From Sphagnum compactum (Eukaryota): a DNA stretch of 64,000 bases. The notes beneath the pieces are model-generated. The model ran no database searches, was not told the origin of the DNA, and saw only the letters and a list, made by a program, of their open reading frames with translations. Shown here piece after piece: positions 1 to 64,000 of this stretch (position 1 is the stretch's first letter; the number at the start of each line of letters is the position of its first letter). The DNA is taken from assembly GCA_965153455.1 (NCBI GenBank), contig OZ234493.1, forward strand, positions 12,266,213 through 12,330,212, read 5' to 3'. The translations under genes were made by a program, and so were the position numbers.

Positions 1-600
1 TAAAGATTGACCCTCTAGATGGATTTGTTATTTTCTTTGAAGGTTGTATTTCTTTAGTACTTTTCAGTAGACTATTCATTTTTTCTTCAAACATTTGCGC
101 AATAAAGAATGATCTACATCCACATGTTTTTAAAAGAAGTTATTCCATTGGTTTTGTAATAAAAAAATCAATTCTTTCCTTGCTTGAGTTCTTGGATTTA
201 TTCCAATTATTGGATTTTAATAATAGAGTATGCAACACATTATTTGTGTGTTTACCAAATCAACTTCTACATTGTCATTTACACAATAAAAACTCCAACA
301 TAAAAAAGTTCTACCATGTGGTTTCCATATTTTCCTTTGAGCATGTAATATTTCAAGTTCCCCTTCATTATTTTTCACTACCATTTTCTAGATTCCTACT
401 TGTTTCTATTTGGACACTTAGATTTTCCTCAAACCCATCTTCCAAAACTACATCATTCACACATATTTCAATTGTTTCATTGTTCCCATTTATCATATTT
501 TCATTTGCAAAAGATTGTTCCATTGGCAGTTTTCACAAGACTATGTCCAAAGATAATGTAGAAAACAACTATTCTTCAACAGACTATGCAAAAATTATAA
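1..600 (-). mobile_element. Decayed hAT-type transposase remnant (N-terminal BED zinc-finger region), running off the left edge
   Basis: Minus-strand translation across stops and shifts gives HAQRKIWKPHGRTFLCWSFYCVNDNVEVDL..IMCCILY..RKELIFYYKTNGITSFKKHVDVDH, a W-x-F..C-x-x-C..H-x4-H BED-finger-like layout. Confidence 0.6.
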
Positions 601-1639
601 TCAAAATTATAATCAAAAGAAAGAAAAGAAAGAAAGTAAAAAAAAAAAAAACATTTACAAGAAAATGGGTTTAAAGGTTTAGAAAAGACATTTACGAAGA
701 ATGGGGTTTAAGGTTTAGAAAAATTATCAGAAAATCAATCATTTTTCTCTTTCATCTCATCATGGAAAAATTCATCATGGATAGATATAAGGGTTTTAGA
801 TTTAAATCAAAGGTTCGAATTTTAATCTTGCACACAAACAAACAAAACAACATATTAAAACTCACAAACTACACTAAAACAAAATGTATTCAACCCAAAA
901 AAAATGACAAACAAAAACAGAACAAACAAACAAAATACAAAGTAAAGAAAAAAAACTCAAGACATCTAGGGAAAAAACAACCTATGTTGTTGGATGAAGC
1001 TTCTTGTTGTTGCTCAGAGCTCCTCCACCTACATAAGAGAATGGGGAGGGAGTACCAATTGATAAGCTGAAGCAGCAAGGCATGACAACGAATAGCAAAA
1101 CAATGAAACAACAATGGGGGGCGAGGGGCATTAGGCATCTAAAAATGGTGAGTAGTAAGGCACGATGAATAGCAAGGCCTAACAACTAGCAAGGCAAAGT
1201 AGCAAGGCGTGATGCTAGGGCAACAAGGCGTGAATAGTCGGGCACGACAATGAAATCAACAAGGCACAAACAACAAGGCAACGAAAGCAACTAGGCAATG
1301 AAAGTAGCAAGGTGCAAGTAACAAAGCAACAAGGCATAAAAGCAAGAACAACAAGGCATAATAACAAGAGCAACAAGACAGTGGCCTTTCGAATATGGTG
1401 TATGAGCTTTTATGAGATTATTTTGTCCTAGATGATTTTGCATCTGGATTGGGTGGTGCTATAGGTGGATGTTTGTAATGCCTTCAATTCAATGTCATGT
1501 CAGCCATTTTTCAGGAGTTATGATCTTCACTTGGTTCTTTGGATCAAATTTTTCCATTTGTTTGACAATTCTATTCATACCCATTTCCATTGTATTTTTC
1601 TCAAGTTTTTTGACATGGGGATTTCATAATCATTTCATT

Positions 1640-3200
1640 GCAATTAGGTACATGATAGGGCGACCCATTGGGAGTTTGCTCAAGCCCACTTTCGCATTTT
1701 TTGCCCTACAACAGTGGCCCATTGTATTTGTGTTTTCCATTCGTTGGTGGATGATACACATATAATATGTCTTACATCAAATGTGGTTCTTGTTTTTTTA
1801 TGATTATAACATGAGTTTTCAGCATGAGGGTTTCAACAAAGTGTGTAATTTGGTCTCCACAGGGGTTGGACCACTTTATATCACTTATTTTTAACTTTTT
1901 TATTCTTGACTCGGGCTTTTGTATTTTGGGCACACCAATGGGATTTAGATCATTCGTTGAATTGTTTGTGGTTGAGGCTCTTTATAGTGTTTCCATTTCC
2001 ATGTATTTTGTAGCATTACGCTGAATTTGATACTTGTACCATAGCTATGCTGGAGAAGTTATTTGGTGCGGGATCTTTTGGTGGTTATATTAATTGCATA
2101 ACTCATTGTTAGGCCACTCTTCTTGTTCTTTTGGGTGAGCTCGGCCTCCATTTTGTAGTTCAAACTATTGCCCTCACATTTTTGGGGTGTTGGACATAGA
2201 TCATTATTGCATTTGTCATTCATTTCCGATAGGATGATCACCCTATTTTTTTAGATGCAATAACCCATGTTGAGATTAACATTTCCCAGTTCCAGATGGC
2301 ATTATATGATATTGAACCTTGTTACCCCAGGTTGTTTGTTCTCAAGTCCTATCCTTTGAGAGCTTAATGGTTTAATTTTATCCCAATTGTAGGCTTATTT
2401 GGAAGATCACTTACATGAGTAAAAGTTTGCCTCCCTTCTAGTAGACGCTACTTTAAATATCATATGAACATGTCTTCATTCATGTGTGGCTTTAAGGGCA
2501 TGCACTTGGTTATTAATTCATCTACCACATTTGCATTTTATGCATCCTCTATCCACTTCCTTACAACACTACATACCCATTTTGGTTTGCCACATTCTAC
2601 AATTACCCATTTTTCACGATGTTAATGTGGTCATACCATTGACAATCTAAGTACCCATATACTTTGGTGCCCTTGCAAGAGTGAACATACAACAACCCAT
2701 GATACACTTCGAGATATTGTCGTAATTATTGCTTTGGAAAGTGGAACACATGTTCAGAGGGAGGTCCCCCACCTTTTCCCTCGCCACACTAGATGTTGAA
2801 TGGATATCCTTATCACTTTAGATGACTTCTGGACCTTGATGGATGTCACCATTGTTTGACCTGACTTGCACAAATTTGGTGCAGTGAGCATTGATGATGA
2901 CATCATATGCATCGATGATGGGTACTCAGGAGAATACACAATCATACATTGAGCGAAGCACTAAGTGATGATTTCATTCCACTTGTTATTGAGAGGTATG
3001 GGTGTTTTCATTTTTCTTTTGATTCATTTTTGACCGCTTGTGCCAAGACCATTATAGTGTGTCATCCATGGTCTTTTTTAATCCCTTGATGCTTGTTTTT
3101 TACTATCAATAATGGGTGTCCATAGCCTTATAATGTGCACAAGCCATAACAATTCTTTAACAAGCTATTGCATTTGGTCAAAGTTCTTCATCTTTTCCAC
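1640..3200 (+). mobile_element. Decayed non-LTR retrotransposon with RT and restriction-like endonuclease (CRE-like)
   Basis: RT remnants *GDPLG (about 1655), SLVDDTHII, KCVIWSPQG, ILGTPMG; then a C-terminal region ILWCPCKSEHTTTHDTLRD..VQREVPH..MDILIT..LMDVTIV resembling CCHC plus RLE motifs; many stops and frameshifts. Confidence 0.62.
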
Positions 3201-4167
3201 GAATCATAACTAGAGCACTTCTATCACTACCCAATTTGTGGAAGATGACAACTTTTTTGTCTTAAGTTTTCTTTGTATTGTTGATTGTCATTTCGTAGCC
3301 ATGAACCCTCTTTGCATAAGGTCTTTACCTGATTTTTGTTGATTTTTGTTTCTTTGGGTCGTATCTATTTTATATTCTCATTTGCCTTGTACTTTTGATG
3401 GATGGGTTCCCATCCTTGATTTTTATTTACATGGTATTTTCTATATACAATAAGCCAATATTATTATTTTTATCACTTTATTTTGGAATGAATATTTTTA
3501 AAAATAGAGTGAATATTGAGTGAATATTTTAAAAAATATTCATTCAAAAATTTTAAGCACATATCAATTGTGACTAAAATTTTCAGAAAATGAAGATTTT
3601 GTTATTTGAACATGTAGTTCCTTACCAATCCATTATTAGCTTGGATGTTGGATGATTTAACTCTAGGTCTATAGCAAAGACAAATAGAAGGCCTACGCAC
3701 GTGCACATAATTTCATCCACTTAGCCACAAAAAGTGGTCTTAACAGTCATTTTTCACTTCATTTAGAAGTTCGAAGTGCAAGTCAGCTTGCACAACTCGT
3801 CGCTCAACTTGTCCACTCAGCTTCTTTTTGCCAAACTACCCTATTCACCTTCATACTCCGGTGCATTTACCCCCTTGAGTTTGAATAAAAATACGTTTGA
3901 ACTTTTTCCTTAAAAGGAGATATTTTGTTGCATCCCATCATTCCTTCAAAAAAATCCTATTATTACCATAGAAGACCCACAATCCAAAAAATAATAATGG
4001 TAACCCACATGCCCACAACTTCAAAAAATAAAAATAAAAATAATGTCTTTCCTTAAACACAGTTCTTCCTTGAACACAATCCTTCTTCATAGTTCTTCTT
4101 TTTTCAACATGTCTCAGTCACCTCCAAAGGATTTTTCTTACATGGGTTTTCTTTTCCATTATCGTTC

Positions 4168-5030
4168 ATGAGGGTCTCAAGCTATAGCATTTGCATACCT
4201 ACAAATGCATCTACCATAGTTCGACCAAGTCTATCTCATCAAAGTAGGAGAGATGTGAGGGCGGTACAATGGTCAAATGATGCTTTGTCAACATTGTTGG
4301 ATTTGTATGAAGAGAAATATTTGGCATTTGGCCGTGGGTCTTTTCCAATCATGGATTAGGGAGACATTCAAAAAAAGCTTGTGACACATATTCCTACAGA
4401 AAGTGCGAAGACAACAACTCAATGTTGTGACAAATGGGATAAGACGAAGAAGAAATATTTTCAAGAAAAAATAATAGAAAGTGTTACAAGTTCTACAACT
4501 ACTTCATGGATTTGGTTCGATAGGATGAACCAAATTTTGGAGGGCACAACAAAGGCTGATGACACACCTAATGGACTTGATCAAGGATATGTTCATGCTG
4601 GATCTTCTCAAACACCAACCATTGAAAAATATTACCAAATGATGATATAGGTCCAAGTCAAGTTGGGAGTGCTCCTCCACAAAATCCTCCATCCATTATT
4701 CTAGCATTTGGCACTTCTGCCGATACATCTAGTATGGGCATTTGAGGTAATACTGCAATTGAAATCGCCTCATACATGTGCAGCAAATTTACTTGGTGTT
4801 TTTGGCAAAGCTGTGGGAAACAAAAGACATAGTTGAGTGGTGACATGGCATCTACTTTCAAGAAGTTAATTGAATCTTGAGAAATAATTGAGACTTTTAA
4901 GCTTGAATTACAAAGGGAGGCAATTGAGACTACAAAGTCCATTGCCCAATCTATGATTGCAATGGAAGAAATGTATAGGAAAGAAAGTTGAGAACAAACT
5001 TTACAATTGGCACAAATTTTTTTCAACTGA
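4168..5030 (+). pseudogene. Myb/SANT-like (trihelix) DNA-binding ORF remnant, probably PIF/Harbinger ORF1
   Basis: QWSNDALSTLLDLYEEKY..D*GDIQKKL..KTTTQCCDKWDKTKKKY..WIWFDRMNQIL matches the trihelix W..W..QC..KW..Y..W.WF pattern; in-frame TAG at the second conserved Trp (4357-4359); intronless. Confidence 0.65.
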
Positions 5031-6019
5031 ATTCAAAGCTAGATGTCCTCTTAATGTTCAAGAAAATTGACAAGAGATTTACATCTATACTTTGTATGAA
5101 TATAATATTCATACAAAGTGCAATTGTTGTATGAAACATGAGTTTTATTTATTGAATGATGTGTTTTACATAAAACAACAAAATGTGAATCTATTCTATG
5201 GGATTATGTTGTATCCAGGATTTAAATAACGCATTTCGCATCTCTTCACTAGTAGCCTTAGCTCTATCACCTTATCGTGGAACTGATATACGCATACTAG
5301 TAAAACCCACAAAAAAGGATCTATTTTGTGTTCAAACATCATGAACCACTAGTTTTGGCATACCTTGCAATTGACAAAAATTATGCAAGGTACAACATGC
5401 CAAAGTAATCATAGGGGTTCGATCAACATGAACATTCATTTTTTGACCTTTGGCATGGGGAGGATTTGAATTGGCTTTGGGGGATGACTGTTGGCAAGGA
5501 GCACCAAAAAAATTGCAAGCATAAGTATTGTGTCATCTTGGGCCATGGTTTTTTTCCACAAGGTCACAAAAAAACAAGGTTTGTAGAATTTGGGCTCAAA
5601 ATACAAAGGATTGAAGTTTGTGAGCTTCAAACCCTAAGTGTTAATGAAAAGAGGAAGATGATCCTTGTTAAATAATTGATTGGTTATAAACAATCGGTTA
5701 AACTTATGGTTAGAAACAAAAGTTGAAAAAAATATGAATTTAACTTAATTTGGGTTGGGATGAATGACTATATGTTTTTTCTTCCACCAATGGGGGACAA
5801 GGAAGCAAGTCCCACATGCCCACATGATTTAATAAATGGGAGACCAAGAAAAGAAAAAGAAAAAATATCAAGCCCCCACCACATGCCCCTGGTGTGGGTA
5901 TTAGGGTAAGTACATAAAGTTTGCTACTAATCTGTGACTAATCCGCTACTAATCCGTTACTAATCTGTTTATTTAAATAAGTAGCATTTCTTCCCATTTG
6001 TGCACAATTGCAGGGAAAT

Positions 6020-6020
<1 letters not shown>

Positions 6021-6050
<30 letters not shown>
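6021..6050. repeat. (CT)n microsatellite in the promoter/5' leader of the mL45-like gene
   Basis: 15 perfect CT units; a telo-box (TAGGGTTT) lies at about 6222. Confidence 0.9.
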
Positions 6051-6054
<4 letters not shown>

Positions 6055-6321
6055 GTGCGCTTGCTTGCCTTGATCTGTTTATTTTGATTACGAGGATTGA
6101 AGTCGTTGAAGATGAGCATTAGTATGGTAGAATTATACTCCAAGGATTGAAGGAGTACAGAAATCGGTACTGAGTTGGTGTTTCTCTGTTTTTTTTTTTT
6201 TTTGGGGGGGGTTTTTTTTGCTAGGGTTTTGGTATTAGGTTTGAAGGCAGTCGATCGGGGTGCACAAAAGCTTGCGAGAAGAAACGGAGAGCGGTAAGAA
6301 GATTATTATTATTATTATTAT

Positions 6322-9300
6322 ATGGCAGGAATTAGGAGTCTGAGAGCTTTCTCATTTCATCGTCTTCTTACGCAATCTTTCACTTGCCGAAGAACTCCGG
6401 ATGCGTATCTTGTTCGGAGCGAGACTATATCGCGGCCAATACCGGAATTAGGGTTTCCCTTGCCATGGAGAGCAGGACAAGCGTCAAGCTACCATGGTGG
6501 CTGTGGAGGGATCAAGGAGCTACGGGAGCTTTCAGCATCGTTCTCATGCCAACGGGGTACGTTCGTCGTCATATGTTTGTTTTTTGGTTTTGTCCTCGGA
6601 GCCGCATGGAAGCAGAGCTTTGATTGTCAGAAGTGACACTCTTCTTCTAGGCGTTCTTGTGAAGAGAGCGGGCAGTACGGCCTTCTGCAGATTATACAAT
6701 GCCAATTTCAGCTGTGTTTGAACTTGTTCTGTGTAAACTGCAGATTTCCAGGTTGAAAAATGTGTAACCATTTATGACATCATCCAAGGAGTTTATCATC
6801 CTTCACAAGCTTTGGTAGGTTTGACAGTTGATACATTTTTTTCCCCCCATCCCCCAGATGTCATTAAAAAAATCATTGCTACTCATATCTGCCATTTTGC
6901 ACTTTGGATGTTCGATACAGAGGAAGGCTTTGTTGAAGGGTAGTGGTTTTTGGTGGGTTTTGTGGACAGGTGAGAACCCCATTCTTATTTACAATAGGAG
7001 TCCGAGGTTTTGCCAAGGCAGTTTCATTACCTCCTCAAATGCAAAAACCTGTAAGTATAACTGGTGTGCTCATCAGTTCTTTATTGTCAGAGAACACATA
7101 ATAGGGATCTCATTTTTGGAAGTGGCAGTTTGTCAATTTTATGGATTGTCAATATTTATGTCAAATTGACAATACTTTACTGACTTTGGCAAATGTCAAA
7201 CAGATGAGATTACGAGTGTACATGGGAAGTCCAGGGATCATTGCAGAACCTTACAAGCCTCGCCCTCCACCCCTTCCTTTAATACGACGGTATGTACTGG
7301 ATCCTGCCAACCCTGCAATTTAAGCACTTCAGTTCACAGTTCTATGCAGGCTGACAGTTATGGTTGCTTGCACCTTTAGTTGACTCTATGTTCTGAAAGT
7401 CAGTCATGCTGGGGAGTTGCATATGTGCTAGGCTGCACTAAAAGTTCTTGTTTTACATAAAGTTCAGTGTGATCTGTTGATGCTATTTTCTTTGATTCTG
7501 TTGCTGGTCCCCTCTTCTCGATAACATTCTTGTTGGTTGTTTTAAGAAAAAAGTTGTTGCCTTTTGTTACTGACTCCACAGTGGCAGCATATCATTGGTC
7601 TGTGTAGACTTGTCACTGATGGTGTGATTTTTTACTAAGATTGCAGGTGGTTTACCAAAGAAGGATGGCGAATAAGAAAGGAGAATCTCTTGGCCATGGT
7701 ACTGACTATGAAATCTCAGCCATTGCACTCAATGGATAATGCTCTTAAAGTTCTCCTGTCTTTGATTTTGATTTTTCCTGTTCTTTACGGTTGATTTTCC
7801 TCTTTTTCATGCTTGCTCATATGTTGCTCTTATGTTTTCAGCTGTATAACCTTACTATCAAGTTATCCCTCAATTCTTTTCAGATTGACTTAAATTGTAG
7901 GCATGGAGAAGTTCTCAGTGCTTCTGAACATAATTGTGGAAGGGGAAAGAAAAATGTGGCTGAAAGAAAAGGGATGTTATTGTGGTATGCTGCTAGTGAG
8001 AGTCCAGTTATTCCACTGTGGCTGCACTTCGGCTGCTAAGTAGACCTGAGGAGCAAATTGACACATGGTTGTCCACTTTTCTGTGAAACAGTTGAAAACC
8101 AGCTTTGTCATAGCAAAGCTGCGACAGAAATCAAAAGGATATACTCAGTCAAAGTTCTACCGTGAGGCTTCTGACCTTTACAGACAGGCAAGTGTTTTAT
8201 GGGTGTTTCTACTGCATGATTCCTTTTGTAAGTCAGACCTCATTTGAGTTGAGTTGATGGGTCATATGTATCTTGAGTGTCTTATAACATGGATTAGGAG
8301 ATGGATGCAGATCAACTATGCTTTAGCACAAGGGGATCGATCATTGCTTCGGCAGCTTGTCACTGACACTGTTTTGACTGTGAGTCTTCTCTTTGACAAT
8401 ACCTGTACTGGTAGCGAGCTCCAATTGCATCAGGTTCTTTATAGGGAATCCCATCATTGTAGACAAATTGCACCTAATGAGCTCTTGTTTTAGAGGATTA
8501 TTATGGAGAAGTGAATCAGGTGTTTGTCAGAATCTAAAGGTTTTCTGTAGTGAAATCCCTATGAAAAGCCTGTGGGTTTTAGCGTTAAGGATTTCAGGTT
8601 GAAACCCTAAACCTTTTGCAGAAACTAGAGGTCATTTTGACCTTGGTGGACACCCAGGAAACTTTTAAGGACTGGAATATCTTCATGGACAGTCCAAAAA
8701 AGCAGTGGCCCTTGTCCAAGTTAGTTATCTAAAGGCTAGTCTTCATAGGGGCATTTGAAGGAATTGGAGAGACTATGAACCCTTAAGCAAGGGAATTGCA
8801 TATTCCGTCTTGTAAAGGGAGGCAACAAAATATTCTTTCAAGGGAATGCTGTGTTCAAGGTTGGTCATTACTGTTGTCCTTTGCCAGGATATTTACAATG
8901 GGTGTTGTTTCTTTTCTTGTCAATTTACTTGGCAGGGTATGAAGAAGGAGCTGAAGCACAGGGAGACATCATGGGCACAAGTCCACTGGGAGCTTGTAGG
9001 GCCCATTAAGAAAATACGAACTTTGCAAGGCCGTCTGGTTTGTGTCCATAACTACGTGCCCCACTGATTTGTGGCAATGCTTTCTGTGGTTTGACTTCCA
9101 CCTGAGGAAACACTGGGTCATGCAGGTTGGAGTTGACCAGACAAAAAATCTGGACAATTCATTTGCTCAGCTTACCCTTCGAATCATCAGTAACCAGGTT
9201 TCATACCTTTCAACCACCAACAACTATTTTGTGACCTCATTGCTTGCATCTTTTTCTTTGGTTTTGTTGAGTTCTAAAAACCCACCAAATCCAAGGCGGA

Positions 9301-10095
9301 ATGATTGGAATATCAAGTCCTGTCTTGATCCGTGATTTCTGTATTTCATAAGAATTTGAGAGCATTTCTTTAGGTTGGGAGGAATCTCTGCACCCAGAAC
9401 TCAAGTAGATGCTCGTATTATACACAATGTTTCATCACAATTTTTAATGATGGGAGAATCTGTGCTTTGGTAGAGAGAGAAAGTCAATTATTTGTCTCCA
9501 CGCCTAAAATTTTCAAATTGGACACTGCATGACTCACCCAGTTAATGTAGAAAGTCAACTGCAAATGTGGGAATACTTGGTTGGGAACCATACATTGGTC
9601 TCCTGAAAAACCTCCAAGGTCTCACCTTGACCAAACCAAAAGCACTGTCTTGAGGTAACTATTATCTCCAAAATAATCAAATTGTGTTTTGAGGTGTGTA
9701 GAAGTTTGCAGCATATGACAAGCACGGCAAACTTGTTGCTGGGGATCTGGAGAAAGAGGTTAGTACTACTTTGTGCTACACAATTTGGTCTCGGTGCAAT
9801 TATATGTTTGCTTTTAAGGGAAATCTGAAATTTAAATTCTTAGGCAAGGGTCTGGTGAATTGTCCTAGAACAGTGAACCAGAATCAAATGTGGTCTAATG
9901 TAACAAGAGAGAAAGAAAATCCATATCATTCATTGCAAGGAACATATCAGGGAGGCATGAGGATAAAAAATGAAGGCATTGGATGGGATGATGGGGTCAA
10001 CATTGCAGCTCACTGTGGAGGACATTTGGGTATTTGAGAAGCACCTCTCCCAGCCTGAGGCCAAGTGGAGGTTGTGCGGTCGGCTCTCTGTTTGA
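6322..10095 (+). CDS. MRPL45: Tim44-domain protein, mitochondrial ribosomal protein mL45-like (about 302 aa, 10 exons)
   Basis: Exons 6322-6556, 6998-7050, 7204-7289, 7647-7698, 8092-8187, 8311-8379, 8936-9037, 9126-9197, 9702-9758, 10009-10095 join in phase (909 nt). The protein has an Arg/Ser-rich presequence, SPGIIAEPY, WFTKEGW, FAQLTLRIISNQKFAAYD and the terminal Tim44 motif VEDIWVFEKHL..WRLCGRL. Confidence 0.88.
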
Positions 10096-10781
10096 TATGG
10101 GAGTGCAACATCATGTTGGTTAGTTAAGCTCACCCATTAAGTAGGATTAATGTTCCTTGTGGACAAAACCTTTTTTGCAAAAGCATTGTCACATTAGGCG
10201 AATGTGTGAGTGAGGTGATGGTCTCCAAACAGGTGTTAGATAGCCCTTGATTGCATACCATCACAAAGCCTAAACTTTATTTGTTCCAAGCCAATTTGTC
10301 ATAGATATGAGCTTTTCTGGACAATATGAGCTATCCTTAGGCACCAAGATATCTTGGGTTTGTGTTCAAGATGTAGTGCATACTGGGAGAGGTGCTCAAT
10401 CTTTATGAATCAACAAATGTATTTACTTTTGCAGCAAATGGTATTCTGGTGCAATGATATCCTTTCATTCTTTATAAGATACATGTCTACTTTTGAGGTT
10501 GGACACCTATTAACAGCTGTTTCTGTATGCTCCCTCCTCAGAGAAAAGAAACCCTAGGATACTGCATGTCAAAAGATTGCAAGACAACAACAACAGATCT
10601 TTCTTGGGTGATTGTAATGGGTAACATCAGCAATTTTATAAACATGTTCCACATGTTACAAGTTGCAAGATGGCCAGGTTTTCTGAATTGCATTACTATG
10701 CTGCTTGCTTGAGAATGATATGAGAGTCATGGATTTGTGAAAAGTGTATGATGAAAAGATAAATCATGATGCCGCACTTGC

Positions 10782-10909
10782 TTGTCAACAAGCATGATTG
10801 ATGATTCAATTTTCTATCAAGCATGGTAACTACAATCTTGTTGACATCATAGAAAGGACACGATCCAATGTTTACAATGTCCTATATCATCAATCATGCT
10901 TGTTGACAA
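10782..10909. repeat. Perfect 24-bp inverted repeat with 80-bp spacer
   Basis: TTGTCAACAAGCATGATTGATGAT (10782-10805) and its exact reverse complement (10886-10909). Confidence 0.9.
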
Positions 10910-11976
10910 CAAACCTGTAACTTTTATGGTCTTTTGCAATGACATCACCCCTCAAGAAAACATTGAACCCATGAATTTGTCAGTCACAATGTGAGAAATC
11001 TGCCATCTTGCTCCATTCTTCCAAAACTCTTCACACCCCAGTTCAAAAGCAGAGGTCAACAAAATGAGGTGTGTGGCAAGTCCATTTTTTGCAAAAATTC
11101 AGTCATATTCACTAGCCCTCCTTTAGCTATTATTATTAATATTATTGATGAATTTAAATGACTCCATCACTACTAGAGCAAACTTAGAAACCAAGAATAA
11201 GTACAAGACTTTTATCCCATATGATAAATGCACTTTGTTCCACAAAAAAATATAAAACTAGTTTAAATAAGGCATCACCTCCTATGTGCAAAATGTTAAA
11301 CCACAGACCCACACAATTGTTTTGATTCCAGGTGATGAGAAACTGACCCATAGCAACCAATGGTGGTGCTCCACTTTTGTGATACATAACAAGCACGGAT
11401 GACAGACATAGCACTCGGTCACTCACTCTTGCTCACACACACACACACTCTCTCTCTCTCTCCACATGTCTATTTGATTTGTACTCCACACATTTTTGAG
11501 TTAAAACAACAACACAAGCAAATCTGCAGACACCCACTCCTTCCTATACAATTACTGATTTTTTTCCTTGCCTGTGTGCATGCATGCATGCATCCATCCA
11601 TCCTTGCATCCTTGCATCCTTCCATCCTTCCATCATTGTCCCTTCAAATAGGACACTAATCTTGTACTATGTTCTGTGAGGAGGCCCAAAACTCATTCAT
11701 CCCCACTGGTGTACCCCTTGTTGTTCCTCGTAGTATTTACAGATTTTTTCAACAAGCCTATGTCCTGGAGCAACCATTTGCTTCCATGAATCATTGTTAT
11801 CACTGCTGCTGGACCCCTTTCTTCCCCCTTCTGTGAGAATTGGGCAGGCCCACAGATCTTCGTAAATTGGATACGGGTAGCCATGAAGGCTGAGCTGAGC
11901 AGCATGGAAAATTAATAAAATACCCTTCAAATGGAATCCAATTATTGTAATGTTTGGTTTGGTCCCAATGACTGCT

Positions 11977-28084: not shown

Positions 28085-31000
28085 AATCACAGCAAATGTT
28101 GGACATCAATGAATTATGAATCTAATTCCTAAAATTCTGATATACCAGAAACAGATATACTGCAGGAGACTATGATTGGACATTATGAATCCTTAGGAAT
28201 CAATGTGAGGTGATGAACCCTTTGGTGGCACTTTATTTAGATTAGGGGTCTTTAATTTGGTTCATACAAATTTTAGGCCATGGTAAGACCTTGTTAGCTT
28301 GCATCAAATCATATTTTCCTCTTTTATTGTGTTCAAAACTAAATAAAATCCATACATATATCATAGCATGGACCTTATGTATTTTACTTACACCTTTATT
28401 TGGGTTCCCTTCTCTTTTTAGACTTATGACAATGCTTTTTATGCAAGTTCCACATGGACACATTACTCATAACCATATTGTTACATTCATCCCATAGCAA
28501 TGACTTTATCATGCATGCATTTTGTGCATACATGTGAGGGATAAATTGCTAATGTCCTTATTTTGGGGACATCTTTAGGATTTGAGGGACATTTTGAATA
28601 AGGCATCCTTTGTAATTTTAGGTTTGGCATGGTTTTTAAAGGTTCAAATACTCATTTAGGTTCAAGGACAAATGGGAGAGTAATGGGCAAATGTCAAGAG
28701 ACATTTGGAAATTTTTGGTTTCTATTTGGGTGATAGGGGGATGCCAGAAAATGATGGGGGCATTAGGCCACATCGAGGAGACATCAAGTCCAGAAAAAAA
28801 GGTGGTTTTTTTTTGTTGGATGACAAAAGAACAATGGGGATATCAAACAACATTAAAGACATGCCAAAGGATATTGAGTAGTGCTAAAGAGACATTAGGG
28901 GATGTTGAGTCGTGTTAGGAAAGTGTTGAGGATGTTGGCCATTTTTTTTAAGCAATGGGGGAGACATCAAGGGATGATGACAATGCTAAAAATATGTCAA
29001 ACGATGTTGGGAAAATACCAAGGGTGCTAAGAAAATATGAGAAAAAACTCTAGGAGATGTTGGGCAATGTTATAAAAATGCTAGAAATTGCAAGAAGAAG
29101 GTAATCCAAAATTTTTGAATTTTTTTGGTAGAATTGTAAAAAAATTTGCTATTGTTAAAAATGTTAGGAATGACAGTCCTATTTAAGACATGGAAAATTC
29201 ATAAAAAATATTATGTCATATAACATAGTTGTATTTTAGATTTTTGTTAACAAAGTTCAAAGAGTAATGAATTGCACCATATCTATTTATACATATTTGG
29301 TGAATTGAATCATGAACTCTTCCATAAAGTTCCCATAAAGTTCATTGTCCATGGAATATTTAAAAAATACTTTCACATGGGTAAAATTACAATCAAAAGT
29401 GTCACCCCAATGAGTGGACACTCCTTAAAATTGCATTTTTACATGTTTGAAAAATCACAAAAGAGGCATAATAGTTTGGATTGTCATTTTTTTTGGGGAA
29501 TATTTTTTATTAATTGCAAAGTTTACATGTTCAAAGCTTGACACAAATCAAAAATGTTTTTGCATGTTCAAAACATTCAAACCTCAAGAGTGGACTATCC
29601 TTGTTTTTTTCAAACGTCCTTTTTTTTACCAAATGTGTAGCATTCTTTTTGAAAATTGGAAAGGATTTTAACATTGATGATTAGAAAGGTAAACTAACTT
29701 GAATTGATGATTTTTTTTTATAACCCATTTGAGCCCATTTGGCTTAGAAGCGTTTTTGACCTAAAAATTATGGATTAAAAAAAATGGCTTTAAAAAAAAT
29801 TGTTCATTTATTTGTGATAGAGGGCATGAATGCATAATACACATGATATAAAATCAATTTGTGGTCAAAATGTATTTATATCTTAAATGCAATGTTAAAT
29901 GGGATATTTGAAATACATAATTTTAAGTTACAAACCAACATAGAAGTGACACGTGTCATGTTTAGTCCTTAGAAAATAACTTTTACCTTTGCACCCTTGG
30001 CTCCTTTGATTGTGATTTCACACACACATCCATTATGATGAAAGATGAAAATTTATGTAGCTACACTTTATTTAACAATGTACACCTTCAACTCCATATG
30101 ATTGCCATGTTTAATTACATTCATGCTCATCATTGAAACAATCATGCCTTCAATTCATAAACATTTTATGATAATTGAAACCATGTTTATTTCCATACAT
30201 GGACATGCAAAGCCTTACATATTTTTTTGTGGTTTTTGGGCAAGACCACATAGGTAAAATGATGGAGATAATAAGGGTCCTTTTTCGTGAGGCTACCATG
30301 ATCACAATTACATATTTAACTTCATACTATGCTCACATCAAGTTACTAAAAAGACATTTAAAGGTTTTGTTTCTTGTTGCACAGTTAAGGTCTTTCCATT
30401 GGAGAACTACAACTAGGTTGAAAATTTATAAATAATCAATGTTAGCAATGTTGGGGAATTTTAGTGCAATACAAGTTCTTGTTTAAAAAATGATAGATGT
30501 TGATGTATGATGATTCATAGTTTCATTTGAAGTGGTGAAGCTATCACAACTTTGCATTTGGTCAATGCTCAATCAATAGAGTTGTGAGGTGAATATCAAC
30601 ACAACTAGATGGAACAAATGTAATAGAAGTTGCAATTGAAACAAATTTTATGATCATAAGAACTTAATGGAAAAAGGCATTATCATGGGTTATTGATCCA
30701 TTTAGGAGATTTATTTTCCATAGAGAACACCTTTATAATGGTGTTTCTATGACATTTTAAAGAAAATAAACTTCCATTGGTGAACATGTGTTAATTTAAT
30801 GTACACTCATCTTGGTGGGGTGTGAAAATTTCTTAAACCTTGTTATGAGGTAACTATAGTTGGTTGGGGGCATTTCATGGTTGTACCCCCATAAGATGGG
30901 CATTAACTTAGTAATTAGACATAAACATGTGCATAAGATAAGTTAATAATGAGGCAAACAAATCACTTCATATTTCTTGAGTGTTACACATGAACATATA

Positions 31001-32399
31001 ACATTGTCCATAACTTGCAAATAATCAATATTTATGTTAACGATGATTTTTGATAAGAGTTTAGTTTTACATCACCATTGGGTTCTTGTCTACCATATTA
31101 CATGTAGTACCACATACCCAAGTAGTTAAGATGGTTCACAAGGTTCAATTTGCGATCAGTAAATAATGCAAGAACGGATCATGCATAGATGAACAACATT
31201 AGAAGAGAATTGAGAATAATGTATATTGTTTTGTTTGAGTACAAGATCAATTCTAGTTTTCTAGGCACCTAAAAGATTATTCTATGCCCTTTATATCTCC
31301 ATTCTTTTTCTTACCTCTTTAAAGTTTTAGATAACTATAATTCACGTTGTATCGGTCGACCTAGTGATTTAGCAAGTTAAAGTAATGATAATTGAATTCG
31401 GTAGGGTACAGCCGAATTTTACCCTATCAAATCTCAGTAGGGTGTTTACTTTGATTTGGTTGGATGACTACACATGTTTAGTAGATTGAATGTCTAATTT
31501 CGGTAAACCTATTCTCAAGACTTCTTCTACTATTTGATACTTTTGTTTTGACATGCACCAAATTTACATATTCCTAGTTTATTACCCCCCCCCCCCCCCT
31601 TAGGACCTTAGTGTCCACACAAGGTCATCATTTTCTAAGTAGGTTATTCCTTGTGTGGTGCTACTAGTCGAGATTGGGAAATGTCGGCTAGGGGGTAGAT
31701 GCAAGCTATGGTGGTTCACATTTTGTGACCTTATGGACTTTCGATACAATGTACTCTATTCAAATGCCACAAGCACATTGTAAAATCATCACTTTGACAA
31801 AAATATTTATGGATTCAGATTGCTAACTTGAATAAGAATATTTATTAAGGGGCAAAATTCAATAACATACACTGATCATATAGTAATGGACTTTTAAAGT
31901 GGACATATAAACTATAGTCTGGGTTTTACATTAACATTCAAATGCAATTTTTGTTATCATTTCATTTCAATATTTTTTATAGGGTCTCAATATTGATACA
32001 TGATGGGAAAAAAATATGAATTGAAAAAAAATACAACAAAAACTTTAACGAACAAATAACTATGGACTTTTGAATGACCAAATTTGGGCCATATTTTTAA
32101 AAGTCCTAATCTTGGTCATTTTTTGTTGGACTGATTTTTTCCCCCCTAGCATGTATAATAAAAAGTTTTTTAAATGGGTAGCTTTTCATATGGACTTTAT
32201 TAATTGATTAATCACCACATAGGGCCCTCTAAACATTGGTTTTTAACTTTTTTTTTTTCCATTCTAGTGTTAATTTTTCCATTTATATGGACATTTGGGA
32301 TTAGGACTCTTGCCGCTTTTGAGCCACAATAGCTTGCATTTTCCTTGGGGTTAAGAAATCGTCGATGTCATTGTCAAAATCGACTTCTAATGCAGAGTT

Positions 32400-35200
32400 G
32401 TCACCCAACATTGTTCCTGGAAAAAAAATTCGATGCATCTTATCTTCCTAAGGACCAGTGGATAGGGTAGGCACTATTGGAATTCTCAAGGCATTAGATT
32501 CCTGGGGTTCCTCTAAAGATGTTTCACCAAATGATCTACTCTAAAAATAACAACCCGTCACGTTATTGGGCTCTTACCAAGATGGGCTTAAACCACATGT
32601 AGGTTGGGTCTTTTTGTTGTGTAGTGTTAGCTGATTGGTCGACATCATTGTTTCCTTCAGTAAATCCTTGAGTGCATGGCTCTCGAATAGATCTCCTAGC
32701 CTTTGTGCCCATTGCCATGTCCCCATGGAGTCCTCCTTCATTGTCTTTTCAATGGTGTTTAATATAAGATCTCTTCTGGCCATAACAAAAGTGGGCTTAT
32801 GGCTAATTGTCGTGGTATGTTTTCGGTAATATTTGTTGTACGCGACCTCCAATTTGCAATAATGCATATGCACCCATGCAACCCATGAGATGTTCTAACA
32901 CACCATAACCGCATCTATCGTTGAAAATGATATAGCCACACATAATATTGTATGCCAAATACTCACAAAACTCCCTGTCTTGTATCTTCCACATTCGTTC
33001 AAAATCCTTAATGAAGATTTGGGCATTGAGCATAGGTGGAGCAAATCTCACCAAAAGGCATGTTTGTAGGCAATAAATGAAGTAATACCTTTCTGAGTGA
33101 GGAATAATTGGTAGGGTATACTCCAACTCCTTCAAAATATGTAGTATATCACTCAAATTATAAGGTTTTAGCCCTACACCTCTACATCAAATGTTGGAGG
33201 AATAGTTCTTGTTTGTTTATTGTAGATCGGGAAACGTATGTGACTTTGATAGTGAATCGTCAATGGGGAATGTTGTCGTGGTGCAAAATCCTCCAATGGT
33301 TGTTCTAAATTTTTATCCTTCCTTACACTATCACCTTCATTGTGGCTTTTCTCCCCACTCTTGCCACCCTCTGTTTGTTCTTTCCTTCCAATCTGTTCGG
33401 TAAATTTAGTGACTAAAATTTTGTGCACGATATCTTGATCCTCTTCTTCTTCTTCTATGTTTGTTTTGTTAGATTCCTTTCGCTCTCGAAGATTCGCATG
33501 TGTTGCATTAACCTCCATTACCATGTCTTGTTCCTTTTAATAATATAATTGCACCATCGATAGTCAGGCTTCAATAAGAATTGCTGAGAGCTCTTCACCT
33601 TGATTTTCAAGTAATTGATCATAGAGGACAACCTCAGCTGACTGCTCCAATGTTAATGCCTTCCACTTAGCCATTTCAGCATCATGTTTAACCTTTGCTT
33701 CCCTTTGTTTAACTATTTTTTTTTCTTTAGTAGTTGTAAGTTGGATTGGACCTTTGACTAATGTAGATTGCAATTCATTGTAAATTTGTTGGGTGTATTG
33801 GTGTTCATGGTATTCATAATGCCTATATTCTAATTCCAACTCCTTTAATTTGTATTGCTCAATGTCTATCATAGGACTTTTCCCTCGTGAATTGGAAGGT
33901 GTGAGTGCTCACAAATTAATGATCAACCTAAAGATTTGGCTTTGCAAGACATCCATTTCTTGAACATGCATGTCTTTCAAGTTTTGGATTTTTGCCATAT
34001 GTGTTGTTTCAAGTTTTCGAACAGATGCAATCATGAGCTTTTCAATGGCATCTTGGGCTGGCAACATGATCATATCCATTGCAGGTTGCGGTGCAGGCAC
34101 ATGTGGTGACGGTGTTGATAGCATTTCCCTCTCTGCTTTGGGTGGCAACACAAGATCTACTCTTTGTGAGGTAGGTTTAAGTCGTCCCGTTTACAAAGGT
34201 GGCCTTATAGCTTTCCCCACATTTCCATTTGTGTTAGGTGTGGGTTCTCCAATTTGTTGTGATAGTTCAATCCTACAATTGTGGGGATTAATTGCCTACC
34301 CTTGGATTTCAATTTCCATCCCTTGGTGTTTAAAAGGAAGACCATGTGGGAAATGCCTTACCCTTGGAAAATTCTTCACCACCCATGTATTTGGATATAT
34401 TGTCCAATCCACATCTCGTTGAAGGATAACCTTAGTATACACCATTTGGCATGACCATAAGCAAGCCTCATTGTTTGGAAAACGTGTGGGTTAGCCATGG
34501 AAAAAATCCCAAACCTTTGCCATTCTCGACTTCAAGCCTAGGTGTTGGCACATGAACCAAAAGGTTGCATTATATACAATCATTGGTGTTAGCCTGGAAG
34601 TAGGACAATGCTGACCAATGTAGGTCCAAGTCACACATTGCATGGCCTTGGTATATGTCCAAGGTTGGGGGACTCCTTCCCAACCTTGCTTTGCTAATAA
34701 TTGTTCGTTATTTAGCACATCCATGTCGATTGTGTGTTGAGCGCCCTTCTTCTTTTTGCTTATTTGATGGTCATCCTCGGGTTTCTCATCCTTGAACATA
34801 TTTCCTATAGTATCTTCCTTGTCCCTGGACATATGTTCTAAAACTAAACCAATTTTAGAACTAAACAAAAATGTTCAATCTACTTTGTTCAGAAGCTTTT
34901 ACACTTTCAAAATAAGTGCAACCTATCAAAGATAGTTAAAGAGCAGAATAATTGGGAGATGCATCAAGGGCCTCAAATATACAAGAACCATAGAATCAGA
35001 CTTGAAGGAGTTAAATAATTTATTTCTACAATGATTTGTTATCGACAACCATAGGCAACAAATAAATTCCCCCTCAAGTTGCCATTCCTTGCAAGTGTAA
35101 ATTGGTGGTTGTAATGACAACCAGAAATTGAACACCGTAAGGAAAGGTGGGAAATGTGGGACCTGCAGCTTCGTTATATAGACCAAAATCATTCAAATGT
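32400..35200 (-). pseudogene. Decayed intronless coding region of unidentified, probably transposon, origin
   Basis: A chain of co-oriented minus ORFs (34868-34491, 34151-33909, 33872-33564, 33524-33174, 33156-32803, 32873-32574) with protein-like, partly coiled-coil composition; no family motif recognised. Confidence 0.4.
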
Positions 35201-35409
35201 AGGTATTGCATTTAGTCGGTTAATAATTCGTATTTAAGCCTTTTGCCATTGCACTTACATGCTCTTCCTACCATCAATGTCCCCATGAGCCTCCACTTTG
35301 CACCATTTATTGCATATTGTACACAACATAATTAAATAATTTAATGCCTTGGGTTAAGAAAAAAAGAGGATTATATTTTATAACATAAAATGTATCAAAG
35401 GGGAATTTA

Positions 35410-35660
35410 CACTGCTAGAAATTCTGTCATATGCAACCACACCACATGCAACTGGGATGCAATTGCCTGTCGCATGCAACTGTTTTTGTAACTATGCGCC
35501 CTTTTTGGGTGTGTATGCAACTATGGTGCAACTATAATTGCCTTCATCCCAACCTTTGGATGAGTTCTGTGATATATCACCGTATATATTTGATATATCA
35601 TCATATATCATTGATATGTATATACTCATAGTTGCATGTGCAACCAAAATATGCCAACTA
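35410..35660 (+). repeat. Left TIR candidate and subterminal repeats of the CACTA element
   Basis: CACTGCTAGAAA (compare En/Spm CACTACAAGAAAA) followed by about 8 ATGCAACT/AGTTGCAT-type motifs in both orientations. Confidence 0.7.
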
Positions 35661-36297
35661 TGGTCTTTTGGTAAGCTAGGTACACATTTTTTTTAGGCAT
35701 GTCTAGGATTAGGGTTGCCTACAAATGACAATCCCATTGATAAGGTTTAGGATATAGGTGAAAAATAACCTAATATATTTTGCCACACCTAAAATAATGT
35801 ATCTATCCCCAACTTTTAGTAGCTTGCTCCACAAACATTTAGAAGACAATTTACAACTGAAGATATCAATTTTACTTACAATAGTTTATCACTTGATGAA
35901 GCAAAACAATGTATATGTGTATTCAACAAGAAGGTCCAATTAATCCCCTCAAGATTACAATATGTGGGTTTGACATGTGGAAATAATCTATTTTATTCCA
36001 ACAATTATCCAGTACAAGTGAGGGTCTCATGGCACATAGTCCATGTAATGCATGAGTTGGTTCCAAAGTCAGCCTTGATAGTCCTGATGGGTAGACATGT
36101 GACTAAAGCACACATCAGAAACCAGACATGAAAACACATGCTATTGTCCCCCTTAACAACCATAACCAGACAATATGCAAACCCTGGAAAGGGTTACCCA
36201 AAGAATATCTCAGAATAAGAAGCTCTATCTGAACCCCAACTTCACTCAATACATAATTTCTTGCTCATAAATGTTATTACATCCAACTACAGAATGT

Positions 36298-38546
<2,249 letters not shown>

Positions 38547-38789
38547 ATGGAAACAGTAGTAACAACTTCAAGTCCTTCAAGTCTCAGGTGCAGCAGCAAA
38601 AACGAAGCTGCAAATCTCAATGCGTCCATACAACAACAGTAGCAGCAGGAGCAGGAGAGCCACAGCTACGACAACTGGGAGGAAAAGACAGCTACGAAGA
38701 AGAAGAAGCTCTTGGAGAAACAAACCCTGCCTTTCGGGGAGTTCTCGGCGGTTTCACACCGTCCATAGTCACACTTCCTTCCCTCTATT

Positions 38790-39545
38790 CCCCAAAATTG
38801 TAAACATGACCAACACTTCCCTTGTGCAGCACAACCTCAAACGCTTCAGCCACATCTTCACAGTACAGGTAGCTTCGCACATTACATCCATCTCCATGGA
38901 TGGGGAGGGGCTTCCCCTGGCCAAAAGAATGAATGTGGGAATGAGCTTCTCTGGGAATTGGTTTGGTCCATACACATTATTGCCTCGTCTGGTGATGACA
39001 GGCAACCCATATGAGCGGCCATATGCCATCACCGGCATTTCTGCACCAGCCTTGGTGGCTGAGTAGGGATTTGTGGGAAGCAGCTGCGATGCTTCATGGT
39101 TTCCAACAATTGCATCAGCCTCAGTCTCTCCATAGACCTCATATGTGCTCACATGAATGAAGCGGTGGACAGTGCCTGTCACTTTGCATGCCTCCAACAA
39201 CACATGGGTCCCATAGATGTTGTTCTTTGTGAACTCAATACTGTTGCCAAATGAGTTGTCGACATGAGTTTGGACGGCAAAGTGCATAATGGTGTCAATA
39301 CCCTCAGTAATGAGAAGGTAGTTCACAAGATCTGCACTCCCAATGTCACCTTTCACAAACTTGAAATTCTTGGAGGACTTGGAGGGCAACAGATTCTTCA
39401 AGTTGGAGCAATAATCCAACTTGTCTAGCACCACGATCTCGTAATGTGGGTAGTTGCGCATCAGTCTGTTGGCAACATGAGATGCAATGAATCCTGTTGC
39501 ACTAGTTATCAAGATGCTTTTGGGAGTGTATGTGGCTTCCCCCAT
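38790..39545 (-). pseudogene. RHM1: 5' fragment of UDP-L-rhamnose synthase (RHM; UDP-glucose 4,6-dehydratase domain), truncated
   Basis: YTPKSILIT.ATGFIASHV..LDKLDYCSNLKNL..QTHVDNSFGNS..PTNPYSATKAGAEM..NNVYGPNQFPEKLIP. A frameshift at about 38918 continues as KPLPIHGDG.NVRSYLYCEDVAEAFEVVLHKG.VGHVYNFG, and similarity stops at about 38790. STDEVYG has become STYEVYG. Confidence 0.93.
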
Positions 39546-41017
39546 TATGATGATGACCTCCGTTTCTGCAAATCTGCCTGATATTATTCAGTAAGAAAGA
39601 ATTCTTCTCTATCAGAATTTTGTGGGCACAACACAAGAGTAACAACAAAGTTCGGTGGAGCCACAGACGGGAAATAGAGAGGAAGAGTGTAATTTGGACT
39701 CCCCTGCAAACAAGGAAGATCAAGACCAAGCTCTCTTTAGTCCTGGTATAATACCTTACAAGTACACCTGCTTTTTTTTGGTACTGTCTGTCATAGGGAC
39801 CGAATGTGAGGGACAACAAAGCGAGCAATATCTGCTGCTCACGACTACTAATCCACAAGCTCCTCATTTCCAACTGAAGAGATTATGTGTCGTCATTATG
39901 AAAACATAAAATTTCGAACAATCAAGATGTTCTGAGTGAAGCAAACATCATCAGCTAAACAGTGTCAAATTTCACTGTAGCAACTGGGAACTCTGACCCA
40001 ACTCATTACACTAAGGCAGATCTCAATTCAGTTGAGCACTCGAGGATAATATCATATATAATGCACGTGTTGAAATTAGAACTGATCAAACAGTTATCAG
40101 ATGATTTCAATAAACAAGATCTCTCTATTCTGAAATGAACCTTTGTTCATCAATGCTTAAATCCTCACGGTAAGAGGTCTATACATGCTCCAGCCCTCCT
40201 AAAATCATGCTTGCTCAATTGATGGTATTCTGTGAGCTACTTGCATTTGCAAACGGAATGATCCAAATGCTCATTCAGTATAACATTAGTCCTCTTCCAA
40301 CTATGTATATGCCTGGAAGGCAACCAAGTATATGAATGCAGCCTGTGCCAGAATAGATCTCTAAATCCATAAAGTTCATCACAGCCCTGTTTCTATTGAG
40401 TTTCAGCTCTGAAGTGTCCTGACAATGTTGTAAAAGAAATTCCATCAATACTGCTCAACGTTGTTGCCTCCAGCCTATGTGTCGCAGCCATGTTGCTGTT
40501 GTCTTCCCACCACCCTAGGCACCACAAATGGTGCCACAGAGTTATCCTACCTCATTACTTCATAGATTACAAGTCTTGGATCTTTGGAAAGATTTCTTTT
40601 ATGGCTACAGCACTCTTGCTGTATCTGATCAGCACCCACCAATCAGCACCAAATATCAAGTAAACATAAGTCCCTCTTACATTGTGCACAAAACCCTGCT
40701 CGTTCAGCACTTGTCATTCATGAACCTCTGTAATGGAATTATCCTTATTGCTTATCAAGCACTTCAGGCAGTCATGATGAACATCACCACTTCCCCCAAC
40801 TGCAACAGGTACCTAGACATTGAAAAAAATACCAGTTAGCAACAACATAACCACATCATAGCAGTCACATAGTGGCACAAGCACATCTTGTTATCCTCCA
40901 CTGGCTCTTCAACCAATGTCTCTGATATCCCATAAGCCCCAGCTTCAAGAAAACCCTCAAGCTCAGATGACCTTTCAGCTCAGCTCAGCTCAGCTCACAC
41001 ACCATGCGCTTTCCTTC

Positions 41018-41030
41018 TCACACAACACAC

Positions 41031-41060
<30 letters not shown>
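41018..41060. repeat. (CA)n microsatellite, probably in the captured RHM promoter/5' leader
   Basis: Interrupted CA run next to (GCTCA)n at 40974-40997. Confidence 0.8.
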
Positions 41061-41062
<2 letters not shown>

Positions 41063-41451
41063 TGCTAATCAACCCCATTCGCTAATCATTTGTGATTAGT
41101 AGCCTAATTAGGACCTTAATCAGGGCCTTAATTATTCTCTCTCTTGCTAAAGAGAGATTTGTGTTAAGCAAATAATACTGTAGTAAGATATTAATTTTTT
41201 ACCACTGGGTGCAACCTGTCTACATTCAGAATCCAAAGGCGGTTAGCACATAAAGAGGATCTCCAAAGGATCTGCAATATCTCCAGGAAGCCCATACCAT
41301 CAGAACGACTCATAAATATGTTTCAGCTCTAAACATGGGAGCAGATCCTGTAGTGAGTGCCTACAAAGTCAGCTCAAGGACACTTACCTGTGTGCCTGTA
41401 GCTCTTGAAATACGTGTGGCAAGAGCTGCCAGATCCCCATAAGACAACTAT

Positions 41452-44400
41452 TCATTCAAGGCCAACTTCATCCTCACCAGATGACCTTTGAAGCTCTTCG
41501 GCAGCTAGAATTGCATCAGCTCCGGTCAATTCAATTGCACCAACAAGTGCCATGTTCCTTGGTACCTCTGGAAATTCCAGAGGCACATCTACTCCAATTA
41601 AGTTGTCTACCATGGTAACTTCATCACTATCAGATACTAGGATGCGTTTGGACCTTGGTTCTTTGTGGAGGACAACCTTCCATCCTGGCATGTTAGGGTC
41701 ATCTGCATAAAAAACCTACTGCACCTGGGCTGGAAATACATAAGGTTCATCAACCCGTGCTTTCAATTGTCGAAAATTTACCAACAAAAACCCATCATCA
41801 TCACGCTTATATGTGGGATTCCCCCATCTGTCTAATCCATTTCTTACCCAATCACATTTGAACAATATTACTGGTTGGGATATAGGGCCATAGTCTAGCA
41901 AAATTATGTCCTTCAATATCCCCACATATTGAAGCGCCCCAAGTCTTGTACCCTCTGTTGACTGCTGCTCTTGATGGAAAACTGATGCAACTCCAAAATC
42001 GTATGTGGCACTTGTGTTGTCAGTGGTATTTATAGAAACTCTGTAATGATTTCCATATGCTTTCATTCTTGTGTACCTTGAAGCAAAAGGGGATGGCAAA
42101 ACTGATAGATGGAGTGCATCTTGGTCTTCAAGCACGCCCCCTTGTGCGATATGGCTCCGAATTGCTTCACGAACCCAACTTGCCAAGTTTTGCACCTCTT
42201 GGAGCTCTGGTGGAAACTCCACATGCCTGCTTCTTGTTCTATGCCCCATCCGCCATTGTGCTTCAAATTCTGCTCTTAACTGCCTTATCCGAATTGTTTC
42301 TTGCTCATACATGCTGCACCCCCAATAGCCAAGCCCCACATTAAGTTTATTAATTTTAGTTAGTTGTTCAACAAGAAAGTAACTTACCCATGCATCTATG
42401 ACCTCTTTACAATTTTCCAACATGGGTTTAAGGGGTTAAGGGTTGTGTACCAAACCCACGGTGCTAAACATGCCACATTTGTGATCACATATTGATGTGC
42501 CACATCTCGTGTTACAGGGTCCAGAGTCAACTTTGTGGCAGCCCCTTCCACAACTTCACCATAAACCCCCTCCTCTTCATCTGCATCCTAGATTCTATGT
42601 CGAACATGGCGGAAATCTTGTAGATATTCGGTGACAAACCCAATTGTCTCATCCAAAATGTAACCTTCTGCCATGGAAGCCTCTAGCCTTGACCTATTAC
42701 GAACATAACCTTTGAAAACCTTCATGGCCCGTTCTATTGGGTACATCCAGCGAGTATGAACTGGGCCACAAATGTCTAGTTCTTCTACAATGTGCAATGT
42801 TAAATGTGACATCACATCAAAAAATGCTCCCGGGAATTCCCATTCAAGCATGCTAAGAGTGATTGCTACATCTTCCCTTAGGTTTGTAGGTCAATTGGAT
42901 CCCAAACCTTTGCACATATGTTACAATACACTCGACTAAGGCACATCAAACTTAAACGTACATGAGCATCCATTAGGCCCCTTAGAGCTAGAGGCATTAA
43001 TTGTTGCATTAAAACATGCCAATCATGGCTCTTCATTAACCCAAGTTTCTTATCCATGATATGTTTTCCTAATGAGCCGCAATAATTTGTTGGCACTTTC
43101 AAAGAGGCTAACCTATTCATGAAAGTTTGGAGCTCTTCTGGTCTAAGGACATAGGGGGCAACAGGTTTAAAAATCTTGCCCGGCCTTTGAGGATCCCGTT
43201 TCAACCATAGATGTTCTCGGATTCCACACACTTCCATGTCCCGTCGAACCTTGATTGTGTCCTTCAATCCAAATATGAACTTGATCATACTCTCACAAAC
43301 ATTCTTCTCAATGTGCATCACATCTAACGTGTGCCTGATGAGTAAATGCTGCAGCAACCACCATTTCGGTTAAACAATGGTAATATTTACACAATTTGTG
43401 CCTGGGAACTACTATACCAAGATGTAAACACCCATATAATGATGCCACCCAATAATTGAAATCTCACAAATTGACAAATTTTAACAGGGACCAAAAATAT
43501 GTTTGCCCACCCCAGGACTCCGCACTTATCTCTGATTCCAGAAATGAACCACTTGATGCCTCAGTTGTCCCAGTAAACAGTCCCTTTGATACAGCGTCTT
43601 TTGAAACCTTTGATGATGAAGAAGATGAAGAACAACTAATCGCACTTGAAGACAAGATCTGGGTGGACTTAGAGGATGAGGCTGATGATCTCCTAGACAT
43701 GGAGTTAGAGGATGAGAGCCAAAAGACTGAATCTGCTTTGGAAGACATAAAAGTTTGTGATGATCCCCCAATGCTGCAAAGCACACTTCATGACCAAAGA
43801 GTTTTAAGTACTGAACTGGATAATGACCAGATGACACAGCATAGTCCAGTGGATGTAGATATGGCTGCCGGACATGCTTCAGAGGACCATGCAACAAAAC
43901 AAAAATGTGTCCAGTGAGAAAAACCAATCAAGGGAGACTATGGATATGACCGAAGATGATGCAGGCATTTATGTCATAGCAACAATAGCCAAGACCAGTA
44001 AGAACATCTCAGAAGGATCTCATAAAGAGGGTGAGAAAGGTAATGATGAAGTAAAAGGAATTCTGGAGCTTGAATTGAAGGTGAGACAGATGGAGCGTGA
44101 ACTGAAAGAGAAAGATGCAAATTTTACACATTTTGCTATCATGATGAGATGCATCTTTTAATGTTGTTGAAACCAGCTGGATCAAAAATCCATGGTATCA
44201 TCCAGTGTTGAACAATTGGACACTGACAATTCCAAACAGAACAGTGGTGTTACAGTGAGTCTAGACAAAGGGCTCTCAGAAGAGTCACCATGGATTTCAG
44301 TCTGGTCATAATGGCAGTGATAAGGGTCCATAATACAAGCTGTCCTTCACTCAATATGAATGTTGTTGCACATTCAATGTAGTGGTAGTCAATTCTGCAC

Positions 44401-47400
44401 GTTACCTTGCATCTTCAGACAAAGTCCTACTTGAGTAAACTACGCAGGATGGCATCCTGCCTGAATTCATACATAATTTTTCTACATCCTTACCCACCTC
44501 AACTCCTGGAATAGAGAGGTTTGTCAAGCAACTGAGAAAATAACTTCTATTTGCATATGCAGCAGTGCATCATGACCACCAGTTGCTTGCATGTAGCAAA
44601 GGGCATGTGCAATATGCATAGATATAGCAAAACCAAACTGTAATATCCCAGAATGATTTTGGAGAGGTACAGTAATGGTGTATACAAGGAACCATATTTC
44701 CCAATTTCCAGCAACATAGGGACTAACCTATTATGCTTCACAACACATCAAGGTTCTGAGATGATTAGTGTACTGATGGAGTCACAAAGTCTCAGAGGTT
44801 GACTCCATCCCTAGGAGGTTGAGAACCCAAGTTTAATTGCTTCATCTTCTTTGTTAACTATCTAGAGGGCCGGTCACCCATGGACAAGACCAGCAGATGC
44901 TCTGCAGCTGTGCCACCAGTATGGCCCACACCATTTCAACCTCACCTGGACTCCAGGGCCCTCAAGGAGCACAATTTTCTTCTATGGACTTCTATGCACA
45001 AGTTGTTTGCTTGAAGTTACCATGACCAATTCGTCATTTCTTGAAAAAAGAACAGAATCCTTGGAGCAAAAAGGAGGAGAAAAATTTGTGAAGAACACGA
45101 TACATTTTTGGGCTTCTTTGGCAACCCCTAATTTGGGTCTTCCATCATCAATCCTGATAAGAAAAGGCCTTCTTGAGTCACAAACAATGATACAGTTGGA
45201 ATGAAATGAATCGTGGAAGAATGGACTGATGAGTGAAAGTGGTACTAATAAGGGAGTTCTCATAAGAGTGAGGAATACCAGATTGTGACTCATCAATAAG
45301 TCCACACTCCAAAAATACTCAGTGATTCATGTAGTACATTGAATTCCAGAAAATTACATGAACCAACCAGGTGTCTGAATTGGTCACTTTATGTTCCAGA
45401 TATTCACATGAAGATGAATAAGAAGGTACTTCTTGGATAGCCAAGTGCAAAAGTAAACTGAATCTAAAGGGCAGTGGACTGATTGAAGAGTCCCTAAGCA
45501 GAGTAGTTTAATATACAACGAGCAACTGCATTGAAAGGTAACACTGTATTGAAAATGAGGGGGTTGTGACATAGATGAGCCAAATGAGGGAGGAAGCACA
45601 GGAAAGAAAAAGGGTCTGAAAGCTTGAATCGGAAAACAAAAAGTGTGAAACCAATGATCACCTGGGTGGACTTAGAGGATGAGGCTGATGATCTCCTATA
45701 CATGGAGTTAGAGGATGAGAGCCAAAAGACTGAATCTGCTTTGGAAGACACAAAAGTCTGTGATGATCCCCCAATGCTGCAAAGCACACTTCATGACCAA
45801 AGAGTTTTAAGTACTGAACTGGATAATGACCAGATGACACAGCATAGTCCAGTGGATGTAGATATGGCTGCCGGACATGCTTCAGAGGACCATGCAACAA
45901 AACAAAAATGTGTCCAATGAGAAAAACCAATCAAGGCAGACTATGGATACGACTGAAGATGATGCAGGCATTTATGTCACAGCAACACCAGCCAAGACCA
46001 GTAAGAACATCTCAGAAGGATCTCATAAAGAGGGTGAGAAAGGTAATGATGAAGTAAATAGAATTCTGGAGCTTGAGTTGAGGGTGAGACAGATGGAGCG
46101 TGAACTGAAAGAGAAAGATGCAAAGCTACGACAAGAAGCTGCAGTTGAGCAAGAGAGAATTGAGATGCTTGAAAAGAGGGTTCTTGGAAAGTTCAAGGCC
46201 ATTGATGCTGGAACGAGAGCAGCGAAGACAAAATCTGAGGGAGGAAGCACATGAAAGAAAAAGGGTCTGAAAGCTATGAATCGGTTGACAAAAAATGTGA
46301 AACCAATGATCACCCTTGGATCAGCAAACATGTCAAAACTCAACAGGCCTAAACATGTAACACAATTGAGGTGGGTGGGCTGAATAATTCATGCTCACCT
46401 CCCAATATGGCAGACCCCAGAATGCACATAAACGCTTCATCCCACTGCTTCTCGATGGACACCCTTTTGCCCCCAACACATTTCCTGCAGCCACCCACTT
46501 TTCAGTGGCGTGGGCTTGTCTTTTCGCCTCAGCAGCTGTTATTAGATCTGGCCTTCCCCTTAACTCCTCATGACCATTAAAATGTTGGGCAATGGGATGA
46601 ATTCTGTATGGGTGATTTTGATTCAGCCACCTTCGATTTCCTTCAAACACTACCTTTCCCAACTCCTTTGACCATCGACTAGTTGTCCCTGATCCACATG
46701 GAGGGCATGCTTTGTAACCCTGATGTTGGCATCCAGAAACTAAGCCATACTCGGGAAAATCATGAATCGTCCACATCAATATGGCCCTCATTAAAAATTG
46801 CCTTCTACCTATAGGTTGTAGTATGTCAAGCCCTCTAACCCCCTCCCATAATTCTTGGAGTTCTTCAATTAGAGGACTTATTAGGACATCAAAGTTTGCA
46901 CTCTTAACACTCTCAGGCCCTGGAATTATGATAGATAAGAGCATGAAGAACTTCTTTGTGACTAGCCATGGTGGGAGGTTATAGATAGGAGTAATACTGG
47001 CCAAGTGGACCAAGCATTTTTTTTGTCCCCAAAGGGTTCACCCCATCGGTGGCCAAACCTAGTCTTACATTTCTAGGTTCAATTGCAAAATCAGGCCATG
47101 TATTATCAATGTGTTGCCATGCTTTGCTGTCAGGCACATGGCGAACTTTCCCATCTGTGCTCTTGTTTCTAGCATGCCATGTCATCATCTCTGATGTCTG
47201 TCGAGCTCGGTACATACGTAGCAACCGAGGAATTAAGGGGAAGTGCCGCAGAACTTTTTGTGGAACAAGAGACGTGCCAAATTTCTTGTACCGAGTAGCC
47301 CCGCACTTTGGACAAGCCTCCAATGTAGAATACTGCTTCCGAAATAAAATGCAACCATTCACACATGCATGGATGTGCTTGTAGTCTAGGCCTACTTTCC

Positions 47401-48205
47401 TAGTAAGGCTCTTAGCTGCATACATGCTAGGTGGTAGAAGGTTATCCTTTGGCAGTAGGTGCTTATGAAGGAGTGCTAATAACTCATCCATGAACTTGTT
47501 GGATACGCCATGCACTGTGCAAACATTCATCAACAGTAATGTTGATGCTAGCTTCGTGCACCTTGCACCATTGTACAAAGGCTGACATGCTTCCCGTAGA
47601 CAATTGGCCTCAGTTGAGATGTCATCATCACTTGCTACTAATGGGGGCCCTGTTTCACCTAGTCCCATGTCATTGTCCACACCCCCCTGTCCCCTATCAT
47701 GGTTATTTTGGTCGGGCATGCTTTCAGGCAATGCTGCTAACTCTTCCATGATCTTGATGGCATTCTGCACCATGCCTGTTACCTCCATTCCCTCTACATT
47801 ATGGTCTGAAGACAAGTTTGTAACCCTCTCACCCTCATGTTTTTCCTCTGGCATTTGGAATAGGTCATCCAAAAGTTGGTTCACATTCACAGCCTCATCC
47901 ACTACCTGCACCTCCACCTCTATTCCCATTGGGTTTACTACTGCCCTGCTTGCTTCAACCCACTCTTCATCAGAGTGGTCAGTTGGGCCTGGGCCTTTCC
48001 ACACTCTAAATAGTGGATGCCTCCCATTTAGGATTAGGTGGTTTCTAACTGTCCTAAGTAAAACCATTCTGCCCATTCCTTCACATTTGGCGCATGGACA
48101 CCGCATCTTGTCCACCCCATGTTGTGTGGCCCATGTGAGCTCCCGCTTCCACAACTTGTCATCCCTTGCTTTTTGCCTTCTTGGGTCATCCAAAGGCATT
48201 GACAT
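41452..48205 (-). pseudogene. CACTA TnpD/Tnp2-like transposase (transposase-associated, Transposase_21, DUF4218, DUF4216 regions), decayed
   Basis: MRCPCAKC..HLILNG, IHACVNGCILF..CPKCG..RY, LRHFPLIPRL, EPRNVRLGLATDGVNP, YNLPPWL, WTIHDFPEYG, LPYWE|HLLIRHTLDVMHIEKNVC, KSHDWH, GPVHTRWMYPIER, LFKCDW, DEPYVFPAQ. Intron 46398-43349 and a short one at about 42450-42313; frameshifts at about 47031, 46989 and 42879; stops at 42588 and 41716. Confidence 0.93.
43659..46124 (+). repeat. 463-bp dispersed direct duplication (43659-44121 and 45662-46124) inside the transposase intron
   Basis: Near-identical copies at a constant offset of 2003, encoding WVDLEDEADDLL..ELKEKDA; a second block of about 80 bp (45581-45662) matches 46230-46314. 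Confidence 0.92.
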
Positions 48206-48939
48206 TATGTCTTCCCTCAAATAATGATGGAATGACAAGAAATCTTGACCAGAACTCCTTCACAGTAAGTGGCAAAATTGGACAACATCACACTGTTATG
48301 AAACCAGGAAATGATAACTTGCACTCAGATATCCAATCAGGTAAATCCTAATTGCAAGCTTTCAGATAAAATCTTCAAACTGCTAGAGTCTTGACAATGA
48401 AATGTATGAATGTGGTTCCATGGACAATCTCCACCAAATCGTGCAACGTAACAAAACAAATGTTGTGTCTTTTCCAGCCTGTGAGTACCATAATCATCAT
48501 CATCCTCTTCACTGTGAATGGCAATGGGTACAATTAAATAGATGATAATATGCTCACACCTCGTGCAAAATTTCGGAAAAGCAGATCAAAGATACATACT
48601 CAAGTGATCAAGAGCTGAAGGAGGCATGACCCCTGAAATGCAACCACAGCCACCAATCACCAAATAGAACATTGAAAACACATCCATTAGCTCCCTCTGT
48701 CACAAAGTGGAGATCAATTCCAGACAAAAATCTTTCCTTCCATTGACCTCAATTCATCACAAAAGTCTTATACAACTGTGCATCTCTTACCTTTATCTCC
48801 ATTTTCAACATGTGGCTGTCACCTACATTCCAAGGACAGGTTTTGCATGTGAAATGGCTTTCAAGAGGGGTTCCTCATGTTGTGCTAGTTGATACGTTGG
48901 TCTTGCAAGTCTTGCATCTCTTAGAGGTCATCTGATCTA

Positions 48940-50029
48940 TGATGATACATCCGAGGCAGCTGAGGAATTAGATAGATCCAACAATGTGTCCGATGGAAAA
49001 TTTGATATGGCAGAAGATGAGAGAGTTGCTGAAGCAGTCATGGGAGAAGTCAATCTCCGTAAGCAGGAAGAGGACATAGCTGGTGAATCGGCTGCTGCTG
49101 CTGCCCACATGTCCCCTCTTTTTGAAACTAGACCTGCTCCAACTCTACAGCATAAGCTTGCATTTCCTGCAGAAGAGCCAAAGTTGGAAGAGATTGAAGG
49201 ACAAGGGTTACATCTGAATTGTCTTGATGAACTTTGTACATCTCTTGAAGCTGAAAATTGTGATACAGTTATGTCAGTGGGAACACTGGACATCTCTGAG
49301 GGGCTCCTCCCTGAGAGGAATCTGGAGATGCCAGGGGATGACAGAACTAAAACTGAGGTAAATTAGAAGGAGCAGAGACCTTGTGAGGAACAAACTATGG
49401 TCTTTGCAGTTGACACCAATCACCCAGTTGCTTCAAAGCAGATGCTAGACAATGCAGGGGATTACCCAGTGGAAACTTCTGAGAAACAAGAAGATGAGAG
49501 CTCTGGAGACACATCTGCTGAGGTGTCCCTGAATTTCAATCCAAGTCATGCTCCAACTATGCAGGAGAATTTTGTGGTCCCTGCAAAGGAGTTGGTGACA
49601 GTTGATGGTGTGGGTGAATATGTGCATCTTAATGTTCCAATTCTTCCTTTCTCTGTTGCCTCAGATAACGAGGTAGAGTAGTTGGATTATGAGAACTATC
49701 CAGTATCTCGAAATGGAACCTGTAATGCTACAGAACAGCTAGAAGAACTAGCTAAGACAGAAGGATCACAAGGGGTCAATGATTTGGATGAAGAAAAAAC
49801 CAGATTACCTACTGGCGAAGGTACCCACTTGAACTCTTGTATGAAGACATTACATGCTCCAAGCATGCAAGAGAGTTGTGCATATCAGGCAATGAAGATA
49901 GCTTCAAAGAAAGATTCAGGTGAATCAGTGGATTTGCAGTCCAGCCACACTCTATTGGGTACCTCACCTGCTGCAACTGGAGACAATGAAGAGGAGACAA
50001 CAAGTGGGGAATTGATATTTCCAAACTAG
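48940..50029 (+). pseudogene. Decayed 1.1-kb acidic, low-complexity reading frame (unidentified captured fragment)
   Basis: ORFs 48986-49366, 49397-49681 and 49682-50029 share one frame, separated only by TAG stops. Confidence 0.6.
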
Positions 50030-50339
50030 ATGTAAAGAACACGCTAGGGTGAAATCAGATACAGTTTAGGGTTCATGAATGACCTTGTCTATGAATGAGG
50101 CTGAGTAGCATCAGTAGTTCTGCTCAAATGGTGCCGAGGGGTACAACATTCCACACTCGTAATAAAACTTCACATCAAGTAGCCAACGAAGGCATACAAA
50201 GTTAGAAATCTTGTGCAAGCAATCTTCTACATATTCTTTTGTCCCCATACAAACAAATGCCTAACACCTACTTGTTATATGTTGGTGATCGATATGATGT
50301 TTTAGGTCTAGATAGCACGAGGGGCAGGACAAGCAACTT

Positions 50340-52062
50340 GGGTGCCAAGACAAGGTGGCCTTGGGCATCACAAAGGGAGGCAGCGGAGGAGTCGGTGAGC
50401 AGCAACAGAGGAGGAGGCTCATACGACTCCGACAACCTCTCTCTGTTTGTGAGCGATCTCTCCGACATTTGCAAGGAATTGGTAGGGTCTTCAGAAGAAC
50501 ATACGTCTTTCGCTGTTGCAATTCTGTTCGATGAAGAGATTGGCGTTTTCAGTATTCTGGAATGCATCATGCGAATCCGCGACAAGAGTGTTGCAAAAGC
50601 CCGTGAAGACTGTTTGAAATTCGTTGAAGCTTTTGTCAAGCAAATTGGAGGACGTGCTCTTCCCCATGTAGCATTTCTGAAGGTGAGTGAGTGAATGAAA
50701 TGCGTTTCTTCTTCTTCTTTTGCTTTTTTTTGTTTTTGTGTTTTAGGGTGTAGGGTTCTGAAAACGAAGAATTCTTGGTGCTTTTGTTTATTAACAGTGT
50801 GGCTGATGGGTGGGTGGGTGGCTGTCTGTCTCTGTCTAATATGCCTTCTTGCTCACGAGGAACATTGTTTAAGAATTTTCCGGAGAGATGATGTCAAAGG
50901 TGTCCAAGCAGCAGCATTGAAGCCCCTTACTGTGCTGCTGGAATGGAACATTTTGCACTCGAAGCAGCCTCCCAACTTCTCGGTGGATTGGGGACTTACC
51001 AATGTGCTGATTGTTGAGTTTCGGCAAGCAAAATCACATGGAACATGTGCTTGAAAACAGTTCTCACCCTTTTTTCCTGTTTTCAAGATCTATGTACACA
51101 TGATGTTGATGATGTAGGTTCCCATCAGTCCTCTTGCTATGGTGAATCAATCAATGAATTCGTTAAAATCAGATCTATTCTTGTATTCCTTGTGGTGAGT
51201 TTTTCTCATCATCATCAAAGGTAACGTCTGCTGCTTTTTCAGCCTCTTCATTGTAGTAACTTCATCAGTATCTTCTTCTTCTTCTTCTTCTTCCTCCTCC
51301 TCCTTCTCCTCATTTTCCTCCTCTTTTATGTCTTCCTCTTTGTGTAAAGTGATTGTGCTCCATTTTGGAAGAAGAAGGTGGAGAACATAAGACAACACCC
51401 TGATGATTCCTTTATAATTTGCCATTGTTATGATGAGCTGAGCCCAATTTCAATACCTGGAAGAAAGTGGGTGGTTTTTCTTAAACCCTTTTGTGTGCAT
51501 GTGGTGGTGGGGGGGGATCTTGTAGTGAGATCGCACATTATTGTGCTGCTTAGGTACTTGGTTGAGAGTTTCAAGACTGCATTCAGTGAGGACCAGGTGA
51601 ACCAACTCTTGCAGCTTTATATGAACACACTGGAAGCACAGTTACAACAACCCTCGCACACACTCCTGGTAGGAGCAATGAAGTGTCTTGACTCGCTGCT
51701 CACTTGGTTTGTGAGCAGCGAGTCAAGACATTTCATTGCTCCTGCTAGGAGCGTGTTGGTTTGATGATGAACTTCCTGCAGGAGGTAACAATATGTGCAA
51801 TTGGTAATTGGTGGTTTTATTTTCTTTTGGGGGGACATGGGGGGACATGTTCACAATTTTCCCTTGTGCATAGGGTGTTGGGGTTGTCCTGTTGGGAAGC
51901 TGTCTCTTCATTTGGACCATGCACAGATAGATGGATATCTGAGAAGAAATGGTGGGCTTCAACAACTTGCAGGTTCTGTAGTGAATTCACGGAGGTGCTT
52001 TGAATATATTGAGCAAGTATTATGGCCTCGTGAAGACCTAAAGAGATACGAGGTGTTGAGAG
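50340..52062 (+). pseudogene. PRKDC: N-terminal fragment of DNA-dependent protein kinase catalytic subunit (4 exons with introns)
   Basis: Exons about 50340-50682, 50860-51046, 51526-51784, 51973-52062: LFDEEIGVF..AREDCLKFVEAFVKQIG..HVAFLKEHCLRIFRRD..AALKPL..LLVGAMKCLDSLL..SRRCFEYIEQVLWPREDLKRYEV. This follows the order of the DNA-PKcs N-terminus as I recall it (CREEILKFL..LAGCLKGLSSLL..SREIFNFV..IDLKRYAV). The 5' start is uncertain. Confidence 0.8.
51658..51756. repeat. 46-bp-arm fold-back (hairpin) within DNA-PKcs exon 3
   Basis: 51658-51703 pairs with 51711-51756 around a 7-nt loop TTGGTTT; 42 Watson-Crick pairs, 3 G:U and 1 mismatch on the + strand. Confidence 0.95.
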
Positions 52063-53381
52063 GTATATCCTTGCACACTATTCGAATTTCCCGCTACACG
52101 ATTTCCCTTTTGGAGTTGCATGCAAGAGAAGTTGTAGAGATTTTTCTCATCTTTTAAGTAACTGCAAATTTGGACTCTCAAGCTGTGTGGATTTTAAGTT
52201 ATGTAGCTCTTCTCCTTAGATTGTTTGGTCTTCTTCTGTTTCAGGTTTTGTTGAGCTTTGCTTTCTTCTTGGGTTTTTGGTTTTCCCCTTCTCTTTTAGG
52301 TTTTGTTTAGCCATGCAGCACGATGGCTGAGTTAGTCCATTACTGCCAAACGTTTCTTCTGATAGAATGTTAGTACACTGGCTAACGTTTGACCTTAACC
52401 TCCACCTATTACTAAGAGTTGATGAAGGCAATGGGGATGTTCTGGTAGGTGTTCAATTCCATACATGTTGCTATTGAAGGTACTTGAACATGCATATGAA
52501 CAGCCATTGTTGTTCAAACTGCTCCTCAGTTTTGGTTTTGGTCTTGTTTTTCTCATTTCTTAGGCTTGGTGTTCTTCGTTCATGCCGCTATTGGTTGCTG
52601 TCATGTTATCAAATTTGAAAATTTGAAATGTCGACAGCTAAATTTCAGTGGATTTTCTTCATTTGCCATCTTTAGAATTAAGCACGAAATTTAGTACTGA
52701 ATTGGTAGCACTCTTGGTTTGAGGCAACAATCAGCCATTCTAATTGACTACTGTTTATGAAAATTGGAGAGCTTTTGACTTAGTTAAATGCATTGCAATA
52801 CTTTGAGAGCCCCTTCAAATATTGTGAATCCATGCTGAACAATCTAATCAACCTTTTTTTTGCCTCCCTGGTCCTGAAATGCAGTTGCAAAGAAGGAAGG
52901 GTATTCATGAAGCTGAGCAGGTTTGGCTCAGGCTACTTTTTTTGGCTGCACACGCTACCCTACCTGTTCTAAACCTTCCTTCAACAAGGCACAAGCAATA
53001 TCTGTTTTAACAAAGAGAAATAGGCATGCTTTCAGCTGAAAGTTGAAAGTTTATTATACCTTGATATTGGGTGATAGCTGGGAAAAGTAGAGGTTTGTGT
53101 TTCTACAAAGTTTATTTTCCTTGACAATTGTTGGTTGCTGCTTTGAGGTAATGTCCCTTGCTTTATAGAATTGTTGTGGAGTAGTTTGGCAAGGCTTGAG
53201 AAGGGCCTGAGGTCTGACCCAGCTGCCAGACTAGTGTGTGGCTATGTTTTCTGTTTTGCTGGTCCCATGAAGCCTGCAGCAAACCTAAGACTCCTACTGT
53301 GTTCCATCCACTATTTGAAGTTGATGTTGCACCTAAGTGCTTGTTCTGTAGTATTTAATAGATATTTCTGGTGGATTGCAG

Positions 53382-53706
53382 GTAATGGTGCCCTATATGT
53401 ACGAATAGTTCATCAGCAACTTGACATATGAGGTCAAAAGCGGGAACATCCCAGTGTCACGGAGTGATGATGTTGTTGCCAGAATTCTTCTGGTCAAATT
53501 TGAAACAGGTCTCTTTGAGGACCCTTATGCCAACAAGGGGCTTAAATCATTTATTGGCCAGCAAGTAATCACCTGCCCTCATGATTCATGAATTCAAGGA
53601 ATTGCAATAGTTTGTACTTATGCCCAACATTGGTCCACAATTGCTTAACCTTATCGTTGGAGTATGCAGAAGCACATAGATCATTAGCCCGTGAAGTAGT
53701 TAGAAG
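53382..53706 (+). pseudogene. Internal fragment of a glycoside hydrolase family 3 beta-glucosidase (one exon, an intron and part of the next exon)
   Basis: 53382-53564: [49 protein letters not shown]; after an intron, AHRSLAREVVR. Matches the plant GH3 consensus IPMSRIDDAV.RILRVKF..GLFE.P..EHR.LAREAVRKS. Confidence 0.85.
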
Positions 53707-54130
53707 CAATAGCCTCTCTCATATAACCAAACAATCTCCAAGCTTACGGAAGCTACCATGGTGGAGAAAGGCAGAGAAAGAGATGGGAATAAGGATTTGG
53801 GAAAGTTTGCTATACCAAGAGACTTCAGTGGAACATATTGTGAAGCAGATCTTCTAAACAAATTTCAGAACAAAGTCAAAGGACATCTTCTGCTTTGCCA
53901 TAGACCAACTCACAAGACTTCTCTCTTGCTTTCTCTCTGATGAGTAATTCAAGCTTGCTGTGAAAATGTCATTCACATAGTGTCTGTCAACCTGTACATA
54001 GAAGCTCCTTTTTGTGCAATCAATATTGCTCTTCATTGAGGACCATACAATCAAAATTTGAGTTGACACAAAGGCTGAACTGCTAATGCAATTCTTTGTG
54101 CAACAAGATGCCATAATGTAGCAAAGAAGG

Positions 54131-54252
54131 ATGTGACCATTAGGAGCTCAGATATTGAAAACTACAAACAAGAAAATGTGACCACCAGGAGCTCATGTAC
54201 TGAAAACTGCAAACAAGAAAATGTGACCATCAGGAGCTCATGTATTGAAAAC
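54131..54252. repeat. 45-bp tandem repeat (about 2.7 copies)
   Basis: ATGTGACCA..AGGAGCTCA..TA.TGAAAAC..CAAACAAGAAA starting at 54131, 54176 and 54221. Confidence 0.88.
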
Positions 54253-54932
54253 AGTATGTAGAGCTGAGTAAACCGGAACATCACATGCACATATCATGAT
54301 GAAGTGTTATGCGCATATGCACTTTCTTGTAGAAACTTTCAAAGGATTGCATTTGAAGATGTGCAGGTGCAAGAGTATAATGCAGGGAAACAAAATTTGA
54401 AAGGGAAGATGAAAGAAACTTTCACCATGGGTGGGTGGCTAATACTACTCTTTGAAATCATCCTTGTCATTTGCCGGAACCGGTCTGTTTCTCCAATTTA
54501 TTTGCCAAGTATTGATTTTTGAACTAGCTCTAAACTCACACATTTCATATACTGATGAACTACAAACTGCTACAAACTGCATGAACTTTACAGACTAAAA
54601 AATCAGAAGTATCAGCCTAATGTGCAAAACATGCTCCTTGTTAGGCTCTTATTCACACCCTTGTAAAGAAATAAAATTGGTTACAACTATCTAAAAGGTA
54701 CCCCATAATAAATGAGGGTTTGTACTACACTGGGGAATTTGCAGCTACTAAATGCTTGTGTGTGGGCTCAACATGTTCAAGTTCAAACTGCAAAGGTTGT
54801 CAGGCTTTCCCTAAAAACCAACTTTTCTAGACTTGGAAGAGTAGAAGCATTGGGGAGGCTTGTGGCATACCATAACAATTAGCATTTCTAAGGCAAGACC
54901 AACATAAGGCTAGTTGTTTGAGTAAGGTACAG

Positions 54933-57900
54933 ATGGAGCGTGACGAAAATGCAGTCATCAGTGATGCTGATGGTACAATGGGTCACGATTCAGGAACGGT
55001 GGATGCTGATCCCGAAGAAACAACGCTAAACCCCTACATTTTAGCACGTAACAGGCGTGTTGCTCAACTCAAACAACGACTTGCAGAAGTTGAAGGAAGC
55101 GCACAAGAATTGTGAGTTCTTCTTAGACTTGTCTTCACATGCATAAATGGAGAGGACCATACAGAATTCAGTAATGGATCGTGCAATCTCCATTGCCTGC
55201 ACTGTATGAAAGAGTTTGGAAGTCCGACTATGTGCGTGAGTTTTGTGTATACGCAAATAGTTTGAACACGCTTCAATAATCTTTGTTCTAGTGTTAGGTT
55301 GTAGCTACTCTCCAAATTCCAATCTATTCTAAACTTTTCATGGGGTTAGGGTTTAGGGTTTGAAATCGATGTGTTCGGTGCTACCATGAAATAGGGTTCT
55401 TGGTGATCATTTACTACATGCATAGCTTAAAATTAGGTTTGTATGCTAGTTAGTGGTCATGTGCTTATTGAGACATTCTTAGTCCAAACTAATTACTCCT
55501 TTGCTGTATTTTGGAAACACTCGGTCACTTGGCAGTCGTCACTTCATGGACTCAGCAACCATGCAAGGGAGGAAGAAGACAAATAAGAAGTCCACCCAAA
55601 AGGTGGTGGATGGGAGAACACTTGGACACCAAAGCAAGAAGAGGAGCACTAGGAATGCTGGAAAACCACATCGTCATGTGGTGGAAGAGGAAGGGTCGTC
55701 GACATCAGCAGCATCTAGTGAACGCGACACTTCATGTAGCAGTGACTACAACTCAAAAGCAGAGGAGTCAGAAGGTTTTGAGCTGCCAGTTGCATCTTCA
55801 GTTATGAAGGAACAGAATAAGGCACCTAGCAAACGGACCCCCACACCAAATGTAATGTACCCCTCCCCCCCCCCATCAAATATTGTTTCTGAGGTCCATT
55901 TTGATGTCAAAGATACTAAAAGTAACAACATTATTGAAGGCACAATATCTGTGAAATTTCTGACTGGTCCTATATGAGCCTTGCTAGTCCGTATTGAGTT
56001 GAAGTTTATTCTAGCAAATGAAACTAAAGCAGAATAAAAACATGTAGGCAAGATCTACAACTTCACAGACAAACAAATTCTGGTAAAATGTTAACAAACA
56101 TTAAAAAGACTCCCCCCCACAGGCTTTGTGACTCAGCCTGACTCTGTGCCCCGAGCTCCCTCCCTCTATGTCTGATGTGTGTTTTTTTCTGCAATCTGGT
56201 ACTATGTGATTTTGTGTCTTTTGTTGCAATTTTGGTGTCTGATTTTGGTAGCCTGGTATGTGATTTTATTTTTTCTGGTGTGCAATTTTGTGTTTTCCTG
56301 CAGTCTGGTGTGTGTGATTTTGTGTTTTTTGATGCAATCTCATGTGTGAATGATTATTTTTTCCAACAATCCAATCATCCAAACGTCATGTTTTTGCTAC
56401 AGTAGTGTATTGTTTCCTTACAGATTCCTTAAAGATTTTCAGAGATCTTTTTTCTGGTTTATTTTTGATAGATGGATTGTTTTGCTAGTGATCTGATCAA
56501 CCACTCTCTTCCTTATCATCTGTGGACTTGGTGCACACCTGTTTTGCATTCACCATCTAGTTTGATATAACACAAACAGAGACAAACAGAACTTTCTTCT
56601 CTTCTTTCTCTTCTGACATCATATCTAAATTGAATGCTGCATTTTATCCCCCTCCAAGATTCCTCAAGAAGCAGTGACATTGGTCTTGACTGTAGATGTA
56701 TTATTGTCAAGATTGTGTTCCAACTGCACAAGCCACACTGTAAAGAGATGTGATGCTCTGTGGGCTTTTGTGCCTCAAGAATGTGAAGAAGTATAATTAA
56801 TGATCCTAGAATTGTCTCCCTGATGAGTTTGCAAATCACTTTTTTCTTTAGGGATTGCGTGCTTGTCTTACGGTCCAAATGCCCCGTTTGTTACAGGAGA
56901 ACTGATATGTGCTTACTGGCTCTTAAACTGCACATTAGAGATAGCCACTTGTAGAACATCTAGTATTGTCTTGTGGGTTTACATGTTACAGCACATAAGC
57001 TCCATAAATTTGGAAATGGAAACATAAAATGGGGCCCAGTTAAAAAGGTAATTGCCAATACTCATTTGTCTGTCTTCAACATTAAGTCTCTCAACTATGA
57101 TAGAAGGCTTAGGCAATAACACCTTAATTCTTCAACTAGCCTCTGTCCGTTTTCAGATAAGGGGGTAATTTATGTTATTTACAGTGTCAATCATAGTAGA
57201 ATGCTGAGTTTTCTCCTTTTGTTCTCGGTCTTGATGTTGGCCATGTATTAAGTGAGTGGAAGGCCAAAGTTCTTTTGTTTGTACAGAAGAGGACTCATGA
57301 TTCCTTACTGGTTCAAACCTCTTCTGATTCTTCTTTGTACAGAGGTTGAGGTTGCTGGTATTAAACATGGTGTAGAAAGGGATGGAGAACTCACAAGCCA
57401 ATGATGGATCCAGTAGGTCTGCATTGGACCACTTCCGTATTCCAGACACATGGGTCTGTGGTGTTGTAGGGGTCTCGGTAGTACACTTTTTCTTGATTTC
57501 CTTTATCAAGATTGGAGATTTTTGCTTGAGCTTGTAATAGTTTCTTTAAATTCAGAGCTTGCAAAGTCTATCACTATTCTTGGAAATTATTGCCTTTATC
57601 CAGAGTGTCTTCAAGCTTTCAGTTAAGATCTAGAATTGTGCCCTTTTTGTTCATCAGAGTTTTTCTTTTGTATCAGGTTTTCTTTCATGTCCAGAAATAC
57701 TCTTATAAATCTCCATGATTTCAGTAATGCAAATATGAAGTGGTTTTCTTTCAGAAATTTGCTGATCATGTTGTGTTCTGTAAAGGGTTAATTAAAGTCT
57801 CTCAACAGGCTTAGAACGTTAAGGCAAAAGCACCTCAAACTTGTTGCCAAAATTTGTTCTGTTTCATATAGAGGTGTCATCTATGTAATCTGTAACACTG

Positions 57901-60900
57901 GTTCCAGTTAAGTGCTATATGATGGTCAAACCTGTAGCTCAGTCTTTGCAAGATCCTAAGAGCATGTAAGAGAAGCTCGAACATTGGAAAAGCTCACCAA
58001 TTCTGTTTTTGATTTAAAACTCTTCGTATGTGCCTAAGTCAAAGAAGTTTGTTGTTCATTTGGTATCTTTGCTAATGAAAAAATTATGGGAGATTTATGG
58101 ATTCAAATGGGAAAATTGAACGTCAAAGGTTCAATCTTGCTGCCACAATAATAGGAGGAAATGGATGGCTGTCCTTCATTCTGCATTTTCTAGATCGTAT
58201 GACTTAGAAAGAAGGTTGTGTAGCCAAGTTTGTAAAACCAGTCCTATGTTATGGAGAAAAGGTCTAGAGAAGGTCCTAAACTTTCTGTTGTGCATCCCAA
58301 AAAGTTCGAAAGTCCAAAGTCAATCCCTTGCTGTTGGTTGGGTTTAGGGAATTTTCTCTTCGTGTGCCCTTCTTCTATAGAAAGATCCTATCTGTCATGA
58401 TTCATCACTGGATTACCTTAGTGATCCATATGTTCTTTCCATAGAACTTTTGGCTGGATACAAAAGAAAATTGGATTTCCTCTATAAAGTTATACCTCAT
58501 GGGAAGGTGTTTTCTGAATTTCTTACCAAAAACTTTGTTGGTTGTCTTCAATGTCATCAGTCTTTATGTGCATGCCTTTTATATGTAGCCCTATTTGTGT
58601 GATTAGGGTTGTTCATGATTGATAAGTTTGCCATACGAATCTCTGTTTTTTTGGAATTTACATGTCTCATGTTGACAATATATGAGCAGACTGTATGTTT
58701 TCCTAGCTTCTACCCATTCCCTATGTATAACTTGTTGTGTGTGTGCTTGAGAAAAGAAAGCAACATCAAAGAAAGCTCGGGTTGAAACCCCACCACTTGT
58801 CGATATGGTGAATGCCACTAGGCTACAAAAGACCACATCGGCAGCAGTACAAAGTCGCAAGCATGGTGGTGACTTTGCAAGGTGCAATAATCAGGCATGT
58901 AAACATGGTGTTGGAAGTTCAGAATGCACATGGAATGCTGGACAATGTGGGCACACAAGACAGTGGAGTTCTTGCCAAGTGTCACAATGTCCTAATTCGA
59001 AGGTAAGATTGAGCCCTGGGCACAAGGGACTTACAAACTGTTGTGCCACTTGTGGAAGGGCTCCAAGCAACATGTATGAATCAACATGGGGTGAAGGAGG
59101 GGGTGTGTGTGATCAGGGGCTATGTCAAAGGGTGCAACCACATTCACCCATGGGCAGGCAAGCACCAGACATGGCCTTGGACAATGAAATAGAAGTAGAT
59201 GCCCAGCCCAAGGTTTTCGCTGAAAGGGGTATGCAACGACGGGCTTCAAAGCGAGCTATAGAATTTGAAGCCCAAGAACGAAAGGAGAAAAGCTTGCTAG
59301 GCCATAAGGTGCAAGTGACAAGGCATGGCAAAATTGATGGTGCATGTGAAGGGAAGGATGCATGGGATGGTGCGATTAGGTCGCTAGCACCTCGGATTTT
59401 GAACATGGCAGTGGTTAGGGTTACAGAACAGGACCCTGTAGACATGGCTAGACTCCGGTTGCAATTGGATGGGAGATTTGAATATGTAGGTGGTGAATTA
59501 AGTGGGGCTGGCTTTAGGGATTGTGTAAGGCGATATATGAAAGGAGAAAGAGCACGCTTAAAAAGAAGGTATGCACAGAAAGGTGCCAAAGCCTGCCCAC
59601 TTGAAGTGGACCGAGAACAATGGGAGAAATTAGTGACATATTGGCAACAACGTGAGACCAAGAATAAAAGTGAACACATGGTTGGTGCAAGAGGGGCAGT
59701 TGCAAATGTAAGCCACCTTGGGCGTGGTGGTAAGGCAGCTATAGAAGCAAAATTGGCAAGTTAACCCTAAAACCCTACTCCGTTGTGATGGCCAAATGGA
59801 AATTACAATATGTTGAAGTTATTATGCACTCACATGCCACATACAATGCTAAGCACTGAATGATGTCTGAAATGGGTGAATGCAGAAATCCAGGCATCGC
59901 CGAAGCCCATCAATATCTGAGATGGCTGCTGTGGGACTAGAATCTAGTGGCACACCTGGGTACCCAGTGAGTTTTCCTAGCTGTTTCATTTGTCTTTCCC
60001 TATCCTTTCCCTTTCTGTCTTGGTTATGGTTGATTGAGGGGATGTGATTAGCACTGGTATTGCATGGCCTACCTCAACCAGAAAGTCTGCTAAAACAGTA
60101 CCATCATCAGTAGAAGCTGGTGTAGCCTTTCCAAACAGCTTACCAAGTGACATCCCCTCACTGCTTTTACTAGTATCTGTCTTGGAAATGATATCATCAG
60201 GTACTGTGTCACCTGTGGCATAATGACCCTGTGGATTCAAGCTCCATAAGTCTGTTGTTTCATGCAATTGCTTCACACTTAAGCTTCCAGTGGTGGATGA
60301 AGTATCATGTACTGCCTCATTCACAATTTTAAGTATTTCAACATTGGTTTCCTTAGCAGTATCTCTTGAATCAAAATCATCTGCTCCAGTATTCCAGATC
60401 CTTCATTCTGTGTTTTCCTGATATCTCTTAATTCTCCTGTTGGTGCATATGTGGTCTCCAATCTTGCCCAATATGGTATTCTGAATTTTGTTTTTCTTTT
60501 GTTTCTTGTCTTCCCTTGTTTGGTTCTTTTTGTGGCTTCCTGAGGAAGTGTTAGCCTTGCTGTTTCTTCTTCATCGTGAGATTGGAAATTTCTCTATTCT
60601 CATGCTTTTGGAATTGCGATTTAATTTGGTTTAGTTGCATTCTTTTGAGTGTTCTCCTTATACAAAGGTTTAACATATCGGATCTGAATGTTAGAGAGAA
60701 ATTTATAACAAATATTGGTTTTGGTAGGTTGTTTTTAAGTCCCATTATTTCAATACTTTCTGTCAATTCAGTGGAACAACCATTCACCTTGGATATATTT
60801 GGTTGAAATAGTAAGGATAAGTTGAGTTCTGTGTTGTCAATGTAGCAGAAACTTCAGATTTTATCTTCTTGGCTAGATTTCCTCGTAGATAACTTGTTCC

Positions 60901-63405
60901 TCATATTTGGTCAGTTAGTCCTTAAGCAACCATTGGATGCCCACTGAGTATTGATTATGCAATCATTTTAGTTTCACCTCTTCACATATGAGTTCAATAT
61001 CTTTCAGGTGCCTTATGAGGTCTAATGTTTGTTCAATGCTCCCAAGGACTCTATTGGCAGTGGCAAACACTCTAATTCATTCCCCAAGCTTAATTGAACT
61101 TTTAATGGCTTCTCTTCAAAAAAGGTTTCAAATCACACCAGAGGCTAAAGCAGAGATCAAAATTGTTTAAACATCCAGCCAAGAGATCAAATCTGATGCC
61201 CCTGCAACTTTGAAAAGGCTTCAAAGTTGCAGAGGCTGCAGATTTGAACTCTTGGTTAGATTTTAGATTAGACAATTTATTTCTTTGTTTTGGCTAACGT
61301 GTGTATAGATGTTGCATCGATATCCCCTCGGGTACAAATTCTGCGGTCTATTTAGCTAATCTCTTCACATAGGAGCTCCTCTTTCTTTTTTAGGTTTTTC
61401 CTTTTCATTTCTTATTTCATTTTTGATTTCTTTTGTTTTTTTGTTTTTGTGTAAGTGGTGGTTTGTTTTGCAGTACCAGCAGCTATTCAGAGATGATGAT
61501 CAGGTTGATGGCAGCTTTGCACAGAATCAAGGAGACCTGCATTTTGTGTTTTATTATTCTTTCTGGTGCAGCATTTGCTGCAGTTCTTGTTTTGTTGCTT
61601 GCGAAATTAAAAGGTCTTGTGTACATGATCTCCTTGCATTTGAGAATTTTGGAACTTTGGGTCTTTCTGGATGCCCGCTCTAGTGGCTGCTTCTTTTGTA
61701 GAGTTTGGAATATATCATGGTGAGAGATCCTGGTATTCCTTTCCCAGCTCGCGGCACTAGCTTGCAAGTGCCACTCGCCAGCTGAATGAATCGAGCTACT
61801 CATGATTTGCAGCCCGGCTCAATCTGCAACCGCTTGCATTGATTGAACCTCATAGTTTCTGATTTGCTCTAGACTAGATATTCATTTTTATTTCTGCCTT
61901 CATGAATTTGATAGTAATTAGTAAGTGGAATACTTATGTTGTCATTGTAAGGATCTTTTGATGGGTTTATTGGGCAGGCATCACAATCTCCCAATTTGTT
62001 TTCTCGAATGACTGCCATTGAAAAGAAGCTGCCAGAGATGAGTGGCCAAGTTTCCCAAGTTCTTGAAGGGATGGATAAATTGAATGCTAAGGTAGAAGAT
62101 TTCATGCAACAATTGCTAGCATGTCGAGAAGATGGTGTGAATGTGAGAATCCCAAAAACTGTTGCAGCCACTGTAAACATTGAAGAGGTAGATGTTCCTT
62201 CAAGGACTGGATCCCGTGAGATTCTTGGTGTTGCAAAGAGCCTGCATGAGGTTCTTCATTCAGATCATGATGGATGAGGGTCAGGCACAACAGTGGTTGA
62301 GAGTGCCACACAATTAGCTCCAAAAGCCGATCATATCTCTACAGGAAAAGGGGTGGGCCAACAAGTGGATGGTGTTGTCCCTTCACATGTCCCCAACTAT
62401 GTGCTAGTACGAGACGATATCCCCAACTATGTGCTAATAGGAGAGGATATGGGGCAGAATCCTAATATGTCAGGGAAGGACAAAGAAGTTGGAGTAGCTT
62501 GCAAAGGCGGTGACTGTGTAGATGAGAGCAACCGCCAACGCCCACCCTCAAAGGTATGATCTAAGTGCCCAACATGACCAACACATTAAAGTTAGAGTCT
62601 ACGAAATGCTGTGGATTGTTCAATTGTGGGAGTACTCTTGCAGTGTATATCAAATGTGGCATATGTGTGGGATGTTGGGAATTGCACAAACTACATGGCT
62701 AAAATAGGACATAAGTTAGATTGTGGAAGCTAGATTTGTTGTTCTTTCTGTTACAATCTAAAGATTAAGAACATACCCACATTGTTTGGGGTCTAGGTGC
62801 ATACAAGCTTCAAGGGAAATCATTGACATGGTTTCACATTTGTATTCATTGATGGATTTGGTGTGGCAGAAAGTGCAAAAAAAGGCAGCAAGTATGCCAG
62901 CACCTGAAAGAGGTGTGAGCAGTTGGCTACGCTTTAATATTGGTGCAAGGGTGGGGAATGTAGGCAAGGCAACAGGTAAGTTAATACCAACATGCTCTTG
63001 AGTATCAATGATTTATAACTAGGGAACACAAATGCCCTGTTTGACACAATGTTGTAACAAAAATTCCATTTTCCTAAATCGGTTGCTCATGGTAACTTGA
63101 ATGAAGGTTCTTTATTGGTTGATGTGCAGTTTAAAGTAGGGGAAGCAATTGTCTTATGTAACCTTGATGCGGAGGTTGTAGCGAAGGGGCTGATAACAGG
63201 TGTTGGAGGACAAGGATGTGTCCACCATGGGGTGCCAGTCAAGGAGTCATGGTTCCGAGTCCAGTTAAGTGAAATTGTGGCAGGTAAAGGCAACACCTCG
63301 TTGTTGGTGCCAAATGAGAATGATGATCCCCCACAATGTGTGTTAAAGGATGTAATAGGTTCAAGCACTGTATGGGAAGGTCGTCTAATGCGAAAGCATG
63401 CTTAA
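54933..63405 (+). pseudogene. CACTA TnpA/ORF2-like gene (Ptta/Transposase_24-like and Tnp1/Transposase_23-like regions), multi-exon, decayed
   Basis: Approximate exons 54933-55111, 55536-55851, 58752-59755, 59886-59966, 61952-62553, 62870-62975, 63100-63405. Motifs: NPYILARNRRV, CPLEVDREQWEKLVTYW..KSEHM..AR..SHLGRGG, VVAKGLI..HHGVPV..WFRVQL..SLLVPN..LKDVIGSSTVW. In-frame TGA at 62275-62277; some splice phases unresolved. Confidence 0.75.
61143..61295. repeat. About 150-bp imperfect palindrome
   Basis: Core CTGCAACTTTGAA-aaggc-TTCAAAGTTGCAG (61202-61232), extended by CCAAGAG.TCAAATCTG / CAGATTTGA.CTCTTGG and AAATTGT / ACAATTT. Confidence 0.8.
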
Positions 63406-63820
63406 GTTAGGGGCACTATAGGTCGGGAGCTAGTTGATTTTTGAATTATAAAACTGACATATTTTGAGTAGTTATGGCCTTTTTTGGGTGTCAATGATAT
63501 TTTAGACATTGTCAGGTTTAATAGACCTGATAGAGTGATGGATTCCTGGTTGCTGTAATTGGAACAATGGCCATTAAACCCCATTGGATGGAATTTCAAT
63601 GTTATGACAAAGGGTAATTTGTTGGTTAAGTAACTGCAGATTTGTTACATGCAAAATTGCAAATCACAAATCTATGTGTGTAATATTTATTGGTTGATTT
63701 TTCAGCACTAGAGGAATATAATAGAGACCTGATATGTATAATGTACATTAGTAAACTAGGTGTAGGTGTGCTCCTAATGCTAATGTGGCAATGCTTAATG
63801 CTACTAATCCTGATACATCA

Positions 63821-63913
63821 TAACCCTAAACCCTAATCCTAACCCTAAACCCTAACCCTAAAACATATTTAACCTGTATGATGGAAAACCCTAACCCTAA
63901 ACGTAACCCTAAA
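63821..63913. repeat. Short degenerate telomere-like CCCTAAA/CCCTAA array
   Basis: About 10 mixed 6- and 7-mer units in two clusters. Confidence 0.85.
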
Positions 63914-63920
63914 ACATAGG

Positions 63921-63981
63921 TCAGCAGTTGCATATGGAACTCAGCAGTTGCATATGGAACTCACCAGTTGCCTATGCAACT
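63921..63981. repeat. 20-bp tandem subterminal-type repeats (x3)
   Basis: TCAGCAGTTGCATATGGAAC x2 plus TCACCAGTTGCCTATGCAAC; each is an imperfect AGTTGCAT/ATGCAACT palindrome, the same motif as at 35428-35660. Confidence 0.88.
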
Positions 63982-64000
63982 AAATCTAACGGTTGTTGTG

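Follow-up and report, generated by a model that had tools for sequence, protein, structure and literature searches.

The stretch of DNA analysed here (64,000 nucleotides, hereafter referred to as the window) has the appearance of plant-like nuclear DNA with spliceosomal introns, and one of its segments raises the question of how a set of exons resembling the start of DNA-PKcs came to lie there. The original prediction claimed that 50340..52062 holds N-terminal exons of this gene captured by a transposon, and described the gene itself as lost in flowering plants and kept in some non-flowering plants. The latter agrees with the available part of a published report, which lists DNA-PKcs as present in bryophytes, lycophytes and gymnosperms and as absent from flowering plants (PMC8021618).

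As to the identity of the segment, the peptide encoded by 50341-50682 matched 17 proteins at E <=0.001 in a search among 1.84 billion representatives, and its alignment with P0008, a protein of 4062 aa, reached E 3.5e-17 with 46% identity over P0008 residues 23-107. P0008 carries the complete DNA-PKcs set of Pfam domains, DNA-PKcs_N (4e-82, residues 50-697), CC1-2 (2.2e-92), CC3 (3.9e-50), CC5 (4.1e-90), PI3_PI4_kinase (1.8e-48), FAT and FATC. A second link leads to the human protein through P0014, a plant N-terminal piece of 763 aa, with which human DNA-PKcs residues 20-762 were aligned at E 1.4e-47 and with which the window exons align over aa 14-271. The predicted homology to DNA-PKcs is borne out by these matches, and is a direct observation. 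Searches with shorter queries were silent: Pfam detected a DNA-PKcs family in none of the four exon ORFs taken singly, a phmmer search of PDB with exon 1 gave no match, and longer homologues of the exon peptide were not found among proteins of 201-2000 aa, a range that stops below 4000 aa.

By tblastn, P0008 matched the window in five collinear pieces (aa 24-107, 107-168, 168-237, 233-242 and 241-290), and no further piece was detected in the 64 kb at E <0.2. The fragment spans residues ~11-276 of the ~4060 of DNA-PKcs; the forehead part is absent from the fragment, and the CC1-5 cradle, FAT, PI3/PI4-kinase and FATC parts are absent from the whole 64 kb by tblastn and blastn. Judged by this homology, the fragment is a piece of a true DNA-PKcs gene and not a whole gene. 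It derives from a gene of the kind described for plants in the available part of PMC8021618, but unlike those genes it is without a start codon, is broken in frame and includes N-terminal residues only.

The gene from which such a piece could stem was found after scanning metagenome contigs with the exon-1 peptide, which gave 19 loci, 14 close and 5 distant (34-43% identity). Four of the contigs, L007-L010, carry intact parental genes that begin MEKKLEDCLAAL and whose exons follow P0008 in collinear order from aa 1 to ~1693-1711, where the retrieved DNA ends. L007, L008 and L009 agree with each other at 99.6-99.9%, and with L010 at 97%. The parental gene, whose location had been asked for as a check, is in these contigs separate from the window and has its own, different flanks. 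In blastn the parental loci match the window at 50369-52200 only, with 91-92% identity, in agreement with the claim that the protein has no continuation here. The exon map derived from these comparisons is as follows.

50369..50682, plus strand: DNA-PKcs exon 1 remnant (tblastn with P0008 aa 24-107; homology to L007-L010).
50683..50859, plus strand: intron 1, 177 nt, GT..AG (spliced joint 50682/50860 in RNA contigs of runs X15 and X16).
50860..51046, plus strand: DNA-PKcs exon 2, 187 nt (P0008 aa 107-168; exon 2 of the parents is equally long).
51047..51525, plus strand: intron 2, 479 nt (sequence reading and collinearity with the parents).
51526..51784, plus strand: DNA-PKcs exon 3, 259 nt here versus 207 nt in the parents (tblastn and parental alignment).
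51704..51755, plus strand: palindromic insertion of 52 nt inside exon 3 (arm search and alignment with other loci).
51785..51972, plus strand: intron 3, 188 nt (sequence and alignment with the parents).
51973..52062, plus strand: DNA-PKcs exon 4, 90 nt, ending ...EDLKRYEVLR, with its donor GT at 52063 (tblastn and junction alignment).
52063..52200, plus strand: first 138 nt of parental intron 4 (homology to the parents).

The captured piece corresponds to 50369-52200 of the plus strand (1.83 kb, introns included), with both breakpoints read directly from the alignments. At its 5' side the homology to parental coding sequence starts 31 nt in, the ATG and ~10 first codons being gone; upstream of this point the parents have MEKKLEDCLAAL and the window has transposon-derived sequence. 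The 3' breakpoint lies at 52200/52201, where similarity stops within parental intron 4, and the next parental exon (…VTLRLLSRH…) is missing from the window. Because the introns are kept, the parents match only 50369-52200 and the piece ends inside intron 4, it is a DNA-level copy and neither a retrocopy nor the resident gene. Of the predicted limits, 52062 is the exact donor of exon 4, but homology begins at 50369 and not at 50340. Likewise, the four exons were predicted to be phase-compatible, and their boundaries indeed are so, as in the parent, but the 52-nt insertion shifts the frame of exon 3 in this copy. The insertion combines a direct duplication of 8 nt (TTGGTTTG) with a copy, in inverted orientation, of the exon sequence just before it, giving palindrome arms at 51658-51703 and 51711-51756 (46 nt, 91% complementary); it is present in the window and in another captured sequence, L002, and is not found in L003 or in the parents L007-L010. 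With no ATG and a frameshifting insertion, the window copy of the fragment is, as read, dead.

The surroundings of the fragment indicate what carried it, and the features concerned are listed below.

41716..48259, minus strand: remnants of a TNP2-type (CACTA/EnSpm) transposase gene (Transposase_21, Transpos_assoc, DUF4216 and DUF4218).
50084..50139, minus strand: transposase transcript of a related moss, 5' exon (reads of run X24).
54901..59764, plus strand: TnpA-like gene, with exons at ~54901-55111, 55507-55977 and 58751-59764 (weak Transposase_24 match).
46998..55353, no strand assigned: minimum extent of the repeated unit, with the fragment inside (collinearity of L002 and L003; even DNA word depth).

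The Pfam matches of the TNP2 region are Transposase_21 (6.4e-40 and 1.8e-13), Transpos_assoc (1.1e-5), DUF4216 (2.5e-5) and DUF4218 (4.9e-32), although the window transposase is itself frameshifted, being one base short behind 46985 and behind 47030 in comparison with nearly all aligned contigs. The TnpA-like gene runs on the strand opposite to TNP2, and its Transposase_24 match (E 0.0019, 18.8 bits) is below the Pfam cut-off of 28.7. The fragment sits between these two genes. Two metagenome loci, L002 (46998-54966) and L003 (48224-55353), follow the window collinearly to the left and right of the fragment at ~95-96% identity and share its 3' junction, while the 5' junction of the window is found in L001-L006 and L013. 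That the fragment is carried by a transposon, as originally proposed, and that other members of the family carry it as well, which had been asked for as a check, is upheld by its position within a unit present in many copies and coding for a CACTA-type (TNP2) transposase, and by the collinear copies, which are observed as such. Since the transposase genes are kept, the element should not be classed as of Pack type: on the annotation given here, the repeated unit includes a TNP2 gene.

The ends of the element may lie beyond the window. An inverted-repeat search and self-BLAST of the window gave no convincing element ends and no 3-bp target duplication, and scanning for CACT[AG]...[CT]AGTG pairs gave one at 15/20 matches (18423/41355), with unlike flanking triplets and without enclosing the unit. 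As for subterminal repeats, no cluster of a repeated 11-mer was detected in the window besides simple repeats, and no contig extends to the flank of the repeated unit.

The unit is highly repeated. Among the contigs listed for DNA run X1 (2155 M letters), those that cover the transposase, the fragment and the region downstream show a depth of 692-978, Logan contig depth being uncalibrated as copy number, and the word depth of the unit is ~700-1500 (bins, 342-2122). Such a depth is beyond the reach of a single-copy plant sequence in a run of this size, which argues for tens to hundreds of copies. In the protein search, 33 clusters (90% identity) were obtained at E <=1e-10; by their N-termini, 10 of these have the transposon junction of the window, 15 bear the ATG together with a D>E change that is also found in the window type, 3 are parental-like, 4 are N-truncated and 1 is not assignable. 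One peptide cluster is labelled Sphagnum balticum by its source, the RNA datasets containing the stretch are labelled moss or plant metagenome, and 57-69% of the words of the stretch are present in three organisms; for runs X2-X14 and X17-X22 the word shares count only as presence of the stretch.

Diversity and tree were determined for the region common to 13 sequences, 9 captured and 4 parental. Pairwise differences among the nine captured sequences, which overlap, amount to 3.3-6.6%, and the tree is star-like, with the reservation that metagenome contigs may mix several moss species and some of the 'copies' may be orthologues; among contigs with one name prefix there are four captured forms besides one parent, and among those with another prefix there are five captured forms. 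At 21 sites the captured copies show fixed differences from both parents, which supports a single capture and points to a single origin of the putative copies.

With these data at hand, it can be asked whether 50369-52200 is after all the 5' end of a resident DNA-PKcs gene, cut either by misassembly or by insertion of a transposon into intron 4. The exon order, the introns and the splice sites are all as in a resident gene. The sequence that replaces the ATG region, however, is common to at least 10 further peptide clusters and to 8 loci, the same 3' junction recurs in L002 and L003, no more parental sequence is found in the 12 kb downstream, the parents have flanks of their own, and the depth over the fragment is repeat-like. 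Misassembly of a resident 5' end is excluded by the shared junctions, the separate parents and the repeat-like depth, and the resident-gene reading as a whole is extremely improbable.

The course of the capture by the transposon family is illustrated by a sister form, L012, in which the cargo is permuted. In this locus, parental positions 11781-12599, which comprise the rest of intron 4 and later exons and end within the exon for about residue 373, are joined head to tail to parental positions 9920-11010, which comprise a 54-nt leader, the ATG, exon 1, exon 2 and beyond. The head-to-tail junction (12599 to 9920) shows a microhomology of 2-3 nt, and the block of parental origin begins on the left no more than 1-2 nt from the 3' breakpoint of the window type; the right junction is not on the contig. 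L012 links this differently arranged cargo to the same 5' part of the transposase gene. Together with the 15 ATG-type clusters, it suggests that the capture may have passed through a circular DNA intermediate: one 2.68-kb piece would have been captured, passed via a circular or tandem form and opened at ~11780, and the window type would have arisen later by loss of the left part. Insertion of a transposon into parental intron 4 was also considered as the source of the shared breakpoint, and was rejected upon inspection by eye of the abutting sequences in the window and L012, which show neither an inverted-repeat relation nor a target duplication.

DNA-PKcs is not the only host gene represented, and further pieces were observed in and around the unit.

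53382..53564, plus strand: exon fragment of a GH3 beta-glucan exohydrolase (ExoI-like) (PDB search; acceptor 53382 spliced to the DNA-PKcs exon-4 donor).
38769..39686, minus strand: RHM-like NAD-dependent dehydratase/epimerase fragment (GDP_Man_Dehyd 9.9e-45).

The peptide of 53409-53564 matched residues 328-379 of barley ExoI at E 1e-9 in the PDB search, Pfam giving no match on this exon. The RHM-like fragment is probably further cargo of the same transposon family; in L014 an RHM-like fragment directly abuts DNA-PKcs exon 3 at the seventh base of that exon. L012 contains, in addition, a CS-domain piece. As the GH3, RHM-like and CS-domain pieces are unrelated to DNA-PKcs, the capture appears indiscriminate, and chance, which had been mentioned beforehand as a caveat, is the better reading of why DNA-PKcs was taken.

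Transcription was followed in two sets of RNA data, the first of which, X15 and X16, has near-identical contig sets and is counted as one source. One RNA contig of this source has the transposon-type 5' junction plus a 165-nt piece absent from the window and ends at the exon-1 donor. Spliced joints were observed directly: one joint removes 50683-50859 (GT..AG) and is not assignable to one particular copy, and three others lead from the exon-4 donor to 53382 (GT..AG, next to the GH3 exon), 52416 and 52886, the sides of these chimeric joints being short (25-37 letters). The reading frame carried across the joint to 53382 is closed by a stop after 16 codons. The joint of exon 3 to exon 4 carries a variant otherwise seen only in parental L010, and for this reason may come from parental mRNA; the intron-containing contigs of X15/X16 may represent DNA carry-over.

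The second set consists of polyA raw reads (X24), of which 229, out of 11.9 million records, were placed. On the fragment the depth does not exceed 2.85, and every read there has its first mate on the minus strand; first mates on the plus strand fall on the transposase region and the exon 50084-50139, and antisense reads (first mate on plus) over 50343-52346 were not observed in this one polyA run. Provided that the library follows the common stranded design, the strand of the first mates indicates sense transcripts of the fragment, though weak, and of the transposase. Splicing within the transposon genes is seen in 23 reads that connect 48631 with 50084 through 26 intervening letters, and in 4 reads that join 55111 to 55507.

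In X24, 36 reads continue from the transposase transcript to the right of 50139 into sequence unlike the window, and a 30-letter consensus of this sequence has no match in the window (<=3 mismatches allowed) or in the 19 loci. This observation could mean that the DNA-PKcs/GH3 block is a separate nested non-autonomous element, of Pack type or of another superfamily, that lies between the TNP2 and TnpA-like genes. The depth of the exon-1 bin, 342 versus ~580-1500 in other bins, fits with such nesting, and DNA contigs of run X1 lack 50140-50681, 50822-55340 and further segments, indicating that the block varies among copies. On the other hand, there are no inverted repeats around the block, in L002 and L003 the arrangement is preserved as a whole, in collinearity with the transposase gene, and L012 ties even the differently arranged cargo to the same transposase 5' part. 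We regard a nested element as unlikely, and continue with the block as cargo of the TNP2 family itself.

The fate of the cargo after its capture can be read from its mutations, the decay being evident in most of the copies. Among 11 captured sequences, frame-breaking length changes in the covered exons were found in 6, an in-frame stop in 7, and a stop or frameshift in 9. The length changes include +52 in exon 3 of the window and L002, -14 in exon 2 of L003 and -1 in exon 2 of L004, and exon 1 of L005 and L013 is 316 nt in length. The pooled pN/pS against the consensus was 0.59 for the captured sequences versus 0.20 for L007 against L010, both by a crude Nei-Gojobori count without correction for the strong transition bias, and 0.59 is still below 1. 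The captured copies have 378 substitutions, of which 276 are C>T/G>A, 23 are T>C/A>G (a 12:1 excess) and 79 are transversions, in contrast to the 5' region of the two parental lineages, where the 51 polarised changes include 18 C>T/G>A versus 18 T>C/A>G. The presence of the C>T/G>A bias in the captured copies only points to long-term cytosine methylation of the transposon copies, from which the donor would have been spared.

The contrast between copies and donor bears on the possibility that the fragments regulate the donor, either through copy-derived small RNAs acting on DNA-PKcs mRNA or chromatin, or through a truncated N-terminal protein that disturbs end joining. The material for the former is at hand: among the 1812 21-mers that make up the window fragment, 743 recur exactly in L007 and 851 in L010, the exons are 97.4% identical to the parents with exact runs up to 137-180 nt, sense transcripts of the fragment are found, the kinds of substitution seen in the copies hint at methylation, and captured fragments in maize are reported, in the available part of the source, as small-RNA reservoirs (PMC13317346). 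Nevertheless, the parental 5' region with its balanced 18 versus 18 of 51 changes is free of methylation-type bias, which leans against a lasting chromatin effect; the absence of antisense reads over the fragment in X24 likewise gives no sign of such regulation, the broken frames in 9 of the 11 copies speak against a protein, and the unrelated co-cargo favours chance over regulation. Regulation of the donor is therefore rated as very unlikely. The same low rating holds for the more specific idea that the transposon-borne copies are a standing small-RNA source that tunes the donor and hence the balance between end joining and homologous repair; if true, the element would damp the very pathway that seals its own excision breaks.

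The explanation that we prefer, and consider probable, is that 50369-52200 is an inert genomic piece of DNA-PKcs that was taken up once by a CACTA-type (TNP2) family and amplified with the element. According to this model, the family, residing in a peat-moss-like genome, would have taken up the 1.83-kb piece of the host gene in a single event at the DNA level, and the piece would then have been amplified along with the element, presumably by transposition. The copies would be transcribed from the element with use of the inherited splice sites, giving chimeric RNAs that lead from a transposon leader through DNA-PKcs exons to transposon or GH3-derived exons. They would encode no conserved protein, and would decay by mutations of the cytosine-deamination type as expected of methylated repeats, the fragment being in all likelihood without function.

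These findings matter in three respects. For annotation, dozens of short 'hypothetical proteins' in public databases are these fragments, and might be taken in error for additional DNA-PKcs genes or for the true 5' end of the gene. For the mechanism of capture, the parent, the ATG-bearing permuted form, the 5'-truncated form and the form with the palindromic insertion make up a natural series that shows how cargo is taken up and reshaped. For donor conflict, a repair gene and a transposon now provide a concrete pair of donor versus transposon that is open to testing.

Capture of gene fragments by CACTA elements is textbook knowledge for flowering plants. In our literature search, such capture in peat moss or with DNA-PKcs as cargo was not found among the matches listed. 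The case described here is an ordinary gene-fragment capture with an unusual cargo.

The following comparisons refer to the available parts of the respective reports. Pack-CACTA elements of Arabidopsis acquire and move chromosomal DNA, and aberrant excision and deletion derivatives are common among them (PMC6379663). The family described here is similarly CACTA-related, has acquired DNA and shows many internal deletions among its copies, but it differs in that the unit has TNP2 and TnpA-like genes, whereas Pack-CACTA elements are non-autonomous and without transposase. The capture route proposed for Pack-CACTA, by which the DNA between two neighbouring insertions is taken up (PMC6379663), would not, taken alone, lead one to expect the permuted head-to-tail order of L012. 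With the small-RNA reservoirs of maize, formed by fragments captured in Helitrons, Pack-MULEs and Sirevirus elements (PMC13317346), the family shares the presence of many near-identical copies of donor exons in silenced repeats, and with it a possible conflict with the donor; unlike in maize, the mutation spectrum of the donor is here without sign of methylation.

A counterpart in both structure and behaviour is Tgm-Express1, a soybean CACTA element with five host gene fragments (PMC1947982). Unlike Tgm-Express1, the element described here belongs to a moss-like host, keeps its transposase genes, measures at least 8 kb and is known without its ends, its family is high in copy number and old (copies 3-7% apart), and its cargo includes DNA-PKcs, which is missing from flowering plants. 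In both cases, several unrelated host gene fragments are carried together with their introns in an element of the CACTA family, and in both the inherited splice sites are used to produce chimeric multi-exon RNAs.

A permuted sister form of the DNA-PKcs fragment is carried by the metagenome contig L012. Within this contig (7522-9441) parental DNA-PKcs sequence was found to be joined head-to-tail, 12599 to 9920, and the break in the parental sequence falls at the same place as the 3′ breakpoint of the window-type fragment. This junction, together with the coincidence of the break, suggests that the captured piece passed through a circular or tandem intermediate.

Exon 3 of the fragment carries a 52-nt insertion, which together with its surroundings occupies window 51658-51763. 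The insertion repeats, in inverted form, the 44-46 nt immediately upstream and is bracketed by the 8-nt direct repeat TTGGTTTG. By its appearance, the insertion looks like a scar of fold-back templated repair. It is common to the window and the captured copy in L002, which are ~4% apart from each other, and is absent from the captured copy in L003 and from the intact parental genes.

Differences in length were also detected around the fragment. At window 50277-50280, ~165 nt are missing compared with the captured copies in L002, L005 and L013 and with one RNA contig; of this stretch, 110 nt are present in L003, and the latter contig carries in addition ~1.3 kb (L003 5522-6820) that is extra relative to the window and falls between window 53693 and 53715. 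An element of ~820 nt was identified at L006 493-1310 and L012 408-1229, 89% alike and in opposite orientations. In one copy of the DNA-PKcs fragment it interrupts intron 1, and in another copy it sits in the transposase region. The target overlaps duplicated at this element measure 8 nt at window 50742-50749 and 12 nt at window 47563-47574. It probably represents a small mobile element whose activity postdates the spread of the transposon family.

In the transposase gene region there is a direct duplication of 463 nt (window 43659-44121 and 45662-46124; 97%), with the Transposase_21 part on one side and the DUF4218 part on the other. Contigs of related copies, from RNA as well as from DNA, contain a single additional base at each of window 46985 and 47030, indicating that the reading frame of the window transposase is shifted. 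Two short arrays of telomere-like repeats (TTTAGGG-type), inverted relative to each other and separated by 8.5 kb, flank the TnpA-like gene; they lie at window 55330-55360, where contig L003 ends, and at 63822-63871. An inverted repeat of near-perfect hairpin type lies at window 61144-61294 (arms 61170-61214 and 61220-61264, 84% complementary).

Two other gene pieces were identified in the window:
37539-37811, minus strand, exon of a ubiquitin-conjugating enzyme (UQ_con, 2.3e-14), which may belong to a resident gene or represent additional cargo
38769-39686, minus strand, RHM-like dehydratase fragment, open frame of 272 aa

The RHM-like fragment is joined to the DNA-PKcs fragment in L014, another contig with a captured copy. 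The nucleotide-binding and catalytic motifs of the RHM-like fragment in the window are, we presume, altered in comparison with those of plant RHM proteins.

What the first reader, a model, noticed from the sequence alone, without database searches (positions are those of the whole stretch)
51658..51763. Template-switch fold-back turns a DNA-PKcs exon into a near-perfect hairpin (proto-miRNA candidate)
Seen: 46-bp arms and a 7-nt loop; three of four differences are G:U on the sense strand and all four are transitions. The 52-nt insertion is bracketed by a repeated TTGGTTTG (51704-51711, 51756-51763); removing it restores LLTWFDDELPAG and the splice phase into the next exon. Known: inverted duplication of target sequence is an established route to new plant MIRNA/siRNA loci. 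Inference: the antisense arm could yield small RNAs against host DNA-PKcs mRNA.
Basis: partly seen in the sequence, partly recalled or inferred. Interest (0 to 1): 0.75.

Follow-up and report, generated by a model that had tools for sequence, protein, structure and literature searches.

The report
Transposon-borne hairpin from DNA-PKcs exon
A moss jumping gene picked up the front end of a DNA-repair gene, one exon of that piece was copied back onto itself into a hairpin, and the jumping gene then spread it through the genome; the hairpin decays like the DNA around it, and no sign was found that it makes regulatory small RNAs.

Summary
The hairpin is real: 46-bp arms, 7-nt loop, 8-nt direct repeat. 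It lies not in the DNA-PKcs gene but in a 1.8-kb, promoterless 5' fragment captured by a 29.7-kb CACTA transposon. 25 genomic copies carry it; the single-copy parent lacks it. A relative's metagenome holds one element copy with and one without it, so it is no assembly artefact and probably arose inside the element. The G:U argument fails: stem deaminations across the 25 copies match the flanks (15 seen, 16.5 expected; C>T 9, G>A 6). The hairpin is a rearrangement hotspot instead (loop flips, replacement, deletions). Spliced element transcripts exist in one RNA data set, but no RNA covers the antisense arm, and no small-RNA library was available. Best reading: a fold-back mutation riding passively in a silenced Pack-CACTA, at most a source of mixed siRNAs. 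Functional trans-regulation of DNA-PKcs: about 10%. The scan noted similar fold-backs in other genomes, never this sequence.

The parts
35406..35408 (+). 3-bp target-site duplication TTA (repeated after the right end, which lies 1089 bases beyond the window)
   Evidence: 13 of 14 copies checked match the TIR pattern with identical 3-bp flanks, the 14th (L027, one change in the TIR) shows ATA on both sides by eye
35409..64000 (.). CACTA (En/Spm) element, 29,681 bp, left TIR CACTGCTAGAAATT (CACTA in sister copies); runs 1089 bases past the window end
   Evidence: three other copies colinear end to end and a fourth over the part fetched, at about 98%
36300..38050 (-). captured ubiquitin-conjugating-enzyme gene fragment (limits approximate, read by eye)
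   Evidence: UQ_con 2.3e-14 on ORF 37536-37811
38769..39587 (-). captured nucleotide-sugar dehydratase fragment (RHM-like, label recalled)
   Evidence: GDP_Man_Dehyd 9.9e-45
41716..48259 (-). broken Tnp2/TnpD transposase gene (frameshifted pieces)
   Evidence: Transposase_21 1.8e-13 and 6.4e-40, DUF4218 5.1e-32, DUF4216 2.5e-5; pieces differ among the 5 copies examined
50369..52200 (+). captured DNA-PKcs 5' fragment: exons 1-4 with introns, starting about codon 11, without promoter or ATG
   Evidence: 91.7% over 1854 columns to G000:C5:5136863-5138662; parent identified by Pfam and PDB
51526..51784 (+). captured exon 3, frameshifted by the insertion (stops follow at once)
51658..51703 (+). left (sense, parental) arm; holds a 15-bp palindrome with a 1-nt centre near its base
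51704..51710 (+). 7-nt loop (first copy of the direct repeat, 51704-51711); flipped in L027 and L030
51711..51756 (+). right (antisense, new) arm = reverse copy of the left arm
51756..51763 (+). second copy of TTGGTTTG (re-copied loop at the return junction)
51973..52062 (+). captured exon 4; spliced in RNA to element-resident exons at 52885 and 53382
   Evidence: joints 52062-52886 (side 57, depth 18) and 52060-53380 (side 25); GT..AG checked
58751..59764 (+). TnpA-like ORF
   Evidence: Transposase_24 E 0.002, below the curated cut-off
63961..64000 (+). start of the about 105-bp subterminal tandem array (continues to about 795 bases beyond the window)

Best explanation
Four steps. (1, shown) A CACTA transposon captured the first 1.8 kb of the coding region of the moss's single DNA-PKcs gene, without promoter or start codon. 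(2, structure shown, mechanism inferred) Later, most likely inside the element, DNA synthesis stopped after the loop, the new strand folded back on one G:C pair, copied 46 nt of itself, and rejoined the template 7-8 nt behind the point of departure. That one event made the inverted repeat and the short direct repeat. (3, shown) A founder with the hairpin was amplified to 25 copies in this genome. (4, shown for sequence, inferred for function) The copies became methylated and silent. The stem decays at the same CG/CHG-biased rate as its flanks and also attracts further strand switches and deletions. When a copy is transcribed through exon 3, the stem would be a Dicer substrate giving imprecise siRNAs. 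These would act mainly on the element family; any effect on the parent would be incidental and not under selection.
For: 25 full-length hits with the insert and one locus without it, the parent; parent is full-length, single-copy DNA-PKcs. TIRs, 3-bp TSDs and Tnp2 domains. Element copy L053 lacks the hairpin yet shares 25 derived changes with hairpin-bearing copies; 5 of 5 parent-type loci lack it. Stem: 18 substitutions in 1806 sites (1.0%) against 262 in 30197 (0.87%) in flanks; deaminations 15 seen, 16.5 expected; flank C>T/G>A rates CG 3.2%, CHG 3.9%, CHH 0.65%. 4 of 8 type-A copies have a perfect stem; 0.40-0.45 expected without selection. 6-7 structural events in the 99-nt hairpin against 0.7-1.4 expected from 2482 flanking nt (P of 5 or more = 0.013 at the most generous background). 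Loop inversions after a hairpin-making switch are described in PMC10710096. The parent shows no excess decay in the captured part (23/1774 against 29/2586).
Against: Timing is not proven: L053, L055 and the 25 copies form an unresolved trichotomy (1, 1 and 0 sites; the free tree needs 2 changes, one clade of hairpin copies is not rejected, p-AU 0.196), so L053 may have lost the hairpin by deletion between the 8-nt repeats. The element is not fully silent: exon 4 is spliced to element exons in one RNA data set. The neutrality tests have little power (18 stem substitutions) and would miss selection on one or two copies. Sequence cannot tell a replication switch from break-repair synthesis. No methylation or small-RNA data were seen.
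Confidence: 0.7

Rival explanations
1. The hairpin is a working proto-miRNA or hairpin-siRNA locus: one or more intact copies are transcribed, diced, and the antisense arm cleaves or methylates the parent DNA-PKcs message or gene in trans.
For: Geometry passes the structural criteria. Best copies match the parent with 0-1 mismatches per 21 nt. Sense-strand spliced element transcripts leave exon 4, just downstream. In Physcomitrium, inverted repeats give 21-nt RNAs along a continuum up to miRNAs (PMC2600652, passages). Captured fragments cross-talk with donor genes in maize (10.1101/777037, abstract).
Against: No stem conservation and no G:U bias; 17 of 25 copies with a broken inner stem; zero RNA depth on 51732-51858 in 3 of 3 RNA runs laid, two of them one data set and all probably from relatives; no mutational footprint of methylation in the parent; no promoter captured.
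Confidence: 0.1
2. Origin by repair of a double-strand break rather than at a replication fork: a staggered break at the loop, snap-back synthesis from one end, then end joining with fill-in, which duplicates the 7-8-nt overhang. A variant is the footprint of an excised element with an 8-bp target duplication (hAT-type size, recalled).
For: Explains the inverted and the direct repeat in one event; 1-nt junction microhomologies. Yeast breaks give templated fold-back inversions, mostly 5-34 bp, joined with 0-5 bp microhomology (PMC11724301, abstract and section 15). The derived inner-arm replacement matches 10 nt at 51353, the only 10-nt match in the element, which hints at templated repair here (post hoc).
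Against: No inserted element at this site in any of the 25 copies, the relative's 2 informative element copies or the 5 parent-type loci. A hairpin-opening footprint should leave a palindrome without spacer and needs an extra deletion (recalled). Template switches also give combined inverted and direct repeats (PMC10710096).
Confidence: 0.15
3. The fold-back is older than the split of the sampled element lineages (at or soon after capture, or in a lost parent allele), and the hairpin-less element copy L053 arose by precise deletion between the 8-nt repeats.
For: The free tree places L053 inside hairpin-bearing lineages (85/78, one site, 51656). The stem is deletion-prone (L029, L031).
Against: Needs two events instead of one; one clade of hairpin copies is not rejected; none of 25 copies in this genome shows the precise loss. 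A parent allele with this frameshift would be null.
Confidence: 0.04
4. Assembly or read artefact.
For: Fold-back chimeras occur in sequencing libraries (recalled).
Against: 25 dispersed copies with heritable variants, an independent metagenome contig and a short-read contig across both junctions (span inferred from the from_end values).
Confidence: 0.01

Closest known systems
Pack-CACTA / Tgm-Express1-type elements (PMC6379663, PMC1947982; abstracts seen)
   Same: CACTA termini, 3-bp TSD, several unrelated host gene fragments with introns, captured exons spliced into chimeric transcripts.
   Different: This element is about 30 kb and still carries its own (broken) transposase genes; one captured exon carries a fold-back, which neither abstract mentions.
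Template-switch mutation (TSM) hairpins and TSM-born miRNAs (PMC10710096; first sixth of the text and passages seen)
   Same: One-step inverted repeat, combined with a direct repeat; later loop inversions of the new hairpin.
   Different: There: mammalian loci with annotated miRNAs. Here: a plant, inside a mobile element, 25 replicate copies, template is a coding exon with a living parent, no small RNA shown.
MIRNA birth by inverted duplication of the target gene (Allen model, as summarised in 10.1101/2024.07.25.605110 and 10.1101/2024.05.03.592357; passages seen), e.g. Aha-miR217
   Same: Near-perfect hairpin with one arm antisense to a coding exon of the founder gene; expected first product is imprecise siRNA.
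   Different: The duplication that separates hairpin from parent was done by a transposon and the inversion is local and short (46 bp); no parent promoter; multi-copy and methylation-type decay; no processing data.
siRNA cross-talk between gene-capturing TEs and donor genes (10.1101/777037, abstract; PMC13317346, passages)
   Same: TE-borne exon fragments homologous to a functional donor gene.
   Different: There the siRNAs come from ordinary TE silencing; here a built-in stem could supply dsRNA directly. No footprint on the donor was found.
Fold-back templated inversions at double-strand breaks (PMC11724301; abstract and section 15 seen)
   Same: Short local inverted duplication with minimal microhomology at the return junction.
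   Different: The yeast cases start from a 10-bp imperfect inverted repeat; here only 1 nt (or a bulged 4-nt match, read by eye) is present, and a 7-8-nt direct repeat is added.

Membership tests
CACTA/En-Spm superfamily | TIRs beginning CACTA (recalled definition) | tested here: met
   12 of 14 copies begin CACTACTAG and end CTAGTAGTG or a one-base variant; the window has CACTG, L027 CATTA
CACTA/En-Spm superfamily | 3-bp target-site duplication (recalled definition) | tested here: met
   13 of 14 by pattern, the 14th by eye
CACTA/En-Spm superfamily | Tnp2 transposase and TnpA-like gene, subterminal repeats | tested here: met
   Transposase_21, DUF4218 above cut-off; Transposase_24 below cut-off; tandem array at the right end. 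No intact transposase frame seen in 5 of 5 copies examined (one lacks its left 5.8 kb in the stretch fetched)
Pack-type (gene-capturing) element | Host gene fragments, with introns, between the TIRs, with an identifiable donor | tested here: met
   DNA-PKcs donor at C5; donors of the UBC and dehydratase fragments not sought
Template-switch mutation | Insert explained as a reverse-complement copy of adjacent sequence, absent from the ancestral state | tested here: met
Template-switch mutation | Arose at a replication fork rather than in break repair | not testable with these tools
   same product either way
Plant MIRNA (criteria as tabulated in PMC12594335) | Hairpin 50-300 nt; duplex with at most 5 mismatches and no asymmetric bulge over 3 nt | tested here: met
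   99 nt, one non-pair in 46 bp in this copy
Plant MIRNA | One 20-24-nt miRNA/miRNA* duplex with 2-nt 3' overhangs, at least 10 reads, at least 75% precision | not testable with these tools
   none of the 22 runs offered is on record as a small-RNA library
Plant MIRNA | Precursor is transcribed (implied requirement) | tested here: inconclusive
   spliced element RNA downstream of exon 3, but no RNA on the right arm in 3 of 3 RNA runs
Plant MIRNA | Duplex region more conserved than flanks (reported for MIRNA in 10.1101/2024.05.03.592357; not a formal criterion) | tested here: not met
   stem rate equals flank rate
Known Rfam miRNA family | Score at the family's gathering threshold | tested here: not met
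   best mir-2300 47 bits against 90; 0 of 11 matches reach threshold
DNA-PKcs (parent gene) | N-terminal, CC1-2, CC3, CC5, kinase and FATC domains in order | tested here: met
   (FAT only weak); kinase exon best matches DNA-PKcs 3.6e-83 against mTOR 7.3e-43. The hairpin exon alone scores only E 0.049 and is assigned by position in the gene.

The most novel reading that the evidence does not exclude
A transposon-carried small-RNA gene aimed at the host's end-joining kinase: capture of a DNA-PKcs exon, one-step fold-back inside the element, then spread by transposition gave a mobile family of hairpins whose small RNAs dampen DNA-PKcs while the element is active, changing how its excision breaks are repaired. 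This would be a 'capture, fold back, transpose' route to a multi-copy MIRNA family, with parent, pre-hairpin element and 25 replicate descendants all still readable.
Probability: 0.08. Interest if true: 0.82.

Novelty: new variant of a known kind. Interest (0 to 1): 0.4.

Why it matters
Each ingredient is known (gene-capturing CACTA elements, template-switch hairpins, MIRNA birth by inverted duplication). The combination gives an unusually complete natural series in a plant: parent gene, element copy without the hairpin, perfect hairpin, and 25 replicates showing what happens next. The series says that such a hairpin can persist and multiply without selection, and that its G:U pairs are plain cytosine deamination, a caution for reading 'proto-miRNA' from one copy. 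It also makes one step of the inverted-duplication model directly testable, because hairpin-specific reads can be told from parent reads. If small RNAs against DNA-PKcs were found, a transposon targeting a host break-repair gene would be a strong result.

Tried and rejected
Assembly artefact: rejected. G:U bias as a sign of selection on the sense-strand fold: rejected. My own early argument that an A shared by both arms against G in the parent dates the fold-back after capture: withdrawn, because relatives' parent genes have the A. Rfam: only shape matches below threshold. Pfam on the window's captured exons: 0 of 4 matched; identity rests on the parent. C4:6180654, found only with the downstream query, lacks the hairpin because 35878-51921 is deleted; it is no pre-hairpin copy. 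Footprint of cross-talk methylation in the parent: none, low power. The L027+L030 clade in the first tree came from the two independent loop flips and vanished when the hairpin was masked. RNA contig 50277-50683 is element-type but shows no intron itself, and the exon 1-2 joint may come from parent or element, so neither is counted as proof of element transcription. The 0 of 3000 control for the 10-nt template match uses overlapping windows (about 25 independent), so the match is a lead only. Literature: searches listed no paper on a fold-back inside a TE-captured exon; most listings were seen only as titles and abstract openings, subscription papers are largely missing, and I opened no supplements (progenitor lists of the A. 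halleri preprints could hold such cases). One search did not list a paper on the Antirrhinum niv-525 allele, so that precedent is recalled only.

Full report
1. The observation. The four differences are transitions, three of them G:U on the + strand; TTGGTTTG stands at 51704-51711 and 51756-51763; without the 52 nt the frame reads LLTWFDDELPAG. Both strands fold far better than shuffles (z -13.2 and -11.3). Rfam gives only shape matches, 0 of 11 at threshold.

2. It is one of 25 copies. A search of the own genome with 51520-51790 scored 26 candidates: 25 loci with the insert, on 13 contigs, and one without, at C5:5138023. That locus is a full DNA-PKcs gene of about 20 kb with N-terminal, CC1-2, CC3, CC5, kinase and FATC domains; its kinase exon matches DNA-PKcs best (3.6e-83 against 7.3e-43 for mTOR), and a downstream exon is single-copy (1 of 1). 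DNA-PKcs is reported in mosses and absent from angiosperms (PMC10419180, passages). Run labels point to a moss; earlier notes on this genome call it peat-moss-like (unchecked). The window holds only 50369-52200 of the gene: exons 1-4 with introns, from about codon 11, no promoter.

3. The carrier is a CACTA element. Other copies are colinear with the window from 35410 to 1089 bases beyond its end, at about 98%: 29,681 bp. Of 14 copies checked, 13 show the TIR pattern with identical 3-bp flanks, and the 14th does by eye. The element holds broken Tnp2 genes, a weak TnpA-like ORF, and fragments of a ubiquitin-conjugating enzyme and a nucleotide-sugar dehydratase. End searches give 25 left and 27 right ends at 96% or more among 40 scored each, so nearly the whole subfamily carries the hairpin. 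One copy lost it in a 16-kb deletion. This is a gene-capturing CACTA like Pack-CACTA and Tgm-Express1 (abstracts).

4. When the hairpin arose. L053, L055 and this genome's copies share 25 derived changes against the parents; this genome's copies share 6 more. The simplest order is capture, divergence, fold-back inside the element, amplification. The three lineages are unresolved (1, 1 and 0 sites; p-AU 0.196 for one hairpin clade; the free tree needs 2 changes), so precise loss in L053 remains possible. Parent genes group apart from all element copies (100/96; midpoint root), so capture seems older than the split of the sampled relatives. Copies here differ by 1.6-1.8% on average. The relatives' parents show that my first dating argument, an A on both arms against G in this parent, was wrong.

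5. How it arose. The insert is an exact reverse copy of the preceding 46 nt; each junction has one ambiguous base, and the return lies 7-8 nt behind the departure (sequence). Template switching gives such combinations of inverted and direct repeats, and later inverts the loop (PMC10710096, first of 6 parts and passages). Break repair in yeast also gives short fold-back inversions (PMC11724301, abstract and section 15). Sequence cannot separate the two. An excision footprint with an 8-bp duplication (recalled) needs an extra deletion and has no positive evidence.

6. What happened next. Of 25 copies, 7 keep the original form, 1 has the loop flipped (L027), 16 have six inner bases of the right arm replaced by seven others, and 1 of that lineage has the 26-nt inner segment flipped plus one compensatory pair (L030); L029 and L031 lost 6 and 13 nt of the right arm, L007 one base. 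The original form goes with ancestral states elsewhere, so the broken form is derived. That is 6-7 structural events in 99 nt (flip and compensation in L030 may be one switch) against 0.7-1.4 expected from 18-34 events in 2482 flanking nt; P(5 or more) = 0.013 at the higher background. Point changes show no constraint. In the outer 37 bp of the stem there are 18 substitutions in 1806 sites against 262 in 30197 in the flanks (left out: inner segment 51695-51719, three clade-defining columns, simple repeats; shared changes counted per copy). Deaminations are 15 against 16.5 expected, C>T:G>A is 9:6 (p=0.61), and the flank spectrum is CG 3.2%, CHG 3.9%, CHH 0.65%, the signature of methylated DNA. 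Three G:U of four has P=0.31. L055's three arm changes are all non-G:U on +. Four of 8 original-type copies are perfect, 0.40-0.45 being the neutral expectation. The window's copy is among the more decayed ones of the original type: 1-3 mismatches to the parent per 21-nt window, against 0-1 for L002 and L027.

7. Expression. Of 22 runs offered, none is on record as a small-RNA library; I laid 4. X18 (library unknown, even coverage like DNA) shows the hairpin-less form (skip of 52, depth 25; parent or an L053-type copy) and a contig across the right arm with L055's variants. X1 and X3 give near-identical tables and count as one data set. They show a spliced parent-type exon 3-4 junction, and GT..AG joints from captured exon 4 to element exons at 52885 (side 57, depth 18) and 53382 (side 25), so some copy of the element is transcribed on the + strand in that moss. 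No RNA lies on 51732-51858 in X1, X3 or X22 (169 reads laid from about 12% of the run, mostly 90-99% alike, so from other alleles or relatives). This negative is weak: contigs drop rare and self-complementary stretches, and those plants may carry few hairpin copies. The parent shows no extra decay in its captured part (23/1774 against 29/2586).

8. Mechanism, committed. Most likely (0.7) the hairpin is a passenger: made once by fold-back synthesis in a captured exon, multiplied with the element, silenced with it, and eroded by deamination and further strand switches. If read through, it would yield imprecise siRNAs, as near-perfect young hairpins are said to (10.1101/2024.05.03.592357, passages) and as inverted repeats do in Physcomitrium (PMC2600652, passages); maize hairpin-like regions in TEs map more small RNAs (PMC10760457, abstract). 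Shown: capture, structure, amplification, neutral decay, element transcription downstream. Inferred: order of events, fold-back chemistry, silencing, any small RNA. A selected trans-regulator of DNA-PKcs gets about 0.1.

9. Relation to what is known. Member of CACTA and of gene-capturing elements: tested and met. Template-switch-type hairpin: met on structure. MIRNA: structural criteria met, expression criteria untestable, conservation not met (criteria from PMC12594335, passages); it should not be filed as a MIRNA. Inverted duplication of coding exons is a known but rare source of young MIRNA (two cases among 310 in A. halleri; 10.1101/2024.07.25.605110, passages). TE-captured fragments and pseudogenes are known small-RNA sources against donors (abstracts; review passages). 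Five searches listed no report of a fold-back inside a captured exon that was then amplified; coverage is limited and no supplements were opened. The scan's own notes hold similar fold-backs in other genomes and other gene-carrying elements in this one, but nothing near this place or like this sequence.

10. Verdict. A real and well-documented mutation series, a new combination of known processes, without evidence of function. Interest 0.4; 0.82 if small RNAs against DNA-PKcs were shown (probability about 0.08).

Noticed in passing
window 51353-51362 and L010 inner right arm: The seven bases that replace the inner right arm in 17 copies, with the bases before them, match 10 nt in captured intron 2, 360 bp upstream, the only 10-nt match in the element; that site is itself a small quasi-palindrome. 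Possible templated repair.
   Followed up: partly
window 51662-51676 (left arm base): A 15-bp palindrome with a 1-nt centre pre-exists in the parent exon; its centre is switched G to C in 12 copies, and L031 has a 13-nt deletion of its right-arm copy.
   Followed up: partly
window 38769-39587 (-): Dehydratase (RHM-like) fragment keeps a 272-aa open frame in 5 of 5 copies examined, while the transposase is broken differently in each; may simply reflect young age.
   Followed up: no
window 36300-38050 (-): Captured ubiquitin-conjugating enzyme exons, with a duplicated stretch at 37358-37585; donor not sought.
   Followed up: no
window 50084-50144: Small piece of a well-expressed host transcript (X22 depth 51, loose ends on both sides, opposite strand): another captured fragment just upstream of the DNA-PKcs piece.
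   Followed up: no
window 52885-52965: Short element exon that receives the splice from DNA-PKcs exon 4; X22 reads have loose ends on both sides, so it too seems captured from a host transcript.
   Followed up: partly
window 50143-50681: Deleted in 16 of the 17 copies with the broken inner stem, removing captured exon 1; the 17th (L010), L003 and L008 lost it by other deletions.
   Followed up: partly
window 43659-44121 and 45662-46124: 463-bp direct repeat (97%) inside the transposase gene region; two C14 copies lack 45662-46236.
   Followed up: no
window 53181-53183: Three adjacent substitutions shared by 14 copies, the only such cluster outside the hairpin in 2.6 kb.
   Followed up: no
window 54131-54265: Three tandem copies of a 45-bp unit.
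   Followed up: no
window 63820-64000 and L032 1-795: Subterminal array of about 105-bp units with a palindromic core and telomere-like AACCCTA runs; copy number differs among elements.
   Followed up: no
L053 (window equivalent 51786) and L053/L055 at window 50277: The hairpin-less element copy has a mutated exon-3 donor; both relative's copies carry about 110 bp at 50277 that the window lacks.
   Followed up: partly
G000:C14:5880367, C10:5316, C9:991008: Element ends at 98% identity with no DNA-PKcs hit nearby: truncated or internally deleted family members.
   Followed up: no
run X18 on window 51320-52346: Long unbranched element contigs at depth 57-68 against 25 for the hairpin-less junction hint at few element copies in that sample, unlike 25 here; depth is no copy number.
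   Followed up: no
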